Shown: positions 1 through 64,000 of the stretch, piece after piece | Numbering within the stretch: the first letter of the stretch is position 1 | Layout of the letters: each line of letters opens with the position of its first letter | Source: Escherichia coli | Lineage (GTDB): Bacteria > Pseudomonadota > Gammaproteobacteria > Enterobacterales > Enterobacteriaceae | Direction: 5' to 3' (one strand) | DNA length: 64,000 nucleotides | Assembly (NCBI RefSeq): GCF_024298765.1 | Contig: NZ_CP101210.1 | Notes under the pieces: model-generated | Database searches by the model: none | Told to the model about the DNA's origin: nothing | What the model saw: only the letters and a program-made list of their open reading frames with translations | Translations under genes and position numbers: made by a program

Positions 1-1404
1 GTGTCACTTTCGCTTTGGCAGCAGTGTCTTGCCCGATTGCAGGATGAGTTACCAGCCACAGAATTCAGTATGTGGATACGCCCATTGCAGGCGGAACTGA
101 GCGATAACACGCTGGCCCTGTACGCGCCAAACCGTTTTGTCCTCGATTGGGTACGGGACAAGTACCTTAATAATATCAATGGACTGCTAACCAGTTTCTG
201 CGGAGCGGATGCCCCACAGCTGCGTTTTGAAGTCGGCACCAAACCGGTGACGCAAACGCCACAAGCGGCAGTGACGAGCAACGTCGCGGCCCCTGCACAG
301 GTGGCGCAAACGCAGCCGCAACGTGCTGCGCCTTCTACGCGCTCAGGTTGGGATAACGTCCCGGCCCCGGCAGAACCGACCTATCGTTCTAACGTAAACG
401 TCAAACACACGTTTGATAACTTCGTTGAAGGTAAATCTAACCAACTGGCGCGCGCGGCGGCTCGCCAGGTGGCAGATAACCCTGGCGGTGCCTATAACCC
501 GTTGTTCCTTTATGGCGGCACGGGTCTGGGTAAAACTCACCTGCTGCATGCGGTGGGTAACGGCATTATGGCGCGCAAGCCGAATGCCAAAGTGGTTTAT
601 ATGCACTCCGAGCGCTTTGTTCAGGACATGGTTAAAGCCCTGCAAAACAACGCGATCGAAGAGTTTAAACGCTACTACCGTTCCGTAGATGCACTGCTGA
701 TCGACGATATTCAGTTTTTTGCTAATAAAGAACGATCTCAGGAAGAGTTTTTCCACACCTTCAACGCCCTGTTGGAAGGTAACCAGCAGATCATTCTCAC
801 CTCGGATCGCTATCCGAAAGAGATCAATGGCGTTGAGGATCGTCTGAAATCCCGCTTCGGTTGGGGACTGACTGTGGCGATCGAACCGCCAGAGTTAGAA
901 ACCCGCGTGGCGATCCTGATGAAAAAGGCCGACGAAAACGACATTCGTTTGCCGGGCGAAGTGGCGTTCTTTATCGCCAAGCGTCTACGATCTAACGTAC
1001 GTGAGCTGGAAGGCGCGCTGAACCGCGTTATTGCTAACGCCAACTTTACCGGACGGGCGATCACCATCGACTTCGTGCGTGAGGCGCTGCGCGACTTGCT
1101 GGCATTGCAGGAAAAACTGGTCACCATCGACAATATTCAGAAGACGGTGGCGGAGTACTACAAGATCAAAGTCGCGGATCTCCTTTCCAAGCGTCGATCC
1201 CGCTCGGTGGCACGTCCGCGCCAGATGGCGATGGCGCTGGCGAAAGAGCTGACTAACCACAGTCTGCCGGAGATTGGCGATGCGTTTGGTGGTCGTGACC
1301 ACACGACGGTGCTTCATGCCTGCCGGAAGATCGAGCAGTTGCGTGAAGAGAGCCACGATATCAAAGAAGATTTCTCTAATTTAATCAGAACATTGTCATC
1401 GTAA
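1..1404 (+). CDS. dnaA: chromosomal replication initiator protein DnaA
   Basis: 467-aa ORF with GTG start; AAA+ Walker [11 protein letters not shown]; followed directly by dnaN-recF-gyrB. Confidence 0.97.
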
Positions 1405-1408
1405 ACCT

Positions 1409-2508
1409 ATGAAATTTACCGTAGAACGTGAGCATTTATTAAAACCGCTACAACAGGTGAGCGGTCCGTTAGGTGGTCGTCCTACGCTACCGATTCTCGG
1501 TAATCTGCTGTTACAGGTTGCTGACGGTACGTTGTCGCTGACCGGTACTGATCTCGAGATGGAAATGGTGGCACGCGTTGCGCTGGTTCAGCCGCACGAA
1601 CCAGGGGCGACGACCGTTCCGGCGCGCAAATTCTTTGATATCTGCCGTGGTCTGCCTGAAGGCGCGGAAATTGCCGTGCAGCTGGAAGGTGAGCGGATGC
1701 TGGTGCGCTCCGGGCGTAGCCGTTTTTCGCTGTCTACCCTGCCAGCGGCAGATTTCCCGAACCTCGATGACTGGCAGAGCGAAGTCGAATTTACCCTGCC
1801 GCAGGCGACGATGAAGCGTCTGATTGAAGCGACCCAGTTTTCTATGGCACATCAGGACGTTCGCTATTACTTAAACGGTATGCTGTTTGAAACCGAAGGT
1901 GAAGAACTGCGCACCGTGGCGACCGACGGCCACCGTCTGGCGGTCTGTTCAATGCCAATTGGTCAATCTTTGCCAAGCCATTCGGTGATCGTGCCGCGTA
2001 AAGGCGTGATTGAACTGATGCGTATGCTCGACGGCGGCGACAATCCGCTGCGCGTGCAGATTGGCAGCAACAACATTCGCGCCCACGTTGGCGACTTTAT
2101 CTTCACCTCGAAACTGGTGGATGGTCGCTTCCCGGATTACCGTCGCGTTCTGCCGAAGAACCCGGACAAGCATCTGGAAGCTGGCTGTGATCTGCTCAAG
2201 CAGGCGTTTGCCCGTGCGGCAATTCTCTCTAACGAGAAATTCCGCGGCGTGCGTCTGTATGTCAGCGAAAACCAGCTGAAAATCACCGCCAACAACCCAG
2301 AACAGGAAGAAGCGGAAGAGATCCTCGACGTTACCTATAGCGGTGCGGAGATGGAAATCGGCTTCAACGTCAGCTATGTGCTGGATGTTCTGAACGCACT
2401 GAAATGCGAAAACGTCCGCATGATGCTGACCGATTCGGTTTCCAGCGTGCAGATTGAAGATGCGGCCAGCCAGAGCGCGGCTTATGTTGTCATGCCAATG
2501 AGACTGTA

Positions 2509-2509
<1 letters not shown>
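1409..2509 (+). CDS. dnaN: DNA polymerase III beta subunit (sliding clamp)
   Basis: 366-aa ORF starting [17 protein letters not shown], ending ...VVMPMRL; begins 4 bp after dnaA stop. Confidence 0.97.
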
Positions 2510-6025
<3,516 letters not shown>

Positions 6026-6045
6026 TGGCGTTAACAATGCGAGCG

Positions 6046-6147
6046 TGCCTGATGCGCTACGCTTATCAGGCCTACGAGACTCCTGCAATATATTGAATTT
6101 GCATGTTTTTGTAGGCCGGATAAGGCGTTCACGCCGCATCCGGCAAG
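6046..6147. repeat. REP/BIME palindromic elements downstream of gyrB
   Basis: gcctgatgcgctacgcttatcaggcctac and gtaggccggataaggcgttcacgccgcatccggcaag match REP consensus. Confidence 0.6.
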
Positions 6148-6157
6148 AAGCTATAAG

Positions 6158-6190
6158 AAAAGGGCGGAGATCATCTCCGCCCTTTTTATT
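6158..6190 (+). terminator. rho-independent terminator
   Basis: aaaagggcggagatcatctccgccctttttatt: GC stem plus T-run. Confidence 0.6.
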
Positions 6191-6264
6191 CCTGCAATCC
6201 GCAATTATCATCCCACAGAACTATACTTTTTGAGTCAACACGTAACGCTTTACAGGTGATTATC

Positions 6265-6663
6265 ATGGGCCTTTTTGATGACGTTGTCGGCGCCTTTCTG
6301 AAAGGCGATGCGGGGAAATATCAGGCGATTTTAAGTTGGGTTGAGGAGCAGGGCGGCATTCAGGTGCTGCTGGAAAAACTGCAAAGTGGCGGTTTAGGTG
6401 CCATTCTCTCAACCTGGCTGAGTAATCAACAGGGCAACCAACCAGTTAGCGGCGAGCAACTGGAATCGGCGCTCGGCACAAATGCGGTGTCCGATCTCGG
6501 GCAAAAACTGGGCGTGGATACCAGTACAGCTTCCAGTTTACTGGCAGAACAATTGCCGAAGATTATTGATGCACTCTCACCGCAAGGTGAAGTGTCACCA
6601 CAAGCCAATAACGATCTGCTTTCCGCAGGCATGGAACTGCTGAAAGGGAAACTCTTCCGCTAA
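6265..6663 (+). CDS. yidB: YidB family protein (DUF937)
   Basis: 132-aa product from MGLFDDVVGAF; position between gyrB and yidA as in K-12. Confidence 0.8.
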   Translation: MGLFDDVVGAFLKGDAGKYQAILSWVEEQGGIQVLLEKLQSGGLGAILSTWLSNQQGNQPVSGEQLESALGTNAVSDLGQKLGVDTSTASSLLAEQLPKIIDALSPQGEVSPQANNDLLSAGMELLKGKLFR

Positions 6664-6777
6664 GCAAAAGGGGAGCACGCAACGCGCGTTGCATCCCCCT
6701 TTTCCCTCGGGTGTTGTACTGATTTTTGAGCGGAATCGCGTTAGCATGGGTCAGGAACCAATCTACCTGGGGAACTC

Positions 6778-7590
6778 ATGGCTATCAAACTCATTGCTAT
6801 CGATATGGATGGCACCCTTCTGCTGCCCGATCACACCATTTCACCCGCCGTTAAAAATGCGATTGCCGCAGCTCGCGCCCGTGGCGTGAATGTCGTGCTA
6901 ACGACGGGTCGCCCTTATGCAGGTGTGCACAATTACCTGAAAGAGCTGCATATGGAACAGCCGGGCGACTACTGCATTACTTATAACGGCGCGCTGGTAC
7001 AGAAGGCCGCTGATGGTAGCACCGTGGCGCAAACCGCTCTCAGCTATGACGACTACCGTTTCCTGGAAAAACTCTCTCGCGAAGTCGGTTCTCATTTCCA
7101 CGCCCTGGACCGCACCACGCTGTACACCGCCAATCGTGATATCAGCTACTACACGGTGCATGAATCTTTCGTTGCCACCATTCCGCTGGTGTTCTGCGAA
7201 GCGGAGAAAATGGACCCCAATACCCAGTTCCTGAAAGTGATGATGATTGATGAACCTGCCATCCTCGACCAGGCCATCGCGCGTATTCCGCAGGAAGTGA
7301 AAGAAAAATACACCGTGCTGAAAAGTGCGCCGTACTTCCTCGAAATCCTCGATAAACGCGTTAACAAAGGTACGGGTGTGAAATCACTGGCCGACGTGTT
7401 AGGTATTAAACCGGAAGAAATCATGGCGATTGGCGATCAGGAAAACGACATCGCAATGATTGAATATGCAGGCGTCGGTGTGGCGATGGATAACGCTATT
7501 CCTTCGGTGAAAGAAGTGGCGAACTTTGTCACCAAATCCAACCTTGAAGATGGCGTGGCATTTGCTATTGAGAAGTATGTGCTGAATTAA
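6778..7590 (+). CDS. yidA: HAD-family sugar phosphatase (Cof-type)
   Basis: 270 aa; HAD motif I DMDGTLL near N-terminus; Cof-like GDQENDIAM. Confidence 0.85.
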   Translation: MAIKLIAIDMDGTLLLPDHTISPAVKNAIAAARARGVNVVLTTGRPYAGVHNYLKELHMEQPGDYCITYNGALVQKAADGSTVAQTALSYDDYRFLEKLSREVGSHFHALDRTTLYTANRDISYYTVHESFVATIPLVFCEAEKMDPNTQFLKVMMIDEPAILDQAIARIPQEVKEKYTVLKSAPYFLEILDKRVNKGTGVKSLADVLGIKPEEIMAIGDQENDIAMIEYAGVGVAMDNAIPSVKEVANFVTKSNLEDGVAFAIEKYVLN

Positions 7591-7633
7591 TTAGTGAATG
7601 GGCAAACGGCATGAATGCGTTTGCCCGCAGCGA

Positions 7634-8290
7634 TTAACAATTTCTGGTCGTGCATAAAATCAGGAACTGGAGTGGTGACGTTACTATATCCAGCGTAAGA
7701 GTGACTGGCAGCAGCGCATTAACGAGGCCGCGCGGGACGCCATCTGTTGCTTTGTACTCATAAAATCCCACCGTAAAGGGTTGATGGAAAACCATCACGT
7801 TTGAGTAATCCGCTTTTTTATTTTTCTGGTGGATTGAGCCTTTCAAACCGTCCAGCATCCATGTACAACGCCGGGTATCACAAATAAAACCATATTGTGT
7901 TGCCAGTGCCTTATCTTCTTCGTTGTTCCAGTCGTAATAGAGCGTAATAGCACCAGAGAAATTCTTATTACTGCTGCTTAAAATAAATTTCGCGTTATCA
8001 GAAACGGTGATTCTTTCACCATGGATTGCCGGATCGTTCAGCATTTTAACCACCTCATCGCCGCCGGTGGTCAACAGATAGTCCAACGATTCACCAACAA
8101 AAACATAGCCTTTCGTACCGTTACTGTCTTCAGCCAGCGATAAACCCTTAATCGTGTCTGACCGCCATTGCTCGGCATGTGGACGGCTTGCAGTATTGGA
8201 AACCAATCCCCAGGTGATACATCCGGTCAACGCAAATGCCAAAGAACACAAACCGGCAGCCTTAAAAAATCCCTTAAAATTCAACTTCAT
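7634..8290 (-). CDS. yidX: putative lipoprotein YidX
   Basis: Start at MKLNFKGFF; lipobox LTGC after hydrophobic signal peptide; 218 aa. Confidence 0.7.
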
Positions 8291-8566
8291 GATTAATCCT
8301 TTAAACGAGTAGCTAAGCCGTTGAAAGCATACTCTTCTTTCCCTCCTGTTTAGCGCCTGACATCCCTTTTCAGATTTCTGCCCGACGCATGTCATTTTTT
8401 ATGTATTGTTCTTTTTGTGATCTAAATTGTAGTACAACAATATAAGTTTGTACTACATTAGGCGCACAGCAAACGCGAACGTCATCACGCTGGTACTACA
8501 AAGTTGCCGCGTTATGCATCGATCGGGGTAAAGTAGAGAAGAACATACAGAGCACAAGGACTCTCC

Positions 8567-9256
8567 ATGACTCTCAATAAAACCGATCGCATCGTTATTA
8601 CGCTGGGTAAACAGATCGTTCACGGCAAATACGTACCAGGCTCTCCACTTCCGGCTGAGGCGGAGCTCTGTGAAGAGTTTGCAACCTCGCGCAACATCAT
8701 CCGTGAGGTGTTTCGTTCGCTGATGGCGAAGCGGCTGATTGAAATGAAACGTTATCGCGGGGCGTTTGTGGCTCCGCGTAACCAGTGGAATTACCTCGAC
8801 ACTGACGTACTGCAATGGGTGCTGGAAAACGACTATGACCCACGGCTTATCAGTGCAATGAGCGAAGTGCGAAACCTGGTAGAGCCGGCTATTGCCCGTT
8901 GGGCAGCAGAGCGCGCGACCTCCAGCGATCTGGCGCAGATTGAATCGGCGCTGAACGAGATGATTGCCAACAATCAGGACCGCGAAGCGTTTAACGAAGC
9001 GGATATTCGCTACCACGAGGCGGTGCTGCAGTCGGTGCATAACCCGGTGTTACAGCAACTTAGCATTGCGATCAGTTCGCTGCAGCGGGCGGTTTTTGAA
9101 CGAACCTGGATGGGCGATGAGGCCAACATGCCGCAAACGCTCCAGGAACATAAGGCGCTGTTCGATGCAATACGGCATCAGGACGGCGATGCGGCAGAGC
9201 AGGCGGCGCTTACCATGATCGCCAGCTCGACACGAAGGTTAAAGGAAATCACATGA
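8567..9256 (+). CDS. dgoR: GntR/FadR-family regulator of galactonate operon
   Basis: 229 aa; GntR HTH at N-terminus; first gene of dgoRKADT cluster. Confidence 0.9.
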   Translation: MTLNKTDRIVITLGKQIVHGKYVPGSPLPAEAELCEEFATSRNIIREVFRSLMAKRLIEMKRYRGAFVAPRNQWNYLDTDVLQWVLENDYDPRLISAMSEVRNLVEPAIARWAAERATSSDLAQIESALNEMIANNQDREAFNEADIRYHEAVLQSVHNPVLQQLSIAISSLQRAVFERTWMGDEANMPQTLQEHKALFDAIRHQDGDAAEQAALTMIASSTRRLKEIT

Positions 9257-10131
9257 CAGCTCGCTACATCGCAATTGACTGGGGATCGACCAATCTGCGC
9301 GCCTGGCTTTATCAGGGCGACCACTGCCTGGACAGCAGGCAATCAGAAGCAGGCGTCACGCGCCTGAACGGAAAATCTCCGGCTGCGGTGTTAGCAGAAG
9401 TCACGACCGACTGGCGTGAAGAGAATACGCCAGTGGTGATGGCAGGAATGGTCGGCAGCAATGTCGGCTGGAAAGTTGCACCGTATTTATCTGTTCCTGC
9501 CCGTTTTTCGTCTATTGGCGATCAATTAACGTCGGTTGGCGACAATATCTGGATTATTCCCGGATTATGCGTCTCTCATGACGATAACCACAATGTGATG
9601 CGCGGCGAAGAAACACAATTGATCGGCGCGCGTGCTCTCGCTCCTTCCTCTCTTTATGTTATGCCCGGTACCCATTGCAAATGGGTGCAGGCCGATAGCC
9701 AGCAAATCAACGATTTTCGCACCGTGATGACCGGTGAATTACATCATTTACTGTTAAATCACTCATTGATTGGCGCAGGTTTGCCGCCGCAGGAAAACTC
9801 TGCCGATGCCTTCGCGGCTGGTCTTGAGCGTGGCTTTAATGCTCCCGCCATATTGCCGCAGCTTTTTGAAGTTCGCGCCTCGCATGTGCTGGGAACACTT
9901 CCCCGCGAACAGGTCAGCGAATTTCTCTCTGGTTTGTTGATTGGCGCAGAGGTTGCCAGTATGCGCGACTATGTGACCCATCAACACGCCATCACCCTTG
10001 TCGCCGGAACATCGCTGACCGCGCGCTACCAGCAAGCCTTTCAGGCGATGGGTTGCGACGTGACGGCGGTGGCGGGCGACACGGCATTTCAGGCTGGTAT
10101 AAGGAGCATCGCTCATGCAGTGGCAAACTAA
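9253..10131 (+). CDS. dgoK: 2-dehydro-3-deoxygalactonokinase
   Basis: 292 aa; 4-bp overlap with dgoR stop; operon context. Confidence 0.9.
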   Translation: MTARYIAIDWGSTNLRAWLYQGDHCLDSRQSEAGVTRLNGKSPAAVLAEVTTDWREENTPVVMAGMVGSNVGWKVAPYLSVPARFSSIGDQLTSVGDNIWIIPGLCVSHDDNHNVMRGEETQLIGARALAPSSLYVMPGTHCKWVQADSQQINDFRTVMTGELHHLLLNHSLIGAGLPPQENSADAFAAGLERGFNAPAILPQLFEVRASHVLGTLPREQVSEFLSGLLIGAEVASMRDYVTHQHAITLVAGTSLTARYQQAFQAMGCDVTAVAGDTAFQAGIRSIAHAVAN

Positions 10132-10732
10132 ACTCCCGCTGATCGCCATTTTGCGCGGCATTACGCCCGACGAGGCGCTGGCGCATGTTGGCGCGGTGAT
10201 TGACGCCGGGTTCGACGCGGTTGAAATCCCGCTGAATTCCCCTCAATGGGAGAAAAGCATTCCCGCCATCGTTGATGCGTATGGCGATAAGGCGTTGATT
10301 GGCGCAGGTACGGTACTGAAACCTGAACAGGTCGATGCACTCGCCAGGATGAGCTGCCAGCTCATCGTTACGCCCAATATCCATAGTGAAGTGATCCGCC
10401 GTGCGGTGGGCTACGGCATGACCGTTTGCCCCGGCTGCGCGACGGCGACCGAAGCCTTTACCGCGCTCGACGCGGGCGCTCAGGCGCTGAAAATATTTCC
10501 GTCATCGGCTTTTGGTCCGCAATACATCAAAGCGTTAAAAGCGGTATTACCACCGGACATCGCAGTCTTTGCCGTTGGCGGCGTGACGCCAGAAAACCTG
10601 GCGCAGTGGATAGACGCAGGTTGTGCAGGGGCGGGCTTAGGCAGCGATCTCTATCGCGCCGGGCAGTCCGTAGAACGCACCGCGCAGCAGGCAGCAGCAT
10701 TTGTTAAGGCGTATCGAGAGGCAGTGCAATGA
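10115..10732 (+). CDS. dgoA: 2-dehydro-3-deoxy-6-phosphogalactonate aldolase
   Basis: 205 aa; overlaps dgoK end; KDPG-aldolase family; operon context. Confidence 0.9.
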
Positions 10733-11877
10733 AAATCACCAAAATTACCACGTATCGTTTACCTCCCCGCTGGATGTTCCTGAAAATTGAAACCGATGAA
10801 GGCGTGGTCGGCTGGGGCGAGCCAGTGATTGAAGGCCGCGCCCGCACGGTGGAAGCGGCAGTTCACGAGCTGGGTGACTATTTGATTGGTCAGGATCCAT
10901 CGCGCATCAATGACTTATGGCAAGTGATGTATCGCGCCGGATTTTATCGTGGCGGTCCAATCCTGATGAGCGCCATCGCCGGGATCGACCAGGCGTTATG
11001 GGATATCAAAGGCAAAGTGCTGAATGCGCCGGTCTGGCAACTGATGGGCGGCCTGGTTCGCGACAAAATTAAAGCCTACAGTTGGGTCGGCGGCGATCGT
11101 CCGGCGGATGTTATCGACGGCATTAAAACCCTGCGCGAAATCGGCTTCGATACCTTCAAACTGAACGGTTGTGAAGAACTGGGGCTAATTGATAACTCCC
11201 GCGCGGTAGATGCGGCAGTCAACACCGTGGCACAAATTCGTGAAGCTTTTGGCAATCAGATTGAGTTTGGTCTTGATTTCCACGGTCGCGTCAGCGCGCC
11301 GATGGCGAAAGTGCTGATTAAAGAACTGGAGCCGTATCGCCCGCTGTTTATTGAAGAGCCGGTGCTGGCAGAACAAGCCGAATACTACCCGAAACTGGCG
11401 GTACAAACGCATATTCCACTGGCGGCGGGTGAACGCATGTTCTCACGTTTCGATTTTAAACGTGTGCTGGAGGCGGGTGGTATTTCGATTCTGCAACCAG
11501 ATCTCTCCCACGCGGGCGGTATTACCGAATGCTACAAAATTGCCGGAATGGCAGAAGCCTATGACGTGACCCTTGCGCCGCACTGTCCGCTCGGACCGAT
11601 TGCACTGGCGGCTTGCCTGCATATCGACTTTGTTTCCTATAACGCCGTACTTCAGGAACAAAGTATGGGCATTCATTACAACAAAGGCGCGGAGTTACTC
11701 GACTTTGTGAAAAACAAAGAAGACTTCAGCATGGTCGGCGGTTTCTTTAAACCATTAACGAAACCGGGCTTAGGTGTGGAAATCGACGAAGCTAAAGTTA
11801 TTGAGTTCAGTAAAAATGCCCCGGACTGGCGTAATCCGCTCTGGCGTCATGAAGATAACAGCGTAGCAGAGTGGTAA
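10729..11877 (+). CDS. dgoD: D-galactonate dehydratase
   Basis: 382 aa; enolase-superfamily (mandelate racemase-like) sequence; overlaps dgoA stop. Confidence 0.92.
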
Positions 11878-11996
11878 TTCCTGCCACGTAAGCCCCTCAT
11901 CGGGCACTAAAACAGCAATACAAAAATATAACCCTCTGTAAATTACAGGGCATGGTGAGCGGCTTCGCTATGCCCAAAATCTGGAGAAAGCTCGCT

Positions 11997-13289
11997 ATGG
12001 ATATTCCCGTTAATGCAGCAAAGCCGGGGCGTCGGCGTTATCTGACGCTGGTGATGATCTTTATTACGGTGGTCATTTGTTATGTTGACCGCGCTAACCT
12101 GGCCGTGGCTTCCGCCCATATTCAGGAAGAGTTCGGTATTACCAAAGCGGAAATGGGCTATGTATTTTCGGCCTTCGCCTGGCTTTATACACTATGTCAG
12201 ATCCCCGGCGGTTGGTTTTTAGATCGCGTAGGTTCACGCGTGACTTATTTTATTGCGATATTTGGCTGGTCAGTGGCGACTTTATTCCAGGGCTTTGCCA
12301 CGGGATTGATGTCATTAATTGGTCTGCGCGCAATAACCGGTATTTTCGAAGCGCCCGCTTTCCCGACCAATAACCGGATGGTGACCAGCTGGTTCCCGGA
12401 ACATGAACGCGCTTCCGCCGTTGGTTTTTATACGTCTGGTCAGTTTGTCGGTCTGGCGTTTTTGACTCCGCTGCTGATCTGGATTCAGGAAATGTTGAGC
12501 TGGCACTGGGTGTTCATTGTCACCGGTGGTATCGGCATTATCTGGTCGCTGATTTGGTTTAAGGTTTATCAGCCGCCGCGCCTGACTAAAGGCATCAGCA
12601 AAGCTGAACTGGATTACATTCGTGATGGCGGCGGTCTGGTGGATGGTGATGCGCCGGTGAAAAAAGAGGCGCGTCAGCCGTTAACAGCCAAAGACTGGAA
12701 ACTGGTGTTCCATCGTAAACTGATCGGCGTCTATCTTGGGCAATTTGCGGTGGCTTCTACACTGTGGTTTTTCTTAACCTGGTTCCCGAACTATTTAACC
12801 CAGGAAAAAGGAATCACGGCGCTGAAAGCAGGTTTTATGACCACGGTGCCATTCCTCGCGGCGTTTATTGGCGTCCTGCTCTCTGGCTGGGTCGCGGATC
12901 TGCTGGTACGTAAGGGCTTTTCACTGGGCTTTGCGCGTAAAACGCCGATTATCTGCGGCTTGCTGATCTCCACCTGCATTATGGGTGCGAACTACACCAA
13001 CGATCCGATGATGATTATGTGCCTGATGGCGCTGGCATTCTTCGGCAACGGTTTTGCTTCGATAACCTGGTCGCTGGTCTCTTCTCTGGCACCGATGCGC
13101 CTGATTGGTTTAACCGGCGGTGTGTTTAACTTTGCCGGTGGTCTGGGCGGCATCACCGTTCCGCTGGTGGTGGGGTACCTTGCGCAGGGTTACGGTTTCG
13201 CGCCTGCACTGGTTTATATCTCCGCCGTCGCGTTGATTGGCGCGCTCTCTTACATCCTGCTGGTGGGCGATGTGAAGCGCGTTGGATAA
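11997..13289 (+). CDS. dgoT: D-galactonate:H+ symporter (MFS)
   Basis: 430 aa from [18 protein letters not shown]; 12-TM MFS pattern. Confidence 0.9.
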
Positions 13290-14350
13290 TCTTTCAACTG
13301 TGGAATATGCGCCACTCCACTGCGCATAATCCACTTTCTTAAAGCCGGTGCGGTCAGGCATCGGCTTTTTACTATCTTGCCGAAGAGTTTTAAACGCAGT
13401 TTGCGAGTGGCGCGCCTGTAAGCGGTATTGAGCTTCTCTGGCTGCTTCAGTAATACCGAACGCAGAATCTCTGCGCTATCCAGCGCATAGCTAATCCCCT
13501 CCAGCGAGCTGGCGCTGATAAATCCCGCCGCTTCGCCAATCAGAAAGGCGTTGTCCTTGCCGCAGACAAAATCCTGCCAGCGTGAGGGAAACAGCACCGT
13601 GCATTTTTCGCTTTTCACCGCCTTACCAAACTGGAACTGAAAGGCACTCATTTTCTCTTTTAGCGTCGTGAAACGCGTCTGACCGTCTTTCATCGGATAG
13701 GCACCGCCAAAGATAAAATAACCGTCTTTGCTGATACTCCATGAGTAACAGTCAGTTATCGCATTATCAAAGATGCAGGAGTAGAACGGCACCGGATGTT
13801 TCTCTGCGAACCACTGCTGGATGGCGACATATTTACGAATCTGATGATCCGGGTAGAGATGCCGCCGCACCATCGAGTTGGCACCATCGGCACCGACCAG
13901 ATAGCGGGCGGTAATATGCTGCTCCCAGCCGTCTGCGCGAAAAATGACATGCCATTTATCATCCTCACGCCAGATTTTTCGACACAGGCTGTCGTGGTAA
14001 ACCTCAACGCTGGCGGGGATCAGCGATTTCATCCACAAGTCGAAAGCATGGCGATTAATATTGATATAGCTTCGCTGGTAGTTACGCGTGAGCGATGCGG
14101 CGACGTCGACGGTTTTGACGCTGAAAATCTGCGGGTTGGCGATGACATCGACAGGAAGCGTCAGTCCATCGCGAATAAAAGATCGCTGCGCGTCCGGTGC
14201 CAGCAGACCGCCACAAGGTTTGCTGAAACCTTCTGTACCATACTGGTGCTTTTTATCCAGTGCGATCACCTGCATTTTGCCTGCTAACTTTCGCGCCAAC
14301 GCCGACCCTGCCGGGCCGAGGCCAATAATCGCCACGTCGAAATGTTCCAT
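13250..14350 (-). CDS. cbrA: FAD-dependent oxidoreductase CbrA
   Basis: Start at [22 protein letters not shown] (FAD-binding GxGxxG); convergent with and overlapping dgoT 3-prime end; exact start uncertain. Confidence 0.75.
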
Positions 14351-14417
14351 CTTTTCACTCACATTCATCACGATGGCAAAAGACTATTGTCTGAAAGTGA
14401 AGTCCTTGTGAAGTATT

Positions 14418-15665
14418 ATGGCGGGAACCGTTTTGTATCAGGACCGCGCCATGAAACAGATAACCTTTGCTCCTCGTAATCACCTGCTCACCAATACCAA
14501 TACCTGGACGCCCGACAGCCAGTGGCTGGTGTTTGACGTGCGGCCTTCTGGGGCGTCGTTTACCGGCGAGACCATTGAGCGTGTGAATATCCATACCGGC
14601 GAGGTCGAGGTTATCTATCGCGCGTCACAGGGCGCATACGTCGGCGTGGTGACCGTTCATCCGAAGTCAGAGAAGTATGTCTTCATCCACGGCCCGGAAA
14701 ATCCTGATGAAACATGGTATTACGACTTTCATCATCGGCGCGGAGTGATTGTTGAAAGCGGCAAGGTGAGCAATCTCGATGCAATGGATATTACCGCGCC
14801 ATATACGCCAGGAGCGCTACGTGGCGGCAGCCATGTACATGTCTTTAGCCCGAACGGTGAAAGGGTGAGCTTTACCTACAACGACCATGTAATGCATGAA
14901 CTCGATCCGGCGCTGGATTTGCGAAACGTCGGTGTTGCTGCACCGTTTGGCCCGGTCAACGTACAAAAGCAGCATCCGCGTGAATACAGCGGTAGCCACT
15001 GGTGCGTGCTGGTAAGTAAAACCACGCCCACGCCACAGCCTGGCAGTGATGAAATCAATCGTGCTTATGAAGAAGGATGGGTAGGAAATCACGCGCTGGC
15101 GTTTATTGGCGACACACTTTCGGCAAAGGGCGAGAAAGTGCCGGAGCTGTTTATTGTCGAGTTGCCGAAAGATGAAGCTGGCTGGAAAGCGGCAGGTGAT
15201 GTGCCGTTAAGTGGAACGGAAACAACCCTGCCTGCGCCACCGCGTGGTGTCGTGCAGCGACGTTTAACCTTTACGCACCATCGGGCTTATCCGGGATTAG
15301 TCAACGTCCCGCGCCACTGGGTGCGCTGTAATCCGCAGGGTACGCAAATCGCGTTTTTAATGCGTGATGATAACGGCATTGTGCAACTGTGGCTTATCTC
15401 GCCACAGGGCGGCGAGCCGCGCCAGTTAACCCATAACAAAACGGATATTCAGTCTGCATTTAACTGGCATCCGTCAGGCGAATGGCTGGGATTTGTGCTG
15501 GATAATCGGATTGCTTGTGCCCATGCGCAAAGCGGCGAGGTTGAGTATTTAACCGAAAACCACGCCAATCCACCTTCTGCGGACGCCGTGGTTTTCTCGC
15601 CGGATGGTCAATGGTTGGCGTGGATGGAGGACGGTCAGTTGTGGATCACCGAAACTGACCGCTAG
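14418..15665 (+). CDS. yidR: uncharacterized protein YidR
   Basis: 415-aa ORF; K-12 order cbrA-yidR-yidQ-ibpA. Confidence 0.75.
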   Translation: MAGTVLYQDRAMKQITFAPRNHLLTNTNTWTPDSQWLVFDVRPSGASFTGETIERVNIHTGEVEVIYRASQGAYVGVVTVHPKSEKYVFIHGPENPDETWYYDFHHRRGVIVESGKVSNLDAMDITAPYTPGALRGGSHVHVFSPNGERVSFTYNDHVMHELDPALDLRNVGVAAPFGPVNVQKQHPREYSGSHWCVLVSKTTPTPQPGSDEINRAYEEGWVGNHALAFIGDTLSAKGEKVPELFIVELPKDEAGWKAAGDVPLSGTETTLPAPPRGVVQRRLTFTHHRAYPGLVNVPRHWVRCNPQGTQIAFLMRDDNGIVQLWLISPQGGEPRQLTHNKTDIQSAFNWHPSGEWLGFVLDNRIACAHAQSGEVEYLTENHANPPSADAVVFSPDGQWLAWMEDGQLWITETDR

Positions 15666-15668
15666 CTC

Positions 15669-16001
15669 TCAGTTTGCAGGCATTTTGGCGGGGGGAATGA
15701 CGTTATTGGTTTCTTGCGCGTCGGCTTCGCTTTTTTCAACGCGCGAGCGCACTGAGCTGTCTTTGCGGAACACATCCCACGGTAGCAATATTGTGTCCAG
15801 TACTGCGGTAAATGGCATGTCGAGTATCGCCAGCGATTTTGTGCCCCAGTTGGTTTCATCGTCGCCAATCATGGTTGCGCTGGCGCGGGTGCCAGGATAC
15901 GTTCCTTCTTTCCCCCCGGTATGGGACATCACGCTGGAGCATCCTCCGAGTAATGTCATTCCGCTGCATATCATGAACGCTAACAACACATTTCTTATCA
16001 T
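15669..16001 (-). CDS. yidQ: small membrane/lipoprotein YidQ
   Basis: 110 aa from MIRNVLLAFMICSGMTLLGGC (signal plus lipobox-like LGGC). Confidence 0.7.
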   Translation of the reverse strand: MIRNVLLAFMICSGMTLLGGCSSVMSHTGGKEGTYPGTRASATMIGDDETNWGTKSLAILDMPFTAVLDTILLPWDVFRKDSSVRSRVEKSEADAQETNNVIPPAKMPAN

Positions 16002-16175
16002 AATAAATTCATCTGTTGATCGTGGGTGTTGGCCTGATGAGTTATAGCGATCCCTTGCTGAAAATAACATCATCATTACGTCGCACTGTGGCGGCTATCG
16101 CACTTTAACGTTTCGTGCTGCCCCCTCAGTCTATGCAATAGACCATAAACTGCAAAAAAAAGTCCGCTGATAAGG

Positions 16176-16203
16176 CTTGAAAAGTTCATTTCCAGACCCA
16201 TTT
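16176..16203 (+). promoter_or_regulatory. sigma-32 heat-shock promoter of ibpA
   Basis: CTTGAAA (16176-16182), 13-nt spacer, CCCATTTT (16196-16203), matching the sigma-32 consensus. Confidence 0.6.
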
Positions 16204-16306
16204 TTACATCGTAGCCGATGAGGACGCGCCTGATGGGTGTTCTGGCTACCTGACCTGTCCATTGTGGAAGGTCTTAGATTCTCGCTGATTTCAGGAGCTA
16301 TTGATT

Positions 16307-16720
16307 ATGCGTAACTTTGATTTATCCCCGCTTTACCGTTCTGCTATTGGATTTGACCGTTTGTTTAACCACTTAGAAAACAACCAGAGCCAGAGTAATG
16401 GCGGCTACCCTCCGTATAACGTTGAACTGGTAGACGAAAACCATTACCGCATTGCTATCGCTGTGGCTGGTTTTGCTGAGAGCGAACTGGAAATTACCGC
16501 CCAGGATAATCTGCTGGTGGTGAAAGGTGCTCACGCCGACGAACAAAAAGAGCGCACCTATCTGTACCAGGGCATCGCTGAACGCAACTTTGAACGCAAA
16601 TTCCAGTTAGCTGAGAACATTCATGTTCGTGGTGCTAACCTGGTAAATGGTTTGCTGTATATCGATCTCGAACGCGTGATTCCGGAAGCGAAAAAACCGC
16701 GCCGTATCGAAATCAACTAA
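16307..16720 (+). CDS. ibpA: small heat-shock protein IbpA
   Basis: 137 aa starting [20 protein letters not shown]; alpha-crystallin domain. Confidence 0.95.
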
Positions 16721-16831
16721 TTCCCTAAGGCCGCCTTGCGCGGCCTGACATCTCCATGCTCGCCGTCAGGGAGCATATGCGAATCTTCGGATTTGCAGGT
16801 ACTTACTCGCTTCTTAGAAGGAGAAATGACT

Positions 16832-17260
16832 ATGCGTAACTTCGATTTATCCCCACTGATGCGTCAATGGATCGGTTTTGACAAACTGGCCAACGCACTG
16901 CAAAACGCCGGTGAAAGCCAGAGCTTCCCGCCGTACAACATTGAGAAAAGCGACGATAACCACTACCGCATTACCCTTGCGCTGGCAGGTTTTCGTCAGG
17001 AAGATTTAGAGATTCAACTGGAAGGTACGCGCCTGAGCGTAAAAGGCACGCCGGAGCAGCCAAAAGAAGAGAAAAAATGGCTGCATCAAGGGCTTATGAA
17101 TCAGCCATTTAGCCTGAGCTTTACGCTGGCTGAAAATATGGAAGTCTCTGGTGCAACCTTCGTAAACGGTTTACTGCATATTGATTTAATTCGTAATGAG
17201 CCTGAACCCATCGCAGCGCAGCGTATCGCTATCAGCGAACGTCCCGCGTTAAATAGCTAA
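16832..17260 (+). CDS. ibpB: small heat-shock protein IbpB
   Basis: 142 aa starting [19 protein letters not shown]; paralogue directly downstream of ibpA. Confidence 0.95.
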
Positions 17261-17275
17261 CTAGCTATTCTCTTT

Positions 17276-17304
17276 GCCCCGCCATTCTGGTGGGGCTTTT
17301 TTTG
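17276..17304 (+). terminator. rho-independent terminator after ibpB
   Basis: gccccgccattctggtggggcttttttt. Confidence 0.5.
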
Positions 17305-17455
17305 TCTTTCTTCTTCAACAATGCGTTAATTTTCGCCTGTTTAAGATATTTCGGCACGTTCTTTCCCGTGATAATGTGCGCTATAAGGCAAATCTGCTTC
17401 ACCGATTCAGCCATAATCCGTAGCAATTAAAATGTTATCTCAAGAGAAATGGACG

Positions 17456-19117
17456 ATGAGTGATATAGCATTAACGGTCAGTATTCTGGCTTTGGTGGCG
17501 GTCGTCGGGTTGTTTATCGGCAACGTCAAGTTTCGCGGTGTTGGATTGGGCATTGGCGGCGTGCTGTTCGGTGGGATCATCGTCGGCCATTTTGTTTCTC
17601 AGGCGGGGATGACATTAAGTAGCGATATGCTGCATGTTATTCAGGAATTTGGCCTGATCCTGTTCGTTTATACCATCGGGATTCAGGTAGGGCCGGGCTT
17701 CTTTGCCTCATTGCGCGTCTCCGGATTACGCCTCAACCTGTTTGCTGTTCTGATCGTCATCATCGGGGGGCTGGTTACCGCCATCCTGCATAAACTGTTT
17801 GATATTCCACTGCCGGTAGTACTGGGGATTTTCTCCGGTGCGGTAACCAATACGCCAGCACTGGGGGCAGGGCAGCAGATCTTGCGCGACCTGGGGACAC
17901 CGATGGCGATGGTCGATCAAATGGGGATGAGCTATGCGATGGCGTATCCATTTGGGATTTGCGGCATTTTGTTCACTATGTGGATGCTGCGGGTTATTTT
18001 CCGCGTCAATGTTGAGACTGAGGCCCAGCAGCACGAGTCCACGCGAACCAACGGCGGTGCGCTAATCAGGACGATTAACATCCGAGTTGAGAATCCTAAT
18101 TTGCATAATTTAGCCATTAAAGATGTGCCGATTCTCAATGGCGATAAAGTTATTTGCTCACGATTGAAACGAGAAGAAACCCTAAAAGTGCCTTCGCCAG
18201 AAACCGTTATTCAACTGGGCGATTTGCTGCATCTGGTGGGGCAGCCTGCGGATTTACATAATGCGCAACTGGTGATTGGTCAGGAGGTCGATACCTCGCT
18301 GTCTACGAAAGGCACTGACTTGCGCGTCGAGCGTGTGGTGGTCACCAATGAAAACGTGCTCGGTAAACGTATTCGCGACCTGCACTTTAAAGAACGCTAT
18401 GACGTTGTTATCTCGCGCCTGAACCGTGCTGGTGTTGAATTAGTTGCAAGTAGCGATATCAGCCTGCAGTTCGGCGATATCCTCAACCTGGTGGGGCGTC
18501 CGTCCGCAATTGATGCCGTTGCCAATGTGCTGGGGAATGCGCAGCAAAAACTGCAACAGGTTCAGATGCTGCCAGTGTTTATTGGTATCGGGCTTGGCGT
18601 ATTGTTAGGTTCTATTCCCGTCTTTGTGCCTGGGTTCCCGGCGGCGTTGAAACTCGGGCTGGCGGGCGGTCCGCTGATTATGGCGTTGATCCTCGGGCGT
18701 ATCGGCAGTATCGGCAAGCTGTACTGGTTTATGCCACCAAGCGCTAACCTGGCGCTACGCGAGTTAGGCATTGTGCTCTTTCTCTCGGTGGTTGGCCTGA
18801 AATCCGGCGGCGATTTTATCCATACACTGGTGGATGGCGAAGGGCTAAGCTGGATTGGTTATGGTGCCCTGATCACCGCCGTTCCGCTGATTACTGTTGG
18901 CATTCTGGCGCGGATGTTAGCCAAAATGAATTACCTGACCATGTGCGGGATGCTGGCTGGCTCCATGACCGATCCTCCGGCGCTGGCGTTTGCTAATAAT
19001 CTTCATCCAACCAGCGGTGCGGCGGCGCTTTCTTACGCCACTGTCTATCCGTTGGTGATGTTCCTGCGCATTATCACCCCCCAATTACTGGCGGTGCTCT
19101 TCTGGAGTATCGGTTAA
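17456..19117 (+). CDS. yidE: putative transporter YidE (AAE family, two TrkA-C domains)
   Basis: 553 aa from [19 protein letters not shown]; duplicated membrane halves flanking soluble domains. Confidence 0.85.
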
Positions 19118-19206
19118 CTCTTTTCCGGGTGGAGTCGCCGTAAATGGTACTCCACCTGGTATTTCTGAACATCATCGAGTCATTTACACACTCGCCATTC
19201 TGGTTA

Positions 19207-20103
19207 TTACCTGTCCGTATTCTTCAGCACAGCTGACGGCGCATAACCAAATTTATGCTTAAAGGCTTTGCTGAAATGAAAGGAGTCGAAGAAGTTGAGC
19301 GTATCAGCGACTTCGCCAACCGAGTTCCCTTGTTGCTTTAATAGCGATAGCGCCAGATCCAGACGTGCATTGAGGTAATATTCTTTCGGCGTCTTGCCGG
19401 TATAGCGTAAAAACAGACGACGCAACCAGGCTTCGCTACAGGGGATCGTGGCAGCCATATCAGCTACGCTCCAGCGTTGTTGCAGACTGGCATGTAAAGT
19501 GGCAATTAGTTTTTCAATTTGCCGCCGTTGTGGATCTTTTTTACCGTCTGCGTACATAAGACAAATCCACTGATAAATAATTTTCGTCAGAAAAGCGACT
19601 GCCAGATTATTTTTTATTGCTTCTGGTGAAGTAATTAATTCAGCAACTTCGGTGAGTTCCTGATTATAAACTTCGCCATTATAAATAACGCTTTGCTGAC
19701 CGACGGGAATATCCATCATACTGGTGGGGGTAAATTCCATCCAGTACTGTTCCCAGACCAAACCTTCACAGTGATAAGAGTGAATATCCATTGGCTTTAA
19801 AAATATAATACAGTTGCCATGCAGAGTTATTTGCTCGTCATTCTTTAAAAGAATTTTCCCACATCCTTGTACGGTATACACCGCAACCCATGAGTTGGCG
19901 ATAAGCGGTTTCTTCTTGTCCCGCGGCCAGATCACCCGATAATGCTCGTCGGCGTAGGTATGCCAGAGCGATATCAGAGAAATTCCGCTGGAGATCACAT
20001 TTTCGTTAATCAATAAGGGAATATTGTACGGAGTTTCGTTTTTTACATCCGAACTTTGCAATTTTCCATTCATTTTAATATCCCTCCGGCGAATTATGCT
20101 CAC
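19207..20103 (-). CDS. yidL: AraC-family transcriptional regulator
   Basis: 298-aa ORF; C-terminal AraC HTH (...FDSFHFSKAFKHKFGYAPS); divergent from yidK. Confidence 0.75.
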   Translation of the reverse strand: MSIIRRRDIKMNGKLQSSDVKNETPYNIPLLINENVISSGISLISLWHTYADEHYRVIWPRDKKKPLIANSWVAVYTVQGCGKILLKNDEQITLHGNCIIFLKPMDIHSYHCEGLVWEQYWMEFTPTSMMDIPVGQQSVIYNGEVYNQELTEVAELITSPEAIKNNLAVAFLTKIIYQWICLMYADGKKDPQRRQIEKLIATLHASLQQRWSVADMAATIPCSEAWLRRLFLRYTGKTPKEYYLNARLDLALSLLKQQGNSVGEVADTLNFFDSFHFSKAFKHKFGYAPSAVLKNTDR

Positions 20104-20239
20104 AACCTGAACTTAACAGAAAACAATCCGTTCAGGGATACGACGTTTGTATTTTAAGAATCTGACTGCCTGACCCGACGCATTTTACCTCTCCCTATAT
20201 TCATGCGTCCGGGACATAAACATAAATAAGGGCTATGAG

Positions 20240-21955
20240 ATGAATTCGTTACAAATCTTGAGTTTTGTCGGTTTTACGCTGCTGGTAGCGGTCATCACCT
20301 GGTGGAAGGTCCGTAAAACAGATACCGGATCGCAACAAGGCTATTTTCTTGCCGGACGTTCACTAAAAGCGCCGGTTATTGCCGCTTCGTTAATGCTAAC
20401 CAACCTTTCCACGGAACAACTGGTCGGCCTTTCTGGGCAGGCCTACAAAAGTGGCATGTCGGTGATGGGCTGGGAAGTCACCTCTGCAGTGACGCTGATC
20501 TTCCTCGCGCTAATCTTTTTACCGCGCTATCTGAAGCGCGGCATTGCCACCATCCCCGATTTTCTGGAGGAACGTTATGATAAAACGACGCGTATTATCA
20601 TCGACTTCTGCTTCCTCATTGCCACCGGCGTCTGCTTTCTGCCGATTGTTCTCTATTCCGGCGCGTTGGCGCTCAACAGCCTGTTTCATGTGGGTGAGTC
20701 GCTACAACTTTCCGATGGTGCGGCTATCTGGTTACTGGTTATTTTGCTTGGTCTGGCGGGAATTTTGTATGCGGTGATCGGCGGACTGCGCGCAATGGCA
20801 GTGGCGGACTCCATTAACGGTATTGGGCTGGTTATTGGCGGGTTGATGGTGCCGGTATTTGGCCTGATCGCGATGGGCAAGGGCAGCTTTATGCAGGGCA
20901 TTGAGCAACTCACCACCGTTCACGCCGAGAAATTAAACTCAGTCGGCGGCCCGACCGATCCCTTGCCGATTGGCGCGGCATTTACCGGTTTGATTCTGGT
21001 GAACACCTTTTACTGGTGTACAAATCAGGGCATCGTGCAACGCACGCTGGCGTCAAAAAGCCTGGCGGAAGGGCAAAAGGGGGCGCTGTTAACGGCGGTG
21101 CTGAAAATGCTCGACCCGCTGGTACTGGTGCTGCCAGGGTTGATTGCGTTTCATCTGTATCAGGATCTACCGAAAGCCGACATGGCCTACCCGACGCTGG
21201 TCAATAACGTTCTGCCAGTGCCACTGGTGGGTTTCTTCGGCGCGGTGTTATTTGGTGCGGTGATCAGTACCTTCAACGGCTTTCTGAATAGCGCCAGTAC
21301 GTTATTCAGTATGGGTATTTACCGGCGCATCATTAACCAGAATGCCGAGCCGCAGCAGCTGGTCACCGTCGGGCGCAAATTTGGTTTCTTTATCGCCATC
21401 GTTTCGGTGCTGGTAGCGCCGTGGATCGCCAACGCGCCGCAGGGGCTGTATAGCTGGATGAAACAGCTCAACGGCATTTACAACGTGCCGCTGGTTACCA
21501 TCATCATTATGGGCTTTTTCTTCCCGCGCATCCCGGCGCTGGCGGCAAAAGTGGCGATGGGGATTGGCATAATCAGCTACATCACCATCAACTATCTGGT
21601 GAAGTTCGACTTCCATTTCCTCTATGTGCTGGCCTGTACGTTCTGCATCAACGTGGTCGTGATGCTGGTGATCGGTTTTATCAAACCGCGCGCCACGCCG
21701 TTCACCTTCAAAGATGCGTTTGCGGTGGACATGAAACCGTGGAAAAACGTCAAGATCGCGTCAATGGGCATCCTGTTCGCGATGATTGGCGTCTATGCCG
21801 GGCTGGCTGAATTCGGCGGCTACGGTACGCGCTGGTTAGCGATGATCAGTTATTTCATTGCCGCCGTAGTGATTGTCTACCTGATTTTTGATAGCTGGCG
21901 GCATCGTCACGACCCAGCCGTAACCTTTACTCCCGACGCGAAGGATAGCCTATGA
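20240..21955 (+). CDS. yidK: sodium:solute symporter family transporter
   Basis: 571 aa, polytopic membrane protein; position upstream of sulfatase yidJ. Confidence 0.8.
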   Translation: MNSLQILSFVGFTLLVAVITWWKVRKTDTGSQQGYFLAGRSLKAPVIAASLMLTNLSTEQLVGLSGQAYKSGMSVMGWEVTSAVTLIFLALIFLPRYLKRGIATIPDFLEERYDKTTRIIIDFCFLIATGVCFLPIVLYSGALALNSLFHVGESLQLSDGAAIWLLVILLGLAGILYAVIGGLRAMAVADSINGIGLVIGGLMVPVFGLIAMGKGSFMQGIEQLTTVHAEKLNSVGGPTDPLPIGAAFTGLILVNTFYWCTNQGIVQRTLASKSLAEGQKGALLTAVLKMLDPLVLVLPGLIAFHLYQDLPKADMAYPTLVNNVLPVPLVGFFGAVLFGAVISTFNGFLNSASTLFSMGIYRRIINQNAEPQQLVTVGRKFGFFIAIVSVLVAPWIANAPQGLYSWMKQLNGIYNVPLVTIIIMGFFFPRIPALAAKVAMGIGIISYITINYLVKFDFHFLYVLACTFCINVVVMLVIGFIKPRATPFTFKDAFAVDMKPWKNVKIASMGILFAMIGVYAGLAEFGGYGTRWLAMISYFIAAVVIVYLIFDSWRHRHDPAVTFTPDAKDSL

Positions 21956-23445
21956 AACGCCCCAATTTTCTGTTCATCATGACCGATACCCAGGCCACCA
22001 ATATGGTCGGTTGCTATAGCGGTAAGCCGCTGAATACGCAAAATATTGATAGTCTGGCGGCGGAAAGTATTCGCTTTAATTCCGCCTATACCTGTTCACC
22101 GGTTTGTACACCAGCGCGCGCCGGGCTGTTTACCGGTATCTACGCTAACCAGTCCGGCCCGTGGACCAACAACGTCGCGCCAGGTAAAAACATTTCCACC
22201 ATGGGGCGCTACTTTAAGGATGCGGGCTATCACACCTGTTACATTGGCAAATGGCATCTCGACGGTCATGACTATTTCGGCACTGGCGAGTGTCCGCCGG
22301 AGTGGGACGCTGATTACTGGTTCGATGGGGCGAACTACCTTAGCGAACTGACGGAAAAAGAGATCAGCCTGTGGCGCAATGGCCTAAACAGCGTTGAGGA
22401 TTTACAGGCGAACCATATCGACGAAACCTTCACCTGGGCGCACCGCATCAGCAATCGGGCGGTAGATTTTCTGCAACAGCCCGCGCGCGCCGACGAACCT
22501 TTCCTGATGGTGGTTTCGTATGATGAGCCGCATCACCCGTTCACCTGTCCGGTGGAGTATTTAGAGAAATACGCTGATTTTTACTACGAACTTGGCGAGA
22601 AATCACAGGATGACCTGGCGAACAAACCGGAACATCACCGCTTATGGGCGCAGGCGATGCCATCGCCAGTCGGTGATGACGGGCTTTATCACCATCCGCT
22701 CTATTTTGCCTGCAATGACTTTGTTGATGACCAAATCGGACGTGTCATCAATGCCTTAACGCCAGAGCAACGTGAAAATACGTGGGTCATTTATACCTCC
22801 GATCATGGTGAAATGATGGGCGCACATAAGCTGATCAGTAAAGGGGCGGCGATGTATGACGACATCACCCGCATTCCGCTGATCATCCGTTCGCCGCAAG
22901 GGGAGCGGCGACAGGTCGATACGCCAGTCAGTCATATTGACTTACTGCCGACAATGATGGCGCTGGCAGATATTGAAAAACCAGAGATTCTGCCGGGGGA
23001 TAATATCCTTGCCGTAAAAGAACCACGTGGCGTGTTGGTGGAATTTAATCGCTACGAGATTGAGCATGACAGCTTTGGCGGTTTTATTCCGGTGCGTTGC
23101 TGGGTAACGGATGACTTTAAACTGGTGCTCAACCTCTTCACCAGTGATGAACTTTACGATCGCCGTAATGACCCAAATGAAATGCATAACCTGATCGATG
23201 ATATCCATTTTGCCGACGTTCGCAGCAAAATGCATGACGCCTTATTGGATTATATGGACAAAATTCGCGATCCGTTCCGCAGTTATCAATGGAACCTGCG
23301 TCCGTGGCGCAAAGATGCACAACCGCGCTGGATGGGGGCGTTTCGTCCACGCCCACAGGATGGTTATTCTCCAGTGGTACGCGACTATGACACCGGTTTA
23401 CCGACACAAGGGGTGAAGGTGGAAGAGAAAAAACAGAAGTTCTGA
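21952..23445 (+). CDS. yidJ: Cys-type sulfatase
   Basis: 497 aa; sulfatase signature C-T-P-A-R (CSPVCTPARAGLFTG); overlaps yidK stop. Confidence 0.85.
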   Translation: MKRPNFLFIMTDTQATNMVGCYSGKPLNTQNIDSLAAESIRFNSAYTCSPVCTPARAGLFTGIYANQSGPWTNNVAPGKNISTMGRYFKDAGYHTCYIGKWHLDGHDYFGTGECPPEWDADYWFDGANYLSELTEKEISLWRNGLNSVEDLQANHIDETFTWAHRISNRAVDFLQQPARADEPFLMVVSYDEPHHPFTCPVEYLEKYADFYYELGEKSQDDLANKPEHHRLWAQAMPSPVGDDGLYHHPLYFACNDFVDDQIGRVINALTPEQRENTWVIYTSDHGEMMGAHKLISKGAAMYDDITRIPLIIRSPQGERRQVDTPVSHIDLLPTMMALADIEKPEILPGDNILAVKEPRGVLVEFNRYEIEHDSFGGFIPVRCWVTDDFKLVLNLFTSDELYDRRNDPNEMHNLIDDIHFADVRSKMHDALLDYMDKIRDPFRSYQWNLRPWRKDAQPRWMGAFRPRPQDGYSPVVRDYDTGLPTQGVKVEEKKQKF

Positions 23446-23504
23446 TGCATTATTGCTGTTCCTGGCCTAATTTTTCGGCGAGGAACAGTTTACAAGGAGC
23501 AACA

Positions 23505-23852
23505 ATGAAAATTTCCCGCCTCGGAGAAGCGCCCGATTACCGCTTCTCGCTGGCTAATGAGCGTACTTTTCTGGCGTGGATCCGTACTGCACTAGGATTT
23601 CTGGCGGCGGGGGTTGGGCTTGATCAACTTGCGCCAGATTTCGCCACGCCCGTCATCCGCGAACTGCTGGCGTTGTTGTTGTGTCTGTTTTCCGGCGGGT
23701 TAGCGATGTATGGCTACTTGCGCTGGTTACGCAATGAAAAAGCGATGCGCCTGAAAGAGGACCTGCCCTATACCAACAGCTTATTAATCATCAGTTTAAT
23801 ATTGATGGTCGTGGCAGTGATCGTCATGGGACTGGTGTTGTATGCCGGATAG
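23505..23852 (+). CDS. yidH: inner-membrane protein (DUF202-like)
   Basis: 115 aa from MKISRLGEAPDYRF; two TM helices; name assigned by length and position. Confidence 0.6.
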   Translation: MKISRLGEAPDYRFSLANERTFLAWIRTALGFLAAGVGLDQLAPDFATPVIRELLALLLCLFSGGLAMYGYLRWLRNEKAMRLKEDLPYTNSLLIISLILMVVAVIVMGLVLYAG

Positions 23853-24204
23853 CCGCAAAGCCAGACGCATTGCCGACCCAGGGCTGCAGCCGGAACGCAC
23901 ATCACTGGCGTGGTTTCGTACCATGCTGGGCTACGGCGCGTTGATGGCGTTGGCTATCAAACACAACTGGCACCAGGCGGGCATGTTATTCTGGATTTCG
24001 ATTGGCATCCTCGCCATCGTGGCGCTGATCCTCTGGCACTACACCCGTAATCGCAATTTAATGGATGTCACGAATAGCGATTTTTCCCAATTTCACGTAG
24101 TCCGTGACAAATTTTTGATCTCCCTCGCGGTGTTATCTCTCGCAATACTGTTTGCTGTAACGCATATACATCAACTTATCGTATTTATTGAGAGAGTCGC
24201 ATGA
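23842..24204 (+). CDS. yidG: inner-membrane protein
   Basis: 120-aa ORF overlapping yidH end; hydrophobic segments; name by position. Confidence 0.6.
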   Translation: MPDSRKARRIADPGLQPERTSLAWFRTMLGYGALMALAIKHNWHQAGMLFWISIGILAIVALILWHYTRNRNLMDVTNSDFSQFHVVRDKFLISLAVLSLAILFAVTHIHQLIVFIERVA

Positions 24205-24698
24205 CAGGAAGTCAGGTCATTGATGCTGAAGAGGACAGGCATAAACTGGTTGTAGAGTATAAGGATGCTCTGCAACCTGCCGATTTTTATCACAATTTCA
24301 AACAGCTGGGCATCCGCTCCGTACAGCTTATTCCCCATCTTGAATTTGATGACCGGGGCGATCTGACGGCCGCTTCGGTGACAGCAGAGCTGTGGGGGAA
24401 ATTTTTAATTGCCCTGTTCGAGTGTTGGGTGCGGGCAGATATCAGTCGTATTTCGATTGAACTTTTTGACACCACCTTACAAAAATGGTGTGGCAGCGAA
24501 AAGTCGCAACCGCGCCGTGACTGCCAGGCGTGCGACTGGCATCGGCTGTGCCCGCACGCTCGGGAAGATAAACCAGACAACGTGCTTTGTGCGGGCTATC
24601 AGGCGTTTTATTCTTACTCCGCGCCGCATATGCGGGTGATGCGTGATCTGATAAAGCAGCATCGTTCTCCCATGGAGCTGATGACGATGCTGCGGTGA
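24201..24698 (+). CDS. yidF: truncated anaerobic sulfatase-maturase-like protein
   Basis: 165 aa; C-terminal Cys cluster CQACDWHRLCP...C resembling a SPASM domain; no CxxxCxxC radical-SAM motif. Confidence 0.7.
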   Translation: MTGSQVIDAEEDRHKLVVEYKDALQPADFYHNFKQLGIRSVQLIPHLEFDDRGDLTAASVTAELWGKFLIALFECWVRADISRISIELFDTTLQKWCGSEKSQPRRDCQACDWHRLCPHAREDKPDNVLCAGYQAFYSYSAPHMRVMRDLIKQHRSPMELMTMLR

Positions 24699-24705
24699 CG
24701 TGAGC

Positions 24706-25890
24706 TTAAACAGGCTGCCCCTGATGCGACATCCGCGTCGCCAGCGGTAGCCAGCACAGCACGATCAACAATCCCATTAAGGTCATCAACAATCCCAGGC
24801 TGCCCTGACCGGTTTGCGGCAACATCGCAGAGAGCGACGCCAGCACGCCGGAACCAATGTTTTGCAGACCGCCGACCAGCGCGCCAGCGGTGCCCGCCAG
24901 GAAGGGGAACGGCTCCATCGCGCCGCTGGTAGCCAGTGGAAACAGCATCCCGGCACCGAAAAAGAACAGCGCGGCGGGAATGAGCAGCGTCCAGACATTC
25001 ATCACGCCAAACCAGTCGGGGATCCACATCAGCAAGCCAGCCAGCAGGCAGCAGATAACCGACTGCCACATTAACGTGGAGAAGCGTTTATTGGGACGTC
25101 CGGCAAACCATGCGCCAAAAAACGCTGCCGGAATCGGCAGAATAAACAAAATACTGACCGTCATACTGCTCAACCCTAACACCGCGCCCATCAGCACGCC
25201 GGAGCAGGCTTCAAAGGCGGCAATCCCGGCCAGACCGCCAATCAGCATCAGCAAATAACAGTTAAAACCGCCGTTACCGAAAAGCGTTTTATAACTGGTA
25301 AGCAGGCGCGTGCGCGGTGCGTCGACCGGACGCGTTTCCGGCATCCAGCGGGCCATACTGAAGGTCACACCGGCACAAAGAACCAACAAAAAGAGATAAC
25401 AGGCGCGCCAGTTCCACATCGTATCCAGCAGACCGCCGATTAGCGGTGCGAGCAACGGACTGACAAGAATCCCCATGTTTAACAGGCTGTTAGCATGGCG
25501 CAACTGTGTCCGTTCATATAAATCACGCGGCAAAGTACGCGCCATTACGCCGCCAACGCCGGTGCCCATGCCCTGCATCGCGCTGGCGGCAATCAATACC
25601 GTCAAACTGGAGGTCGTGACCGCGACTAGCGTTGCCAGCATAAAAATGGACATTCCGACGAGGATCACCGGTCGGCGACCCACACGGTCGGAAATTGGGC
25701 CATAAAACAGCTGTGAGACACCGTAAGTCAGCAGATAAGCGCCCATTACGCTCTGCACCGCCCCTTCACGGACGTTGAGATCGCGCGCCATATCGGCAAT
25801 GGCTGGAATATAAATGGTTTGCGCCATCTGACCGACGGCCACGAGTAATACCAACATCAATAACAAATTGACGTTTCTATGCCTTTTCAT
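24706..25890 (-). CDS. emrD: multidrug efflux MFS transporter EmrD
   Basis: 394 aa from MKRHRNVNLLLMLVLLVAVGQ; 12-TM MFS. Confidence 0.92.
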   Translation of the reverse strand: MKRHRNVNLLLMLVLLVAVGQMAQTIYIPAIADMARDLNVREGAVQSVMGAYLLTYGVSQLFYGPISDRVGRRPVILVGMSIFMLATLVAVTTSSLTVLIAASAMQGMGTGVGGVMARTLPRDLYERTQLRHANSLLNMGILVSPLLAPLIGGLLDTMWNWRACYLFLLVLCAGVTFSMARWMPETRPVDAPRTRLLTSYKTLFGNGGFNCYLLMLIGGLAGIAAFEACSGVLMGAVLGLSSMTVSILFILPIPAAFFGAWFAGRPNKRFSTLMWQSVICCLLAGLLMWIPDWFGVMNVWTLLIPAALFFFGAGMLFPLATSGAMEPFPFLAGTAGALVGGLQNIGSGVLASLSAMLPQTGQGSLGLLMTLMGLLIVLCWLPLATRMSHQGQPV

Positions 25891-26169
25891 TATCACGGAT
25901 GCTTTTATAAAAATAATTAGAATAAGTCACTACGCATTCCCATAAATGCGGGAGAGGAATCTATCACATTGATAAATGTTAGCCAGATATACGCCAGGAA
26001 TGGGGAATTGTTTAGCGGCAGAATATGTAAACAAAAGCGGCAATAAATGTTGCCGGGAGAGATGGTAGGGCGGATAAGATGCGTCAGCATCGCATCCGAC
26101 ACCAACCCGCACGCTAAATATAAAAGGGGAGCGGTTACCCGCTCCCCTTTAGTGCGACTTGAATCTGAA

Positions 26170-26259
26170 TTACTTCAGGTATTTCAGAACAGCATCAAGC
26201 AGTTGCAGTGCTGCAACAATGAGTTTGAGGATAAGAATGGCGATATCCACCAGGCTCAT
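26170..26259 (-). CDS. tisB: type I toxin TisB (SOS-induced membrane peptide)
   Basis: 29-aa ORF MSLVDIAILILKLIVAALQLLDAVLKYLK on minus strand; between emrD and ivbL as in K-12. Confidence 0.85.
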   Translation of the reverse strand: MSLVDIAILILKLIVAALQLLDAVLKYLK

Positions 26260-26493
26260 ACGCGTCTCCTGTGGTTCAGGAGCACTGCCAGCTGACGTAC
26301 CTTTCCGCTGCCTGTTGCCAGCTGTTGTGCACGCGGTATCTCAAGGAGAAACGTTGTGCTTGTTGACATAACACAGTGTGCTCACGCGGGGTTAAGGCGC
26401 TGACGGCACCACCCGTTTCAGCCAGGACTTAGTGCGCCGGGTAACGATGCGGCCCCCGCATAACACATTGCGTACAGTGATATTATAGAAGTT

Positions 26494-26513
26494 TACTGTA
26501 TAAATAAACAGTA
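26494..26513. promoter_or_regulatory. LexA box (tisAB / istR-2 control)
   Basis: tactgtataaataaacagta fits CTGT-N8-ACAG. Confidence 0.7.
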
Positions 26514-26618
26514 ATATTGGACAAAACGCAAACTGTGATCGATACTCAACTATGCACTAAATACGTCAAAATTCGTGCCGAAATTGCGCGTTCTGCGCGG
26601 AACACGTATACTTTCAGT

Positions 26619-26693
26619 GTTGACATAATACAGTGTGCTTTGCGGTTACCAGCCGCAGGCGACTGACGAAACCTCGCTCCGGCGGGGTTTTTT
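26619..26693 (+). ncRNA. istR: IstR-1 antitoxin sRNA
   Basis: sigma-70 promoter TTGCGC-17nt-TATACT upstream; gttgacataatacagtgtgct complementary to tisAB leader at 26361-26381; terminator hairpin ccucgcuccggcgggg plus U-run. Confidence 0.65.
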
Positions 26694-26822
26694 GTTACCT
26701 GCAATTCAGTACAAAACGTGATCAACCCCTCAATTTTCCCTTGCTGAAAAATTTTCCATTGTCTCCCCTGTAAAGCTGTGCTTGTATAAATATTGTTAAA
26801 CACAAAACCAACAAGGTCCCCA

Positions 26823-26921
26823 ATGACTACTTCCATGTTCAACGCAAAACTACTACCAACTGCGCCATCCGCCGCAGTGGTCGTCGTGCGTGTGGTGGTG
26901 GTCGTCGGCAATGCGCCGTAG
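26823..26921 (+). CDS. ivbL: ilvB operon leader peptide
   Basis: 32-aa ORF MTTSMFNAKLLPTAPSAAVVVVRVVVVVGNAP rich in Val/Leu regulatory codons. Confidence 0.9.
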   Translation: MTTSMFNAKLLPTAPSAAVVVVRVVVVVGNAP

Positions 26922-26945
26922 GGACTGGAACAACACACGATTCCA

Positions 26946-26979
26946 AAACCCCGCCGGCGCAAACCGGGCGGGGTTTTTC
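26946..26979 (+). terminator. ilvBN attenuator terminator
   Basis: aaaaccccgccggcgcaaaccgggcggggttttt between ivbL and ilvB. Confidence 0.7.
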
Positions 26980-27026
26980 GTTTAAGCACCTCCCGGAAAG
27001 TCGGCCCAGAAGAAAAGGACTGGAGC

Positions 27027-28715
27027 ATGGCAAGTTCGGGCACAACATCGACGCGTAAGCGCTTTACCGGCGCAGAATTTATCGTTCATTTCCTGGAACA
27101 GCAGGGCATTAAGATTGTGACGGGCATTCCGGGCGGTTCTATCCTGCCTGTTTACGATGCCTTAAGCCAAAGCACGCAAATCCGCCATATTCTGGCTCGC
27201 CATGAACAGGGCGCGGGGTTTATCGCTCAGGGAATGGCGCGCACCGACGGTAAACCGGCGGTCTGTATGGCCTGTAGCGGACCGGGGGCGACTAACCTGG
27301 TGACCGCCATTGCCGATGCACGGCTGGACTCCATCCCGCTGATTTGCATTACTGGTCAGGTTCCCGCCTCGATGATCGGCACCGACGCCTTCCAGGAAGT
27401 CGACACCTACGGCATCTCTATCCCCATCACCAAACACAACTATCTGGTCAGACATATCGAAGAACTCCCGCAGGTCATGAGCGATGCCTTCCGTATTGCG
27501 CAATCAGGCCGCCCTGGCCCGGTGTGGATAGACATTCCTAAGGATGTGCAAACGGCAGTTTTTGAGATTGAAACACAGCCCGCTATGGCAGAAAAAGCCG
27601 CCGCACCCGCCTTTAGCGAAGAAAGTATTCGTGACGCGGCGGCGATGATTAACGCCGCCAAACGCCCGGTGCTTTATCTGGGTGGTGGTGTGATCAACGC
27701 GCCTGCGCGAGTGCGTGAACTGGCGGAGAAAGCGCAACTGCCTACCACCATGACTTTAATGGCACTGGGTATGTTGCCAAAAGCGCATCCGCTGTCGCTG
27801 GGTATGCTGGGGATGCACGGTGTGCGCAGCACCAACTATATTTTGCAGGAGGCGGATCTGCTGATTGTACTCGGTGCGCGTTTTGATGACCGGGCGATTG
27901 GCAAAACCGAGCAGTTCTGTCCGAATGCCAAAATTATTCATGTCGATATCGACCGCGCAGAGCTGGGCAAAATCAAGCAACCGCATGTGGCAATTCAGGC
28001 GGATGTTGATGACGTGCTGGCGCAGTTGATCCCGCTGGTGGAAGCGCAACCGCGTGCAGAGTGGCACCAGTTGGTGGCGGATTTGCAGCGTGAATTCCCG
28101 TGTCCAATCCCGAAAGCGTGCGATCCATTAAGCCATTACGGCCTGATTAATGCCGTTGCCGCCTGCGTGGATGACAACGCGATTATTACCACTGACGTGG
28201 GTCAGCATCAGATGTGGACGGCGCAAGCCTATCCGCTCAATCGCCCACGCCAGTGGCTGACCTCCGGCGGGCTGGGCACGATGGGTTTTGGCCTGCCTGC
28301 GGCGATTGGCGCGGCGCTGGCGAACCCGGACCGCAAAGTGTTGTGCTTCTCCGGCGACGGCAGCCTGATGATGAATATTCAGGAGATGGCGACCGCCAGT
28401 GAAAATCAGCTGGATGTTAAAATCATTTTGATGAACAACGAAGCGCTGGGGCTGGTGCATCAGCAACAGAGTCTGTTCTACAAGCAGGGCGTTTTTGCCG
28501 CTACCTATCCGGGCAAAATCAACTTTATGCAGATTGCCGCAGGATTCGGCCTCGAAACCTGTGATTTGAATAACGAAGCCGATCCGCAGGCTGCATTGCA
28601 GGAAATCATCAATCGCCCTGGCCCGGCGCTGATCCACGTGCGCATTGATGCCGAAGAAAAAGTGTACCCGATGGTGCCGCCAGGTGCGGCGAATACTGAA
28701 ATGGTGGGGGAATAA
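27027..28715 (+). CDS. ilvB: acetolactate synthase I large subunit
   Basis: 562 aa; thiamine-diphosphate enzyme motifs; follows ivbL attenuator. Confidence 0.96.
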   Translation: MASSGTTSTRKRFTGAEFIVHFLEQQGIKIVTGIPGGSILPVYDALSQSTQIRHILARHEQGAGFIAQGMARTDGKPAVCMACSGPGATNLVTAIADARLDSIPLICITGQVPASMIGTDAFQEVDTYGISIPITKHNYLVRHIEELPQVMSDAFRIAQSGRPGPVWIDIPKDVQTAVFEIETQPAMAEKAAAPAFSEESIRDAAAMINAAKRPVLYLGGGVINAPARVRELAEKAQLPTTMTLMALGMLPKAHPLSLGMLGMHGVRSTNYILQEADLLIVLGARFDDRAIGKTEQFCPNAKIIHVDIDRAELGKIKQPHVAIQADVDDVLAQLIPLVEAQPRAEWHQLVADLQREFPCPIPKACDPLSHYGLINAVAACVDDNAIITTDVGQHQMWTAQAYPLNRPRQWLTSGGLGTMGFGLPAAIGAALANPDRKVLCFSGDGSLMMNIQEMATASENQLDVKIILMNNEALGLVHQQQSLFYKQGVFAATYPGKINFMQIAAGFGLETCDLNNEADPQAALQEIINRPGPALIHVRIDAEEKVYPMVPPGAANTEMVGE

Positions 28716-28718
28716 GCC

Positions 28719-29009
28719 ATGCAAAACACAACTCATGACAACGTGATTCTCGAACTCACCGTTCGCAACCATCCGGGCGTAATGACCCACGTTTGTGGCC
28801 TTTTTGCCCGTCGCGCTTTTAACGTTGAAGGTATTCTCTGCCTGCCGATTCAGGACAGCGACAAAAGCCACATCTGGCTACTGGTCAATGACGACCAGCG
28901 TCTGGAGCAGATGATAAGCCAAATCGACAAGCTGGAAGATGTGGTGAAAGTGCAGCGTAATCAGTCCGATCCGACCATGTTTAACAAGATTGCGGTGTTT
29001 TTTCAGTAA
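28719..29009 (+). CDS. ilvN: acetolactate synthase I small (regulatory) subunit
   Basis: 96 aa, ACT domain; 3 bp after ilvB. Confidence 0.95.
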
Positions 29010-29081
29010 CCGCTCAAGGCTTGAACAACATCGCGCTTATCGTTAAGGTAAGCGCGTTTTATTACCCTCCAGGACAAGATC

Positions 29082-29672
29082 ATGATCACCGTTGCCCTTA
29101 TAGACGATCACCTTATCGTCCGCTCCGGCTTTGCGCAGCTGCTGGGGCTGGAACCTGATTTGCAGGTAGTTGCCGAGTTTGGTTCGGGGCGCGAGGCGCT
29201 GGCGGGGCTGCCGGGGCGCGGTGTGCAGGTGTGTATTTGCGATATCTCCATGCCTGATATCTCCGGTCTGGAGCTTCTAAGCCAGCTGCCGAAAGGCATG
29301 GCGACAATTATGCTCTCCGTTCACGACAGTCCGGCGCTGGTTGAGCAGGCGCTTAACGCCGGGGCGCGCGGCTTTCTCTCCAAACGCTGTAGCCCGGATG
29401 AACTCATTGCTGCGGTGCATACGGTTGCCACTGGCGGCTGTTATCTGACGCCGGATATTGCCATTAAACTGGCATCCGGTCGCCAGGACCCGCTAACCAA
29501 ACGCGAACGCCAGGTGGCAGAAAAACTGGCGCAAGGAATGGCGGTGAAAGAGATTGCCGCCGAACTGGGCTTGTCACCGAAAACGGTACACGTCCATCGC
29601 GCCAATCTGATGGAAAAACTGGGCGTCAGTAACGACGTTGAACTGGCGCGCCGTATGTTTGATGGCTGGTGA
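29082..29672 (+). CDS. uhpA: response regulator UhpA (NarL/FixJ family)
   Basis: 196 aa; receiver domain plus LuxR-type HTH. Confidence 0.95.
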
Positions 29673-31174
29673 TGAAGACGTTGTTCTCCCGCTTAATTAC
29701 CGTTATTGCCTGCTTTTTTATCTTCTCTGCCGCATGGTTTTGCCTGTGGAGTATCAGCCTGCACCTGGTTGAGCGCCCTGATATGGCGGTGCTGTTATTT
29801 CCGTTTGGTCTGCGTCTGGGGCTAATGCTGCAATGCCCGCGCGGATACTGGCCGGTGTTGCTGGGCGCGGAGTGGCTGCTGATTTACTGGTTAACGCAGG
29901 CGGTCGGTTTAACCCATTTCTTCTTATTGATGATCGGTAGTTTACTGACGTTACTGCCCGTGGCGCTGATCTCGCGCTATCGCCATCAACGTGACTGGCG
30001 CACCTTGCTGCTACAAGGGGCGGCATTAACGGCGGCGGCGTTGTTGCAGTCGCTGCCCTGGCTTTGGCACGGCAAAGAGTCGTGGAATGCGCTGTTGCTG
30101 ACTTTAACTGGCGGCCTGACGCTGGCCCCGATATGTCTGGTGTTCTGGCACTATCTCGCCAATAACACCTGGCTGCCGCTCGGCCCGTCGTTAGTTTCTC
30201 AACCGATCAACTGGCGTGGGCGGCATCTGGTCTGGTACTTGCTGCTGTTTGTTATCAGTCTCTGGCTCCAGTTGGGATTGCCGGACGAACTGTCGCGCTT
30301 TACGCCATTCTGCCTGGCGCTGCCGATTATCGCGCTGGCCTGGCACTATGGCTGGCAAGGGGCGCTAATTGCGACGTTGATGAACGCCATCGCGCTGATC
30401 GCCAGTCAAACCTGGCGCGATCATTCGGTGGATTTATTGCTCTCGCTGCTGGTGCAAAGTCTGACAGGGTTGTTGCTTGGCGCTGGCATCCAGCGGTTGC
30501 GTGAACTTAACCAGTCGCTGCAAAAAGAACTGGCGCGCAATCAGCATCTGGCTGAACGTTTGTTAGAAACTGAAGAGAGCGTGCGCCGCGATGTGGCGCG
30601 TGAGCTGCATGATGATATCGGCCAGACCATCACTGCTATTCGTACTCAAGCGGGCATTGTCCAGCGACTGGCGGCAGATAATGCCAGCGTGAAGCAGAGC
30701 GGGCAGCTCATCGAACAACTGTCGCTGGGTGTTTACGATGCGGTGCGCCGTTTGTTAGGGCGGTTACGTCCGCGCCAGCTGGATGATCTCACCCTGGAGC
30801 AGGCCATCCGCTCACTGATGCGGGAAATGGAGCTGGAAGGGCGCGGCATTGTCAGCCATCTCGAATGGCGTATCGATGAGTCAGCGTTAAGTGAAAACCA
30901 GCGCGTGACGCTGTTTCGCGTCTGCCAGGAAGGGCTGAACAACATTGTGAAACATGCCGATGCCAGCGCGGTTACGCTGCAAGGCTGGCAGCAGGATGAA
31001 CGGTTGATGCTGGTGATTGAAGACGATGGCAGCGGTTTGCCGCCGGGTTCCGGGCAACAAGGTTTTGGCCTCACCGGAATGCGCGAGCGCGTAACGGCGC
31101 TGGGCGGCACATTACACATTTCCTGTCTGCACGGCACGCGTGTCAGCGTTTCTCTACCTCAACGTTATGTCTAA
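29669..31174 (+). CDS. uhpB: sensor histidine kinase UhpB
   Basis: about 500 aa; N-terminal membrane domain; H-box ELHDDIGQ; overlaps uhpA stop. Confidence 0.93.
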
Positions 31175-31180
31175 GGTTCG

Positions 31181-32503
31181 ATGATGTTGCCGTTTCTGAA
31201 AGCGCCTGCCGATGCGCCATTAATGACTGATAAACATGAAATTGATGCCCGCTATCGCTACTGGCGTCGGCATATTCTGCTGACCATCTGGCTGGGTTAC
31301 GCGCTGTTTTACTTCACGCGTAAAAGTTTTAACGCCGCCGTACCAGAAATCCTTGCTAACGGCGTGCTCAGCCGTAGCGATATTGGCCTGTTAGCGACCC
31401 TGTTTTACATTACCTACGGCGTGTCGAAGTTTGTCTCCGGCATTGTCAGCGATCGCTCAAATGCCCGTTATTTTATGGGGATAGGGCTTATTGCCACGGG
31501 CATCATCAACATTCTGTTTGGCTTCTCGACGTCGCTATGGGCGTTTGCCGTACTCTGGGTGCTGAACGCCTTTTTCCAGGGCTGGGGTTCACCGGTGTGT
31601 GCGCGTCTGTTAACCGCCTGGTATTCTCGTACCGAGCGCGGCGGTTGGTGGGCATTATGGAACACGGCGCATAACGTCGGCGGCGCACTCATTCCCATTG
31701 TGATGGCAGCGAGCGCGCTGCATTACGGCTGGCGTGCCGGGATGATGATTGCGGGTTGTATGGCGATCGTCGTGGGGATTTTTCTCTGCTGGCGGCTACG
31801 CGATCGCCCGCAGGCGTTAGGTTTACCAGCGGTCGGTGAATGGCGGCACGACGCGCTGGAGATAGCTCAACAACAAGAAGGGGCAGGGCTGACGCGTAAA
31901 GAGATCCTCACCAAATATGTGTTGCTGAATCCGTATATCTGGCTGCTTTCGTTTTGCTATGTGCTGGTCTATGTGGTCCGGGCGGCAATCAACGACTGGG
32001 GCAATTTGTATATGTCCGAGACGCTGGGCGTCGATCTGGTCACGGCGAATACGGCAGTGACGATGTTTGAACTGGGTGGATTTATCGGTGCGCTGGTAGC
32101 CGGTTGGGGCTCGGACAAATTGTTTAACGGCAACCGTGGGCCGATGAATTTGATTTTCGCCGCCGGAATTTTGCTTTCAGTCGGCTCGCTGTGGCTGATG
32201 CCATTTGCCAGCTACGTGATGCAGGCAACCTGCTTCTTCACCATTGGTTTTTTTGTCTTTGGCCCACAGATGTTAATCGGCATGGCGGCGGCAGAGTGTT
32301 CCCACAAAGAGGCGGCAGGGGCGGCGACGGGGTTTGTCGGCTTGTTTGCTTATCTGGGGGCGTCGCTTGCTGGTTGGCCACTGGCGAAAGTACTCGATAC
32401 CTGGCACTGGAGCGGATTTTTTGTGGTTATCTCTATCGCCGCCGGGGTTTCCGCACTGCTGTTACTGCCCTTTTTGAACGCCCAGACACCGCGAGAAGCG
32501 TGA
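31181..32503 (+). CDS. uhpC: glucose-6-phosphate sensor UhpC (MFS)
   Basis: about 440 aa; MFS organophosphate:Pi antiporter-like, paralogous to uhpT. Confidence 0.93.
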   Translation: MMLPFLKAPADAPLMTDKHEIDARYRYWRRHILLTIWLGYALFYFTRKSFNAAVPEILANGVLSRSDIGLLATLFYITYGVSKFVSGIVSDRSNARYFMGIGLIATGIINILFGFSTSLWAFAVLWVLNAFFQGWGSPVCARLLTAWYSRTERGGWWALWNTAHNVGGALIPIVMAASALHYGWRAGMMIAGCMAIVVGIFLCWRLRDRPQALGLPAVGEWRHDALEIAQQQEGAGLTRKEILTKYVLLNPYIWLLSFCYVLVYVVRAAINDWGNLYMSETLGVDLVTANTAVTMFELGGFIGALVAGWGSDKLFNGNRGPMNLIFAAGILLSVGSLWLMPFASYVMQATCFFTIGFFVFGPQMLIGMAAAECSHKEAAGAATGFVGLFAYLGASLAGWPLAKVLDTWHWSGFFVVISIAAGVSALLLLPFLNAQTPREA

Positions 32504-32758
32504 TGCATCTCACCTTTTCACTTCATATCCGGCAAAACTAAGAAATTTTCCAGGTTTTGCCTGGACGCTATCTCAGGCCTGATTTGCTGCTGATTTTTAC
32601 AATGCCATCATTCATTAATTCTTTCCCAAAATAATTCAAGTTGCAGGAACGCAGCAAACGCGTGAGTCCCGGGAGCATAGTGAACTATGTGACCGGGAGG
32701 AATGCGTGCAGCTAAGGCACCTGCGGCTTGAAGTATGAAGGGAAATCAGGAGTAACCC

Positions 32759-34150
32759 ATGCTGGCTTTCCTAAACCAGGTTCGCAAGCCGACCCTGGAC
32801 CTTCCGCTCGAAGTGCGGCGCAAAATGTGGTTCAAACCGTTCATGCAATCCTACCTGGTGGTCTTTATCGGCTACCTTACGATGTACCTGATTCGCAAGA
32901 ACTTTAACATCGCGCAGAACGACATGATCTCGACCTACGGGTTGAGCATGACGCAGCTGGGGATGATCGGCCTGGGCTTCTCCATCACTTATGGCGTGGG
33001 TAAAACGCTGGTTTCTTACTACGCCGACGGCAAAAACACCAAACAATTCCTGCCGTTCATGCTGATCCTGTCTGCCATTTGTATGCTGGGCTTCAGTGCC
33101 AGTATGGGCAGCGGCTCGGTTAGCCTGTTCCTGATGATTGCCTTCTACGCCTTAAGCGGCTTTTTCCAGAGTACCGGCGGTTCGTGCAGTTACTCCACCA
33201 TCACCAAATGGACGCCGCGTCGTAAACGCGGGACATTCCTCGGTTTCTGGAACATTTCTCACAACCTTGGTGGTGCAGGCGCAGCAGGTGTGGCGCTGTT
33301 CGGCGCAAATTACCTGTTCGATGGTCATGTCATCGGCATGTTTATTTTCCCGTCGATTATCGCGCTGATTGTTGGTTTTATCGGTCTGCGTTACGGCAGC
33401 GACTCCCCGGAATCTTATGGCCTCGGCAAAGCTGAAGAGCTGTTTGGCGAGGAGATCAGTGAAGAGGATAAAGAGACAGAATCTACCGATATGACCAAGT
33501 GGCAGATCTTTGTTGAGTATGTGCTGAAAAACAAAGTGATCTGGCTGCTGTGCTTTGCCAACATTTTCCTCTATGTGGTGCGTATTGGTATCGACCAGTG
33601 GTCAACCGTGTATGCGTTCCAGGAACTGAAACTCTCTAAAGCGGTGGCGATTCAGGGCTTTACGCTGTTTGAAGCTGGTGCGCTGGTCGGTACGCTGCTG
33701 TGGGGCTGGCTCTCTGACCTGGCGAACGGTCGCCGTGGCCTGGTGGCCTGTATCGCGCTGGCGCTGATTATCGCCACGCTCGGTGTGTATCAACACGCCA
33801 GCAACGAATATATCTACCTGGCTTCTCTCTTTGCGTTGGGTTTCCTGGTCTTTGGCCCGCAATTGTTGATTGGCGTGGCGGCTGTTGGCTTTGTACCTAA
33901 AAAAGCGATTGGCGCTGCCGATGGTATTAAAGGCACCTTCGCTTACCTGATTGGTGACAGCTTTGCCAAGTTAGGTCTGGGAATGATTGCCGATGGGACG
34001 CCGGTATTTGGCCTTACCGGCTGGGCAGGCACCTTCGCCGCGCTGGATATCGCCGCGATTGGTTGTATCTGCCTGATGGCGATAGTGGCGGTGATGGAAG
34101 AACGCAAAATCCGCCGCGAGAAAAAAATTCAGCAGTTGACAGTGGCATAA
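32759..34150 (+). CDS. uhpT: hexose-6-phosphate:phosphate antiporter UhpT
   Basis: 463 aa starting [24 protein letters not shown]. Confidence 0.95.
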
Positions 34151-34168
34151 ACGTAACTGGTGACTTTT

Positions 34169-34195
34169 GCCCGGCATGACGCCGGGCTTTTTTTT
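34169..34195. terminator. bidirectional terminator between uhpT and ade
   Basis: gcccggcatgacgccgggc flanked by A/T runs on both strands. Confidence 0.55.
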
Positions 34196-34196
34196 A

Positions 34197-35963
34197 TTAT
34201 TCCGTGACTTCCAGCGTAGTGAAGGCAAACTTCTCACCATCAAACAGCCCCTGACTGGTTAGTTTCAGCGCGGGGATCACTGGCAGGGAAAGAAACGCCA
34301 TCTGAATAAACGGCTCATCTGGTAACGGACCGCATTCACGGGCGGCGGCTTTCAAGGTGTCAATTTGCTCCGCCAGTGACTGCGCCGTGTCGGTGCTCAT
34401 TAGCCCGGCAATGGGCAACGGTAGATGACTTTGTACCTGGCCGTTACGGACCACGCACAGCCCGCCGCCATCCTGAATCACCTGATTGACCGCCAGCGCC
34501 ATCTCTTCTGCGCTACGACCGATCACTACAATATTATGGCTGTCATGGCTGACCGTCGCAGCCAGCGCACCTTCATTCAGGCCAAAGCCGCCGAGCAAAC
34601 CACAGGCCGGAGCCAGTCGTTGTCCGTAACGCTCAAGAACGGCAATAAAGCACACATCATCGCGATCAAAACCGTTTTCGCTGTAGACGCTGGAGCGGGA
34701 GTGCGTGATCAGTTCGTTATGGATTACCTCAATAACGCGATAGCGTTTTCCGGGGGTAAATTGCAGGGCAAAGTCGCTGGCGGAAACTGGCTGGCGATCA
34801 ATGGTATTGCCATATGGCGGGGCGGATTGTGCCAGTCTCGCCGACTCTTCCGCCTGTAAGGTTTGTGCATCGATCGGCTCGCCTTTCACCAGTACCTGCT
34901 GCACCGTGACCTTACGCGCATCGCTCAACAGGACGATATCGGCCTGCTTGCCGGGTGCCAGTAAGCCGAGGTGATTCAGACCAAAATGGCGCGCCGTCGA
35001 CCAGCTGGCTACGCGATATGCCACATGCAGCGGTACATTGTGTTGTTCGATCAGGCGGCGAATTAAGGCATCGATGTGTCCTTCATGGGCGATTTCCCAC
35101 GGGTTACGGTCATCGGTACAGAGCATGCATTGCGGGCTGTTAAATTCGTTGATCAACGGTGCCAGCGCGTTGAGATTGCGGGCAGCGGACCCTTCGCGGA
35201 TCATCAACGACATGCCGAGTTGTAATTTCCGGCGTCCTTCTTCCAGCTGATAACTTTCGTGGCAGTTTTCAATACCCGCAGCAATATAGGCGTTAAGTTC
35301 TTTACCACCCAAACCCGGGCAGTGACCGTCCAGCGTCAGGTGGCGAAATGCATCCAGTTTATCGAGCAGTGCATTCTGCCCGCTAATTACGCCAGGGTAG
35401 TCCATCATTTCTGCAAGGCCGGTAACCTGCGGATGGTCCCGCCAGGCGAGCATCTGTTCAAGGGTAAAACTGGCACCGTTAACATCGCAGCCTTCCAGGG
35501 CGGGTACGCAAGAGCTGACCTGCAAGTATTGGTTTTGCCTTGCCTGTTCGGCACAGCGGGCAAACCAGGCGAAACCGGCTTCGCCCATCACGTTGACGAT
35601 TTCATGAGGGTCGCAAATAACGGTCGTCAGGCCGCGCGGCAGGGTAGCAGTTTCAAAGGTGACCGGCGTCATCATGCTGGATTCAATATGCAGGTGAGCA
35701 TCAATAAACCCTGGCACCGCCGTTGCGCCGCGGGCATCAATCCGCTGCAAAGCCGGAGCATCAGCGTATTCTGCGCCAACACCGGCAATGTAACGTCCTT
35801 TAATCACAATTGGGCCGGAAATTTCTCCGCCATTGATCAGGTCGAGAATAGAGACATTATCAATAATATAATCGGCAACAGCGTCTCCACGGGAAACGGC
35901 TAACAATTCCTGGTATTCAGCCCGGCTAATGTGATGAAATTTATGGTTAATAGAATTATTCAT
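34197..35963 (-). CDS. ade: adenine deaminase
   Basis: 588 aa; amidohydrolase metal-binding motif HIESSM. Confidence 0.93.
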
Positions 35964-36137
35964 ATTTTTCTCATTTTGATTTTATCAATTTGATTATTAT
36001 TTATCATAAAGAAACGTCGCGAGATTATTAAAGAATATCCATTAATGTGCAATTGAAATGTGATAATTATCACTGAACCGTTGTTGTCATTTGTTTTACA
36101 AAAGCAAGGGATTAAATCTCCTCCAATGGACAAAAAA

Positions 36138-37472
36138 ATGAATAATGACAATACCGATTACGTGAGTAATGAATCAGGGACGCTTTCGCGATTATTTAAA
36201 CTACCTCAGCATGGGACCACCGTCCGCACAGAATTGATTGCGGGGATGACCACTTTTTTAACCATGGTGTACATCGTTTTTGTGAACCCGCAAATCCTCG
36301 GTGCGGCACAAATGGACCCGAAAGTGGTGTTTGTTACCACCTGTTTGATTGCCGGTATCGGCAGTATTGCGATGGGGGTATTTGCTAACTTACCCGTGGC
36401 ACTGGCTCCGGCAATGGGCCTGAACGCCTTCTTTGCCTTCGTGGTCGTGGGGGCGATGGGTATCTCCTGGCAGACCGGGATGGGCGCGATATTCTGGGGC
36501 GCAGTTGGGCTATTTTTGCTCACGCTGTTTCGTATCCGGTACTGGATGATCTCCAACATTCCATTAAGTTTACGTATTGGTATCACCAGCGGAATCGGAT
36601 TATTTATCGCCTTAATGGGATTAAAAAATACTGGCGTTATTGTCGCCAATAAAGACACCCTGGTGATGATTGGCGATTTAAGTTCTCACGGCGTGTTGTT
36701 AGGTATTTTAGGGTTTTTTATTATAACTGTGTTGTCATCACGTCATTTTCATGCCGCGGTGCTTGTTTCTATTGTGGTGACGTCTTGCTGTGGATTATTT
36801 TTCGGTGATGTTCATTTTAGCGGCGTCTATTCCATTCCGCCTGATATTAGCAGCGTCATTGGTGAAGTGGATTTGAGCGGCGCGTTATCACTTGAACTCG
36901 CCGGTATCATTTTCTCCTTTATGCTGATCAACCTATTTGATTCATCAGGAACATTAATTGGTGTAACTGATAAAGCTGGCTTAATAGATAGTAACGGTAA
37001 ATTCCCTAATATGAATAAGGCGCTGTATGTTGATAGCGTCAGTTCGGTGGCGGGTGCGTTTATCGGCACCTCGTCTGTTACCGCCTATATTGAAAGTACT
37101 TCTGGTGTGGCAGTCGGTGGTCGCACGGGGCTGACTGCGGTTGTGGTCGGCGTTATGTTCCTGTTGGTTATGTTCTTCTCACCGCTGGTGGCGATGGTTC
37201 CTCCTTACGCAACCGCCGGAGCGTTAATCTTTGTTGGCGTGTTGATGACCTCAAGTCTGGCGCGCGTTAACTGGGATGATTTTACCGAATCGGTACCTGC
37301 GTTTATTACCACGGTGATGATGCCCTTTACTTTCTCGATCACCGAAGGGATTGCACTCGGCTTTATGTCGTACTGCATCATGAAAGTGTGCACCGGGCGC
37401 TGGCGCGATCTGAACCTGTGTGTGGTGGTGGTCGCAGCTCTGTTTGCACTGAAGATTATTCTGGTGGATTAG
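36138..37472 (+). CDS. adeQ: adenine permease AdeQ (NCS2/AzgA family)
   Basis: 444 aa from MNNDNTDYVSNESGTLSRLFKL; polytopic membrane protein. Confidence 0.85.
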   Translation: MNNDNTDYVSNESGTLSRLFKLPQHGTTVRTELIAGMTTFLTMVYIVFVNPQILGAAQMDPKVVFVTTCLIAGIGSIAMGVFANLPVALAPAMGLNAFFAFVVVGAMGISWQTGMGAIFWGAVGLFLLTLFRIRYWMISNIPLSLRIGITSGIGLFIALMGLKNTGVIVANKDTLVMIGDLSSHGVLLGILGFFIITVLSSRHFHAAVLVSIVVTSCCGLFFGDVHFSGVYSIPPDISSVIGEVDLSGALSLELAGIIFSFMLINLFDSSGTLIGVTDKAGLIDSNGKFPNMNKALYVDSVSSVAGAFIGTSSVTAYIESTSGVAVGGRTGLTAVVVGVMFLLVMFFSPLVAMVPPYATAGALIFVGVLMTSSLARVNWDDFTESVPAFITTVMMPFTFSITEGIALGFMSYCIMKVCTGRWRDLNLCVVVVAALFALKIILVD

Positions 37473-37524
37473 TAACTGGCGAGGGTTTCCAGATATCATG
37501 AGTTCTGATTACGCAGGAGAACTC

Positions 37525-37977
37525 ATGATCTGGATAATGCTCGCCACGCTGGCGGTAGTGTTTGTGGTTGGTTTTCGGGTGCTGACATCCGGGGCCAGAA
37601 AAGCGATTCGCCGTCTCAGCGATCGGCTGAACATCGATGTCGTACCCGTGGAGTCGATGGTCGATCAAATGGGAAAGTCAGCCGGTGACGAATTTTTACG
37701 TTATTTGCATCGTCCGGATGAGTCGCACCTGCAAAACGCCGCGCAGGTGTTGCTCATCTGGCAAATTGTCATTGTCGATGGTAGCGAACAGAACTTGCTG
37801 CAATGGCATCGGATTTTACAAAAAGCCCGCCTTGCCGCTCCCATTACCGATGCTCAGGTCAGGCTGGCGCTGGGTTTTCTGCGCGAAACCGAACCTGAAA
37901 TGCAGGATATTAATGCTTTTCAGATGCGCTATAACGCGTTCTTTCAGCCTGCCGAGGGCGTTCACTGGCTGCATTAA
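37525..37977 (+). CDS. yicN: DUF1198 family protein YicN
   Basis: 150 aa from MIWIMLATLAVVFVVGF (N-terminal TM helix). Confidence 0.7.
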   Translation: MIWIMLATLAVVFVVGFRVLTSGARKAIRRLSDRLNIDVVPVESMVDQMGKSAGDEFLRYLHRPDESHLQNAAQVLLIWQIVIVDGSEQNLLQWHRILQKARLAAPITDAQVRLALGFLRETEPEMQDINAFQMRYNAFFQPAEGVHWLH

Positions 37978-37989
37978 AACCGCTTCGTC

Positions 37990-38052
37990 TTATCAGCCTA
38001 CAGACCGCGCCTGACCTGTAGGGTGGATAAGGCGTTCACGCCGCATCCGGTA
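37990..38052. repeat. REP element
   Basis: cctgtagggtggataaggcgttcacgccgcatccggtaatc. Confidence 0.6.
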
Positions 38053-38187
38053 ATCTTTGCCCTGTTCCGTTTCGATCTTAACTCCAGCTCAAGCAACATC
38101 GTAAAAGTTGCAAAAACGTTAAATGCATCACACATTTCAATGTTAGACTGGTCGGCTTTTCCCCTGAAACATGCCACGGGTAACACC

Positions 38188-39378
38188 ATGAGTGAATTTA
38201 TTGCTGAAAACCGCGGCGCGAATGCCATCACCCGACCGAACTGGTCAGCCGTTTTCTCGGTGGCGTTTTGCGTCGCCTGTCTGATTATCGTTGAGTTTTT
38301 GCCTGTCAGTTTGTTGACGCCAATGGCCCAGGATTTAGGCATTTCGGAAGGGGTTGCCGGCCAATCGGTGACCGTGACCGCCTTTGTGGCGATGTTTGCC
38401 AGTTTGTTTATTACCCAGACCATTCAGGCCACTGACCGCCGCTACGTTGTCATTCTGTTCGCCGTTTTGCTGACGCTTTCCTGTTTGCTGGTTTCCTTTG
38501 CCAACTCATTCAGTCTGCTGTTAATCGGTCGCGCCTGTCTGGGGGTGGCGCTGGGCGGGTTCTGGGCGATATCGGCGTCGCTGACCATGCGTCTGGTACC
38601 GCCGCGTACGGTGCCGAAGGCGCTGTCGGTGATCTTCGGCGCGGTTTCTATTGCGCTGGTGATTGCTGCGCCGTTGGGCAGTTTTTTAGGCGAGCTTATC
38701 GGTTGGCGCAATGTCTTTAATGCGGCGGCGGCGATGGGTGTGCTGTGTATTTTCTGGATTATCAAATCGCTGCCTTCGCTGCCAGGTGAACCTTCGCATC
38801 AGAAACAAAATACTTTCCGCTTATTACAACGTCCGGGAGTGATGGCCGGGATGATCGCCATCTTTATGTCCTTTGCCGGACAGTTTGCTTTTTTCACTTA
38901 TATTCGCCCAGTGTATATGAATCTGGCGGGATTCGGTGTTGATGGCTTAACCCTGGTGCTGCTGAGTTTTGGTATCGCCAGCTTTGTCGGGACATCGCTT
39001 TCGTCGTTTATTCTCAAACGTTCGGTGAAACTGGCCTTAGCGGGCGCACCGTTTGTGCTCGCCCTGAGCGCGCTGGTACTGACGCTGTGGGGAAGCGATA
39101 AAATTGTTGCTACTGGTGTGGCGATTATCTGGGGGCTGACCTTTGCTTTAATTCCCGTTGGTTGGTCAACGTGGATCACTCGCTCATTGACCGATCAGGC
39201 AGAAAAGGCTGGATCTATTCAGGTGGCCGTTATTCAGCTTGCTAACACCTGCGGTGCGGCAATCGGCGGTTATGCGTTGGATAACATTGGTCTGACTTCG
39301 CCGCTGATGTTGTCCGGCACATTGATGTTGCTGACTGCATTGTTGGTGACTGCAAAGGTGAAAATGAAGAAATCCTGA
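38188..39378 (+). CDS. nepI: purine ribonucleoside efflux pump NepI (MFS)
   Basis: 396 aa from [20 protein letters not shown]. Confidence 0.88.
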
Positions 39379-39418
39379 TATCAGGTAAAGAAGCGTTGGT
39401 CAGTGGTTGTTGCCGTTC

Positions 39419-39712
39419 TTACATATCCGGGCATTCTACCTTACCCAACGCTTCCCAATAATTGCTCTGATTATTACGTTCCATCGCCACGATGGCCTCG
39501 CGTATATGTTGTTTATTGTTTTCATCTGACAACATTAACTTTTCCCACGCTTCATCTGATAATGACGCCTGTGGCGTGCAAATTTTACGTAAATCTTGCA
39601 ATACCGTGGTTTTCTCTTTTGCCGACTGTAGAGAACTGAATGGCGACTCGGCCTGAGAAATGGCTGGAAAAATCAGGAATACGGTAATCATGAGTAGCAT
39701 CGTTGGCTTCAT
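39419..39712 (-). CDS. yicS: periplasmic protein YicS
   Basis: 97 aa from MKPTMLLMITVFLIFPAISQA (signal peptide). Confidence 0.7.
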   Translation of the reverse strand: MKPTMLLMITVFLIFPAISQAESPFSSLQSAKEKTTVLQDLRKICTPQASLSDEAWEKLMLSDENNKQHIREAIVAMERNNQSNYWEALGKVECPDM

Positions 39713-39933
39713 AGCGGCAACCTTCTGCAAATGTGCATCGAATGAAGCATAAGTGTAGTTTGCTTTTGCCGCTCTCATCATGCTGTACGAAAGGTGTTTG
39801 CGTGGTCAGTAAGAAGTGCCAGACTTTATATTCCACTTTTATTCCTTTTTATTCTTATCGATAGCGTTTCGTTTTTTAAACTGCAGCGACCTTACCGCTA
39901 TAGTCAGGTAATCATTAATAAAAGGATAAAAAA

Positions 39934-40752
39934 ATGAAACTGACAACACATCATCTACGGGCGGGGGCCGCATTATTACTGGCAGGAATTCTGCTGGCAG
40001 GTTGCGACCAGAGCAGCAGCGATGAAAAGCACATTAAAGTGGGCGTTATTAATGGCGCAGAACAAGATGTCGCGGAAGTCGCTAAAAAGGTGGCAAAAGA
40101 GAAATATGGCCTCGATGTTGAACTGGTAGGATTTAGCGGTTCGTTGCTACCGAACGATGCGACAAATCATGGCGAGCTTGATGCGAACGTCTTCCAGCAT
40201 CGACCCTTTCTTGAACAAGATAATCAGGCGCATGGTTATAAACTGGTAGCGGTGGGAAATACGTTTGTCTTCCCCATGGCGGGTTATTCCAAAAAAATCA
40301 AAACCGTGGCGCAAATAAAAGAAGGCGCGACAGTGGCGATCCCCAACGACCCTACCAACCTTGGTCGCGCGCTTTTACTGTTGCAAAAAGAGAAGCTAAT
40401 TACTCTGAAAGAGGGAAAAGGGTTACTACCTACCGCGCTGGATATAACCGATAATCCTCGTCATTTGCAGATTATGGAACTCGAGGGGGCGCAGCTCCCG
40501 CGCGTACTGGATGATCCCAAAGTTGATGTGGCGATTATCAGCACCACTTACATTCAGCAGACCGGACTTTCTCCGGTGCACGACAGCGTATTTATTGAAG
40601 ATAAAAATTCGCCGTATGTGAACATTCTGGTAGCACGGGAAGATAATAAGAATGCAGAAAACGTGAAGGAATTTCTGCAATCTTATCAATCATCTGAAGT
40701 CGCTAAAGCGGCAGAAACCATCTTTAACGGTGGCGCGGTGCCTGGCTGGTAA
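39934..40752 (+). CDS. nlpA: lipoprotein-28 (methionine-binding NlpA family)
   Basis: 272 aa; lipobox LAGC; MetQ-like binding-protein fold. Confidence 0.93.
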   Translation: MKLTTHHLRAGAALLLAGILLAGCDQSSSDEKHIKVGVINGAEQDVAEVAKKVAKEKYGLDVELVGFSGSLLPNDATNHGELDANVFQHRPFLEQDNQAHGYKLVAVGNTFVFPMAGYSKKIKTVAQIKEGATVAIPNDPTNLGRALLLLQKEKLITLKEGKGLLPTALDITDNPRHLQIMELEGAQLPRVLDDPKVDVAIISTTYIQQTGLSPVHDSVFIEDKNSPYVNILVAREDNKNAENVKEFLQSYQSSEVAKAAETIFNGGAVPGW

Positions 40753-40755
40753 TTC

Positions 40756-41679
40756 TCACTCATCCCGCGCCGGACGATTTATTTTTCTGGCGCGGCGACG
40801 GGAATCCATTGAAATCAAAATCACTGATGACAGAATCAGAAGCGTTCCCAGCCAGTCCGGTAATGTGAATGTGATCCCCAGCAACAGCAAAGAGAGCAGC
40901 GCGCTACTTAATGGTTCTGCACAGCTCAAAATGCTGGCTTTTGGACCGCCAATTAATTGTGCTCCTTTCAGGTACAGACTAAATGTCAGGGACGTACCAA
41001 TGACCACCAAATAAAAAAACGCCAGAATCAAACTGCCGTTAACGACAAAGTTTGTCCCTTGTCTGGCATAAAAAGGCAACAGAATCAGACCGCCGATCAG
41101 CATACTCCAGCCGACGACAGGCAACGTGCCATAGCGGGCAATCAGCGTTGAGGGATAGGTGGTATAGAATGCCGCAGCAAATGCCGAGGCAATGCCCCAG
41201 AATAACGCGGCAGGAGAGATCGATAATGACGTCGGATTACCGTGTGTCACCAGTAAAAAAGTCCCGACCAGCGATGTCAAAATAGCGCAAAAAACCAGAA
41301 TGCCCGGGCGGGATTTACGCACCAGTGAGAACCAGGCGACGATAATCGTCGGTGAGAGGAATTGCAGCACCGTTGCCGTGGCAGCATTCGATTTTTCAAT
41401 GGTCAGTAAAAAGGTGAGCTGTACGGTTAGCGCGCCAACCACGGAAAAAATCAGCAGACTAATGGCATCTTTGTGATTGTTAATAATAGAAAAGATTTTA
41501 TCGCCATGAACAAATGACAGCGTCAGCAGAATCAAACCGGCGAATATCAAACGCGTCATAGTCAAAAACTGCGACGACATCTGGCTTTGCTCCATGATGT
41601 ATTGCGCGCAGACCCCTGAACTTCCCCACAACACGGCGGCAATCAGAACGTTCAGCATCCCCTTTCTGGTGGAACCCAT
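40756..41679 (-). CDS. yicL: EamA/DMT-family transporter YicL
   Basis: 307 aa from [21 protein letters not shown]; convergent with nlpA. Confidence 0.85.
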
Positions 41680-41845
41680 TTTTCCCTCTGCATACTGTTT
41701 TGTCTTTTCATCAATATACGTTAAGGATACCACTACCGATGACGGTGAGGGAGTAGAGTAATCAATCAGTTTTAGTGAATGGAGGAAATAATGACATATA
41801 ACAATTATTCATATGGTATTTAAAAAAACTCAATATGAAATTTAA

Positions 41846-42343
41846 TTATTTAATGTTCAATAACTCTATGGCTTTAGTATATTCATCAGGAATACCAATT
41901 GTAAAACAAGGTGCGGTATCGGTAGGTAGATTTTCTTTGTTATCATCATCCAGAACAGAAATAGAAAATTGTCGTTCAGGTGTTGATGTCGTGGTTATTA
42001 AAATGGTTGGATTAGGAAGAGAAACATATGTTGTATCATTTTTTAGTTTTATTTCTTTGATGTTTTCTTTGTTAATTTTATCAATCGTTTCAATAGAGAA
42101 AAAAGAATCATACCCCATTCGCAGTTCAATTTTATTATCGTTTTCGAATAAATAAATGGCATTATTGTTTTGAAGCAGATTGAATATATTGTTAGCGCAA
42201 GTTTGAGTTGCTAGCCAGGATGCCGCTGGATGACTCAAATTAATATGCGTGCTAAAGACTTTGACGCGACTACTTCTGTTTTTCTCTTTACTTTCAATTA
42301 AATGCCTAGCGCTTTTGGCTGCTTTACAAGTTCCATGCCCCAC
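41846..42343 (-). CDS. hypothetical protein (AT-rich orphan ORF; possible N-terminal membrane anchor)
   Basis: 165-aa ORF from GTG; in-frame upstream codons encode a hydrophobic stretch (IVIIKLIGTIFSVVIGVILIVSIL) with no canonical start before a stop. Confidence 0.35.
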   Translation of the reverse strand: MGHGTCKAAKSARHLIESKEKNRSSRVKVFSTHINLSHPAASWLATQTCANNIFNLLQNNNAIYLFENDNKIELRMGYDSFFSIETIDKINKENIKEIKLKNDTTYVSLPNPTILITTTSTPERQFSISVLDDDNKENLPTDTAPCFTIGIPDEYTKAIELLNIK

Positions 42344-42784
42344 ACGGCAAAAATAATCTCCTGAAAGGATACTTACAATCAGTATTACACCAATGACGAC
42401 AGAAAAAATAGTTCCGATGAGTTTGATGATGACAATCCTTGTGCAGTGTTATTTTCACCATGGATTATAATGTTATAGTGAAATTATTGCGCATGTAATT
42501 TTTCTTTGATTGTTTTAACATCACATTTATGCACTTCTTCATCTTTGTAGCAGGTAAAAGCCATATATGGATGGCTGGTGTCCGGTGCAGATAAAATGCA
42601 ACTTATTCTTGATAGCTTGAAAAAAAGAGAGGTTTTTTTGAGTGACGGTTGATAGTCGGTGGCAAGGAAGACGTTTTCGTACACTCGGCAAGAAAAACGA
42701 ATCACTCTGTCATACTACCAGATACATCAGCAGGGTCAGGTTGCTCAGAAATAAGCAGGATGGGGATCACTGAAGAGGCATTTT

Positions 42785-42804
42785 GGCGATCACAGGAGTC
42801 GAAT
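42785..42804 (-). repeat. selC 3-prime-end-like att remnant (island distal boundary)
   Basis: ggcgatcacaggagtcgaat contains gatcacaggagtcgaa, the reverse complement of the tRNA-Sec 3-prime end ttcgactcctgtgatc (from memory of selC). Confidence 0.5.
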
Positions 42805-42938
42805 ATGAGTGTTAATGTTTTGATTTTAAATGATTAATCTGTGTTGGATAAATGAGTAACCCCCATAAGAACCCCCAAATAACTTTGTGTAAGGGAATGA
42901 AGCTAAAATACACAATCGAATCAATTCTTAGAGCTTTA

Positions 42939-43781
42939 TTATGAAGGTAACACTCCCGGATAGTGTTTCGCAATAATATCATTCAGCCTGTCAACCAGTT
43001 CTGGTTTCCTGAACCTGATGTGCGCGGAGCCTTTCTTAAAGTATCTGATGCTGAACATCTCATCTTCATAGCATTCTTTACCCTGAACAGACCGGATGTG
43101 ATCATCCAGACGAATAGTGATGTTTTCCCGGTTGTCGGGGATCGGTTTACCGCTGAACAGGTGCAACATTCTTTCCAGATCGGCGAGTCGGTCAGCCTGT
43201 TGCCCGGTGATAAGATGAAATCCCCACCGGTCCCACCTTACCAGGTTGTTAATGATAATTTTACTGCCAAATTTACAGGGGCAATTAGTTTTGTAATTCC
43301 AGCTCAGTCCCCTGAAGACGTTGATCACCCCTCGCTCAAACACTTCATCTTTGTTCTGGTGCAGTTGTTTAAATGTGCTCAGAATGTTCGCTTCGCTGAT
43401 TTCCGGAAAATTATCGTATTCCAGTGACCGGTACCATGTCTCACGGGCCTGCGCATCCATTAATGACAGCATCCCGGAACGTTGCATCAGGTCACGCCAG
43501 ATTTCGCGATCGAGATTGCGGGTGATGGCTTTCATTGCCGTTTCAGGTTTTTCCATCAGCCAGCAACCACAGCGAAAATCCTGTTTCATCGCCCAGTCCA
43601 GTGCGGCTTTACCGTCAATACTTTCTGTCATTGCTGAGATTTCTGCCAGTTGCCGGGTAAGTGTGTCGATTTGCAGCAGCGTACTCTTTCGTACAGCCAG
43701 AATGTGGCGGATACTGGTTGAGCAGATAACGTCCGTATGCCCGTTGACCACTTCCGGACGGGGGGCTGTGATTTCAGACAT
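42939..43781 (-). CDS. hypothetical protein (DUF4942-like, terminal gene of CP4-type islands)
   Basis: 280-aa ORF; last gene of the minus-strand backbone block; family assignment from memory. Confidence 0.55.
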   Translation of the reverse strand: MSEITAPRPEVVNGHTDVICSTSIRHILAVRKSTLLQIDTLTRQLAEISAMTESIDGKAALDWAMKQDFRCGCWLMEKPETAMKAITRNLDREIWRDLMQRSGMLSLMDAQARETWYRSLEYDNFPEISEANILSTFKQLHQNKDEVFERGVINVFRGLSWNYKTNCPCKFGSKIIINNLVRWDRWGFHLITGQQADRLADLERMLHLFSGKPIPDNRENITIRLDDHIRSVQGKECYEDEMFSIRYFKKGSAHIRFRKPELVDRLNDIIAKHYPGVLPS

Positions 43782-43865
43782 AATCGATATTCCTTTTTGC
43801 AGATAAATGAAAACGCCTGCCCTGTTCAGGCTGGCGTCAGTGGAATGAAGTCTGGTGAGTAAGAC

Positions 43866-44288
43866 TCACCGGTTCTGGTACAGAAGCTGCAGTTGGCGCA
43901 GGGTACGGATATCCTCCCTGGCCTGTTCAATACAGGGCAACAGTGCTGCCGAATCCGTTTTGTCCTCATCGTTGTCAAAGATAATTTCCGATTCGCAGTC
44001 AATATTGTCCTGCAGCCACGCAATGAGGATATCCAGCGCTGTTTCAGTGGTTAATGGCATCACGCTCTGTATCACTGTATTGTCTTCCGGCAACTGATGA
44101 GGGCTGGCAGAAGTCGCCGGTGTTTCGGTAGCGTCATGTTCATCCACCACGCGGAGTGAATAACCGTTTTCAGCGACTTTGTTAATCAGTTCAGCGAGCT
44201 TAATACCATCGACGTCAACGACAATGCGCCCCATGTTCAGCGCCTGCGCATTAATGCTGTCGGCTTCCAGCGTCAGGGCCAGTTTCAT
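43866..44288 (-). CDS. YeeW-like protein
   Basis: 140-aa ORF immediately downstream of the CbtA-like toxin, with 4-bp overlap. Confidence 0.55.
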   Translation of the reverse strand: MKLALTLEADSINAQALNMGRIVVDVDGIKLAELINKVAENGYSLRVVDEHDATETPATSASPHQLPEDNTVIQSVMPLTTETALDILIAWLQDNIDCESEIIFDNDEDKTDSAALLPCIEQAREDIRTLRQLQLLYQNR

Positions 44289-44662
44289 TGTTTCGCCCCC
44301 GGATGTTTACCCAGGGTAATGTTATTTACCGTTCTGTAGTTGTCGCGTGTCATCAGGCCGGTTGCCCGGCGTGCCCGGAGGATATCAATACTGTTTATTA
44401 ACTGAGAACGGGTACAGGCGCTGAATCCCGGCTGGTCGGTACGTACCAGCGCGTATTTTTCAACGAGAAAGTTCACCGCATCACACAGTGAAATGCCCGC
44501 TTCAATATGCTGCTCAATCACACGTTCATCAGCGAACGGTGTGTCATTCAGCGCGAGGCCGTAGTGCTGGTCCAGTAACCGGGTGAGCAGTGTCTGCCAG
44601 ATGGTGACGGGAGACGGGCAGCACGATGCCTCCCGTACATGCGTGTCGGGTAATGTTTTCAT
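44285..44662 (-). CDS. cbtA: type IV toxin-antitoxin toxin, CbtA/YkfI/YpjF family
   Basis: 125 aa from MKTLPDTHVREASCCPSPVTIWQTLLTRLLDQHYGL...; strong match to remembered CbtA family sequence. Confidence 0.85.
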   Translation of the reverse strand: MKTLPDTHVREASCCPSPVTIWQTLLTRLLDQHYGLALNDTPFADERVIEQHIEAGISLCDAVNFLVEKYALVRTDQPGFSACTRSQLINSIDILRARRATGLMTRDNYRTVNNITLGKHPGAKQ

Positions 44663-44751
44663 AATGAAGATTTTCCTGATATGCAGAGATAAAAAATGGG
44701 ACAGTGGCGTGGTGAAAGCACCAGGCCGGAGCAGAAGGTTATTCTGGAGAG

Positions 44752-45120
44752 TTACTTTTTCGTTTCGGGCGTCGGATAAACAGCCATATAAACGTAGCCA
44801 CAACTGCCGAGGGTGTCGGCTTTGCAGGTCAGACCTTTTGCATACAGCGTGACGGTATGCTGATGGCGGGGATTCAGTTCACCGCTGGTGAGCATGAGTT
44901 CCAGTTGTTTCATCAGCAGCGGAAAGGCCTGGTCCAGGTGGTACGCATCTGCATCGCTGAACAGGCCTCTGATACCGGCGCGGTCGGCAAGGTAATGCAG
45001 GCGGTTACCCTCCTGCACCAGACGTGCCCCGAAACAGGGCGTCACGGTGCAGGGCAGCCCCCACCAGGGGCGGTCGTGATTGTCGTCGGGAAGCATTGTC
45101 CCGGAGAGTGCGTCTGACAC
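44752..45120 (-). CDS. cbeA: type IV toxin-antitoxin antitoxin, CbeA/YafW/YfjZ family
   Basis: 122 aa MSDALSGTMLPDDNHDRPWWGLPCTVTPCFGARLVQEGNRLHYLADRAGIRG...; directly upstream of toxin. Confidence 0.85.
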   Translation of the reverse strand: MSDALSGTMLPDDNHDRPWWGLPCTVTPCFGARLVQEGNRLHYLADRAGIRGLFSDADAYHLDQAFPLLMKQLELMLTSGELNPRHQHTVTLYAKGLTCKADTLGSCGYVYMAVYPTPETKK

Positions 45121-45282
45121 GATAAAATCCTCACAGAAAATCGGTTAAGAATGGTTTAACGATGACAGGTCAGCCGGCGCGCAGACCGCCTTCGGTAAAG
45201 GTGTATTCGTTTATGAGCAGGGCCTCATCCACAGCGGCGTCTGAGCTCAGCCAGTCGTACTCGTTTTCCGGGTGACGGAACA

Positions 45283-45504
45283 TCAGTTCAGGGTGACGCT
45301 CATCAGCCGGACATACGGGCCAAAACTGTCCTTACGACGTTCAGCAAACACGGCCAGCACACCGGGAATATCCTGTACTTCACGACCGGTATACGTCTCA
45401 GCACTGCCGTGCCAGCGGTACTTACCGGTGTAGAACGGAAAAAGACGGGATGCAGGATGTTGTTGGTGAATACGCATGGCTTCACCACGAGTGATAATTT
45501 TCAT
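45283..45504 (-). CDS. DUF987 protein (YeeT/YpjJ-like)
   Basis: 73 aa MKIITRGEAMRIHQQHPASRLFPFYTGKYRWHGSAETYTGREV... Confidence 0.75.
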   Translation of the reverse strand: MKIITRGEAMRIHQQHPASRLFPFYTGKYRWHGSAETYTGREVQDIPGVLAVFAERRKDSFGPYVRLMSVTLN

Positions 45505-45566
45505 AATGGGATACCTCTGAAGACAGAAGATAAAAGTGAAAACAGGTGTGATGTGGTTGTGACGGG

Positions 45567-46043
45567 TTAAAGCAGACCATGTTCGGCAAAGGAGAAAACC
45601 TGGTTGCCACCGACTATCAGATGGTCCGGCACCCGGATATCCACCAGGCCCAGTGCCTGTACCAGACGTTCGGTGATAAGCCGGTCTGCCTTACTGGGTG
45701 TGACTTCACCGGACGGGTGATTGTGCGCCAGCACCACGGCAGCGGCATTGTGGTACAGGGCGCGTTTAATCACTTCCCGGGGATGGACTTCCGTGCGGTT
45801 GATGGTGCCGGTGAAGAGGGTTTCACCGGCAATCAGCTGATTCTGGTTATTCAGATACAGTACCCGGAATTCTTCACGCTCCAGTCCCGCCATGTTCAGA
45901 ATCAGCCATTCCCGTGCCGCACGGGTGGAGGTGAAGGCCACGCCGGGTTCATGAAGATGACGGTCCAGGGTTTTCAGGGCCCGCTGAATAAGGCTGCGCT
46001 CGCCGGGCGTCATCGCTCCGGGCAGAAAGGAAAGCTGTTGCAT
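45567..46043 (-). CDS. RadC-like JAB-domain protein (YeeS/YkfG/YfjY family)
   Basis: 158 aa; JAMM motif HNHPSGEVTPSKAD. Confidence 0.85.
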   Translation of the reverse strand: MQQLSFLPGAMTPGERSLIQRALKTLDRHLHEPGVAFTSTRAAREWLILNMAGLEREEFRVLYLNNQNQLIAGETLFTGTINRTEVHPREVIKRALYHNAAAVVLAHNHPSGEVTPSKADRLITERLVQALGLVDIRVPDHLIVGGNQVFSFAEHGLL

Positions 46044-46054
46044 GGCCTCTCTCC

Positions 46055-46534
46055 TCAGTCAATGATGCGCATAATGGCGCTGCATTCCGGATGCTGCAGG
46101 GCGTAATCCCGCAGCCGGTAATAATGGACCGTCATGGCATAACACTCCGTACGACAGGCGTGATGACTGTACGTCATCAGACAGGCAGCAATGCCGGCGG
46201 CTTCCGGGCTCATTTCAGCGCGGTTACCGTTCATGGCACTGAACAGTACCCATGTTTCGTCATCATCGTCATCCGGTTCGGGTGCCATAAATGCGCCACC
46301 GTTGTTCAGGGTGTACAGATTCCAGATACCCCCGCAGTAGTCTTCACACAGACGGTCCATCCAGCCGAAGATACGGGGCTCCAGGGTCACCCACTGTGGA
46401 ATGAGGCCAAAATGCTGCGGCCAGAAGCTGATGCGCTGTTCATCAGGGACGAGGCTGGCAACCAGCTGAGGCGGATTATTCTCTGGTGTTGTAGCTGAAT
46501 AAATTGTGGGGGTATTCTGAGAAACGGTCTTCAT
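46055..46534 (-). CDS. antirestriction protein (ArdB/KlcA family, YfjX-like)
   Basis: 159 aa; acidic DDDDDE stretch; conserved position upstream of radC-like gene. Confidence 0.8.
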   Translation of the reverse strand: MKTVSQNTPTIYSATTPENNPPQLVASLVPDEQRISFWPQHFGLIPQWVTLEPRIFGWMDRLCEDYCGGIWNLYTLNNGGAFMAPEPDDDDDETWVLFSAMNGNRAEMSPEAAGIAACLMTYSHHACRTECYAMTVHYYRLRDYALQHPECSAIMRIID

Positions 46535-46615
46535 GAGATAACTCCTTAAATAACAAATAAATGTGTGTTTTTCAGGAACGAAAGCTGAATGATTCCCTCA
46601 CTCAGGGAAACGGCA

Positions 46616-47434
46616 TCAGCGCAGGCTCTCCAGCATCGTTTCTGCCATCACCCACAATGCGCGGTTGAGCTTAATGTCGGTATCAATGCTGTGAATGGCC
46701 CGGGTATGGATACGTTTTCCTCTGGCACTGCGCCCGGAAATCCCGCCTTTCAGCATATTCTCCTGGATGGTCTGATAAGCACTCCACAGGTCCTTACCGT
46801 AATCCTCCCGGCGTCGTGGTGTCAGAATGTCGGCGGTGGTGACGGGCTGATGTTCGTCACCATAACGGTAAGTCAGCGCCGCCTGTGCCAGCGCCTGGCG
46901 TGCCGGTGGCGGCAGGACCAGCGACTGCATGGCATCACGCTTCTCCTCTATCCGGTCAAACACGCCCACCACCTCGTAAGCCCCTTCAATGACTCTGTCC
47001 ACCACATTTCCCCGGTGCGGAACACGTACTTCCCCCAGAGACTGACCACAGACGCAGCCGTTCTGGCAGACGAACCTGAAGTACCCCGGCAGCATCTGGT
47101 AGCTGGAGGTACCGTCATGAGAGTTGAGCAGAATAATTTCAGGGACATGTTCTCCGTTTATCTCTCCGGCCCGCCGCAGACGCAGCATGTGTTTTGTGTA
47201 TTCCCGGCGGCTCTGGTCGCGCACACGGGTCTGGCAGGCGAAGAACGGCTGAAAGCCTTCCCGCTGCAGATTTTCCAGGACGGTGATGGTGGGAATGTAC
47301 GCATACCGTTCACTGCGGGAGGTGTGCCGGTCTTCTCCAAAAATACTCGGGACGTGGTACATCAGTTCTTCGCGTGTCAGTGGGCGCTCCCGACGGATCT
47401 GATTTACATGACCAAAACGACTGGCTAATTGCAT
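46616..47434 (-). CDS. DUF932 protein (YafZ/YfjQ-like)
   Basis: 272-aa ORF; conserved backbone position. Confidence 0.75.
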   Translation of the reverse strand: MQLASRFGHVNQIRRERPLTREELMYHVPSIFGEDRHTSRSERYAYIPTITVLENLQREGFQPFFACQTRVRDQSRREYTKHMLRLRRAGEINGEHVPEIILLNSHDGTSSYQMLPGYFRFVCQNGCVCGQSLGEVRVPHRGNVVDRVIEGAYEVVGVFDRIEEKRDAMQSLVLPPPARQALAQAALTYRYGDEHQPVTTADILTPRRREDYGKDLWSAYQTIQENMLKGGISGRSARGKRIHTRAIHSIDTDIKLNRALWVMAETMLESLR

Positions 47435-47472
47435 ACTTTGCTCCTTATGAATGAATTAGCGGTATAAACGAA

Positions 47473-47500
47473 AAGGCCGCGTCTCCCGGAGAAGACGCGG
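47473..47500. other. intercistronic GC-rich stem-loop
   Basis: ggccgcgtct-cccggaga-agacgcggcc: perfect 10-bp stem between the DUF905 and DUF932 genes. Confidence 0.5.
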
Positions 47501-47523
47501 CCTGATGGATGAAATGAAGACGT

Positions 47524-47757
47524 TTATTGCCTGAGAATTCCCTCACTGGCGAGATACGAATTTAGCTGTTTTCCGGCATCAGGTTCAAAATTCCAGCACC
47601 GCCAGCGTAGCTGCCCTTCGGCATTGCGGATAACCAGCCGGAAATGCGTTCCCTGGTCATCCTCAATAAGCACATTGCGGTAAGCTGTTGTGACGGCAAC
47701 CGCCTGTTCGCGTGAGAAAGGGCCTTCGGGCAATAAAACAGGGTGGCAGTCCGACAT
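47524..47757 (-). CDS. DUF905 small protein
   Basis: 77-aa [51 protein letters not shown]... Confidence 0.65.
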
Positions 47758-47762
47758 ACCGG

Positions 47763-48440
47763 CTATTTTCCGATAAATTCAACGCTGGCGCCGGTGGCAT
47801 TACCGTCAGCACCAACCGTGACGGTCACTTTGTCGTACGCACGGTCTTCAGGATTGAATACTTCAAACTCAACCTTATTGCCTTTTACTTCGTAAGAGCC
47901 AAAATCAGCGGTTTCTGTTGTTTCCTCGTCATATTCCCGGGCGTATGCCTGCCGGGCAGCCTGCAGGACGGAATCTTTATTAATAGTGGTCGTCTGTTTC
48001 GGGGAAAAACCGGCAAGTGATGTGACAAATTTCGGACAGACCTTCAGCATATCACCGCGGGTGAATTCCATTCGTACACCAAATGCCTGTAAAACGGACA
48101 CATCACGCTCTGCTATGGAGTGAACGGCTTTTTTGACCATTTCCGGCGCCTGTCCGATTTCCACCTCAACAGCCCTGAATCCCGTCTGCTGATTACACAT
48201 TTGTGATGTGGGGATCAGGTTACCGTTAATACTGATACGGCTGCCCAGGAGCGTCTGTACACCATTCGGGCATCCCTGCATCAGGCCGGTAATACCAATC
48301 GTGCCATTTTTCAGCATTACCAGCGCCTGACCATCTTCCGTCATGGTCTGACACCAGCCGTTTTTGACAGCCCAGTTGCCGGCGGAGGCGGAGAATGATG
48401 CCACAGTGAACAGCAGGGGAAAAAGAGCTCTGGTATTCAT
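47763..48440 (-). CDS. secreted/periplasmic protein of unknown function
   Basis: 225 aa from [20 protein letters not shown] (signal peptide); GAGG Shine-Dalgarno upstream. Confidence 0.55.
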
Positions 48441-48587
48441 GACTGACCTCTGAAATGAACGTACGGTGTTATTGATAATGATGGAAGGTATGCAGTGACT
48501 GTTCAGGGAATGACGTAGCCGTATATTTAGTTTTCTGTTCAACATATTGTCTCCATACCTGTCGGGACGGCTTTGGCAGGCCGGCGA

Positions 48588-49268
48588 TCACAGGTTAAAG
48601 GTGTTGATAAGTTTATGGATGAAAGAGAAATGTGGCAGGGCGGAGATAAAACGCTCTTCAGCGACCAGACTGTGGATGTGGCCTCTCCGTTCAAACCGTT
48701 CTGATGTCAGGCTGACTGATTTGATATCTGCCAGAGGAAAGACCTGCAGTTTTCCCTTCTGTAACGCGATCAGATACCAGCTACCGCTGTAATAAATGAG
48801 CCGGCAGGGCTCCAGTGACGGATACCATCGCTCAGTCATCAGAGAGATGTGGATACACTGTCTTATTGCCAGGATGAGTTGCGAGAAACACTCGGGGAAC
48901 GTTGCAGTGATATCCGGCGCCGGTAGCCAGATAAGGCAGGGAGAGGGCTCCTGGTTGTCGGTAAGACAGGTTATCAGTCGTCCGTTCCGGAGCGGAAGTA
49001 TCCGTGCGATCCCGGTATTCTGTATAAAAGAAAGCATTTCAGGGATCGCACCTGGGCTGCTCTGTCGTCTGAGGCTGTACCTGCCATTTCTGTACTCTAA
49101 ATCCAGGTGAACCAGACGCTGATGAAAATCGCGCTGTAAAGTACGTTCTGTAACGCCAAATTCATCTGACAGTGTTTTTAGTGACAGAGATTCTCCGGCC
49201 ATCAGTCGGCTGATAATGAGTGATAAGCGAACCGCCAGGCGATCATGCCGGGAACGATTATCAGACAT
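48588..49268 (-). CDS. HTH plus WYL-domain transcriptional regulator (YfjR-like)
   Basis: 226 aa; N-terminal DeoR-type HTH (KTLSDEFGVTERTLQRD); C-terminal WYL-like region. Confidence 0.65.
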   Translation of the reverse strand: MSDNRSRHDRLAVRLSLIISRLMAGESLSLKTLSDEFGVTERTLQRDFHQRLVHLDLEYRNGRYSLRRQSSPGAIPEMLSFIQNTGIARILPLRNGRLITCLTDNQEPSPCLIWLPAPDITATFPECFSQLILAIRQCIHISLMTERWYPSLEPCRLIYYSGSWYLIALQKGKLQVFPLADIKSVSLTSERFERRGHIHSLVAEERFISALPHFSFIHKLINTFNL

Positions 49269-49470
49269 AGATGTGCACTCCGTAAGAAAACATCTTTTAT
49301 TTCATGATGTTATTATGCATCATGATGTTGAAAGGATGTGTCGCATCCGGATAATCAGGAATAAAATGCAGCAGAAAAAATATTCTTTTAATTATCTGAT
49401 TTTTAAGCATGATTTCATAAAAAGAAGAATGCTCGTTAATCCAGCGACACATCCTGTCGGCGTGAGTGTG

Positions 49471-50355
49471 TCAGAACAGACGCTCCCACAGTGTGATCAG
49501 CAGGTGGATAATGCGGTCCCGGGCTTTACGCAGAAGCTGTAACATCCAGGCCGGAAAACTGAACCGGGCAACGGCGTCGTCAAAACTTTTCCCGATGGCA
49601 TCACCAAAAGTCTGTTGTGCGTGTTTCCGGGCCTGTTCAGAGCGGTTTTCCCCCCTGATATGTGAATAAACTGCGCTGGTTGCCTGTGGTGGCAGCGCGT
49701 GGATCATCAGTGACACCAGCGCTGGAAGGTTCCAGCCTGCAGGTGCGGCTACAGGGAGTACCGGAAATGATGAAGGGAACAGGGTGGCCACCCGGGCTGT
49801 TACTGTCGCCAGTGAGAGTTCCTGGTGACGGGACGGGCATTTTTCTGTGGCATTCCATTCTTCAGCAGGAAACATGCGATCGGCATGGCTGAGAACAAAC
49901 AGAAAGCGCGAGGGATCTGCGCCCTCATTCAGTAAAAACTGATGCATGGCAATATCGGCAGCATACGCACGTTCATCACTCCGCAGGATCCAGATAATCA
50001 GATCCAGTTCCGGCAGTAACTGACGATAAAGCGCTCGGTATTCCTGATCATGCTGCGGTGTTTCACCAATGCCGGGCAGATCGACCAGCGTCATTCTGCG
50101 TTCACCGAGCTGCAGGGTAAGACGATGAGCCTGGCGGGTGCAGCCGTTCAGGGGATGCGTGGCGCAGATACGGGACTGAAAAATGGCATTACACAGGCTG
50201 CTCTTGCCGGTGCCGGATTTACCCATAATGCCAATCACGGGCTCGTAATGAATAACACCGTGGAGATGTTCAAGGATTTTCTGGCGTATTTCTTCAGGAA
50301 GAAACGTCAGATATGATTTCACTTGCGCGGAGAGGGAAGAATTGCTGAATGGCAT
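49471..50355 (-). CDS. GTPase (YfjP/YkfA/YeeP family)
   Basis: 294 aa; P-loop GKSGTGKSS, DLPG switch, ribosome-associated GTPase-like. Confidence 0.8.
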   Translation of the reverse strand: MPFSNSSLSAQVKSYLTFLPEEIRQKILEHLHGVIHYEPVIGIMGKSGTGKSSLCNAIFQSRICATHPLNGCTRQAHRLTLQLGERRMTLVDLPGIGETPQHDQEYRALYRQLLPELDLIIWILRSDERAYAADIAMHQFLLNEGADPSRFLFVLSHADRMFPAEEWNATEKCPSRHQELSLATVTARVATLFPSSFPVLPVAAPAGWNLPALVSLMIHALPPQATSAVYSHIRGENRSEQARKHAQQTFGDAIGKSFDDAVARFSFPAWMLQLLRKARDRIIHLLITLWERLF

Positions 50356-50455
50356 ACCGGTATCCTGTTGATTTCACTGAACCGGATCACACTAATCCGG
50401 TTTATCATTCAGGTAATATGGGTGTGAAAATTTTTCCATTGACGGGAAGAAGAGT

Positions 50456-51679
50456 ATGGCTAAAAACAAAGGTATTTGTCGGAATAAAAAATGCAGTAAT
50501 CCTGTTTCAGAATTTGATGAGGCAAATGCCTTAAGGTTATGCGATGATCATTATAAGCTATGGAAGCGAAATAAAGAGAATCGTCGGGTCAGGAATATTT
50601 GTCGTATAATCAGTAAATATGACAAAAGTCTGGACCGGGAGATATTTTATGGAGTAAGAGATGCTGCAAAAAATAAAACGGGAAAGAGAATTATTGAGGA
50701 CGCAAAAATATTACATCAATGCCGTGCCTCAAAGCAAGTAAGAAAAAGTTTTCACAAGGGTGTGCTTCGGTCACGGGAATGGCTTAATACACAGGAGTTA
50801 CTGAGCAGAAAACATATATCTGTTACAGGTGAACTATTTAAATTTTACATAAAAGATATTATCAGATTATATTGCTATAAGTTTCTCTACAGCAGAGAAT
50901 ATCTTAATGAAAACGCATACAAAAAACGATATCAGAGTGATATTCACCCCAGAAAAGTTAATGTTCCGATACTGCAACTTGAAGTTGCATGGATAAATAA
51001 TAATTGCCGTTCAAGTGATTCAAGCACTGATATTATTATCCTTCCGAGGATGATAAGAAGAATGGTTGTATTTAATTATACGAAGATAAATAAACAATTA
51101 GAGAAATTGTTAGGGGGGATAGCACGAAAACAAACCTCAGAAAGGAATAAAGGCGGTCTCTATACCAGAATAAAAAAAGAAAGTGACTTTCTTTCTATGG
51201 ATAGATTTATGGTGGAAATAGAAAATATCATAAGGCCTGAAAGGTTTCCGACATCAATTTATCCAGTCTTTTCACATTCATTTATTGAACGAGAGCTTCC
51301 GCTACTGAATCTTGCTCGATCACAGTATAAAAGAGCAATAAGTAAAAAAGTGGCGAATTCAATTTTTTATACTTTGCAAAAAACTAACGTAGCATTATGG
51401 CTACATCTTGAAATGTTTGCTCTGGTGGCATTCATTAAACTGTATACAGGAAAAGGTTTTGAATTCATAAAAAACATGTGTGCATTTATCGATTATAATA
51501 ATGGGATAATAAAATCCACACATGAAGAACTACTGGGTGAAATTAAGCATAACATTCAGGTTAATTTGAAGGTGAACCCTGATAATTTTCCTGAGCTAAT
51601 AAATATATACAATTCATGTTTTAGTAAAAATATATTTTTATATGATATTAATGATGGTAATTTTAAATGGTGTTCATGA
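50456..51679 (+). CDS. hypothetical protein, Lys-rich with N-terminal Cys/His cluster (candidate novel defense/abortive-infection gene)
   Basis: 407-aa ORF; purine-rich RBS; very AT-rich codon usage; C8-x4-C13...C29-x2-H32; divergent from GTPase gene. Confidence 0.6.
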   Translation: MAKNKGICRNKKCSNPVSEFDEANALRLCDDHYKLWKRNKENRRVRNICRIISKYDKSLDREIFYGVRDAAKNKTGKRIIEDAKILHQCRASKQVRKSFHKGVLRSREWLNTQELLSRKHISVTGELFKFYIKDIIRLYCYKFLYSREYLNENAYKKRYQSDIHPRKVNVPILQLEVAWINNNCRSSDSSTDIIILPRMIRRMVVFNYTKINKQLEKLLGGIARKQTSERNKGGLYTRIKKESDFLSMDRFMVEIENIIRPERFPTSIYPVFSHSFIERELPLLNLARSQYKRAISKKVANSIFYTLQKTNVALWLHLEMFALVAFIKLYTGKGFEFIKNMCAFIDYNNGIIKSTHEELLGEIKHNIQVNLKVNPDNFPELINIYNSCFSKNIFLYDINDGNFKWCS

Positions 51680-51978
51680 TTCTAAAATAGCAAATTCATA
51701 TTGCATATTAATTATCAACAAAAAACACATAATAAAATTTCAATAAGTTACCTGCTAATGGTGCTGATGATCCGCCAGTTTAGTATGGTTATATGATTTG
51801 ATGGTTAATGCTTACAGATAATCACACTTTCTTATGAATAGTATAAATGAGCATGCCATAGTCGTTTGTTCAGAGATAAAATTTACTGAATGAGCTTATG
51901 TTGTGGTTATCTGTACTTACCGGATACGACGACTTATATTCCTCACATTATATGGCTTAACTTTTCTGGGGTAAAGCG

Positions 51979-52044
51979 ATGGAGTTACAGACGCTGATTA
52001 CGATGGTTTACTGTCTCGTTATCACGGGATTTCTGCTGTACTGA
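51979..52044 (+). CDS. putative 21-aa hydrophobic mini-protein (speculative)
   Basis: ORF MELQTLITMVYCLVITGFLLY preceded by GGGGTAAAGCG; could be chance in AT-rich DNA. Confidence 0.2.
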   Translation: MELQTLITMVYCLVITGFLLY

Positions 52045-52184
52045 ATACGTGAACAGGAAAATAACTCCAGAGTAAATCTGCTCTGTTTTTAGGACAGAAA
52101 ACTCCATGCTGGCTGTAAAAGTGAAAAATTAACACCCAGTATGTATGGAAGTCTGAAGATGTTGAGAATGTCGGTATGATACTA

Positions 52185-52330
52185 TATACACGTATTTTAC
52201 TAAGTATTTTTACTAAGCATTTCAGTAAGTGTTATACACGTATTTTCTACTAAGTGTTTTACCAGACATACACGTATTTTCATAAACACTTCTACAAGTG
52301 TTTTCGTTAAGCATTGCTATACACATCCAG
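52185..52330. repeat. tandem imperfect direct repeats (ATACACGTATTTT ... ACTAAGTnTTTT)
   Basis: tatacacgtatttt at 52185 and 52233, catacacgtatttt at 52267, gctatacacatcc at 52317; each followed by actaagt/acaagt then a T-run. Confidence 0.5.
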
Positions 52331-52842
52331 TTTAGTAAATCTTTACGTTAACTAAATCAGTTTAATGCTGCTGTAAAACCTTTCTGTTTAAGCAATCAAT
52401 CTGCTATTCGATTTTACTGATGTTACGTTTAACCTTTCCTTAGATTTCGAGTTTCGACGTTAGCTTGAGAAAAGTATCTTTACGTAAAGCCCAGTGAATT
52501 AACTCAAATCCGATTGAGGTAACCTGATGCGATTTACTGTGAGTTTGCGATAACACTGTTAAATGGCTTATGGATGATTTTGTAACGGCGAGATTGATAA
52601 GGTGATTAACTGGCCCTGGTGTTTTTTCTCAGCGTAAGGTGATTATCTTCATCATAAGGCTCTTTTCAGAAAAAGTGTGATGATTGGTTGTGGTGTTTTG
52701 ATTCAGATGAGGATCTGCCAATGATTATGATGTATTGTAAGAAATAACGCCTTCAGAATGTTGGAGCATGCACTTACACAAACTGTTTTTCTAAAATTAA
52801 GGGAACAGTTTAAAGAGTATAAACTGTTCATCTTCTTCAGGA

Positions 52843-53373
52843 TTAAGCTACATTGTTGTTATGACTGACAGGATTGTTTTCTTCCCCTGACTCTGGGCTT
52901 AACAGTCCCTGGCGTTGTAGATATTCACTGACTGACATTCCAGAACTACGGATCCTGTCAGAGATTTTACGAAATTGATCCTTCCATTCTGCAGGTAATT
53001 TCTTAATTTGTCTGACTTTACAGGCTACACTGTACGGGGTTCGCCCTAGTTTCTCTGCCAGCCAGAAAAGGTGTTTACCAATTTCATCGTCCGGTACATC
53101 CTCCAGAACATCTCGCAATAAACTCTCGTCTGCCTCATTCCATGCCACACCAGCATTTGGGAAACGAGGATCGATCTCTCTTTCCTTCTTCTCCTTCTTA
53201 CTTTGCTCTTTTCGGGATGATACAGATACGACAGAACGTTCTTTTACCGCTGTAATTGCCATAACTGCATTGAGCAGAGATCTGCGCTCCACATCGTTCA
53301 GCATTTTTCCTTCACAGATCAAATCATTCAGGATGTCAATGACTAGATTCAGACTTTCTTCTGTTAGCTTCAT
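52843..53373 (-). CDS. hypothetical protein with putative HTH
   Basis: 176-aa ORF; AAGG RBS 8 nt upstream; charged KE-rich linker; HTH-like LAEKLGRTPYSVACKVRQIKK. Confidence 0.55.
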   Translation of the reverse strand: MKLTEESLNLVIDILNDLICEGKMLNDVERRSLLNAVMAITAVKERSVVSVSSRKEQSKKEKKEREIDPRFPNAGVAWNEADESLLRDVLEDVPDDEIGKHLFWLAEKLGRTPYSVACKVRQIKKLPAEWKDQFRKISDRIRSSGMSVSEYLQRQGLLSPESGEENNPVSHNNNVA

Positions 53374-53987
53374 ATTTCAGACCTTGAAGTATGTAGATAA
53401 TCAGCACAATTACTAATGTGATAAATATCAGAAGATAATTTACAGGTAAACCGGAAAATACATCTGAAGAATAAAGGCCTCAGCTTAACGTTTCAGCCAG
53501 TTTGTGAGCTGATTGAGGTACGGCGATGACATTAACGGGAATTACTCCCCTATAGCTCTGAGCTTATTTTTCACCCTGGCAACATATGGTGGCTACTGCG
53601 CATGGTTTTGGAGTAGATATCTTACTACTCGTAGAATTGTGCTTACTGGTCAGGCCAGCGCACAGGCATTCCGTGCAATCAATAGAACACTGGTTTTTTA
53701 GTCTTCCGTTACCCATCAGGATGTTAGTGCAGATTCCGGTGTATTCGATCAGTTGTTCGGCGAATCAGCGATCGATCACGATGCGATTTCGTATGTTAGG
53801 GATGCTGGTATGATTACTCGCTGAAAAATAATGTGAAAAGGCAGTTTTTCTTTAGACATTTAGCTCATTCATGCTGTTGTTTTACGTTTTGCTGTCGTGT
53901 GCAGGATTATCTTTTCGTTACGGGACGATTCATTCCGTTTTAATCAGGAGCTATTGGCGTTGCTCATTGGTGGGATGCCGTAAAGTT

Positions 53988-54035
53988 TTACCGCGGCGAT
54001 TAATGATGTGAAGTCAATCCAAATCAACGGAGATC
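53988..54035. repeat. conserved leader element (copy 1) shared with 62702-62744
   Basis: ttaccgcggcgattaatgatgtgaagtcaatccaaatcaacggagatc versus ttaccgccttgcttaatgatgtgaactgaagtcaacggagatc. Confidence 0.55.
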
Positions 54036-54042
54036 TCTCATC

Positions 54043-54774
54043 ATGAATCAACCAATACACAATGATTACTGGTTATCCCGTTTTGAAAGTATTCTCAACA
54101 GTGCCCTGGTGCAACACCGTGCCGTCTCGTTAATCCGGGTGGATTTACGTTTCCCTGAGCATATGCCTGTCACCATCATGGATCCCGATCCGGATTCAGC
54201 GGTGATTTCTCGTTTTTTCGAATCCCTGAAAGCCAAAATTCAGGCTTACCAGCGGAAAAAACGACGTACCAACAAGCGTGTGCGTGCAACCACCCTGCAT
54301 TATTTCTGGTGTCGAGAGTTTGGCAAGGAAAAAGGCAGGAAACATTATCACGTGATATTACTGCTCAACAAAGATACCTGGTGCTCGCCAGGGGATTTCA
54401 CCGTTCCTTCTTCGCTGGCGACGCTGATCCAACTGGCATGGTGTAGCGCTCTGCATCTTGAGCCCTGGCAGGGTAATGGACTGGTTCATTTTTCCAGGCG
54501 GACGCCTTTCCGTAAACCGGCATCATCTGATGCTCGCCCTTCTTCCGATGATACGCCTTTGTCGGGTGGATGTTCTGAAACCAGGAAGGCTTCAGACAAA
54601 AAGCCGGGTGAAGCCGCTGTTCTCTGGATCAAGCGTGGTGATGTGGAAGCGATGCAGAAAGCCATGGAGAGAGCCCGTTATCTCGTGAAGTATGAGACGA
54701 AGCAGCATGACGGTTCTGGTCAACGTAATTATGGTTGCAGCCGTGGAGCGGGGCGTCTACTGGATGGCAGGTGA
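54043..54774 (+). CDS. inovirus Gp2-like replication-associated protein (YagK/YfjJ family)
   Basis: 243 aa; HYHVILLL motif region; family assignment from memory. Confidence 0.65.
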   Translation: MNQPIHNDYWLSRFESILNSALVQHRAVSLIRVDLRFPEHMPVTIMDPDPDSAVISRFFESLKAKIQAYQRKKRRTNKRVRATTLHYFWCREFGKEKGRKHYHVILLLNKDTWCSPGDFTVPSSLATLIQLAWCSALHLEPWQGNGLVHFSRRTPFRKPASSDARPSSDDTPLSGGCSETRKASDKKPGEAAVLWIKRGDVEAMQKAMERARYLVKYETKQHDGSGQRNYGCSRGAGRLLDGR

Positions 54775-54884
54775 ACCCTGTAAAACGGCATCCGGTGCCA
54801 GAGTATATGTCACAGTAAGGTCGTTGGCTGACGCCCTTAGCTCGTTTTCTGAAAAAGTTTTTCTGAAGTAATGTGGATTTGCCC

Positions 54885-55790
54885 CTATATTTCCAGACAT
54901 CTGTTATCACTTAACCCATTACAAGCCCGCTGCCGCAGATATTCCCGTGGCGAGCGATAACCCAGCGCACTATGCGGATGCCATTCGTTATAATGCTCGA
55001 ACGCCTCTGCAAGGTTCTTTGCTGCCGTTAACCCGTCTGGTTTGGGCATGATACTGATGTAGTCACGCTTTATCGTTTTCACGAAGCTCTCTGCGATTCC
55101 GTTACTCTCCGGACTCCGCACCGCCGTGTTCTTCGGTTCAAGTCCCAACATCCGGGCGAACTGGCGTGTTTCATTAGCCCGGTAGCATGAACCATTATCC
55201 GTCAGCCACTCCACTGGAGACGACGGAAGATCGTTGCCGAAGCGGCGTTCCACCGCTCCCAGCATGACGTCCTGTACTGTTTCACTGTTGAAGCCGCCGG
55301 TAGTGACCGCCCAGTGCAGTGCCTCACGATCACAGCAGTCCAGCGCGAACGTGACACGCAGTCTCTCTCCGTTATCACAGCAGAACTCGAACCCGTCAGA
55401 GCACCATCGCTGATTGCTTTCTTTCACGGCCACTCTGCCTGTATGTGCCCGTTTCGATGGCGGTACAGCAGGTTTTCGCTCAAGCAACAGCGCATTCTGG
55501 CGCATGATCCGGTAAACACGTTTGGCATTGATCGCAGGCATACCATCAAGTTCGGCCTGTCTGCGAAGCAGCACCCATACCCGACGATAACCATATGTGG
55601 GCAGCTCTCCGATAACATGGTGTATACGGAGAAGCACATCCGTATCATCAGTGTGACGGCTGCGGCGACCATCTTTCCAGTCATCGGTTCGTCTGAGAAT
55701 GACGTGCAACTGCGCACGCGACACCCGGAGACAACGGCTGACTAAGCTTACTCCCCATCCCCGGGCAATAAGGGCGCGTGCGCTATCCAC
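54885..55790 (-). CDS. insD: IS2 transposase InsD (OrfB)
   Basis: 301 aa [34 protein letters not shown]...; DDE integrase core. Confidence 0.92.
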
Positions 55791-56113
55791 TTTTTTGCAC
55801 GCCCATATTCAACGGCTTCTTTAAGGAGTTCATTTTCCATCGTTTTTTTGCCGAGCAGGCGCTGGAGTTCTTTAATCTGCTTCATGGCAGCAGCAAGTTC
55901 AGAGGCAGGAACGACCTGTTCTCCTGCGGCCACAGCAGTAAGACTTCCCTCCTGGTATTGCTTGCGCCAGAGAAATAACTGGCTGGCTGCCACACCGTGT
56001 TGCCGGGCAACAAGGGAGACCGTCATTCCCGGTTCAAAACTCTGCTGAACAATAGCGATCTTTTCCTGTGTAGTACGCCGTCTGCGTTTCTCCGGTCCTA
56101 AGACATCAATCAT
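55748..56113 (-). CDS. insC: IS2 InsC (OrfA)
   Basis: 121 aa from [29 protein letters not shown]. Confidence 0.9.
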
Positions 56114-56261
56114 CTGCTCTCCAATGACTAGTCTAAAAACTAGTATTAAGACTATCACTTAAATAAGTGATATTGGTTGTCTGGAGATTCAGGGGGGCCA
56201 GTCTACTGAATGAGCGAAATGTGATTTACCTTCTTTTCTGTTCATTGTAAATTCCCTCTTT

Positions 56262-56290
56262 GCTAACGCAAATCATTATCATTACGCCTT
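56262..56290 (+). promoter_or_regulatory. putative Fur box in receptor promoter
   Basis: aatcattatcattac contains AATCATTATC, an exact match to the 3-prime half of the Fur consensus GATAATGATAATCATTATC. Confidence 0.45.
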
Positions 56291-56306
56291 TGGCAAAGGG
56301 AAATTT

Positions 56307-58355
56307 ATGAAGAACAAATATATCATTGCTCCGGGCATTGCCGTGATGTGTTCTGCAGTTATATCATCAGGTTATGCCAGTTCTGATAAAAAAGAAGATA
56401 CGCTTGTTGTTACTGCCTCCGGGTTCACTCAGCAGCTCAGAAATGCCCCGGCCAGTGTCTCAGTCATTACTTCAGAACAACTGCAAAAAAAACCGGTTTC
56501 AGATCTGGTCGATGCAGTAAAAGATGTTGAAGGGATTAGTATCACTGGTGGGAATGAAAAACCGGATATCAGTATACGTGGTCTAAGTGGCGATTACACG
56601 CTGATTCTGGTCGATGGACGACGTCAGAGCGGTCGGGAATCCAGACCAAACGGCAGCGGCGGTTTTGAAGCCGGATTTATCCCTCCTGTGGAAGCAATTG
56701 AACGCATTGAAGTGATCCGTGGCCCTATGTCTTCCCTGTATGGTTCTGATGCCATCGGAGGGGTCATTAATATCATAACCAAACCAGTTAATAACCAAAC
56801 ATGGGATGGCGTACTTGGACTTGGGGGGATTATTCAGGAACATGGGAAATTTGGTAACTCAACCACAAATGACTTCTATCTGTCAGGCCCATTGATTAAG
56901 GATAAACTTGGTCTTCAGCTATATGGAGGAATGAACTATCGCAAGGAAGATAGTATCTCTCAGGGAACACCGGCAAAAGATAATAAGAATATAACGGCAA
57001 CGCTCCAGTTTACTCCGACTGAAAGCCAGAAGTTTGTTTTTGAATATGGAAAAAATAACCAGGTGCATACATTAACACCTGGTGAGTCTCTCGATGCCTG
57101 GACTATGCGGGGAAATCTTAAACAACCAAACAGTAAAAGAGAAACGCATAATTCACGTAGTCACTGGGTAGCAGCATGGAATGCCCAGGGCGAAATACTG
57201 CATCCTGAAATTGCTGTTTATCAGGAGAAAGTTATTCGTGAGATTAAATCAGGTAAAAAAGATAAATATAATCATTGGGATCTTAATTACGAGTCAAGAA
57301 AACCGGAAATAACCAACACAATCATAGATGCAAAAGTGACGGCATTTCTGCCGGAAAATGTACTGACCATCGGAGGTCAATTTCAGCATGCAGAGCTCCG
57401 TGATGACTCAGCCACGGGTAAAAAAACGACAGAAACACAGTCTGTTTCAATTAAACAGAAAGCTGTTTTTATAGAAAATGAATATGCAGCAACGGATTCT
57501 CTCGCCCTGACTGGAGGACTGCGTCTCGATAATCATGAAATCTATGGCAGTTACTGGAATCCAAGATTGTACGCTGTTTATAACCTGACCGATAATCTCA
57601 CACTCAAAGGGGGGATCGCAAAAGCATTTCGGGCTCCTTCAATTCGTGAGGTGAGTCCTGGATTTGGAACACTGACGCAGGGTGGTGCCTCTATTATGTA
57701 TGGAAACAGGGACCTGAAACCGGAGACCAGTGTAACCGAAGAGATCGGTATTATTTATAGTAATGATAGTGGTTTTTCGGCGAGCGCGACGCTGTTTAAT
57801 ACTGATTTTAAAAATAAGTTGACCAGTTACGATATAGGTACAAAAGATCCAGTCACCGGGTTAAACACTTTTATTTATGATAATGTAGGTGAGGCAAATA
57901 TCAGAGGGGTGGAGCTTGCAACTCAGATTCCTGTGTATGATAAATGGCATGTATCTGCAAACTATACATTTACTGACTCTCGTCGAAAAAGTGATGACGA
58001 AAGTCTCAATGGCAAGTCGCTGAAAGGGGAACCTCTGGAAAGAACTCCCAGACATGCAGCCAATGCAAAACTGGAATGGGATTACACTCAGGATATTACA
58101 TTTTATTCATCTCTGAATTATACGGGAAAACAAATCTGGGCAGCACAAAGAAATGGTGCTAAGGTTCCCCGCGTTCGTAATGGATTCACATCTATGGATA
58201 TTGGTCTAAATTACCAGATTCTGCCAGACACGCTGATTAATTTTGCCGTTCTTAACGTCACAGACAGAAAGAGCGAGGATATCGATACCATTGATGGTAA
58301 CTGGCAGGTCGATGAAGGACGCCGTTATTGGGCTAATGTAAGAGTATCCTTCTGA
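56307..58355 (+). CDS. ireA: TonB-dependent outer-membrane siderophore receptor (IreA-like)
   Basis: 682 aa; signal peptide; TonB box DTLVVTAS; plug domain; C-terminal beta-barrel ending in F; symbol from memory of IreA length and N-terminus. Confidence 0.7.
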   Translation: MKNKYIIAPGIAVMCSAVISSGYASSDKKEDTLVVTASGFTQQLRNAPASVSVITSEQLQKKPVSDLVDAVKDVEGISITGGNEKPDISIRGLSGDYTLILVDGRRQSGRESRPNGSGGFEAGFIPPVEAIERIEVIRGPMSSLYGSDAIGGVINIITKPVNNQTWDGVLGLGGIIQEHGKFGNSTTNDFYLSGPLIKDKLGLQLYGGMNYRKEDSISQGTPAKDNKNITATLQFTPTESQKFVFEYGKNNQVHTLTPGESLDAWTMRGNLKQPNSKRETHNSRSHWVAAWNAQGEILHPEIAVYQEKVIREIKSGKKDKYNHWDLNYESRKPEITNTIIDAKVTAFLPENVLTIGGQFQHAELRDDSATGKKTTETQSVSIKQKAVFIENEYAATDSLALTGGLRLDNHEIYGSYWNPRLYAVYNLTDNLTLKGGIAKAFRAPSIREVSPGFGTLTQGGASIMYGNRDLKPETSVTEEIGIIYSNDSGFSASATLFNTDFKNKLTSYDIGTKDPVTGLNTFIYDNVGEANIRGVELATQIPVYDKWHVSANYTFTDSRRKSDDESLNGKSLKGEPLERTPRHAANAKLEWDYTQDITFYSSLNYTGKQIWAAQRNGAKVPRVRNGFTSMDIGLNYQILPDTLINFAVLNVTDRKSEDIDTIDGNWQVDEGRRYWANVRVSF

Positions 58356-58372
58356 GAGTATATAAAGACAAC

Positions 58373-58393
58373 CTGAGGCCGTGAGCCTCAGGT
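58373..58393 (+). terminator. stem-loop downstream of receptor gene
   Basis: cctgaggccgtgagcctcagg; no clear T-run. Confidence 0.4.
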
Positions 58394-59736
58394 ACCAGTG
58401 TAGTAATCAGTAATGTCAGTTTCCAGGTTGTAATGCTTTTAATCTTGATTAAAATAATCTTAATAATTTAAACTTGTTAAATATCGATGATTTTAATTTG
58501 AGAGCGTTCAGAATTCTGTGTCACGTTAAAAATTCTACAGCGTCATCACATTATTCAGCCGCCCTTCAAAATAAATGGCTAACTGCGACAATGTCAAATT
58601 CCAGCTTTGGATGGGCATTGTCCATTTCTCCTGTGCGTTCATCAGTCCCAGATAAAGTAGCTTCAACAGGCTGTTTTCATTCGGGAAAGCACCTTTAGGT
58701 TTTGGTCAGTTTCCTGAACTGGCGGTGGACTGATTCTATCGCGTTGGTTGTGTAGATCACCTTGCGGATATTCGCCGGATAGCGGAAGTACGCTGACAGA
58801 TTTTCCCTCTTGCGGCGCCAGGACTGGAGCACCACCGGATATTGCTGCCCCCGTTTCGCTTCCAGCTCATCCAGCGCCGTTTCCGACACCGCACGATACA
58901 CTGGCTTCAGGTCGGCCATGAACGCTTTATGGTGTTTTGACGCCACATATTTAATCGAGTTACGTATCTGGTGAATGACGCACAACTGTACCTCTGTCTG
59001 CGGATAAATGCTGTTTATCGCTTCAGGGAAGCCGGTCAGCCCATCCACGCAGGCAATCAGAATGTCTTCAACGCCACGGTTTTGCAGATCACTTAATACT
59101 GACAGCCAGAAGTTAGCGCCTTCGCTTTCCGACAAATACAGGCCCAGGACTTCTTTTTTGCCTTCCAGATTCAGCGCCAGTACGGTATAAACTGCCTTGC
59201 TCTGATAACACCCATCTTCGCGGATTTTATAGTGAATGGCGTCCAGCCAGACGAAGGGATAAACCTTTTCCAGCGGGCGCTGCTGCCACTGTTTTAACTC
59301 AGGAATGACTTTATCGGTAACCGCACTGATGGTAGCCGTGGAAACACTGAAGGCATATAAATCTTCGATCTCCCGGCTGATATCCTGGTAGCTCATCCCC
59401 AGCGCGAACAGGCGAATGATCTTGCGCTCGAGCTCATCAGACAGCGTGGTCTGGTGCTTCTTCACCAGTTGGGGTTCAAAATAACCATTACGATCACGTG
59501 GAGTTGCCAGCTCAAAGCTGCCAGTCGGGGCTTTAATGGTCTTTTTTCCGGAACCATTTTTACGATTGACTTCAAAATCCTGAGCCAGATGGGAGTCGAG
59601 TTCAGCGGCCAGAGCGGTTTCTGTTAACTGTTTGATTAATGGCGTTAGGATACCATCCTTGCCGGTTAATGCTTGGCCGGACTGAACCGCCCCGGAAATC
59701 CTGGAGACTAAACTCCCTGAGAAAGAGGTAAACAGG

Positions 59737-60063
59737 ATGACTAAAAATACTCGTTTTTCCCCCGAAGTCCGTCAACGGGCAGTTCGTATGGTTCTGGAAA
59801 GTCAGGGCGAATATGACTCACAATGGGCGGCAATTTGTTCCATTGCTCCAAAGACTGGCTGTACGCCGGAGACTCTGCGTGTCTGGGTTCGCCAGTATGA
59901 GCGGGATACCGGGGGCGGAGATGGAGGGCTCACCAGTGCTGAACGTCAGCGTCTGAAAGAGCTGGAACGTGAAAATCGTGAACTGCGCCGCAGCAACAAT
60001 ATCCTTCGCCAGGCTTCCGCTTATTTTGCGAAGGCGGAGTTCGACCGCCTCTGGAAAAAGTGA
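59737..60063 (+). CDS. IS629 OrfA
   Basis: 108 aa [39 protein letters not shown]... Confidence 0.88.
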
Positions 60064-60950
60064 TGGCACTGCTGGATAAGCTGCGTGAGCAGTACGGGGT
60101 CAGACCGGTATGCAGTGAACTGCATATTGCCCCGTCAACGTATTACCACTGTCAGCAACAGCGACATCATCCTGATAAACGCAGTGCACATGCACAGCGC
60201 GATGACTGGCTGAAGAGAGAGATACAGCGCGTATACGATGAAAATCATCAGTGTACCGTGTGCGTAAAGTCTGGCGCCAGTTGTTACGGGAAGGAATCAG
60301 GATGGCCAGATGTACAGTGGTGCGCCTCATGGCGGTTATGGGACTTGCCGGTGTTCTCCGGGGTAAAAAGGTCCGCACTACCGTCAGCCGGAAAACCGTT
60401 GCCGCAGGTGACCGCGTAAACCGTCAGTTCGTGGCAGAACGTCCTGACCAGCTGTGGGTGGCTGATTTTACTTACGTCAGCACATGGCAGGGCTTCGTCT
60501 ATAGTGGCGTTCATCATTGATGTATTTGCCGGATATATCGTGGGGTGGTGGGTCTCATCGTCTATGGAAACGACATTCGTGCTGGATGCGCTGGAGCAGG
60601 CGTTGTGGGCCCGCCGTCCGTCCGGCACCATCCATCACAGCGATAAAGGCTCTCAGTATGTGTCACTGGCCTATATGGAGCGATTAAAAGAAGCAAAACT
60701 GCTGGCATCAACAGGGAGTACAGGCGACTCGTATGACAACGCGATGGCGGAGAGCATCAATGGTCTTTACAAAGCGGAGGTAATACACCGTAAGAGCTGG
60801 AAAAACCGTGCAGAAGTGGAACTGGCCACACTCACGTGGGTGGACTGGTATAACAATCGACGATTGCTGGGAAGGCTGGGCCATACTCCTCCGGCAGAAG
60901 CAGAAAAAGCTTATTATGCTTCCATCGGAAACAATGATCTGGCAGCCTGA
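60060..60950 (+). pseudogene. IS629 OrfB transposase, frameshifted
   Basis: DDE transposase sequence split over three overlapping frames (60060-60419, 60251-60520, 60504-60950). Confidence 0.8.
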
Positions 60951-61097
60951 GTTCACAGATAAAACACTCTCCAGGAAACCCGGGGCGGTTCAGGACTGGA
61001 GTGCCTTAAGCGCTTTATCGAAATCGAAGGGTTGGGACATGTGTCATTCCTTTTTGGTTGTATATTACTGGAATGACACAGAATTTCTAACACTCCC

Positions 61098-62085
61098 TTT
61101 AATTTAGGTTTATTACTATTATTATACTTACTCTCTTTTTTACATGACCTCAATCTTTACGATTATATTCACTCTATCTTTACACATTCCATTACTCTTA
61201 TCCTCATCCAATTATATTCATGTCCTTCTCTAATCTTCCTTGTCACCATTATCATAATATCCACTTCTTCCCTCATTCAATCATAATTACTGTAATTCAT
61301 ACGTTACTCAGATAAGTTATTCTCTACAGCTACGCTATTGTTGATATCCATCTGTTCTCATTTTCAGTGAAACAGTAATTGATTTTAATTTATCCATCAT
61401 GAACTGTATTTGCTTAACAATGATTGTTTATCTGAAGTGTTTTAACTATTCTGGTTGGAAACAATTTCTCTGTCATCAAAGATTAACTGAATGTTTACTC
61501 TTTGATAAGGTATCCATGGTTCCGTCATGTTTAACAGCGCAGGATAAACAACAGAATTAACAGAGTGAATTTCTGATTATATTTGTTGCCGGTTGTATTG
61601 TTTAAGGTACTGGGTGAAAATTATTCATCCATTGTATGTTGTCTTATGCTATCGTGTGTCGTTAACGTTCATATCCTGGAAAACAGATTGAATAAGCGCG
61701 TGTGAGTTTATTGTGGTGACCTTATAAACGTTTTTTCAGACTCACTGAGAGCAAATTTACAAATCATGAGCTTATAGTTGTAATATGTTTCCTAACCGCC
61801 TGGCAGCGGGATTACAGTTCGTATTTTTCTGTATTTCACTGTGTTGTATTGAATCTGTATTTTCTTCGCACCTCGTTTATCTCATCTCTATAGACAATGC
61901 CATCAGATAACTCATACCCTTCAGCACAACGCTGTGTGTCGTTAATAATCCGTCGTATCCATTCTGTTACAGCATGCCTGATAAATACCATCTGTAAGTT
62001 ATTACCGTTTTAGATCTGATTATGAGCGAAAGCATTAATTCGCTCACAGAGCTTAAAACATCATTAACTTTCAGGAGTCATCAAC
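61098..62085. other. about 1 kb ORF-free AT-rich spacer with G-depleted tract
   Basis: No ORF of 60 aa or more on either strand; 61108-61300 is pyrimidine-rich on the plus strand with about six G. Confidence 0.6.
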
Positions 62086-62652
62086 ATGCCTAAATCTTAC
62101 ACACCAAACTGGTTTTTTACCGCTTTACTTGACAATCACATCAATCAAATGATGGCACGCTATTCCTGCCTGCGGGCCTTACGGATGGATTTCTTCTACA
62201 GGAAGGATACGCCTGATTTCTTACAACCTGATCATCGTTGGCTTGAATTACAACTGCGTATGCTGCTGGAGCAGGTTGAACAGTTTGAAAATATGGTTGG
62301 CTTCTTCTGGGTGATTGAATGGACGGTTGATCATGGTTTTCATGCGCATGTGGTCTTCTGGCTCGATCGTCAGAGGGTTAAAAAAATATATCCCTTTGCG
62401 GAGCGGATTACGGAATGCTGGCGGTCTATTACGCATAACAGCGGTTCGGCACACCGCTGTACATATCAGCCGCATTATACATACAACATCAACATTCCTG
62501 TGCGCCACAACGATCCTGAAAGCATCGATAATATTCGCGGTGCCCTGCATTATCTGGCAAAAGAAGAGCAAAAAGACGGGCTGTGTGCCTACGGCTGCAA
62601 TGAAGTTCCTGAACGTCCTGCTGCAGGGCGTCCTCGTAAGCCTCACTTCTGA
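62086..62652 (+). CDS. inovirus Gp2-like protein (YagK/YfjJ family paralogue)
   Basis: 188 aa; FHAHVVFWLDRQ motif region analogous to HYHVILLLNKD of the 54043 gene. Confidence 0.6.
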   Translation: MPKSYTPNWFFTALLDNHINQMMARYSCLRALRMDFFYRKDTPDFLQPDHRWLELQLRMLLEQVEQFENMVGFFWVIEWTVDHGFHAHVVFWLDRQRVKKIYPFAERITECWRSITHNSGSAHRCTYQPHYTYNINIPVRHNDPESIDNIRGALHYLAKEEQKDGLCAYGCNEVPERPAAGRPRKPHF

Positions 62653-62701
62653 AGCTTAAATCCTGAGCTTCCTGTCCTGGAAACATTCCGTCGGTAAAAC
62701 C

Positions 62702-62744
62702 TTACCGCCTTGCTTAATGATGTGAACTGAAGTCAACGGAGATC
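62702..62744. repeat. conserved leader element (copy 2)
   Basis: See copy 1 at 53988-54035. Confidence 0.55.
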
Positions 62745-62909
62745 ATTCACTCTGAACCACATCCGGTGTTCTGTCCCTTGTCGGTGACCTGATCTTCCCG
62801 TTCTGCCCCGGTTCTTCACTTATTCCATCAACCCCATCCGCAAACCATAACACGTCAGCTTATTCACGGGCAGGACGCATTGTGGGCTGCGCATAACGGA
62901 GCATATCTT

Positions 62910-63482
62910 ATGAATGCTATCCCTTATTTCGACTATAGCCTGGCCCCCTTCTGGCCATCTTATCAGAACAAAATCATCGGCGTTCTCAACCGTGTGTTGC
63001 GCGAGCAGTCCTGCTCCCGAATACGGCGGATCCTGCTTCGTCTGCCGGGGGAACATGGCAACATCTTCAGCGACAGAAAAACCTGGTTCGGTATGGCCTT
63101 TATCGAAACCGTCAGTGCGCTGATGAATGCAACACCCGGACGTGACCTCTGCTGGCTCCTGACACGTCATCCTGAAAAACCGGAATACCACGTGGTGCTG
63201 TGCGTCAGACAGGAGTATTTCGACGGCCCTGAACTGGATCGGCTGATTCTGGATGCCTGGAGCAACGTACTGGGCTTCGCATCACCGGGTGAAGCAGCAC
63301 CGTACCAGAAGCAGATCACCCGGGATGTGGTGCTGGACAGTTGTTCACCGGACTGCGAAGAGAGACTCAAAGAGCTGATATGGGCGTTCAGTGATTTCGC
63401 CCGCGATCGTCGTGGTGTGCGCGATCCGGAAGCCCGTTACCTCGCCGGTAATCCCTGGTATCCCGTAGCAGGCCAGCTCTGA
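62910..63482 (+). CDS. hypothetical protein, possible third Gp2-like paralogue
   Basis: 190 aa from MNAIPYFDYS; GGAG RBS; EYHVVLCVRQEYF motif. Confidence 0.5.
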   Translation: MNAIPYFDYSLAPFWPSYQNKIIGVLNRVLREQSCSRIRRILLRLPGEHGNIFSDRKTWFGMAFIETVSALMNATPGRDLCWLLTRHPEKPEYHVVLCVRQEYFDGPELDRLILDAWSNVLGFASPGEAAPYQKQITRDVVLDSCSPDCEERLKELIWAFSDFARDRRGVRDPEARYLAGNPWYPVAGQL

Positions 63483-63550
63483 AAGCTCAGCTCAGCAGAT
63501 TCACCCGCATTTGCCCAACATTCATAAATCTCACAGAGGACATTCTGACC

Positions 63551-63787
63551 ATGTTGACCTCAATGACAGGTCACGACAGCGTATTGCTGCGTGCCGACGA
63601 TCCCCTGATCGACATGAACTACATCACCAGCTTCACTGGTATGACCGACAAATGGTTTTACAAGCTGATCAGTGAAGGCCATTTCCCTAAACCCATCAAA
63701 CTGGGGCGCAGCAGCCGCTGGTACAAAAGTGAAGTGGAGCAGTGGATGCAGCATCGAATCGAGGCATCACGAGGGGCAGCAGCATGA
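63551..63787 (+). CDS. AlpA-family prophage regulatory protein (excisionase-like HTH)
   Basis: 78 aa; ...ITSFTGMTDKWFYKLISEGHFPKPIKLGRSSRWYKSEVEQWM resembles AlpA/Xis-type HTH. Confidence 0.7.
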   Translation: MLTSMTGHDSVLLRADDPLIDMNYITSFTGMTDKWFYKLISEGHFPKPIKLGRSSRWYKSEVEQWMQHRIEASRGAAA

Positions 63788-64000
63788 AACGTGTTGTAAT
63801 GCCGGTACGCTGGCAATGTGCAAAATACCAGCGTTGGTATTGTGGAAATCAGCCCTGTCCCTGGTGCTGGCGACATTTACGTTCATCTTCTTGCAGACAT
63901 TCTCCAGTCAGCCAGCAGGTTGTAGCTCTTCCTGACTGATTCGTCATTCCATTCTTATTGATTATAACTGGCATTACACCGGTGCTGGCGTGCTTTCCTG

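What the first reader, a model, noticed from the sequence alone, without database searches (positions are those of the whole stretch)
44285..45120. Intact type IV toxin-antitoxin pair (CbtA/CbeA family)
Both ORFs are full length and closely match the remembered YeeV/YeeU (CbtA/CbeA) sequences. The spacing of about 90 bp with antitoxin upstream is canonical. CbtA toxins inhibit FtsZ and MreB polymerisation.
Basis: partly seen in the sequence, partly recalled or inferred. Interest (0 to 1): 0.35.

Follow-up and report, generated by a model that had tools for sequence, protein, structure and literature searches.

The report
Ordinary intact CbtA/CbeA toxin-antitoxin pair

Summary

**What is there (minus strand)**
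- Antitoxin gene at 45120..44752: GTG start, 122 aa, full Pfam CbeA_antitoxin match, 93% identical to K-12 CbeA.
- An 89-bp spacer.
- Toxin gene at 44662..44285: 125 aa, full Pfam CbtA_toxin match, 89% identical to K-12 CbtA, 58% to YkfI and 63% to YpjF.
- No premature stops. The FtsZ-contact residue F65 is kept.

**How common it is**
- The same 836 bp occurs at 100% identity in 18 complete E. coli genomes, where RefSeq already names both genes.
- Related copies are in 4928 of 5426 genomes, with a median of 3 per genome.

**Context**
- The pair lies in the usual P4-like island gene string next to yicL: DUF905, DUF932, antirestriction, RadC, DUF987, antitoxin, toxin, DUF5983.

**Small points**
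- Residue 15 of the toxin is Cys. In K-12 CbtA the R15C change abolishes MreB binding, but Cys15 is the majority state in the family and YpjF, which has Cys15, still binds MreB.
- Both genes flanking the pair are deletion remnants, while the pair itself is intact.

Toxicity, rescue and the type IV mechanism are inferred from K-12 work and were not tested here.

Verdict: already known, low interest.

The parts
44752..45120 (-). cbeA/yeeU-type antitoxin gene (GTG start, 122 aa)
   Evidence: Pfam PF06154, E 4.5e-54. 93% identical to K-12 CbeA. Matches the solved YeeU structure 2H28 at E 3.5e-79. RefSeq names the identical gene cbeA, WP_065793167.1. The exact protein is seen on 557 contigs.
44663..44751 (-). 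89-bp spacer between antitoxin and toxin, with an AGGAA ribosome-binding site at 44677-44673
   Evidence: Near-identical to the 88-bp K-12 cbeA-cbtA spacer (the 88 nt is also stated in PMC5371832). No notable RNA fold (z = -1.14). No Rfam hit.
44285..44662 (-). cbtA/yeeV-type toxin gene (ATG start, 125 aa, TGA stop)
   Evidence: Pfam PF06755, 1-112/112, E 3.2e-63. 89% identical to K-12 CbtA. F65 is kept and position 15 is Cys. RefSeq WP_000854694.1. The exact protein is seen on at least 1000 contigs.
43866..44288 (-). Downstream 140-aa ORF whose ATG overlaps the toxin stop (ATGA). It is an in-frame fusion of the DUF5983 N-terminal domain to the 65-aa protein that RefSeq names 'DUF957'.
   Evidence: Pfam DUF5983_N matches residues 4-57 only. 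Alignment to an intact 162-aa DUF5983 gene plus a separate 65-aa gene shows about 275 bp missing. RefSeq splits it into a DUF5983 pseudogene and a DUF957 gene.
45170..45283 (-). 37-aa ORF in the 162-bp gap upstream of the antitoxin. It is the C-terminal remnant of a 214-aa gene that lies between DUF987 and the antitoxin in other islands.
   Evidence: 81% identical to residues 178-214 of WP_096858933.1. K-12 and strain AR_0085 have a shorter gap here.
45283..46534 (-). Upstream genes on the same strand, belonging to the conserved island module: DUF987/YeeT-like (45283-45504), RadC-like JAB/YeeS-like (45567-46043) and an antirestriction protein (46055-46534)
   Evidence: Pfam. Same order as K-12 CP4-44, CP4-6 and CP4-57. 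About 95-100% DNA identity to CP4-44 over yeeS-yeeT.

Best explanation
This is an intact member of the CbtA/CbeA (YeeV/YeeU) toxin-antitoxin family, carried in a P4-like genomic island next to yicL in an E. coli chromosome.

Shown here: two full-length genes on the same strand with the family's domains, its gene order, its spacer and its neighbouring genes.

Inferred from K-12 experiments:
- When the toxin is in excess it binds FtsZ, through a surface that includes F65, and blocks cell division.
- It probably also binds MreB and blocks elongation, giving growth arrest and misshapen cells.
- The upstream antitoxin counteracts this by binding and bundling FtsZ and MreB filaments rather than by binding the toxin. 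That is the 'type IV' mode.

The pair is most likely transcribed with the upstream genes of the island (RadC-like, DUF987).
For: - Domain matches span the whole Pfam models and score far above the cut-offs.
- Identity to the experimentally studied K-12 proteins is 89% and 93%, with no stops or truncations.
- The antitoxin matches the solved YeeU structure 2H28 over residues 1-121.
- F65 is present and invariant in 57 of 58 aligned family sequences; the remaining one has a gap there. PMC5624674 shows that F65S abolishes FtsZ binding in CbtA, YkfI and YpjF.
- Against K-12 cbtA there are 25 codons with synonymous changes and 15 with amino-acid changes. Of the 15, 11 fall in codons 6-27 and 3 in the last six codons. 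Only one (T37A) falls in codons 28-119, which indicates purifying selection on the core.
- Gene order and spacer match CP4-44.
- The identical locus is annotated the same way in RefSeq.
- The type IV mechanism is as summarised in PMC5624674.
Against: - Nothing here measures expression, toxicity or rescue.
- The simple consensus scan found no sigma-70-like site on the minus strand near the pair, so the promoter is not located.
- Position 15 is Cys. In K-12 CbtA, R15C specifically removes MreB binding, so dual targeting is less certain than FtsZ targeting.
- Both flanking genes are deletion remnants, which shows that the island is decaying.
Confidence: 0.92

Rival explanations
1. Same family, but this allele inhibits only cell division. 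With Cys14-Cys15 in place of Ser14-Arg15 it would bind FtsZ but not MreB, and would give filaments rather than lemon-shaped cells.
For: - In K-12 CbtA, R15C alone abolishes the MreB two-hybrid signal and turns lemon-shaped cells into filaments (PMC5624674).
- Outside the N-terminal segment the window toxin is almost identical to K-12 CbtA. It is therefore closer to a natural 'CbtA-R15C' than YkfI or YpjF are.
Against: - YpjF has Cys15 and still binds MreB, and C15R changed nothing in YpjF or YkfI.
- The change is not a single substitution. The whole of codons 6-27 is a different haplotype with 11 amino-acid differences.
- Cys15 is the majority state, found in 43 of 58 family sequences.
Confidence: 0.2
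2. The genes are intact, but the antitoxin neutralises the toxin by binding it directly or by controlling its expression (type II-like) rather than by protecting the cytoskeleton (type IV).
For: - No direct evidence from this work.
- The type IV model rests mainly on one in-vitro study, cited.
- In Erwinia a CbtA homologue did not show the expected target interactions (section heading in PMC6521040).
Against: The published summary says that CbeA binds FtsZ and MreB, enhances bundling, and also neutralises unrelated FtsZ inhibitors. That is hard to explain by toxin binding.
Confidence: 0.12
3. The pair is a silent relic. The ORFs happen to be intact but are no longer expressed or functional in this decaying island.
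For: - The genes on both sides are deletion remnants.
- The island is full of IS elements and pseudogenes.
- No promoter-like site was found near the pair on its strand.
Against: - Both genes keep good ribosome-binding sites.
- The toxin core shows many synonymous changes and almost no amino-acid changes against K-12.
- K-12 CP4-44 is just as decayed, and its pair is functional.
Confidence: 0.08

Closest known systems
CbtA/CbeA (YeeV/YeeU) of cryptic prophage CP4-44, E. coli K-12
   Same: - Same Pfam families.
- Same lengths: 125 against 124 aa, and 122 against 122 aa.
- Same spacer: 89 against 88 bp.
- Same upstream yeeS and yeeT-type genes and the same downstream yeeW-type gene.
- 89% and 93% protein identity, and about 92-100% DNA identity over most of the operon.
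   Different: - Codons 6-27 of the toxin are a different haplotype: DTHVREASCCPSPVT against VLPGQAASSRPSPVE. DNA identity there is 26 of 50, and Cys15 replaces Arg15.
- The antitoxin starts with GTG.
- The gap upstream of the antitoxin is 162 bp against 73 bp, because a different part of a lost 214-aa gene remains.
- The yeeW-type ORF reads through into the next gene, where K-12 has a stop.
- The chromosomal site is different: next to yicL.
YkfI/YafW (CP4-6) and YpjF/YfjZ (CP4-57), E. coli K-12
   Same: - Same two families and the same island gene order.
- F65 is conserved.
- Cys at toxin position 15, as in the window.
   Different: - Only 58-66% identity.
- The toxins are shorter (113 and 109 aa), and the antitoxins lack the 14-residue N-terminal extension.
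- The spacer is 20 bp.
The identical RefSeq locus in other E. coli genomes (for example NZ_CP041304.1 MSHS 133 and NZ_CP126952.1 APEC O78:H4)
   Same: 100% identity over the 836 bp, in several genomes at the same distance from dnaA, and already annotated as a CbtA family toxin plus cbeA.
   Different: Nothing within the pair itself.

Membership tests
CbtA_toxin family (PF06755) | Full-length match to the family model above the curated cut-off | tested here: met
   211.2 bits against a cut-off of 25, model positions 1-112 of 112.
CbtA_toxin family (PF06755) | Conserved Phe65, needed for FtsZ binding in CbtA, YkfI and YpjF | tested here: met
   F65 is present and is found in 57 of 58 aligned family sequences. 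Its role is shown in PMC5624674.
CbtA_toxin family (PF06755) | Lies immediately downstream of a CbeA/YeeU-family gene on the same strand | tested here: met
   The antitoxin ends at 44752 and the toxin starts at 44662, both on the minus strand.
CbtA_toxin family (PF06755) | Toxic on overexpression, with a cell-shape defect, and neutralised by the partner | not testable with these tools
   Needs an expression and rescue assay. Shown only for the K-12 proteins.
CbtA_toxin family (PF06755) | Direct binding to FtsZ (H6/H7 loop) and to MreB (flat face) | not testable with these tools
   Needs a two-hybrid or biochemical test. No solved toxin structure exists to compare with.
K-12 CbtA allele in the strict sense | Arg15, the MreB-binding determinant identified in K-12 CbtA (not a feature of the family as a whole) | tested here: not met
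   Position 15 is Cys. Among family sequences 43 have Cys and 15 have Arg. So this is a family member but not the K-12 allele.
CbeA_antitoxin family (PF06154) | Full-length match to the family model above the curated cut-off | tested here: met
   181.7 bits against a cut-off of 27, model positions 1-100 of 101.
CbeA_antitoxin family (PF06154) | Sequence match to the solved YeeU/YfjZ structures | tested here: met
   2H28 at E 3.5e-79 over residues 1-121, 2INW at 2.7e-76, 2JN7 and 2EA9 at about 1e-41.
Type IV toxin-antitoxin system (mechanistic class) | The antitoxin acts on the toxin's targets (FtsZ and MreB bundling) and does not bind the toxin | not testable with these tools
   Known only from K-12 CbeA, as summarised in PMC5624674.
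P4-like island accessory module (as in CP4-44, CP4-6, CP4-57) | Same-strand gene string: DUF905, DUF932, antirestriction, RadC-like, DUF987, antitoxin, toxin, DUF5983 | tested here: met
   Pfam on ten neighbouring genes. Same order in K-12 and other strains.

The most novel reading that the evidence does not exclude
The widespread 'DTHVREAS-C' N-terminal haplotype carried by this toxin, here with Cys14-Cys15, might be a natural specificity switch. It could make this otherwise CbtA-identical toxin a pure FtsZ inhibitor, or change its affinity for MreB, so that the several CbtA copies in one genome are not redundant.
Probability: 0.15. Interest if true: 0.3.

Novelty: already known. Interest (0 to 1): 0.07.

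Why it matters
It matters little beyond correct annotation. The pair is one more copy of a family found in about 90% of complete E. coli genomes, usually in several copies. Two modest points follow from it.

- The toxin's variation is concentrated in a short N-terminal segment that includes the one residue known to control MreB binding in K-12 CbtA. That makes a cheap and specific experiment possible.
- The pair stays intact while both neighbouring genes have been eroded by deletions. This fits the usual picture of toxin-antitoxin genes outlasting the element that brought them.

Tried and rejected
- Checked whether the mechanical 172-aa ORF (TTG at 44803) is the real toxin gene. It is not. The ATG at 44662 gives the family's length, has a ribosome-binding site, and is the RefSeq start.
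- Looked for an RNA element in the unusually long 89-bp spacer. There is no Rfam hit and no significant fold (z = -1.14).
- Looked for a promoter or terminator framing the pair. The consensus scan found fewer promoter-like sites than the shuffled sequences gave, and none on the minus strand near the pair.
- Searched NCBIfam and PADLOC. Neither protein got a hit, which reflects what those libraries contain rather than anything about the genes.
- Searched for a solved toxin structure. There is none.
- Considered that Cys15 marks a defective or unusual toxin. Rejected as a general claim, because Cys15 is the majority state and occurs in YkfI and YpjF.
- Looked for a second copy in the window. There is none.
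- Looked for the island's tRNA attachment site. The window has no tRNA gene. The next 48 kb of a related genome is a long, IS-rich composite island with no integrase gene annotated.

Full report
**1. The observation**

The interval 44285-45120 holds two genes on the minus strand.

The upstream gene is the ORF 45120..44752. It starts with GTG and encodes 122 aa. A GAGGA sits 7 nt before the start (sequence).

For the downstream gene, the mechanical ORF list gives a 172-aa ORF starting at a TTG at 44803. The real gene starts at the ATG at 44662 (MKTLPDTHV..., 125 aa, TGA stop at 44287-44285). An AGGAA sits 10 nt upstream.

The two genes are 89 bp apart (44663-44751). The only thing left unsaid was that everything lies on the minus strand.

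**2. Identity of the two proteins**

Pfam gives end-to-end matches. CbtA_toxin (PF06755) covers positions 1-112 of 112 at 211 bits, E 3.2e-63. CbeA_antitoxin (PF06154) covers positions 1-100 of 101 at 182 bits, E 4.5e-54.

I fetched the three K-12 pairs from NC_000913.3 and aligned them.
- The toxin is 89% identical to CbtA, 58% to YkfI and 63% to YpjF.
- The antitoxin is 93% identical to CbeA, 63% to YafW and 66% to YfjZ.

The antitoxin matches the solved YeeU structure 2H28 over residues 1-121 (E 3.5e-79). It also matches 2INW, and more distantly the YfjZ structures 2JN7 and 2EA9. No toxin of this family has a solved structure.

There are no premature stops or truncations.

**3. How common and how well known it is**

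The 836 bp match 18 complete E. coli genomes at 100% identity. In several of them the match lies at the very same coordinates counted from dnaA.

Related copies occur in 4928 of 5426 genomes, with a median of 3 places per genome and up to 14.

RefSeq already annotates the identical genes as 'TA system toxin CbtA family protein' (WP_000854694.1) and 'cbeA' (WP_065793167.1). The exact toxin sequence is on at least 1000 contigs and the exact antitoxin on 557.

A 2023 survey also reports a variable, often high, CbtA copy number across E. coli lineages (PMC10790755).

**4. Context**

The window begins with a 467-aa ORF at position 1, which is dnaA: the Rfam hit at 511-591 is the antisense RNA of the dnaA mRNA. 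It is the first 64 kb of an E. coli chromosome.

The core genes end at yicL (40756-41679). From there an island begins.

On the minus strand the island carries the string DUF905, DUF932, antirestriction protein, RadC-like JAB protein, DUF987, antitoxin, toxin, DUF5983, DUF4942. This is the order found in the K-12 cryptic prophages CP4-44, CP4-6 and CP4-57 (PMC5371832).

DNA identity to CP4-44 is about 92-100% per 50-bp window over yeeS, yeeT, cbeA and cbtA. There are two exceptions, described in sections 5 and 6.

Further into the island come IS elements, ireA and, in a related genome, the fec and pgt operons. The window contains no tRNA gene.

**5. Variation within the pair**

Against K-12 cbtA there are 25 codons with synonymous changes and 15 with amino-acid changes. 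Eleven of the 15 lie in codons 6-27 and three in the last six codons. Only T37A falls in codons 28-119.

At the DNA level, 44601-44650 is only 26/50 identical to K-12, while the flanks are above 90%.

Among 58 aligned sequences (the window toxin, K-12 CbtA and 56 full-length cluster representatives), the N-terminus comes in two main haplotypes. One is VLPGQAASSRPSPVE, the K-12 type with Arg15. The other is DTHVREASxCPSPVT, the window type with Cys15. Cys15 is the majority state (43 against 15), and F65 is present in 57 of the 58, the other having a gap there.

This matters because Heller et al. showed three things (PMC5624674).
- F65S abolishes FtsZ binding in all three K-12 toxins.
- R15C abolishes MreB binding of CbtA and gives filaments instead of lemon-shaped cells.
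- YkfI and YpjF naturally have Cys15, YpjF still binds MreB, and C15R changes nothing in either.

So FtsZ targeting can be inferred with confidence for the window toxin. MreB targeting is likely but less certain.

**6. The neighbours are decayed and the pair is not**

Upstream, the gap between the DUF987 gene and the antitoxin is 162 bp. It holds a 37-aa ORF (45170-45283) whose ATG overlaps the DUF987 stop codon. That ORF is 81% identical to the last 37 residues of a 214-aa protein. In other strains this protein is encoded between DUF987 and the antitoxin, and is annotated there as 'antitoxin of toxin-antitoxin stability system' or as hypothetical. K-12 and strain AR_0085 have other, shorter remnants at the same place.

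Downstream, the 140-aa ORF 43866-44288 overlaps the toxin stop through the sequence ATGA. It consists of the DUF5983 N-terminal domain fused in frame to the 65-aa protein that RefSeq names DUF957.
- Compared with an intact 162-aa DUF5983 gene followed by a separate 65-aa gene, about 275 bp are missing.
- K-12 shares this deletion but has a TAA where the window has GAA. That stop ends YeeW at 64 aa.
- K-12 also lacks a further 93 bp.

RefSeq splits the window ORF into a pseudogene plus a DUF957 gene.

**7. Mechanism: what is shown and what is inferred**

Shown here: gene integrity, family membership, conserved F65, ribosome-binding sites, the conserved spacer and the operon-like arrangement.

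Inferred from K-12 work: the toxin binds the H6/H7 loop of FtsZ and the flat face of MreB and so blocks division and elongation. The antitoxin binds and bundles FtsZ and MreB filaments instead of binding the toxin, which is the type IV mode (summary). YafW and YfjZ behave likewise as neutralisers.

Nothing was found in the spacer that suggests extra regulation. It has no Rfam family and no significant fold. No promoter-like site was found next to the pair on its strand, so transcription from further upstream in the island is the most likely arrangement. That last point is an inference.

**8. Verdict**

The finding is real and correctly interpreted. It is an already known and already annotated member of a very common family, so interest is low.

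The only open question specific to this allele is whether its N-terminal haplotype (Cys14-Cys15) changes MreB targeting. A simple expression and two-hybrid experiment would settle that.

Noticed in passing
window 45170-45283 (-): An unannotated 37-aa ORF whose ATG overlaps the stop of the DUF987 gene. It is the C-terminal remnant (81% identity) of a 214-aa protein with no Pfam hit at E<=0.01. In other E. coli islands that protein is encoded between DUF987 and the antitoxin, and RefSeq sometimes names it 'antitoxin of toxin-antitoxin stability system'. Its function is unknown, and it may be a third component of the module.
   Followed up: partly
window 43866-44288 (-): A continuous 140-aa ORF that fuses the DUF5983 N-terminal domain in frame to the 65-aa 'DUF957' protein after an internal loss of about 275 bp. 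RefSeq splits it into a pseudogene and a gene. A 2026 preprint (10.64898/2026.06.09.728211) describes DUF5983 fused to, or next to, AntiFam entry ANF00264 beside cbtA and proposes a programmed frameshift. If that entry is this 65-aa protein, which I did not test, then here the fusion is a plain in-frame deletion. K-12 has a stop codon at the same junction.
   Followed up: partly
window 44601-44650 (toxin codons 5-20): A sharply divergent patch, 26/50 identical to K-12 cbtA against more than 90% in the flanks. Across the family this segment occurs as two discrete N-terminal haplotypes, which suggests recombination or diversifying selection on a short segment. The segment includes the residue that determines MreB binding in K-12 CbtA.
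   Followed up: partly
protein cluster of the toxin: Several members of the toxin's 90% identity cluster carry the source name 'YeeU family antitoxin', and the exact antitoxin sequence also carries the name 'toxin CbtA' in some sources. The toxin and antitoxin names appear to be swapped in some public records.
   Followed up: no
window 41680-42938: In strain AR_0085, setC and a rhuM fragment lie between yicL and the DUF4942 gene. In the window setC is absent, and a 165-aa ORF (41846-42343, -) with no Pfam or PADLOC hit lies there instead.
   Followed up: partly
window 47474-47503 (-): A strong terminator-like hairpin (13-pair stem, 9 G-C pairs, followed by a T run) between the DUF905 and DUF932 genes. 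It may divide the island's minus-strand gene string into two transcription units.
   Followed up: no
window 50456-51679 (+) and 52843-53373 (-): Two island ORFs of 407 aa and 176 aa, annotated as hypothetical proteins, with no Pfam hit at E<=0.01 and no PADLOC hit at E<=0.001. Their neighbours include a GTPase-family protein (49471-50355) with a weak PADLOC LeoBC match and an HTH-WYL regulator (48588-49268).
   Followed up: no
window 26564-26693, 511-591, 16241-16313, 6068-6110, 60018-60134: Rfam hits elsewhere in the window: istR (the antitoxin RNA of the tisB/istR type I system), AsdA antisense to dnaA, a ROSE_2 thermoregulator, the ES036 sRNA, and an ALIL pseudoknot inside an IS3-family element. 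All are known features.
   Followed up: no
window 54885-62288: The siderophore receptor gene ireA (56307-58355) is bracketed by IS2, IS256-family, IS3-family and ISVsa5 copies or fragments. This part of the island is an IS-bounded virulence cargo block.
   Followed up: no

Follow-up and report, generated by a model that had tools for sequence, protein, structure and literature searches.

Genes and features of the locus

The window, i.e., the whole stretch of DNA that was analysed, comprises 64,000 nucleotides of the Escherichia coli sequence NZ_CP101210.1. Positions 45283-50355 hold a block of eight ORFs, all intact and all on the minus strand, with a hairpin between the DUF905 and DUF932 genes. 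RefSeq gives all eight ORFs as intact coding sequences in NZ_CP058874.1, an identical genome with the same coordinates, which bears out the first-pass annotation on this point. The features of the block and its surroundings, from higher to lower coordinates, are:

63551-63787: AlpA-family protein in the same island
49471-50355, minus strand: small GTPase, YeeP/YfjP/YkfA-like, 294 aa, first gene of the block (Pfam MMR_HSR1, E 6.5e-15)
49391-49418, minus strand: sigma-70-like promoter candidate 5' of the WYL regulator gene (ATGAAA-16-GATAAT, 9/12 matches)
48588-49268, minus strand: HTH and WYL transcriptional regulator, YfjR-like, 226 aa (Pfam WYL and HTH_11)
47763-48440, minus strand: 225-aa protein with a predicted signal peptide and no family, in a variable "small exported protein" slot
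47524-47757, minus strand: DUF905 protein, YkfF-like, 77 aa (Pfam DUF905, E 1e-31)
47464-47503, minus strand: predicted Rho-independent terminator, with a 13-bp stem (47503-47474), UCCG loop and tail UUUCGUUUAU (47473-47464)
46616-47434, minus strand: DUF932 protein, YfjQ/YafZ-like, 272 aa, which opens the invariant part of the module (Pfam DUF932, E 6.6e-51)
46055-46534, minus strand: ArdB/KlcA-type antirestriction protein, 159 aa (Pfam Antirestrict, E 5.3e-37)
45567-46043, minus strand: RadC-like JAB metalloprotein, YeeS/LfgB-like, 158 aa (Pfam RadC, E 7.3e-45)
45283-45504, minus strand: DUF987 protein, YeeT-like, 73 aa (Pfam DUF987, E 3.4e-38)
44752-45120, minus strand: CbeA antitoxin of a type IV toxin-antitoxin pair (Pfam CbeA_antitoxin, E 4.5e-54)
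44285-44662, minus strand: CbtA toxin of the same pair (Pfam CbtA_toxin, E 8.2e-63)
43866-44288, minus strand: in-frame fusion ORF of a DUF5983 N-terminal domain and DUF957, 140 aa (Pfam DUF5983_N, E 2.8e-28)
42939-43781, minus strand: DUF4942 protein, 280 aa, last gene of the module (Pfam DUF4942, E 1.1e-69)
42784-42803, no strand: selC 3'-end distal direct repeat GGCGATCACAGGAGTCGAA, the island boundary (match to the 3' end of tRNA-Sec)

HMM searches, in which the family assignments of the first-pass annotation could have failed, upheld seven of them; the eighth, a "secreted protein", comes down to a signal peptide. The GTPase, DUF932, antirestriction, RadC, DUF987 and CbeA/CbtA proteins all lie above the Pfam gathering scores. 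The GTPase shares only 33-35% identity with K-12 YfjP, YkfA and YeeP, and its C-terminus has a weak PADLOC match to LeoBC (E 1.6e-7). The 202-bp gap between the GTPase and WYL regulator genes is AT-rich and holds the sequence at 49391-49418, which matches the consensus and may act as a promoter. For the WYL regulator, the Pfam WYL match (E 5e-5) is above the cut-off, the HTH_11 match (E 6.7e-5) falls just under its own, and PADLOC also returns a WYL match (E 2.6e-18). This protein is 43% identical to K-12 YfjR, and over its first 62 aa it shares 66% identity with the ykfK pseudogene remnant.

The 225-aa protein has no match in Pfam, NCBIfam, PHROGs, PADLOC or PDB sequences and no homologue in the three K-12 elements CP4-57, CP4-6 and CP4-44. 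Judged from an N-terminal signal-like peptide at the annotated start (48440), it may be secreted. RefSeq uses this start, and a longer ORF (260 aa, start 48545) places 35 residues before the signal peptide. In other islands the slot is filled by YfjS_YafY, YfjT or IrmA proteins.

The DUF905 protein matches PDB entry 2HJJ (YkfF; E 1.7e-28) and is 65% identical to K-12 YkfF. The DUF932 protein is 73% identical to YfjQ and YafZ; its AF2 model has a pLDDT of 93.6 and gave no significant match among PDB folds. The antirestriction protein has almost the same sequence as PDB entry 2WJ9 (E 7e-101) and is related to KlcA, 2KMG (E 1e-20). These relatives and the Pfam match place it in the ArdB/KlcA family, and its activity against type I restriction is putative; PMC6174562 cites KlcA as an inhibitor of type I restriction that has been characterised. 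The RadC-JAB, DUF987, CbeA and CbtA proteins are 99, 96, 93 and 89% identical to YeeS, YeeT, CbeA and CbtA of K-12 CP4-44, versus 60-78% to their CP4-57 counterparts.

The block at the integrase-distal end of a selC island

The range had been described as a complete CP4-57-type backbone, yet it stops in the middle of a module that runs on to 42939 and the selC repeat. Positions 45283-50355 are the upstream two-thirds of this 12-gene module, which ends at the repeat. Neither within the range nor contiguous with the block are there integrase (intA), alpA, yfjI or yfjJ-type genes; AlpA and YagK/YfjJ homologues lie 4-13 kb from the block, with IS elements and ireA between.

The CbeA/CbtA pair (44285-45120) continues the module beyond the range first annotated. 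In place of the fusion ORF at 43866-44288, RefSeq has a truncated DUF5983 pseudogene and a DUF957 gene, which are separate full-length genes in other loci. The terminal position of the DUF4942 gene is also common to other loci. The selC repeat begins 136 bp past the DUF4942 stop codon and is exact over 16 bp, or extends to ~21 bp with a 3-nt indel. In NZ_CP058874.1, outside the 64-kb window, a tyrosine recombinase (131883-133067) adjoins tRNA-Sec (133367-133461) ~82 kb from the block. On the left lies yicL. The locus thus has what characterises islands of the P4-integrase type, i.e., an integrase beside a tRNA gene, a distal tRNA repeat and a conserved distal gene set. The repeat marks the integrase-distal end of a ~91-kb, IS-riddled mosaic island, in which many IS elements and pseudogenes are annotated.

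Of 5426 complete E. coli genomes, 4879 (90%) have a match to the 5-kb block, often in several copies, and in 1788 of these at least 80% of it is collinear. The 161-nt junction occurs at 12131 places in 4382 genomes. The same gene arrangement is present in other E. coli, Salmonella, Citrobacter, Enterobacter and Edwardsiella, and the block is not absent from other tRNA-associated islands. Against the copies in five other loci, dN/dS is 0.05-0.34, a measurable purifying selection that agrees with the earlier suggestion of intact, still-selected genes.

A hairpin upstream of DUF932

A perfect 10-bp stem-loop had been placed at 47473-47500. The perfect repeat is real, but its coordinates were 2 nt off, with the arms at 47475-47484 and 47493-47502. 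It is part of a 13-bp stem, 9 of whose pairs are G-C, with a UNCG-type loop. On the coding strand a T-rich tail follows, and on the opposite strand there is no T-run after the hairpin. The RNA fold has a dG of -27.2 kcal/mol (z = -6.5), none of 200 shuffled sequences folds as well, and a scan of the region returned the hairpin as the best terminator-like site. The stem begins 20 nt past the DUF905 stop codon, and 39 nt lie between its end and the ATG of DUF932. The U-tract is broken after four U residues (UUUUCGUUUAU), and the DUF932 ribosome-binding site follows within ~30 nt.

The DUF932 gene is preceded by a hairpin in each of the 17 chromosomal islands that were compared, and in 15 of the 17 a U-run is directly 3' of the stem. 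The spacing to the DUF932 start codon is 23-49 nt in every one of these loci, whatever the upstream gene. The stem sequences at this position are unrelated between lineages, K-12 elements included. RNAalifold predicts 13 pairs in an 11-sequence alignment, 9 of which have compensatory double changes. A G+C-rich hairpin followed by a U-tract past a stop codon, together with compensatory change, is the mark of a Rho-independent terminator, and judged from these features the stem-loop is better explained as such a terminator than as a processing site.

A simple consensus scan found no sigma-70-like promoter between the putative terminator and DUF932, and in the supplement tables of K-12 Term-seq the homologous junctions of K-12 have no listed 3' ends. 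Since the DUF932 ribosome-binding site is so close (~30 nt), expression of the downstream genes probably depends on some read-through. Just four genes were up-regulated in E. coli Nissle, among them fluC (Ag43) and "yfjQ", and by primer match this "yfjQ" is a DUF932 gene of the type found in the window. That both are up-regulated is a hint of substantial read-through across such a junction.

A probable terminator at the junction of a variable and an invariant part

What might a terminator do at this position? We consider it likely that the module, at the integrase-distal end of a P4-integrase-type selC island, has a Rho-independent terminator at the junction between a variable and an invariant part. 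The variable part consists of the GTPase, WYL regulator, small exported protein and DUF905 genes, with Ag43, IrmA and YfjS/YfjT-type genes in other islands. The invariant part consists of the DUF932, ArdB, RadC-JAB, DUF987, CbeA/CbtA, DUF5983, DUF957 and DUF4942 genes. As predicted from its stem and U-rich tail, the terminator (47503-47474) would stop transcripts from the variable part, and its hairpin may also protect their 3' ends. Expression from DUF932 to the toxin-antitoxin genes would as a result be insulated from the variable genes upstream, and DUF932 and the genes downstream may be expressed via residual read-through or weak internal promoters. By analogy with known systems, the invariant part may help newly acquired DNA to establish itself, with ArdB acting against type I restriction and DUF932 being shared with IncF leading regions. 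The CbtA/CbeA toxin-antitoxin pair would stabilise the island, as its family membership suggests.

An alternative, proposed by the first-pass annotation, is that the hairpin serves chiefly in mRNA processing or stability and does not stop RNA polymerase, acting as a 5' stabiliser of the DUF932 transcript after endonucleolytic cleavage or as a site of RNase entry or blocking. The short and conserved distance to the DUF932 start (39 nt here, 23-49 nt in 17/17 loci) would suit such an element, as would the lack of a separate DUF932 promoter in the simple scan, and the co-induction of fluC and DUF932 in Nissle suggests a polycistronic transcript across such a junction. However, in 15 of the 17 variants the G+C-rich stem, with its short and often UNCG loop, runs straight into a U-rich tract. 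Such a tract is required by a terminator and not by a stability hairpin, which counts against this account, and we regard it as improbable. Moreover, a terminator hairpin also stabilises the mRNA upstream of it, so the two roles are not exclusive; stabilising of upstream 3' ends is the portion of the earlier proposal that is compatible with a terminator, which fits better.

It is also possible, though still less probable, that the hairpin is a regulated attenuator and that DUF932, ArdB, RadC and the toxin-antitoxin genes are transcribed only when termination is suppressed. All chromosomal lineages that were examined have a terminator-like hairpin directly before the invariant block, and no promoter could be recognised after the hairpin. 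Processive antitermination is known for an AlpA homologue in Pseudomonas, and the AlpA-family protein encoded at 63551-63787, within the same island, is a conceivable antiterminator. On the other hand, no alternative antiterminator structure stands out in a 136-nt fold, no leader peptide or riboswitch was found, Rfam has no match at the junction, and constitutive partial read-through is a simpler account of the same facts. We give similarly little credence to the related idea that the terminator before DUF932 is a conditional gate and not a passive stop, opened by an island factor (e.g., the AlpA-family or WYL protein) or by a burst of transcription from phase-variable upstream cargo such as Ag43. 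Behind the gate would be the DUF932, ArdB, RadC, DUF987 and toxin-antitoxin genes, which include relatives of plasmid leading-region genes. If it were such a gate, antirestriction and toxin-antitoxin expression would be coupled to activation or transfer of the island.

That the block is what remains of a genuine but decaying CP4-57-type prophage, kept by chance and not by selection, is very unlikely: the related K-12 elements are annotated "cryptic prophage", several block genes match PHROG families (only "unknown", antirestriction and "DNA repair" families in a scan of the module) and IS elements and pseudogenes occur throughout the surrounding island, but the whole-island annotation has no virion structural, packaging or lysis genes (no capsid, tail or terminase), DUF932 matches at least 5000 plasmids and only 27 phage records (all jumbo phages, at no more than 41% identity), and the eight genes are intact, under the purifying selection given above, and found in 90% of the complete E. 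coli genomes, in many cases more than once.

Comparison with known systems

The preferred reading, a terminator at the junction, can be set beside intrinsic terminators in general. The hairpin resembles them in its G+C-rich 13-bp stem, tetraloop, U-rich tail, position after a stop codon and covariation; it differs in that the U-tract is interrupted after four U residues and the next ribosome-binding site is within ~30 nt.

The leading regions of conjugative plasmids share with the block only DUF932 and ArdB homology. The DUF932 protein is 62.6% identical to that of the R100 (IncF) leading region, where psiB, psiA and hok are followed by a hypothetical gene, DUF932, an oppositely oriented gene for an SLT-domain transglycosylase, and traM. 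Unlike the chromosomal loci, the R100 DUF932 gene has no canonical terminator upstream. Of the DUF932 plasmid matches listed, 4430 are conjugative, and 3117 of 4146 plasmid matches of the ArdB/KlcA-type protein are on conjugative replicons, although most plasmid versions share only 27-37% identity with the ArdB of this block. No transfer genes (e.g., traM, psiB) are annotated or were found in the window, and the RefSeq annotation of the window and island contains no oriT, relaxosome genes or ssb/psiB.

Synteny and protein identity were also compared with K-12 CP4-57, CP4-6 and CP4-44. CP4-57 (yfjP-ypjF) and CP4-6 (ykfA-ykfI) have the same families as the block, all on one strand: GTPase, DUF932, WYL, DUF905, antirestriction, RadC, DUF987, antitoxin and toxin. 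Upstream of yfjQ, yafZ and yafX they also have GC hairpins with T-runs after them. The earlier claim that the gene order follows the K-12 remnants is right as to relatedness to CP4 elements but not as to DUF932, which directly follows the GTPase gene in CP4-57 and CP4-6 and the DUF905 gene here. With DUF932 displaced and identities to CP4-57 proteins of 35-78%, the block is not collinear with CP4-57; identities to CP4-57/CP4-6 counterparts as a whole are only 33-82%. The WYL regulator is a pseudogene remnant in CP4-6 and DUF905 is a pseudogene in CP4-57, which has additional genes in between (the arsenate-reductase-like yfjU, the yfjV pseudogene and yfjW). The 225-aa exported protein is without a K-12 counterpart. 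In K-12, yfjX-yfjY-ypjJ-yfjZ-ypjF are treated as one operon in PMC10846083.

CP4-44 (yeeP, flu, yeeR, yeeS, yeeT, cbeA, cbtA, yeeW), and not CP4-57, is the closest K-12 relative of the RadC, DUF987, CbeA and CbtA genes. It shares the order and orientation YeeS-YeeT-CbeA-CbtA with the block, and in both a GTPase gene comes first. In contrast, yeeP is a pseudogene, Ag43 and YeeR lie between the GTPase and RadC genes in CP4-44, and the WYL, DUF905, DUF932 and ArdB genes present here are missing there.

The arrangement matches the canonical end module of islands elsewhere (DUF905, DUF932, antirestriction, RadC, DUF987, CbeA, CbtA, DUF5983, DUF957 and DUF4942), which has the same order, orientation and terminator-hairpin position. 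The locus differs in its truncated and fused DUF5983 and in its upstream cargo, which is the WYL regulator and 225-aa exported protein here and Ag43, IrmA, YfjS/YfjT or patatin/RdcB genes elsewhere. The block is thus an ordinary example of a conserved and already known gene set, which many genomic islands of E. coli carry at their far end.

Gene content and selection of the block

ORF calling placed eight consecutive minus-strand ORFs at 45283-50355, with limits exactly as in the first-pass annotation. Several complete E. coli chromosomes (e.g., NZ_CP058874.1) begin with 64 kb identical to the window, and the RefSeq annotation of NZ_CP058874.1 lists all eight ORFs as intact CDS with unchanged coordinates, in agreement with the earlier description of them as intact.

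Genes of the block, in order of transcription
49471-50355, minus strand: GTPase (Pfam MMR_HSR1)
48588-49268, minus strand: WYL regulator (Pfam WYL; HTH_11 match slightly under the cut-off)
47763-48440, minus strand: 225-aa protein with a signal peptide and no family match
47524-47757, minus strand: DUF905 (Pfam; matches the YkfF structure 2HJJ)
46616-47434, minus strand: DUF932 (Pfam)
46055-46534, minus strand: ArdB (Pfam Antirestrict)
45567-46043, minus strand: RadC-JAB (Pfam)
45283-45504, minus strand: DUF987 (Pfam)

Seven of the families exceed the Pfam gathering scores, so the assignments made by eye hold up in HMM searches. The antirestriction protein is near-identical in sequence to PDB 2WJ9 (E 7e-101) and is a relative of KlcA (2KMG). 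The product of 47763-48440 had been called a secreted protein, and a typical N-terminal signal peptide at the annotated start is the sole basis for that name; it matches no family in Pfam, NCBIfam, PHROGs, PADLOC or PDB sequences. The C-terminal 100 residues of the GTPase give a weak PADLOC match (E 1.6e-7) to LeoBC, the dynamin-like component of the Eleos defence system. Pairwise comparison with five other copies gave dN/dS values of 0.05-0.34 for every gene, which supports the suggestion that the element is still selected. The block genes have been named already, and a few are characterised (ArdB, CbtA/CbeA, LfgB).

The block lies at the integrase-distal end of a selC island

The block had been described as a complete CP4-57-type backbone, but it is a fragment of a larger module. 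On the same strand past 45283 come CbeA, CbtA, a 140-aa DUF5983/DUF957 ORF and a DUF4942 gene that ends at 42939. Whereas other islands carry DUF5983 and DUF957 as two separate full-length genes, here the DUF5983 N-terminal domain is in frame with DUF957 in one fused ORF (43866-44288, minus strand), which RefSeq splits into a truncated pseudogene and a DUF957 gene. Thus, the module is not wholly intact just beyond the range first considered.

The selC (tRNA-Sec) 3' end recurs as a direct repeat, GGCGATCACAGGAGTCGAA, at 42784-42803, 136 bp past the DUF4942 stop codon, and the core gene yicL flanks the left side. Since a search of the window returned no tRNA gene, the island's tRNA was located in the matching public chromosome, where tRNA-Sec and a tyrosine integrase occupy 131.9-133.5 kb, outside the window. 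Because the module runs to the selC repeat, with yicL to its left and tRNA-Sec and the integrase at the far side, the block region forms the integrase-distal end of a ~91-kb selC island. The block is therefore useful in annotation as a marker for this end of tRNA-associated islands, and the boundary here can be pinned to 42784-42803. A 165-aa hypothetical ORF (41846-42343, minus strand, 36% GC) between yicL and the repeat falls outside the island as the repeat delimits it; its sole match is sub-threshold and patatin-like (E 0.013).

Among the other contents of the island are ireA, fec, pgt, hlyE, autotransporters and numerous IS elements and pseudogenes. Further CP4-57-type backbone genes occur elsewhere in the window, interspersed with IS2, IS256 and IS3 copies and ireA, with no integrase nearby.

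CP4-57-type backbone genes elsewhere in the window
54043-54774, plus strand: YagK/YfjJ ("inovirus Gp2") family
62086-62652, plus strand: YagK/YfjJ ("inovirus Gp2") family
63551-63787, plus strand: AlpA family

The island is a composite, and its content suggests that it grew as several CP4-like elements were added. Divergent from the GTPase gene is a 407-aa ORF (50456-51679, plus strand) in a low-GC stretch (~31-41%), hypothetical in RefSeq and without a match in Pfam, PHROGs or PADLOC. A 176-aa ORF (52843-53373, minus strand) belongs to no family, and its sole match, to residues 132-157, is sub-threshold and NikA-like (E 0.011); NikA is a mobilisation protein.

A conserved hairpin between DUF905 and DUF932

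The perfect 10-bp stem-loop reported between the DUF905 and DUF932 genes exists, with arms at 47475-47484 and 47493-47502, 2 nt from where it had been placed. Folded as coding-strand (minus) RNA, it forms a 13-bp stem (47503-47474) capped by a UCCG loop, at -27.2 kcal/mol (z = -6.5), and none of 200 shuffled sequences folded as well. The stem begins 20 nt past the DUF905 stop codon and ends 39 nt ahead of the DUF932 ATG, which has AAGGAG as its ribosome-binding site. Its immediate 3' tail on the coding strand is UUUCGUUUAU, and on the plus strand no T-run follows the hairpin. A scan ranked it as the top-scoring terminator-like site in the region.

Every one of the 17 chromosomal loci examined, K-12 yfjP-yfjQ and ykfA-yafZ among them, has a G+C-rich hairpin 23-49 nt ahead of the start codon of DUF932, in 15 cases with a T-run immediately after it. 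The hairpin is present regardless of the upstream gene; the stem sequences differ and the loops are often UUCG or UCCG. RNAalifold predicted 13 pairs from 11 sequences, 9 of them with compensatory double changes.

No further inverted repeats with arms of at least 14 nt were found at 41.6-51.8 kb. A search of the whole window against Rfam at gathering thresholds gave no RNA family match on or close to the hairpin, and the matches that it did return are ordinary for the origin-proximal region of E. coli.

Rfam matches in the window
511-591: AsdA (antisense to dnaA)
6068-6110: ES036
16241-16313: ROSE_2 thermometer
26564-26693: istR
60018-60134: ALIL pseudoknot of an IS3 element

Junctions within the module may generally carry terminator-like hairpins. 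Two terminator-like sites on the minus strand, in the DUF932-ArdB (46605-46585) and DUF957-DUF4942 (43831-43815) gaps, fold weakly (z = -1.0 and -3.3) and are not put forward as terminators. The K-12 ykfF-yafX junction also has a weaker hairpin-plus-T-run site.

The hairpin as a putative intrinsic terminator

What does the hairpin do? Judged by fold, tail and covariation, it bears the signature of an intrinsic (Rho-independent) terminator, with good comparative support. An mRNA stability element had also been proposed, and protection of the upstream mRNA 3' end is compatible with the structure, which otherwise has the signature of a terminator. A pure mRNA processing site, the other proposal, would leave the conserved U-tract without explanation. 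The supplementary tables of a K-12 Term-seq study (PMC7815308) hold no entries for yfjP, yfjQ, ykfA, yafZ, ykfF or yafX, and thus speak neither for nor against termination.

The AT-rich gap ahead of the WYL gene contains a candidate promoter. After it come the WYL, exported-protein and DUF905 genes, the putative terminator and the invariant genes (DUF932 through DUF4942). Since a simple scan shows no sigma-70-like promoter between the hairpin and DUF932, we infer that the terminator insulates the invariant genes from whatever variable cargo lies upstream; these genes would then be expressed via partial read-through or weak internal promoters. A -10-like TATACC in the tail of the terminator was weighed as a possible DUF932 promoter and rejected: it lacks an acceptable -35 or extended -10 element, and it does not pass the simple scan. 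For annotation, the covarying putative terminator divides variable cargo from the invariant block starting at DUF932.

Just four genes were up-regulated in E. coli Nissle after plasmid curing, two of them being fluC (Ag43) and a DUF932 gene (PMC11056357). The qPCR primers for that gene ("yfjQ") match the window-type DUF932, and both primer pairs fit a locus of another strain in which Ag43 is followed by the hairpin and then DUF932. Neither the text nor the supplements of the Nissle paper say that fluC and "yfjQ" lie next to each other. The co-induction is consistent with read-through, and the primer match in another strain leaves adjacency in Nissle unproven.

Plasmid relationships of the module

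Within the block, DUF932 shows the strongest conservation, and IncF leading regions share it. The window protein is 62.6% identical to the product of an R100 leading-region gene, which sits between psiA/hok and an SLT-domain transglycosylase gene plus traM. DUF932 has matches on at least 5000 plasmids (4430 conjugative) versus only 27 phages, all jumbo phages, at no more than 41% identity. ArdB/KlcA proteins are described as countering type I restriction in PMC6174562, citing Serfiotis-Mitsa et al. 2010. By homology, the window ArdB probably has an anti-type-I-restriction role, and CbtA/CbeA is a type IV toxin-antitoxin pair. Taken together with the plasmid versus phage distribution of DUF932, these homologies suggest that the module is an establishment and maintenance set with plasmid-related genes rather than a prophage remnant. 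DUF932, which lacks a solved structural relative, is a sensible candidate for functional studies of the establishment of acquired DNA.

Comparison with other islands and the K-12 elements

The order (DUF905)-DUF932-ArdB-RadC-DUF987-CbeA-CbtA-DUF5983-(DUF957)-DUF4942 was found again in six other E. coli loci, and also in Edwardsiella, Citrobacter, Enterobacter, Salmonella and Trabulsiella; the gene order of the window is the common one outside K-12. Upstream of DUF905/DUF932 the cargo varies: Ag43, IrmA, YfjS/YfjT, patatin/RdcB genes or, in the window, WYL plus the 225-aa protein. Of 5426 complete E. coli genomes, 4879 (~90%) have a match to the 5-kb block, at a median of three places per genome, and in 1788 at least 80% of the block is collinear; the 161-nt DUF905-DUF932 junction was located 12131 times across 4382 E. 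coli genomes. The original observation holds for the most part. The corrected picture of the block is ordinary and already known in kind, and an element so widespread and often multicopy carries little weight as a discovery.

CP4-57, CP4-6 and CP4-44, the K-12 elements labelled cryptic prophages, were compared by tblastn using the window proteins. The K-12 homologues yfjX-yfjY-ypjJ-yfjZ-ypjF have been treated as one operon (PMC10846083). The claim that the block follows the K-12 order does not survive the synteny comparison: in CP4-57 and CP4-6, DUF932 comes right after the GTPase, whereas in the window it follows DUF905 and precedes ArdB. Identity to the window proteins is 73% for YfjQ and YafZ (DUF932), 67-70% for the ArdB counterparts, 43% for YfjR (WYL regulator) and only 33-35% for YfjP, YkfA and YeeP (GTPase), and the window GTPase therefore represents a distinct subfamily. 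The tblastn search found no counterpart of the 225-aa exported protein in the K-12 elements. Nor is CP4-57 the nearest type. While the CP4-57 and CP4-6 versions of RadC, DUF987, CbeA and CbtA are just 60-82% identical to those of the window, the window proteins are 99%, 96%, 93% and 89% identical to YeeS, YeeT, CbeA and CbtA of CP4-44, which is the closest of the K-12 elements from RadC to CbtA.

Follow-up and report, generated by a model that had tools for sequence, protein, structure and literature searches.

What occupies the interval between the YfjP-like GTPase gene and the Gp2-like gene in CP4-57-related islands of Escherichia coli, and does it encode a defense system? In K-12 CP4-57, the interval from yfjJ to yfjP harbors abpAB, yfjM, and rnlAB (PMC10732053). 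The corresponding slot of another island, positions 50356-54042 (3.7 kb), was analyzed within a window of 64,000 nucleotides, the whole stretch of DNA under study, from E. coli contig NZ_CP101210.1 (assembly GCF_024298765.1). A preliminary description, made from the sequence without database searches, had seen here a cargo site and the most likely place for an undescribed defense or addiction module. Comparison across 5426 E. coli genomes showed that the slot consists of four separately inherited pieces and is not a single hidden defense module; the pieces differ in their distributions, and no match to a defense or toxin-antitoxin family was obtained. The explanation preferred here, which has about an even chance of being correct, holds that the slot, assembled from four independently recombining pieces, forms the end of a large, composite, CP4-57-related integrative island that serves control and replication.

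A mosaic between two conserved genes

The boundaries of the pieces are located at positions 50430, 52041, 52712, and 53866 (Table 1), and each piece has a distribution of its own. Of the 5426 genomes, 1866 contain the 672-bp block, 975 the 407 cassette, and 676 the 176 cassette; the complete slot is present in 542. The short leader at 50356-50430 shows 94-99% identity in all variant islands, and homology ends at 50430 where the cassette differs. Across islands with different cassettes, the YfjP-like GTPase is 93-99.7% identical. The DNA beside it is swapped among islands that are otherwise 93-99% identical. The comparison across E. coli islands that had been proposed earlier revealed at least four alternative contents, and in one island type an unrelated gene occupies the site of the 407 cassette. 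The idea of a cargo site thus holds for the DNA beside the GTPase gene, but the 3.7 kb do not constitute one cargo unit.

The interval is AT-rich, with a GC content of 0.33-0.35 vs. 0.52 for the island genes on the left. Both open reading frames (ORFs) of the preliminary description, encoding 407 and 176 aa, were confirmed at the positions given in Table 1. They are convergent and separated by 1163 bp without a conserved ORF of at least 40 aa, in agreement with the 1.16 kb of ORF-free, AT-rich DNA noted before. On the right side of the slot, the Gp2-like gene encodes an HUH motif (H101-Y102-H103) and a tyrosine motif (RYLVKYETK), both read from the translation, and the protein matches replication-initiator families of PHROG. 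Cassette type and Gp2 allele showed no co-variation across islands.

The slot resembles the yfjJ-yfjP interval of K-12 CP4-57 in its flanks, a Gp2/YfjJ-type gene and a YfjP-type GTPase gene, and in a content that varies between islands. The preliminary description had equated it with the slot of rnlAB. Indeed, rnlAB is located between yfjJ and yfjP, but the two layouts do not match exactly: yfjJ is oriented into the slot and the Gp2-like gene of the present island away from it, so that the present slot includes its upstream leader. The two slots share no DNA similarity. Homology to RnlA or RnlB was detected neither with the slot DNA against K-12 nor in family searches of both proteins. The K-12 slot encodes AbpAB and RnlAB, whereas the slot described here matches no known defense family.

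Table 1. Features of the slot and its flanking genes (positions within the 64,000-nucleotide window; strand left empty where none applies or is given)
Feature	Position	Strand	Remark
YfjP-like GTPase gene	49471-50355	-	left anchor, context only
divergent leader between GTPase gene and 407 cassette	50356-50430		left recombination boundary
407-aa gene	50456-51679	+	cassette in 975 of 5426 E. coli genomes
non-coding 3' tail moving with the 407 cassette	51680-52040		includes the non-conserved mini-ORF
hydrophobic 21-aa mini-ORF, MELQTLITMVYCLVITGFLLY	51979-52044		on the block edge, in the tail of the 407 cassette
shared non-coding backbone block, 672 bp	52041-52712		seen in all variant islands examined
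terminator-like hairpin followed by a T run	52068-52085	+	start of the block; T run in all copies
promoter-like stretch, TTGAGAATGTCGGTATGATACTATATAC	52162-52190	+	identical in most copies
iteron-like array	52183-52330	+	ATACAC(G)TATTTT boxes at 52186, 52234, 52268, 52319
176-gene cassette, 1153 bp	52713-53865		stands in for ~290 bp of backbone leader
hairpin terminator, 10 bp	52803-52829	-	14 nt past the stop codon of the 176-aa gene
176-aa protein gene	52843-53373	-	solitary gene with its own terminator
conserved leader directly 5' of the Gp2-like gene	53866-54042	+	bounds the replacement on the right
Inovirus Gp2 family (YagK/YfjJ-type) gene	54043-54774	+	right anchor, context only

The 407-aa protein family

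The 407-aa protein is basic (R 7.9%, pI 9.8) and, as described before, rich in lysine (K 10.3%). Both slot proteins are labelled 'hypothetical protein' in RefSeq, and their accessions are cited in no paper. Neither gave a meaningful match in Pfam, NCBIfam, PADLOC, or PHROGs, which bears out the earlier statement that the slot contains no recognisable gene.

The 407-aa protein comprises an N-terminal CCCH zinc ribbon (C8, C13, C29, H32), a beta-beta-alpha core (residues 175-218), and a helical C-terminal domain. In the AF2 model (pLDDT 83), strands extend over residues 175-179 and 193-197, followed by a helix at 198-218. The CCCH residues are invariant among eight close relatives. In a deep alignment they are present in nearly all full-length members, with one Cys-to-Ser exception, and are missing from truncated and outlier sequences. 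The 407-aa protein resembles HNH (beta-beta-alpha-Me) endonucleases with a zinc ribbon in its homology to proteins with the complete pattern (E/D).(C/S)H..P....GG.N....N.I.P..(I/L)N(R/K), in the strand-strand-helix predicted at the aligned position, and in its N-terminal Cys/His zinc-binding motif. The motif LE.CH.YPNS.GG.N...N.I.P..INR is kept in 15 of 35 aligned relatives. In the branch of the 407-aa protein, however, Trp, Asp, and Arg replace the His, Asn, and Asn of the HNH motif. Where strand 1 ends, W178 takes the place of the general-base His present in the 15 relatives; Asp and Arg stand at the second- and third-letter positions (a structural Asn and a metal-binding Asn/His), and there is no GG turn. 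The strand-strand-helix core is seen in the AF2 model, and homology to the intact-motif proteins was found by profile search.

Weak matches to HNH_4, HNH_5, and Cas9d-HNH originated solely from members with an intact motif, and no HNH model of Pfam was significant. UniProt applies the name 'HNH endonuclease' to three structural relatives, among them a fragment from E. coli with 96% identity. Outside the HNH-type core, the fold resembles nothing known. Motif and model together make 'pseudo-nuclease' the most fitting term for the 407-aa protein, an HNH derivative whose catalytic residues are lost and which may bind DNA without cutting it. The UniRef name 'Reverse transcriptase' of one relative was regarded as spurious: Pfam and NCBIfam gave no reverse transcriptase match on family members, the relative so named being itself covered by the Pfam scan only. 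The 407-aa gene is under purifying selection. All four copies compared have an intact ORF, and dN/dS is 0.31-0.35.

The protein belongs to a small orphan family, mainly from Enterobacterales. Searches yielded 16 matches among 5.8 billion clusters, 43 among 1.84 billion cluster representatives, and only two loci among 100,044 species genomes. In viral collections, the family was present on no contig and the 672-bp block on one; in IMG/VR the island element is almost absent. The 376-aa protein at the same site in O157 is a family member (hhalign 99.9%), and the 316-aa protein, another allele at the site, probably is one as well (84%). At loci in Klebsiella, Citrobacter, and others, some members are encoded divergently from the GTPase gene, upstream of AlpA and Gp2. 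Others directly follow AlpA, adjoining integrase, DUF3987, DUF932, or GTPase genes. The previously unannotated family travels with AlpA and integrase, and its fixed place beside AlpA, GTPase, and integrase genes in several genera points to a diversified backbone gene and not to free cargo.

A swapped cassette between near-identical flanks, present as highly divergent alleles, is a pattern also typical of defense and anti-defense loci. The 407 cassette might be such a determinant, acting as a single gene or coupled to the GTPase within a hotspot, with alleles that arose in an arms race with phages; on balance this appears unlikely, though it deserves weight. Its cassette proteins share ~20% identity or less, or are unrelated, between flanks that are 93-99% identical, and between genera the family is conserved at 33-37% vs. 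53-69% for the GTPase and 73-75% for DUF932. Consistent with a defense role are also the low GC content of the cassette, the antirestriction, RadC, and CbtA/CbeA genes in the left arm of the island, the weak LeoBC match at the C-terminus of the GTPase, the presence of AbpAB and RnlAB in the same interval of K-12, and the defense cargo of related Pseudomonas tmRNA islands (PMC12595487). Against it, the PADLOC check proposed for the locus was negative: PADLOC-DB 2.0 gave no match for the 176-aa protein, for eight members of the 407 family including the window protein, or for the alternative cassette proteins. The sole recognisable enzymatic motif has lost its catalytic residues, and the fixed position next to AlpA and integrase in several genera resembles that of a backbone gene.

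The shared block and the 176 cassette

Most of the 'ORF-free' DNA is made up by the 672-bp block, upstream of the HUH Gp2-like gene. It was located at 2536 places in the 1866 genomes, with 73-100% identity over its full length, and is kept full-length in 1835 genomes. Among the matches listed, 39 of 40 are unannotated at the block, and the remaining record has an IS1 insertion. Copies diverge by up to 27%, evident constraint being confined to short stretches. In islands free of the 176 insertion, the block begins a shared leader of ~1.45 kb. Read as TGaTACTAT, the stretch TTGAGAATGTCGGTATGATACTATATAC would form an extended -10 promoter directed towards the Gp2-like gene; a promoter scan did not list the stretch at 52162-52190.

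Tandem repeats had been noted in this DNA before and were recovered as TRF arrays at 52185-52262. The 13-mer ATACACGTATTTT occurs in three exact copies within 95 bp and has no other exact copy in the 64-kb window. The ATACAC(G)TATTTT boxes alternate with ACTAAGTGTT-type boxes, and the copy number of the array varies between islands. With at least three direct repeats in AT-rich DNA, a variable copy number, and a position upstream of an HUH/Tyr gene, the block resembles the iteron or operator arrays beside initiator genes of plasmids, phages, and satellites. It differs from these in the distance to the gene, ~1.9 kb in the window and ~1 kb in islands without the insertion, and in that the block lacks DnaA and IHF consensus sites; a nick-site hairpin was not recognized either. 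A perfect DnaA box follows the stop codon of the 407-aa gene in the sister copies L014 and L025 and is mismatched in the window copy. Upstream of Gp2-like genes in other genera, no homologous repeats were found; an unrelated 21-bp tandem repeat is present in Citrobacter only. An AlpA remnant in the ORF-free DNA was ruled out, as tblastn found none. By analogy with the known arrays, the first 672 bp of the leader may represent an operator or origin region for the HUH Gp2-like initiator gene.

That the block instead gives rise to a structured non-coding RNA, or to a small toxic peptide paired with an antisense RNA, is very improbable. The lack of ORFs, the occurrence in a third of E. coli genomes, the terminator-like hairpin at its start, and the hydrophobic 21-aa ORF on its edge would suit such an element. 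However, Rfam gave no match at E<=1 in the block or the slot, and the only match within 49000-55000, below threshold and due to chance, fell in the Gp2-like gene. Alignment folding of the block yielded z-scores never below -2.1 on either strand and energies of about zero across the repeats. A structured RNA was rejected on these two results. The hydrophobic mini-ORF of the preliminary description, considered as an Ibs-like type I toxin, was discarded: in L014 and L025 it has kept neither the ATG nor the reading frame.

The 176-aa gene, a relative of a DNA-binding protein gene of plasmids, is a recent insertion of one gene, and its cassette is at least 99% identical in 665 of its 676 genomes. 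The encoded protein is acidic, with the conserved core DPRFPNAG-PW...HLFWLAEKLGRTPYSVACK, and relatives occur in 2960 plasmid records, mostly from Klebsiella. NCBI gives relatives the name 'DNA-binding protein'. The WP_004152104-type protein of Klebsiella IncF plasmids (pKpQIL/pKPN3 type) shares this core and has 50-55% identity to the 176-aa protein over ~89% of its length. The plasmid genes are part of a small-gene operon that includes an Hha-domain gene, whereas the 176-aa gene stands alone in an island leader and is followed by a terminator of its own. Four members of the family gave weak matches to phrog_323 (transcription-regulator; E 7e-4 to 0.07). NikA-like matches were also weak (E 0.014-0.025), and the 176-aa protein had no sequence match in PDB. 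We read it as a putative DNA-binding protein of helix-turn-helix-like type, the preliminary description having called the ORF HTH-like, and it may act as a regulator or a nucleoid-associated protein.

In the window, the putative promoter is separated from the Gp2-like gene by the 176 cassette with its terminator. The island is interrupted by many insertion sequences, and an IS2 directly follows the 3' end of the Gp2-like gene. Since the insertion brought a terminator into an island broken by insertion sequences, the region may no longer work as a unit. These insertion sequences and the interrupted leader could even be taken to indicate a decaying remnant without current function, which is very unlikely for the region as a whole: the 407-aa ORF is intact at a dN/dS of ~0.33, contrary to the frameshifted remnant considered beforehand, 967 genomes carry at least 80% of its cassette, and the 176 cassette and the block persist nearly unchanged in 665 and full-length in 1835 genomes, respectively. 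A two-gene toxin-antitoxin or defense module consisting of the 407-aa and 176-aa genes can practically be dismissed, for although they are neighbors in 542 genomes and both uncharacterized, they are not the adjacent, co-transcribed, and co-inherited pair of a type II system but convergent genes 1163 bp apart on separately bounded and independently distributed segments (975 vs. 676 genomes), relatives in other genera never have the partner gene alongside, the 176 relatives reside on plasmids where no 407 relative was found, and neither protein matches known toxin or antitoxin families.

Possible roles within the island

If the slot is the control and replication end of the island, the 407-aa protein, encoded divergently from the GTPase gene, would act alongside AlpA and the GTPase in regulating the island or in processing DNA. 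The shared leader would provide an operator or origin for the neighboring HUH Gp2-like initiator gene. The 176-aa gene would be a recent addition in a regulatory or nucleoid-associated role, and the fourth piece would be the Gp2 leader, upstream of the replication-initiator-like gene.

Integrase, AlpA, RadC, and Gp2-like genes are also found on the tmRNA/tRNA islands I23, I44, and I55 of Pseudomonas, which are satellites of a jumbo phage (PMC12595487). A common core gene set with variable cargo unites these with the island described here (PMC12595487); they differ in genus and in sequence, and no helper phage is known for the present island. A more specific proposal, put forward tentatively as a doubtful one, is that the AlpA/GTPase-linked family might determine the specificity of these islands, as a DNA-binding pseudo-nuclease in the role of a master regulator or sensor, much like the hyper-divergent Stl repressors of SaPIs; or else it might be a new single-protein defense or anti-defense factor. 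Recombination in the conserved flanks would exchange its divergent alleles, and the iteron-like block would be the cis site for replication or mobilization of the excised island by the HUH Gp2-like protein.

Islands of this type are present in about one third of complete E. coli genomes and carry virulence and fitness genes, in the present strain ireA, hlyE, and fec. True cargo can now be told apart from backbone at one much-cited variable site, and an unannotated, repeat-bearing non-coding element in 1866 genomes is brought to notice. If the 407 family controls excision, replication, or the sensing of a helper, it would offer a handle on the movement of 'cryptic' islands; if it is a defense factor, it would be a new one.

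Island setting and mosaic structure of the slot

E. coli chromosomes such as NZ_CP041304.1 match the window over their first 64 kb. The slot (50356-54042) lies inside a large composite island adjoining yicL, which harbors many insertion sequences and the genes ireA, hlyE, fec and pgt. To its left extends a CP4-57-like backbone comprising DUF4942, CbtA/CbeA, DUF987, RadC/JAB, antirestriction, DUF932, DUF905, a WYL-type regulator and the YfjP-like GTPase. The C-terminal part of this GTPase (residues 185-284) matches the PADLOC LeoBC model of the dynamin-like Eleos system (E 1.6e-7).

The preliminary description regarded the slot as a variable CP4-57-type cargo site and the likeliest place for an undescribed defense or addiction module. 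Its observations were confirmed. A 407-aa ORF, a convergent 176-aa ORF and a 1163-bp ORF-free gap are present, the GC content drops from 0.52 in the left-hand genes to 0.33-0.35, and tandem repeats were detected by TRF. Both proteins lack a useful match in NCBIfam, PADLOC, Pfam and PHROGs, and an Rfam search yielded nothing relevant in the slot. The 13-mer ATACACGTATTTT occurs in three exact copies within 95 bp, with no further exact copy anywhere else in the window. The interpretation was partly supported: the content does vary between islands, but the 3.7 kb do not form a single unit, as variant islands of other E. coli genomes have sharp boundaries to the window within the slot.

Coordinates of the slot segments and neighbouring features in the window
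Feature	Position	Strand	Remark
YfjP-like GTPase gene	49471-50355	-	left neighbour of the slot
Left conserved segment	50356-50430		kept in all variants
407 cassette segment	50431-52040		found only in '407 type' islands
407-aa gene	50456-51679	+	in the 407 cassette
Left-hand ORF-free DNA	51680-52040		360 bp
21-aa hydrophobic ORF	51979-52044	+	rejected candidate
Shared block	52041-52712		common to every variant
Terminator-like hairpin and T run	52068-52085		in the block
Tandem repeat arrays (TRF)	52185-52262
176 cassette	52713-53865		window-type only; in place of ~290 bp of otherwise conserved leader
176-aa gene	52843-53373	-	in the 176 cassette
Right shared segment	53866 onward		common to islands again
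'Inovirus Gp2 family' gene	54043-54774	+	right neighbour of the slot; IS2 directly after
YagK/YfjJ domain protein	63424-63990		RefSeq annotation
AlpA-like 77-aa HTH protein	63551-63784	+	tblastn match

Three alternatives to the 407 cassette segment occur in other islands: a 376-aa gene (O157 strain 86-24), a 316/310-aa gene with a convergent 262/269-aa gene, and a 345-aa gene on the opposite strand. Islands with different cassettes share 93-99.7% identity in the flanking GTPase and 84-97% in the Gp2-like protein. Among the compared loci from other genomes, alternative cassettes are located at L015 3106-4841, L016 3107-4845 and L017 2279-3316. Neither Pfam nor PADLOC matched their 316/310-aa, 262/269-aa and 345-aa proteins; at the C-terminus of the 262-aa protein there is a faint RHH/RepB-regulator signal.

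The shared block, the Gp2-like gene and the 176-aa gene

The right-hand 672 bp of the ORF-free DNA represent a backbone block, present at 2536 places in 1866 of the 5426 complete E. coli genomes used for all frequency counts, and at full length in 1835 genomes (73-100% identity). Of the 40 records listed, 39 leave it without annotation, and the remaining one carries an IS1 insertion. Related copies (L014-L017, L023-L027) contain short invariant stretches. Where islands lack the 176 cassette, the conserved non-coding DNA continues for ~1.45 kb up to the Gp2 start codon. The stretch TTGAGAATGTCGGTATGATACTATATAC, nearly invariant over eight copies, is read here as a putative extended -10 promoter facing right; it is absent from the list of the promoter scan tool. 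A repeat array follows directly, and its unit number varies among copies. Alignment folding of both strands gave no indication of conserved RNA structure, the z-scores being no lower than -2.1, and the block contains no DnaA or IHF consensus site. The Gp2-like protein, read from its translation, has an HUH motif (H101-Y102-H103) and a YLVKY motif and matched replication-initiator PHROGs. On this circumstantial evidence, the block is best read as a DNA-level control region for the Gp2-like gene, either operator or origin.

An unrelated tandem 21-bp repeat lies between AlpA and the Gp2-like gene of a Citrobacter island (L004 11893-11950); repeat arrays upstream of Gp2-like genes may be a general feature. 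A few kb past the window, the island encodes ProQ/FinO-family and H-NS-family proteins (NZ_CP041304.1 65958-67771; L036 1959-3772), which could act on the AT-rich leader. The AlpA-like protein near the end of the window is 93.6% identical to that of L014 and overlaps the YagK/YfjJ domain protein.

The left-hand ORF-free DNA is part of the 407 cassette. It holds most of the hydrophobic mini-ORF MELQTLITMVYCLVITGFLLY, which resembles a type I toxin peptide. This ORF is present as described, but not conserved: start codon and frame are lost in the sister cassettes. Two of these (L014 and L025) carry a perfect DnaA box, TTATCCACA, ~30 bp past the stop codon of the 407-aa gene; the window copy (~51712) reads TTATCAACA.

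The 1153-bp replacement holding the 176-aa gene occurs in 676 genomes, and in 665 of these its identity is 99% or higher, which implies a recent spread compared with the older block. A 10-bp hairpin terminator follows the gene 14 nt past the stop codon. Relatives (50-64% identity) occur in two settings, at the edge of an integration hotspot in Klebsiella oxytoca and in 2960 plasmid records, mostly conjugative Klebsiella IncF plasmids, within a run of small genes including an Hha-domain gene. Phage records contained no relative. The conserved core, DPRFPNAG.PW...HLFWLAEKLGRTPYSVACK, gave weak, repeated matches to a phage transcription-regulator family and to NikA-like proteins, and NCBI names the relatives 'DNA-binding protein'. 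This weak evidence points to a solitary DNA-binding regulator, possibly nucleoid-associated.

The 407-aa protein and its family

Nearly all full-length family members retain C8, C13, C29 and H32, which are invariant in the eight close relatives; by sequence, these residues constitute a zinc-ribbon-like motif. Fifteen of 35 aligned members contain LE.CH.YPNS.GG.N...N.I.P..INR, which we take to be a standard HNH motif without the second Cys pair. These members match HNH_4 and HNH_5 weakly (E 0.01-0.04) and the Cas9d HNH region (E 0.02-0.03), and three structural relatives are named 'HNH endonuclease' in UniProt. The branch of the window protein departs from the motif at its four key positions, with Trp/Phe/Tyr (Lys in a single member) at the first, GG missing, and Asp and Arg at the last two. 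An AF2 model from a deep alignment (pLDDT 83, pTM 0.73) places strands 175-179 and 193-197 and helix 198-218 at the degenerate stretch; the rest of the protein resembles no known fold. From alignment and model we conclude that the protein appears nuclease-derived, with catalysis lost. It is predicted to bind DNA still, because of the zinc ribbon, the pI of 9.8 and the retained core.

The family is rare, with 16 matches in 5.8 billion clusters (just seven distant, at 33-37% identity), 43 profile matches in 1.84 billion representatives and two loci in 100,044 species genomes. Searches of plasmids and of IMG/VR found no member. Of the proteins encoded at the same site, the O157 376-aa protein clearly belongs to the family (hhalign 99.9%), and the 316-aa protein is probably an N-terminally shortened member (84%, E 7e-6); the 345-aa and 262-aa proteins are unrelated. 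Locus L029 (CACSKA010000007.1), labelled Chryseobacterium sp. 18061, has an enterobacterial-type island with WYL regulator, 407-like gene, AlpA and Gp2-like gene, in the layout of L028 from an Enterobacteriaceae isolate. The label probably reflects contamination or a mislabelled assembly.

Readings of the slot

The most likely account, held at about an even chance, is a mosaic control and replication region in four parts. These would comprise an exchangeable backbone gene of the island for a pseudo-HNH zinc-finger protein, a shared leader carrying iterons, a DNA-binding gene of plasmid type that was inserted recently, and the leader of the Gp2-like gene.

That the 407 cassette is a defence or anti-defence determinant seems unlikely. 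Such a role would fit its exchange between flanks that are nearly identical and its fast evolution, the family being 33-37% identical between genera where the GTPase reaches 53-69% and DUF932 73-75%, but no known system matches it. The gene order in K-12 CP4-57 is yfjJ, abpB, abpA, yfjM, rnlA, rnlB, yfjP, with AbpAB adjoining yfjJ (PMC10732053); this content (AbpAB, RnlAB) supports a prior for defence genes collecting between these anchors. The two slots share no DNA similarity, and yfjJ points into the slot in K-12, whereas the Gp2-like gene of the window points away. Related islands of Pseudomonas, in which integrase, AlpA, RadC and Gp2-like genes also occur, bear defence cargo, and they can act as satellites of phages (PMC12595487). 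An addiction module of the 407-aa and 176-aa genes is effectively excluded by their distributions. Of the 5426 genomes, 975 carry the 407 cassette, 676 carry the 176 cassette and 542 carry 80% or more of the whole slot, so that the two genes are not an obligate pair.

In line with the four-part mosaic region, the 407-aa gene is intact in E. coli, and its dN/dS of 0.31-0.35, close to that of the neighbouring genes, indicates purifying selection. Homologues in Klebsiella michiganensis, Citrobacter and metagenomic contigs begin ~95 bp from a divergent YfjP-like GTPase gene; AlpA comes next, and after it a YagK/YfjJ (Gp2-type) gene. More distant members lie directly after an AlpA-like gene, with integrase, DUF3987, DUF932, a GTPase or ParM as neighbours. 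Given this conserved position, the gene behaves like a part of the backbone at the AlpA/integrase end of these islands that has diversified, and not like free cargo.

Follow-up and report, generated by a model that had tools for sequence, protein, structure and literature searches.

The 407-aa protein X is the product of a fixed backbone gene of the common Escherichia coli CP4-57-like islands and is not freshly acquired cargo. Its gene lies at positions 50456..51679 (plus strand) of the window, which is the whole 64,000-nt stretch of E. coli contig NZ_CP101210.1 that was analysed. X is a member of an uncharacterised protein superfamily without a detectable known fold or domain, and deeply divergent homologous alleles of this superfamily (407, 376 and 316 aa) are swapped as cassettes between near-identical flanks. 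We tentatively suggest that X may be a regulatory or specificity factor of the island, binding nucleic acid by way of a zinc knuckle.

X is a real gene that is intact, conserved and under purifying selection, as seen from the ORF list, the RefSeq annotation, dN/dS, the homologues and an AF2 model. RefSeq lists the 48-kDa product (WP_001107214.1) as an intact 'hypothetical protein'. The reading frame starts with ATG, contains no internal stops and is preceded by the purine-rich stretch GGGAAGAAGAG. The product is basic (K 10.3%, R 7.9%, pI 9.76), and residues 1-300 have a pI of about 10. The GC content is 32.5% (GC3 27%), compared with 53.8% (GC3 55%) for the adjoining GTPase gene, which is transcribed divergently across a 100-bp gap. 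The first-pass annotation had described an intact, Lys-rich ORF with a purine-rich ribosome-binding site, more AT-rich than its neighbours and divergent from a GTPase gene about 100 bp away, and all of these observations stand. Two E. coli alleles give a dN/dS of 0.24, and comparisons across genera give 0.2-0.3. Full-length X is present in 967 of the 5,426 complete E. coli genomes, among 975 carriers in total. The pN/pS ratio is about 0.25 throughout, and neither a hypervariable patch nor any sign of positive selection was observed along the gene. Positive selection on the C-terminal quarter was considered and rejected; the excess differences in this region are equally synonymous, which points to a recombination mosaic. 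The lack of a known domain, the AT-richness and the 'hypothetical' label in every annotation source would also fit a decaying or spurious ORF in AT-rich acquired DNA that is now functionless. This explanation is scarcely credible given the full-length copies in nearly all carriers, the dN/dS of 0.2-0.3 within and between genera, the conserved protein and promoter motifs and a confident AF2 model obtained from only 15 sequences; the selection and conservation data already effectively refute it.

The AT-richness of X had initially been read as a sign of recent acquisition, a suggestion that comparison across genera does not bear out. The X family is restricted to Enterobacterales, with homologues in about eight genera, and members from Citrobacter, Klebsiella, Atlantibacter and further genera share 22-37% protein identity. 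Every homologue is AT-rich (32-37% GC), and the GTPase genes next to them have 49-59% GC. Because the homologues are equally AT-rich despite this divergence, the low GC is a long-standing and stable property of the family and provides no evidence of recent transfer. A tblastn search of plasmid and phage collections with X returned no match.

X occupies a slot between the YfjP-type GTPase/WYL operon and the alpA / Gp2-YfjJ module. The YfjP/YeeP-type GTPase gene (49471..50355, minus strand; identified by annotation and by NCBIfam and PADLOC scans) lies beside X homologues in most loci examined; 1,870 of the 5,426 complete genomes contain it, and it has 2,503 places in E. coli. It is the first gene of a divergent backbone operon with the order GTPase, WYL regulator, DUF905, DUF932, antirestriction, RadC/JAB, DUF987, CbeA, CbtA and DUF4942. 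The slot region is closed by an Inovirus Gp2 / YagK-YfjJ family gene (54043..54774, plus strand), which is rolling-circle Rep-like according to its annotation and PHROG replication-initiator matches. The synteny of X is fixed across 13 distinct contexts from at least 6 genera. X is divergent from the GTPase gene, at a distance of 83-106 bp, in the window and in loci L005, L002, L003, L007, L008, L009/L010 and L018. In L006, X lies upstream of the GTPase gene and is co-directional with it; L016/L017 have lost the GTPase gene, X lies beside the WYL gene, and alpA and yfjJ are kept. Every locus with enough downstream sequence has alpA and/or YfjJ-Gp2 after X. Outside E. coli, X comes first, with alpA following co-directionally at 320-430 bp and then yfjJ; no remnant of a degraded alpA was found in the 1.16-kb gap downstream of X in the window. 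The real island cargo (ireA/IS elements, restriction enzymes and type I R-M) is located beyond the Gp2/YfjJ gene; L003 carries type I R-M, L012-L014 carry restriction endonucleases, and the cargo here consists of IS2 and ireA, then hlyE and fec further along. The reading of X as cargo therefore fails, since the backbone slot is positionally fixed and the cargo lies past it.

The first-pass annotation had also proposed a phage challenge of X together with a 176-aa neighbour (WP_000778605.1; 52843..53373, minus strand). This gene forms a variable cassette of its own and is no obligate partner of X: none of the X loci outside E. coli contains it, nor do islands with other slot alleles, and it occurs at 720 places in E. 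coli compared with 1,068 for X. Some sources name its product 'DNA-binding protein', and its only match is a marginal one to a NikA-like RHH family (E 0.025).

In E. coli islands without X, the slot holds a 376-aa or a 316-aa protein. Both are remote homologues of X (hhalign probability 98.6% and 94%, respectively) with about 16% identity. The three allele families account for 1068 (X), 512 and 812 places compared with the 2,503 GTPase places in E. coli, the adjacency of the 376-aa and 316-aa proteins having been checked in sampled loci only. In the sampled E. coli islands, the slot is always held by this one superfamily and is not taken over by unrelated genes. The edges of the exchange are sharp. 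In a blastn comparison of the window with L012, L013 and L014, DNA homology to the 376-aa/316-aa islands ends at 50430 and restarts at about 52041-52057, which delimits an allele-specific cassette (50431..52040, plus strand) comprising X, a leader of ~25 nt and a 3' flank of ~360 nt. The alternative alleles sit behind the shared promoter and beside flanks that are about 94% identical; for the Gp2-family gene, islands that differ in their slot allele share about 90% identity.

Such diversity could point to an establishment or anti-defence function: X would act jointly with the leading-region-like operon (antirestriction, RadC, DUF932) and would have diversified in response to host defences. The allelic diversity, the tight linkage and the bidirectional control region shared with the ArdB/KlcA-type antirestriction, RadC/JAB and DUF932 operon are consistent with this role. 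However, X bears no similarity to known anti-defence proteins, and L016/L017 keep X, alpA and yfjJ without the GTPase gene. Since the GTPase-operon genes are about 94% identical whichever slot allele is present, the operon does not co-vary with X, and an anti-defence role is highly improbable.

X and the GTPase operon have a common divergent control region of 100 bp (50356..50455, unstranded), which was delineated in the 7-locus alignment A3. The sequence GTAATAT at 50413-50419 is invariant in all seven loci and is -10-like for X (TAATAT); on the minus strand, the motif reads TATATT / CATATT. In L016, in which the GTPase gene is absent, the motif is still located about 35 nt upstream of X. An inverted repeat, CCGGAT-N7-ATCCGG (50382..50400, minus strand), has arms that co-vary between genera in A3. 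RNAalifold gives 8 pairs for this repeat, 5 of them with compensatory changes, but several cells are broken; the repeat would either fold as a hairpin in the GTPase-operon mRNA leader or act as an operator. A second inverted repeat, in the 3' flank of X (51813-51915), was rejected (RNA fold z-score -2.3, unconserved in a 97% allele). Neither analogous repeats beside other slot alleles nor allele-specific DNA repeats that co-vary with the slot protein were found, and Rfam has no match in 50200-54100.

Downstream of the cassette, an ORF-free AT-rich segment (52041..52711, unstranded) is 77-84% identical among islands with different slot alleles. It contains 1-3 copies of a repeat of ~45-50 bp around ATACACGTATTTT, with three copies here at 52183-52311. 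This iteron-like arrangement, in the E. coli order X, repeat segment, Gp2-family gene, raises the question of whether X is a DNA-processing accessory factor (for replication, mobilisation or packaging specificity) that acts on the segment or with the Gp2/YfjJ rolling-circle Rep-like protein. Primases and initiators often contain zinc knuckles, and the cassette neighbours match NikA-like (E 0.025) and RepA-regulatory (E 0.027) families marginally. These matches, however, are not significant and fall on proteins other than X. The repeat segment is missing from all non-E. coli loci, in which alpA follows X directly at the short distance given above, and it is common to islands whose X alleles share only 16% identity. 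Moreover, no Walker, TOPRIM, AEP or HUH motif and no conserved acidic cluster was found in the X family, which makes a DNA-processing function improbable.

The N-terminus of X, CRNKKCSNPVSEFDEANALRLCDDHY, carries Cys8, Cys13, Cys29 and His32 in the pattern C-x4-C-x15-C-x2-H, followed by Tyr33; a long basic helix spans residues 30-55. The module forms a putative zinc knuckle (codons 8-33; 50477..50554, plus strand). C8, C13, C29 and H32 are invariant in alignment A2 (15 sequences, down to 23% identity), and the module is tandemly duplicated in homologue P0021, which together indicate that the Cys/His cluster has been conserved and is no coincidence. The 376-aa allele keeps the knuckle. In the 316-aa allele it is wholly absent, so either the knuckle is dispensable for the activity of that allele or the allele is degenerate. 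The AF2 model computed from the 15-sequence alignment (pLDDT 78.9, pTM 0.68) supersedes an earlier run with 9 sequences (pLDDT 55). DSSP places C8 and C13 on a hairpin, flanked by bridge residues 7 and 16, and puts C29 and H32 where helix 30-55 begins, all at a pLDDT of about 83-86. The predicted arrangement resembles a treble-clef-type zinc knuckle, with a putative zinc site. The four residues had previously been singled out as a plausible zinc-binding knuckle, and the invariance and the model now support a conserved module. Beyond the knuckle and the basic helix, X consists of a mostly helical body. The superfamily-invariant residues (W109, P197, Y236, P282 and L286) are aromatic, Pro or Leu, and they form no catalytic-type constellation, a pattern more in keeping with a binding or scaffold protein than with an enzyme.

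No known family was recovered for X. Pfam yielded no match to X or to any of 15 aligned members even at E <= 10; NCBIfam, PHROGs and PADLOC returned nothing significant for X, the other alleles or the isolated knuckle; and a PDB profile search with X gave 0 matches at E <= 10. When the 60-aa knuckle alone was compared with the PDB, a match to an RBBP4 helix was rejected as coincidental, as this helix contains no Cys/His. No HTH or other established DNA-binding domain is present in X. The statement in the first-pass annotation that no further family motif is recognisable agrees with all of these searches, and the remote-homology and AF-model comparisons of the kind it proposed detected no known fold. 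In the literature, the X accessions are unmentioned, and nothing was found on any gene in this slot.

Several labels attached to relatives of X are misleading. Some distant relatives in AFDB/UniProt bear the automatic name 'HNH endonuclease', and X indeed has a Cys...Cys...(R/G)LC-x2-HY pattern similar to that of HNH-associated zinc knuckles. However, X has no HNH/His-Me (beta-beta-alpha-Me) catalytic domain, and the X family shows no significant Pfam, NCBIfam or PHROG match to HNH endonucleases, no fold match and no invariant His/Asn/His; the sole trace is a match of PHROG 1271 'HNH endonuclease' to the knuckle of P0038 (E 0.72). The UniRef label 'Reverse transcriptase' on the Klebsiella homologue P0016, which NCBI names 'hypothetical protein', was likewise rejected (no Pfam match among 15 members, no conserved YxDD in A2). 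X has no Pfam or NCBIfam match to P-loop NTPases, and the only string resembling Walker A (GxxxxGK[ST]), AKNKTGKR at residues 71-78, lacks the S/T and is unconserved in A2. The fold search with the AF2 model gave no nuclease or NTPase match.

These results also bear on the defence reading implied by the first-pass annotation. Spelled out here, X would be a single-gene, abortive-infection-like anti-phage protein whose alleles represent different phage specificities and whose knuckle and basic region bind phage nucleic acid or a phage protein. Many Abi genes are AT-rich and encode basic, domain-less products, as X does, and deeply divergent alleles in one slot would fit frequency-dependent selection. 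The corresponding yfjJ-yfjP interval of K-12 CP4-57, beside the YfjP-type GTPase gene, holds AbpAB and RnlAB, and defence cargo lies nearby in L003 and L012-L014. Conversely, no positive support for this reading emerged: with X, six further family members and two cassette neighbours as queries, PADLOC-DB 2.0 gave 0 families at E <= 1, and neither conserved catalytic residues nor an effector fold or motif (nuclease, NTPase, HEPN or other) was detected. X is unrelated to the RnlA (RNase LS) toxin (hhalign probability 0.07%, about 0.1%), and a check for homology to RnlA, YfjH or YfjI of K-12 found none; RnlA/AbpAB are unrelated cargo. Defence hotspots alternate between unrelated systems, whereas the X slot keeps one superfamily and the variable cargo sits past Gp2. 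The uniform pN/pS and the equally synonymous C-terminal excess also argue against it. We consider an anti-phage function unlikely.

For the regulatory or specificity role that we tentatively favour, we counted the zinc-ligand pattern with its model support and tandem duplication in P0021, the basic composition, the non-catalytic invariant residues, the place counts of the three allele families, the fixed synteny, the invariant promoter motif, the sharp cassette edges, the universally low GC of the family, the homology of the slot occupants, the position of X ahead of alpA/yfjJ outside E. coli, and the knuckle and control region shared by the 407-aa and 376-aa alleles. Against this role stand the size of X, which is large for a simple regulator, the lack of an HTH, the knuckle-less 316-aa allele, the lack of co-varying allele-specific repeats and of positive selection, and the defence cargo in the K-12 CP4-57 interval. 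As a regulator, X would use the knuckle and basic helix to bind DNA or RNA within the shared control region or close to it, and the divergent helical body could give each allele class its own partner or signal specificity. X may thereby help to determine how far the alpA-rep (excision/replication) module, the GTPase operon or both are expressed, and the persistent low GC probably keeps X and the divergent promoters under H-NS-type silencing.

The action of X could be analogous to that of the Stl repressors of SaPIs and the CI repressors of lambdoid phages, which are allelic master or immunity repressors of mobile elements. X resembles them in its fixed position at a divergent control region, in the exchange of divergent alleles as cassettes, and in the combination of a conserved N-terminal nucleic-acid-binding module (putative in X) with a divergent body. 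The likeness is one of working only and rests on position and allelic diversity; X has no HTH and no sequence or fold similarity to these repressors, and it is co-directional with alpA-rep, not opposed to it. P2 Ogr and P4 Delta are Cys-based zinc-binding regulators of enterobacterial P2/P4-type elements and share a C-x4-C pair with X, but they are 70-170 aa long with the pattern C-x2-C-x22-C-x4-C, in contrast to the 407 aa and C-x4-C-x15-C-x2-H of X, and the X family has no Ogr_Delta Pfam match at E <= 10. The Pseudomonas tmRNA-site islands, which carry an integrase, AlpA, RadC, an inovirus Gp2-like protein and defence cargo and are transduced by a jumbo phage (PMC12595487), belong to the same integrative backbone class as the X islands. 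That study reports no X homologue, and the X family was found only in Enterobacterales.

More speculatively, the X superfamily may comprise unrecognised allelic zinc-knuckle sensor-regulators with a new fold that switch the alpA-Rep module and the GTPase/antirestriction/CbtA operon, each allele class responding to its own trigger; if so, the triggers could include a helper phage protein. Alternatively, and equally novel, X may be an immunity factor of a new kind that works as a single protein, its alleles setting the phage specificity. Islands with the X-type backbone rank with the most common accessory elements in E. coli and related bacteria; about a third of E. coli genomes have one, and these islands bear virulence and fitness cargo, toxin-antitoxin modules and defence genes. 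The gene divergent from their GTPase operon fills an always-occupied slot with an AT-rich, deeply diversified superfamily that has a conserved putative zinc knuckle, and it is a testable candidate for the control or specificity factor of the element.

The open reading frame at 50456-51679 (plus strand), described in the first-pass annotation as an intact, Lys-rich 407-aa gene, is exactly that: it comprises 407 codons with an ATG start and a single terminal stop, and RefSeq carries it as the intact 'hypothetical protein' WP_001107214.1 (hereafter X). Many complete E. coli chromosomes carry the segment 50356-53500 at 100% identity. X contains 10.3% Lys and 7.9% Arg (pI 9.76), and its charge is split along the chain, with residues 1-300 strongly basic and the final 107 mildly acidic. 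Cys8, Cys13, Cys29 and His32, the proposed zinc-binding knuckle, are located at the positions originally assigned to them. The dN/dS ratio is 0.24 for two E. coli alleles of X and ~0.2-0.3 between genera, which marks X as a genuine gene subject to purifying selection; that it is a dead ORF can effectively be ruled out.

Searches of Pfam, NCBIfam, PADLOC and PHROGs gave no match to X. When 1.84 billion cluster representatives were scanned exhaustively with HMMER, only 25 matches emerged, about a dozen of them full-length clusters, and word-indexed searches recovered the same small set of relatives, all named 'hypothetical protein'. Homologues with 22-37% identity occur in Citrobacter, Klebsiella, Atlantibacter and unclassified Enterobacteriaceae, and structure-level relatives (15-29% identity) in Salmonella, Enterobacter, Lelliottia, Serratia and Providencia. 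A search of 100,044 species-representative genomes yielded only three loci, and the plasmid and phage collections contained no homologues. The UniProt/UniRef names 'Reverse transcriptase' and 'HNH endonuclease' on members and distant relatives (A0AAX3CP38, A0AAW5Z6I9, A0AAU7N7V1) are backed by no domain, motif or fold evidence; the former, one UniRef label within the family, found no support.

Among 15 aligned X-family sequences, the residues C8, C13, R27, C29 and H32 of the knuckle region are invariant, as are W109, L138, Y139, R147, E176, V177, P197, Y236, L281, P282, L286, R293, E319, Y385, N386 and F389. The AlphaFold2 model built with this alignment is usable (pLDDT 78.9, pTM 0.68). It places C8 and C13 on a hairpin, and C29 and H32 where a long basic helix (residues 30-55) begins, a predicted arrangement of ligands that matches a treble-clef-type zinc knuckle in layout. 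A Lys-rich helical linker of low confidence (~56-100) leads to a mostly helical body with a few short strands (100-407). One family member (P0021, L009:8587-9984) carries two tandem copies of the N-terminal Cys/His knuckle, which shows that the knuckle is an independent module. When the two other E. coli proteins that occupy the same island position are added, the invariant set shrinks to W109, P197, Y236, P282 and L286, with the putative zinc ligands and R27, Y139, V177, R293, E319, Y385, N386 and F389 near-invariant. The invariant residues of this superfamily form a structural pattern and no catalytic constellation, and a nuclease or NTPase role is therefore disfavoured. The remote-homology and AlphaFold comparison recommended earlier matched no known fold.

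The AT-richness of the gene relative to its neighbour was also borne out: X has 32.5% GC (GC3 27%), whereas the YfjP-type GTPase gene (49471-50355, minus strand), which is divergent from X and 100 bp apart, has 53.8% GC (GC3 55%). The recent acquisition, relative to the island backbone, that had been read from this difference is unsupported, since low GC is common to diverged X-family members. Every member examined has 32-37% GC (43% for the 316-aa protein described below) next to GTPase genes of 49-59%, and the low GC persists across proteins at 16-37% identity. Such persistence points to selection, and H-NS-type silencing might be involved.

In the 100-bp intergenic region, the heptamer GTAATAT (50413-50419), ~37 nt upstream of the X start codon, is invariant in seven loci, with TATATT or CATATT on the opposite strand. 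The X promoter motif AGTAATATAG is kept in Enterobacteriaceae bacterium RIT691 (L016) despite loss of the GTPase gene, and the GTAATAT motif is thus part of the X promoter at least. The leader of the GTPase operon contains, on the minus strand, a 6-bp inverted repeat, CCGGAT-N7-ATCCGG (50382-50387 / 50395-50400), whose arms co-vary between genera (CCTGGC/GCCAGG, GCCGG/CCGGC, ATGCCG/CGGCAT). RNAalifold reports compensatory changes in 5/8 pairs, but broken cells too; with this partial support, 50382-50400 could be a GTPase leader hairpin or an operator.

Among 5,426 complete E. coli genomes, 1,870 have the GTPase gene at about 85% or higher nucleotide identity, with 2,503 places in all. X is found at 1,068 places in 975 of the 5,426 genomes, and 967 of its carriers have a full-length copy. 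In islands that lack X, its position is filled by a 376-aa or a 316-aa hypothetical protein (512 and 812 places, respectively). The 376-aa allele can be aligned from end to end with the X family (hhalign 98.6%, E 9e-16, 16% identity) and retains the knuckle (CVRKNC...RLCRKHY) and a C-terminal LYNSFF motif. The 316-aa allele matches the core only (94%, E 1e-7) and has no knuckle. Combined, the three alleles (2,392 places) roughly equal all GTPase copies, adjacency being seen in sampled loci only. Between islands with different alleles, DNA identity is ~94-95% over the whole GTPase operon and control region, to 50430, is lost over X and ~360 nt of its 3' flank, is back at 77-84% across 52041-52711, is lost again across the 176-aa gene (52843-53373, minus strand), and is ~90% from 53866 through the Gp2 gene. 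X thus forms a cassette-like allelic unit downstream of a promoter that these islands share.

Evolution within the 407-aa class is not accelerated: between the window and a second E. coli locus (L005), which carries the other allele subtype, X is 96.7% and the GTPase gene 94.4% identical. Codons 301-407 (51356-51679 versus L005:16901-17224) carry 4-5 times more differences than the rest, both synonymous and non-synonymous, and pN/pS is ~0.25 in both the C-terminal 107 codons and the remainder. As the C-terminal excess is equal at both site classes, it indicates recombination mosaicism inside the gene and not positive selection.

The window contains a large mosaic island adjoining yicL. A CP4-57-like operon on the minus strand encodes the GTPase, WYL regulator, DUF905, DUF932, antirestriction, RadC/JAB, DUF987, CbeA, CbtA and DUF4942 proteins. 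On the other side of the control region lie X, a 1.16-kb ORF-free stretch, the 176-aa gene and an inovirus-Gp2/YfjJ-family gene, followed by IS2, ireA and further IS elements. The X module occupies a second chromosomal site in other strains of E. coli, where the cargo past the Gp2 gene differs. The X homologues of Citrobacter, Klebsiella, Atlantibacter and three metagenomic or draft contigs are likewise divergent from the GTPase gene across 83-106 bp, with alpA coming within 320-430 bp on the other side and a YagK/YfjJ-Rep-like gene after it; one 22%-identical homologue lies upstream of the GTPase gene and is co-directional. The RIT691 locus and L017 retain X, alpA and yfjJ and have no GTPase gene between the WYL regulator gene and X (L016:5336-6000). 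Cargo (type I R-M, restriction endonucleases, ireA) is situated past the Gp2/YfjJ gene, and X is an island backbone gene rather than cargo.

Several further features were observed at these loci. L017 (CACSKA010000007.1, labelled Chryseobacterium sp. 18061) has 47% GC and the gene layout of L016, and the two loci nearly agree in coordinates and tblastn identities; the label probably reflects a contaminated or mis-assigned assembly. Downstream of the P0021 gene, a long ORF-free stretch (1.6 kb) precedes a YagK/YfjJ gene, which resembles the arrangement at X. Past the IS/ireA block, a second backbone-like module (62086-63787) contains a YagK/YfjJ-like gene (62086-62652), a 200-aa ORF (62880-63482) and an AlpA-like HTH gene (63551-63787; 73% identity to Citrobacter AlpA). 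Positions in this region are shifted by 1,338 bp with respect to NZ_CP041304.1, and the window therefore derives from another, closely related strain. At the island's left edge beside yicL, a sharp low-GC block (41750-42750, 30-38% GC) includes a 165-aa hypothetical gene (41846-42343, minus strand). The interval 38000-64000 has no tRNA gene, and the attachment-site tRNA must therefore lie at the island's opposite end.

No non-E. coli locus has the 176-aa gene, and neither do islands with the 376-aa or 316-aa alleles. It occurs at 720 places in E. coli, compared with 1,068 for X, at 99% identity or more nearly everywhere, and is a separate, recently spread cassette. The variable segment around it (52712-53865) is elsewhere replaced by 262-aa and 83-aa genes or by nothing. 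Its sole Pfam trace is a marginal NikA-like RHH match (E 0.025), accompanied by weak HTH-type PHROG matches, and some sources call it a DNA-binding protein. The preceding segment 52041-52711, common to islands with different slot alleles, is ORF-free and AT-rich, is absent from non-E. coli loci and has no Rfam match. It contains a repeat of ~45-50 bp with the core ATACACGTATTTT(C)A, in 1-3 copies per island and three in the window (52183-52311). The segment is iteron-like and might serve as an origin, oriT or regulatory array.

In E. coli K-12 CP4-57 (2761351-2767355), yfjJ and yfjP point the same way; the Gp2/YfjJ module of the window's island type, by contrast, has the opposite orientation to the GTPase operon. 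The K-12 yfjJ-yfjP interval has no X-family gene and carries the anti-phage genes abpB, abpA and rnlAB, plus yfjM. This defence content in a comparable interval favours the main rival explanation, that X is a single-gene anti-phage protein; however, X shows no effector feature and a single superfamily ever fills the slot, and we consider this explanation rather unlikely. Roles in DNA processing or in anti-defence are less likely.

X combines a knuckle and basic helix module with a non-enzymatic-looking helical body, a fixed position and a conserved promoter. Its gene is placed between the island's two backbone modules, and its ancient allele classes are swapped by recombination. We tentatively suggest that X is possibly an island factor that binds nucleic acid and has a regulatory or specificity role. 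Its site of action would then be the shared control region or a point close by, its divergent body would supply allele-specific recognition, and its role would be functionally akin to that of phage immunity repressors and SaPI Stl. X-family sequences were already in databases as hypothetical proteins; the definition of the family and superfamily, with a conserved putative zinc module and no known fold, and the fixed-slot, allelic-cassette organisation are new, as is the rejection of 'recent acquisition', 'HNH endonuclease' and 'reverse transcriptase' as readings. X, whose function is inferred, offers a solid starting point for experimental work on an island type that is very common.

Follow-up and report, generated by a model that had tools for sequence, protein, structure and literature searches.

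A direct-repeat array in a genomic island of Escherichia coli is part of a conserved non-coding block of island backbone that is tied to a gene of the Gp2 (YagK/YfjJ) family. We tentatively propose, at less than an even chance, that the array consists of protein-binding, iteron-like direct repeats in the origin or control region of a Gp2-like initiator of the HUH type. The window that we analyzed, a stretch of 64,000 nucleotides, is 100% identical to E. coli chromosomes and includes the island, which adjoins yicL and nlpA.

Genomic Context of the Array and the Conserved Block

To the left of the array, minus-strand genes encode CbtA/CbeA toxin–antitoxin proteins, RadC-like, antirestriction, and DUF932 proteins, a WYL/HTH regulator, and a GTPase of the YfjP type; next in order are a plus-strand gene for a hypothetical protein of 407 aa and 1.16 kb without an annotated gene, inside which the array lies. 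To the right follow, in order, a minus-strand ORF of 176 aa, a plus-strand gene of 243 aa assigned to the "inovirus Gp2 family" (Gp2 below), IS2, and ireA. A search of other genomes, which the first-pass annotation had recommended, found the array region in 1864 of the 5426 complete genomes of E. coli, in as many as 6–7 places per genome and annotated in none; strain ATCC 8739, for example, has an identical block. The boundaries of the conserved block were determined by fetching six other loci and aligning them (alignment A1), with the edges set by BLAST (loci L002, L005, and L006). The block and its neighboring features are:

52056–52712: left part of the conserved non-coding block, which holds the array (BLAST with L002, L005, and L006; alignment A1); no conserved ORF
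52713–53865: segment found in place of ~290 bp of the block in shorter loci; bears the 176-aa ORF (52843–53373, minus strand)
53866–54042, plus strand: right part of the conserved block, continuing into the ribosome-binding site and start codon of Gp2
54043–54774, plus strand: Gp2/YagK-YfjJ family gene, 243 aa, predicted HUH-type nuclease and proposed partner of the array

The gene content to the left of ~52056 is completely different between the compared loci. The array was originally described as lying in a cargo spacer; it sits instead in the conserved backbone that begins at ~52056, and the variable cargo is to its left. On the other side, a Gp2 gene lies downstream of the array in all 58 loci whose contigs reach far enough, at two fixed distances. 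In 40 of the 58 loci Gp2 is ~1.08–1.22 kb past the left end of the block and the 176-aa gene is missing; in the other 18 it is ~2.0 kb from the left end and the 176-aa gene is present, carried in the window by the segment of 1153 bp. The distance from the array to the Gp2 start codon in E. coli is 0.9–1.85 kb, which is unusually large for an iteron array.

The absence of the 176-aa gene from 40 of the 58 loci that keep the array indicates that the 176-aa protein is not an obligate partner of the repeats. The first-pass annotation had named this product as an HTH protein and a candidate ligand, a description that did not hold up in our searches: Pfam, NCBIfam, and PADLOC gave nothing significant, and the one PHROG hit is weak (E = 0.003). 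The neighboring 407-aa protein has no match in Pfam, NCBIfam, or PADLOC. Both proteins were rejected as partners of the array, as both genes are dispensable for it across loci.

Organization of the Repeat Array

The array is composed of A-type 13-mers interleaved with B-type units, ~12–13 bp each, at irregular spacing:

52186–52345, plus strand: direct-repeat array of ~12 units of 10–19 bp (mean ~13 bp), contiguous and in one orientation
52186–52198, plus strand: A-type unit, copy 1, ATACACGTATTTT, exact match
52199–52233, plus strand: three tandem B-type units, ACTAAGTATTTTT, ACTAAGCATTTC, and AGTAAGTGTT, spaced by 13 and 12 bp
52234–52246, plus strand: A-type unit, copy 2, ATACACGTATTTT, exact match
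52249–52259, plus strand: B-type unit, ACTAAGTGTTT
52268–52280, plus strand: A-type unit, copy 3, ATACACGTATTTT, exact match
52284–52303: palindrome AAACACTT-CTAC-AAGTGTTT, an inverted B half plus a B unit, present in this version only
52294–52317, plus strand: two looser B-type units, ACAAGTGTTTTC and GTTAAGCATTGC, of types common across versions
52319–52331, plus strand: degenerate A-type unit, ATACACATCCAGT, identical to the core at 8 of 13 positions

The triple recurrence that first drew attention to this region is real, with each copy starting one base higher than originally reported (52186, 52234, and 52268), and the exact 13-mer has no further copy on either strand of the 64 kb. A degenerate fourth copy had been placed near 52317 and was found to start at 52319; with it, the start-to-start spacings of the A-type copies are 48, 34, and 51 bp, close to the 34–48 bp first estimated for the unit. 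The degenerate copy is followed by TTTAGTAAA, which ends the array on the right in nearly all of the array versions described below. The B-type unit ACTAAGYRTTT has its sole exact matches in the window at 52199, 52212, and 52249; the count with up to one mismatch allowed is also three, which is not above chance expectation. Looser B-type copies can be read from the sequence at 52224, 52294, and 52306 (AGTAAGTGTT, ACAAGTGTTTTC, and GTTAAGCATTGC, respectively). The whole of 52180–52345 is a succession of short units with a T-run at the end of each, and the GC content of the region is 30–32%.

Self-alignment, another of the checks that had been suggested, gave self-identity maxima at lags of 24–25, 48–50, and 12–13 and a period of 12.4/25 bp. 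Tandem Repeats Finder assigns the array periods of 13 and 25 and a score of 73, the top score of the window. Repeated 8-mers number 22 in the array compared with 1.4 ± 1.6 in 2000 dinucleotide-preserving shuffles, none of which reached 22, and the 166-nt windows richest in repeats across the 64 kb all overlap 52121–52346. The array therefore contains, as expected of iterons, at least three same-orientation direct repeats of ~10–25 bp beyond chance. Its 12.4-bp period, seen by self-identity and as 13/25 by Tandem Repeats Finder, is out of helical phase (10.5–11 or 22 bp). The three A-type cores are identical at 13 of 13 positions and their 12-nt flanks agree at 3–6 of 12 positions (25–50%), a pattern that fits selection on the core better than a single recent segmental duplication.

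Three other identities for the repeats were rejected. The first-pass annotation had argued that this is not a CRISPR array, and we concur: a CRISPR would need repeats of 23–50 nt with unique spacers and cas genes, the units here are 10–19 bp and contiguous, and no cas genes are annotated in 39.9–64.7 kb. The A-type units resemble the R2 box TTATACACA, but for a cluster of DnaA boxes only two one-mismatch hits to TTWTNCACA fall in the array, with 113 in the window against 116 expected. A conserved hairpin at the palindrome (AAACACTT/AAGTGTTT) is contradicted by other versions, in which the left arm is altered without compensation.

Flanking Motifs and a Spacer of Fixed Length

Several elements lie between the left edge of the block and the first repeats:

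52062–52073, plus strand: motif 1, TAACTCCAGAGT, marking the left edge of the block; consensus of the family, ATAAYTCCAGAGT
52062–52185: non-coding spacer of fixed length, from motif 1 to the array
52068–52090, plus strand: terminator-like hairpin CAGAGTAAATCTGCTCTG (52068–52085) followed by TTTTT; the stem is weaker on the minus strand
52152–52174: 23-mer TCTGAAGATGTTGAGAATGTCGG to the left of the array, invariant except for one R position (alignment A1)
52173–52189: motif 2, GG plus a TA-rich element, GGTATGATACTATATAC; reads TATAGT on the minus strand

The interval from 8 nt before motif 1 to a point inside the first repeat is 143 nt long (144 in two) among 27 variants, which differ almost solely by substitutions. 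That this length is nearly constant despite ~16% pairwise divergence suggests a constraint on spacing. The spacer has no 3-nt periodicity and contains stops in all six frames; a 40-aa ORF on the minus strand was rejected on these same grounds and on the loss of its start codon in some variants. The stem of the hairpin at 52068–52085 is kept only in part among E. coli variants.

The 23-mer (TCTGAAGATRTTGAGAATGTCGG, 52152–52174) served as the anchor for scans of public collections. A scan of metagenomes with it returned 67 loci, and an exact-pattern scan of 100,044 species genomes (one per species) returned only two E. coli-like metagenome bins. A search of a phage collection with the block gave no match, and neither CP4-57 nor CP4-6 of strain K-12 has a DNA match to it; yfjJ and yagK of K-12 are only ~30% identical at the protein level. 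We conclude that this particular block is essentially an Escherichia feature.

The Gp2 Protein and Its Distant Relatives

The 243-aa Gp2 protein matches the Pfam families YagK_YfjJ_C (6e-36) and REP_ORF2-G2P (1e-7) and, weakly, PHROG replication-initiator families. In an alignment of 17 family members with identities down to ~33% (alignment A5), the RVDL strand is invariant and HxH (H101, H103) and Y213xxK216 are nearly invariant; judged from the sequence, they correspond to the classical set of three motifs in rolling-circle initiators of the HUH type. The structure model of Gp2 (pLDDT 76.7) matches the nuclease/origin-binding domains of NS1, AAV Rep, SIRV Rep, and Helitron proteins. The protein encoded beside the array has, in these features, the HUH and catalytic tyrosine motifs and the HUH fold expected of the initiator of a rolling-circle origin. 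Gp2-like proteins have been listed as core genes of tRNA/tmRNA-integrated islands without an assigned role (PMC12595487), and our literature searches returned no description of these repeats or of any YagK/YfjJ function. A second Gp2 paralogue of these islands, of 188 aa, has no such array upstream.

Distant Gp2 homologs from Brenneria, Providencia, Morganellaceae, and metagenomes share ~36–42% local identity with Gp2 (~41–50% in alignment A5). In their loci, the GTPase/antirestriction operon (minus strand) and Gp2-AlpA (plus strand) are divergent and 0.3–1.3 kb apart; in E. coli, cargo has come to lie between the GTPase operon and the block, which stayed with Gp2. Motif 1, with its 12–13-nt consensus ATAAYTCCAGAGT, occurs once and in the same orientation upstream of Gp2 in all distant loci, and ~85–105 nt past it all of them have TTGG or TCGG followed by a TA-rich element, that is, motif 2. 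On the minus strand this element reads TATAGT, TATATT, or TACTAT across lineages, and it is similar to the TA-rich nonamers nicked by some HUH proteins. The order common to the relatives is motif 1, ~100 nt, the TA-rich motif 2, an AT-rich tract, and Gp2. Repeats in the AT-rich tract are significant in three of 10 lineages, namely the window, L087, with units such as TACAGAGAGTATATAGAAC, and L090, with repeats CTATGTGTTT, the latter two at the same relative position as the array of the window. Repetition of the tract is not significant in L006, L086, L098, L097, L096, L013, or L014, nor in the shortest E. coli version of the array (p = 0.19), and a search for short words enriched across the lineages gave nothing but the single TTGGT of motif 2. 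The layout of motifs is conserved, and repetition is specific to some lineages.

A Circular Record of an Island of This Family

The block is present in three plasmid records and otherwise has no DNA similarity to plasmid sequence. One of the three, pRHB40-C01_2 (CP057032.1), is circular, 62,375 bp long, and without a typed replicon, and it has the full set of island genes. Its integrase gene comes after the DUF4942 gene, and the junction (attP) holds TTCGATTCCGAGTCCGGGCACCA, the 3' end of tRNA-Phe. An excised island entered in the database as a closed replicon of its own would have this structure, of which about 1,900 genomes yielded a single case. Among chromosomes, one record alone has this junction as a continuous stretch, and it is probably a tandem island. 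The free circle is suggestive of autonomous maintenance of the island and is not proof of it.

A Possible Origin or Control Region for a HUH Initiator

We hypothesize that the island excises as a circle and that several Gp2 molecules would then load on the A units (ATACACRTRTTTT), the B units (CTAAGYRTTT), or both. Loading may place the catalytic tyrosine at a nearby conserved cleavage site, for which the candidates are the TA-rich motif 2 adjoining the array and motif 1 at a fixed distance of ~125 bp. Rolling-circle-type replication or single-strand transfer would begin at the cleavage site, and the same binding of Gp2 may also autoregulate transcription. Constant linkage to a candidate initiator gene, as expected of iterons, is found for Gp2 in 58 of 58 loci, and the left flank and the 176-aa gene vary. 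Among the roles entertained by the first-pass annotation, iterons for the Gp2-like protein and an operator array are those that fare best, on the strength of this linkage and of the HUH motifs and fold of Gp2.

The arrangement can be compared with the rolling-circle origins of phiX174, pT181, and pMV158, in which a HUH/Rep gene is likewise beside a non-coding region with a conserved short motif and same-orientation direct repeats are some tens to ~100 bp from the motif. The bind locus of pMV158, for example, is composed of three 11-bp direct repeats. In contrast to these origins, the array has two types of unit, a 12.4-bp period, a variable number of units, and no conserved hairpin; in E. coli it is 0.9–1.85 kb from the gene, the nick site is a candidate one, and the element is a tRNA-integrated island of at least 30 kb, not a small plasmid or phage. 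A hairpin marking the nick site was sought in the array versions, in folds of the spacer, and in an RNAalifold scan, and no conserved one was found. The origin-binding nuclease fold of parvovirus NS1 and AAV Rep resembles the Gp2 model at a sequence identity of only 9–15%; the parvovirus and AAV repeats have units of 4 bp and lie in hairpinned telomeres, and those of the array are ~13 bp long and in ordinary duplex DNA. Integrated elements that replicate after excision from a direct-repeat origin beside their own initiator gene are exemplified by the SaPI/PICI ori, the RepA iterons of PLE, and the oriV of SGI1. The initiators of these elements are a primase-helicase, a RepA_N protein, and an IncN-like Rep, and not HUH proteins of the YagK/YfjJ type, and replication of CP4-57-like islands is, in contrast to theirs, putative.

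Rolling-circle initiators work at an origin with distinct bind and nick sites (PMC5714925). In the window, the parts of such a module would be motif 1 (ATAAYTCCAGAGT), the fixed spacer of ~100–125 bp, the TA-rich motif 2, and the repeat array. We consider it rather unlikely that this module as a whole serves as the origin, with a nick site and Rep-binding sites, for a replicon of the rolling-circle type that YagK/YfjJ HUH proteins drive. Several points count against iteron-like sites of an origin or control region: the divergence above that of synonymous sites, the presence of significant repeats in only three of 10 lineages, the lack of a short word enriched across them, the 12.4-bp period, the copies with an IS or a deletion, the lack of a conserved hairpin, the distance of 0.9–1.85 kb, and the lack of such an array upstream of the 188-aa paralogue.

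Possible Neutral Expansion of an AT-Rich Tract

A serious rival to the iteron interpretation, in our judgment a somewhat unlikely one, is that the AT-rich tract after motif 2 gains and loses units by slippage or unequal recombination. Under this explanation, the repetition would be functionless and any function would reside in single sites or in the flanking motifs. The copies of the array comprise 35–37 distinct versions of 117–238 bp, with entire units, singly or in groups, gained or lost between them, as neutral turnover would produce, and in one copy an IS is inserted in the array and in another its right half is lost. Repetition does not reach significance in the short versions, and repeats are missing from most distant lineages. 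Copies of the spacer differ pairwise by 0.158 on average, those of the array by 0.122, and those of the remainder of the block by 0.165 and 0.145; the corresponding value at the fourfold-degenerate sites of Gp2 is 0.087, which is below all parts of the block. The array thus diverges more than the synonymous sites of the gene, and no purifying selection is therefore detectable on the block overall; the features that alone stand out against this divergence are motif 1, the 23-mer, the cores of the units, and the length of the spacer. Neutral expansion does not, however, readily account for A-type cores that are identical although their flanks have diverged, nor for two interleaved unit types at irregular spacing in place of a uniform slippage array. 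Likewise, at least two A-type units are kept in 28 of 37 versions and at least four B-like units in 30 of 37, and significant arrays arose in three divergent lineages at a matching relative position.

Operator, Transfer, and RNA Explanations

The units could also form a transcriptional operator or silencing array that binds a regulator of a leftward promoter at motif 2, of the Gp2-AlpA operon, or of both, which we view as unlikely. The regulator may be H-NS, the WYL/HTH protein of the island, or the AlpA-like factor whose gene follows Gp2 in related loci. The position of the region in distant relatives, between the divergent GTPase operon and Gp2-AlpA, is consistent with this role; in E. coli, however, cargo stands between the array and the GTPase operon, and Gp2 is 0.9–1.85 kb from the array. 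Motif 2 offers a good −10 hexamer on the minus strand in every lineage (TATAGT, TATATT, or TACTAT), but there is no consistent −35 element and no promoter-like site in or beside the array on either strand. H-NS silences alpA of a CP4-57-like element in Shewanella (PMC5148205), and the GC content of 30–32% is likewise consistent with an operator or silencing array. Recombination directionality factors bind direct-repeat arrays (PMC7498355), and the Cox/Apl/Xis arrays are similar to ours in being direct repeats in a switch region between divergent units of an element with an AlpA-like factor. In those arrays the sites follow each other at one helical turn, with a further set at att (PMC7498355); the array here has a period of 12.4 bp instead, and no second cluster of units was detected near the integrase and att of the complete island, a search for which the B-unit pattern is too strict.

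Quite improbable, in our estimation, is an origin of transfer, in which either a helper relaxase, through oriT mimicry, or Gp2 itself in the role of a Rep-like relaxase would recognize the block, and the antirestriction, RadC, and toxin–antitoxin genes would form the leading region. Many genomic islands are proposed to bear only an oriT, with defense and counter-defense genes nearby (bioRxiv 10.64898/2026.01.13.699239); the leftward operon of the window encodes antirestriction, DUF932, and RadC-like proteins, and Gp2 has the motifs and the modeled fold of a HUH nuclease. Against transfer stand the limitation of plasmid DNA similarity to three records that bear this same block, the lack of a conserved inverted repeat beside the candidate nic site, and the lack of an identified helper element.

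That the repeats act as RNA, either as a type III antitoxin-like repeat RNA or as a small or leader RNA spanning the array, is very improbable: RNAalifold energies are ~0 over the array on both strands, there is no convincing conserved structure in the block, no Rfam match, and no promoter-like site in or beside the array, and the units are imperfect and irregularly spaced. The structure scan used RNAalifold in sliding windows over 33 aligned blocks with a column-shuffle control and detected nothing over the array; on the left spacer, RNAalifold gave weak folds on both strands. Features that would suit an RNA are a small plus-strand hairpin in the spacer to the left of the array, in which all changes are G-U-compatible, the terminator-like hairpin at 52068–52085, and a G+T-rich plus strand to the right of the array. 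That hairpin, to the left of the array, is the only terminator-like one, and none follows the array. The type III antitoxin suggested by the first-pass annotation was discarded in particular, as such an antitoxin needs near-identical repeats of fixed length (~34–36 nt or more), the array has two imperfect types of ~12–13 bp, and neither a framing promoter and terminator nor a predicted RNA structure is present. There is also no downstream toxin: the plus strand has no ORF of at least 40 aa from the array up to Gp2, and, because the neighboring genes vary, the array has no conserved toxin as a linked partner.

Implications for Enterobacterial Islands

Islands of this type bear virulence, fitness, and defense genes, represented here by ireA and the toxin–antitoxin and antirestriction genes, and about one-third of the complete genomes of E. 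coli have them, frequently with several copies each. Direct-repeat arrays beside initiator genes are known; this array and its architecture upstream of a YagK/YfjJ gene are not described in the literature that we searched. If the repeats are neutral, the array would still be useful as a marker of a hypervariable locus. The block provides a defined candidate cis-acting region beside Gp2, with a deeply conserved 13-mer, a spacer of fixed length, and an array that varies in its repeat units, which makes the role of Gp2 directly testable. If the array does belong to an origin, CP4-57-like tRNA-integrated islands of Enterobacterales would replicate, or transfer as single strands, after excision, which would give the widespread YagK/YfjJ family a function and would explain the free 62-kb circle.

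Motif 1 and the fixed spacer

The elements upstream of the 243-aa Gp2 gene lie in a conserved non-coding block and are arranged as follows:
52056-52712 and 53866-54042, the conserved non-coding block
52062-52073, motif 1, TAACTCCAGAGT, at the left edge of the block
52186-52345, + strand, the direct-repeat array
54043-54774, + strand, the 243-aa Gp2 gene

Within the module, motif 1 (consensus ATAAYTCCAGAGT) is the non-coding element with the deepest conservation, and a single copy in the same orientation lies upstream of Gp2 homologs of other genera that are just ~41-50% identical. Motif 1 and the array are separated by a non-coding spacer (52062-52185) that is near-constant in length across 27 variants (143 nt, with 144 in two), a length that is held despite ~16% divergence; in the remainder of the block, unlike in this spacer, insertions and deletions are abundant. 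Comparison of 52056-54042 with the homologous loci shows that copies differ by 0.12-0.17 in the non-coding block versus 0.087 at fourfold-degenerate sites in the neighboring Gp2 gene. The + strand of the block is G+T-rich over two stretches, ~52400-52800 and 53500-54000.

Variant arrays and replaced segments

In two metagenomic loci (L044 and L033) the array is altered: an IS3-family element interrupts it in one copy, and its right half and ~190 bp beyond are gone from the other. The Brenneria locus (L013) carries a separate set of ACACATTTTA repeats at 3290-3370, adjoining the start of a leftward 323-aa gene; these repeats are similar in sequence to the 13-mer A unit of the E. coli array but differ in position, lying on the far side of motif 1.

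In 18 of the 58 loci, a 1153-bp segment (52713-53865 in the window) bearing a 176-aa ORF stands in place of ~290 bp of the block. Searches of Pfam, NCBIfam and PADLOC with the 176-aa protein returned nothing significant, the top Pfam match being NikA-like (E = 0.025). The stretch bounded by the leftward GTPase operon and by motif 1 (50456-52055 in the window, and its counterpart in loci L002-L007) is a cargo hotspot where unrelated hypothetical genes are found: one of 407 aa in the window, one of 376 aa in another locus, and elsewhere pairs of ~310 and 265 aa. None of these genes, in the window or in L002-L007, has a family match.

Gp2 paralogs and the free circular island

The island encodes several Gp2/YagK-YfjJ paralogs or fragments:
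54043-54774, + strand, the 243-aa Gp2
62086-62652, paralog or fragment
62880-63482, paralog or fragment
63424-63990, paralog or fragment

Among these, the repeat block lies upstream of the 243-aa type alone. A 188-aa Gp2/YagK-YfjJ ORF contains both HAHVVFW and YLAKEEQK. At residues 153-190 the E. coli 243-aa Gp2 carries a Ser/Pro/Asp-rich insert of ~40-45 residues that is predicted to be disordered and is absent from the 189-207-aa homologs.

The 62,375-bp pRHB40-C01_2 (CP057032.1) was deposited as a circular plasmid and has no typed replicon; at 10300-10720 an attP with the 3' end of tRNA-Phe joins a DUF4942 gene to an integrase gene. pRHB40-C01_2 is an excised island of the same family as the Gp2-block island of the window.
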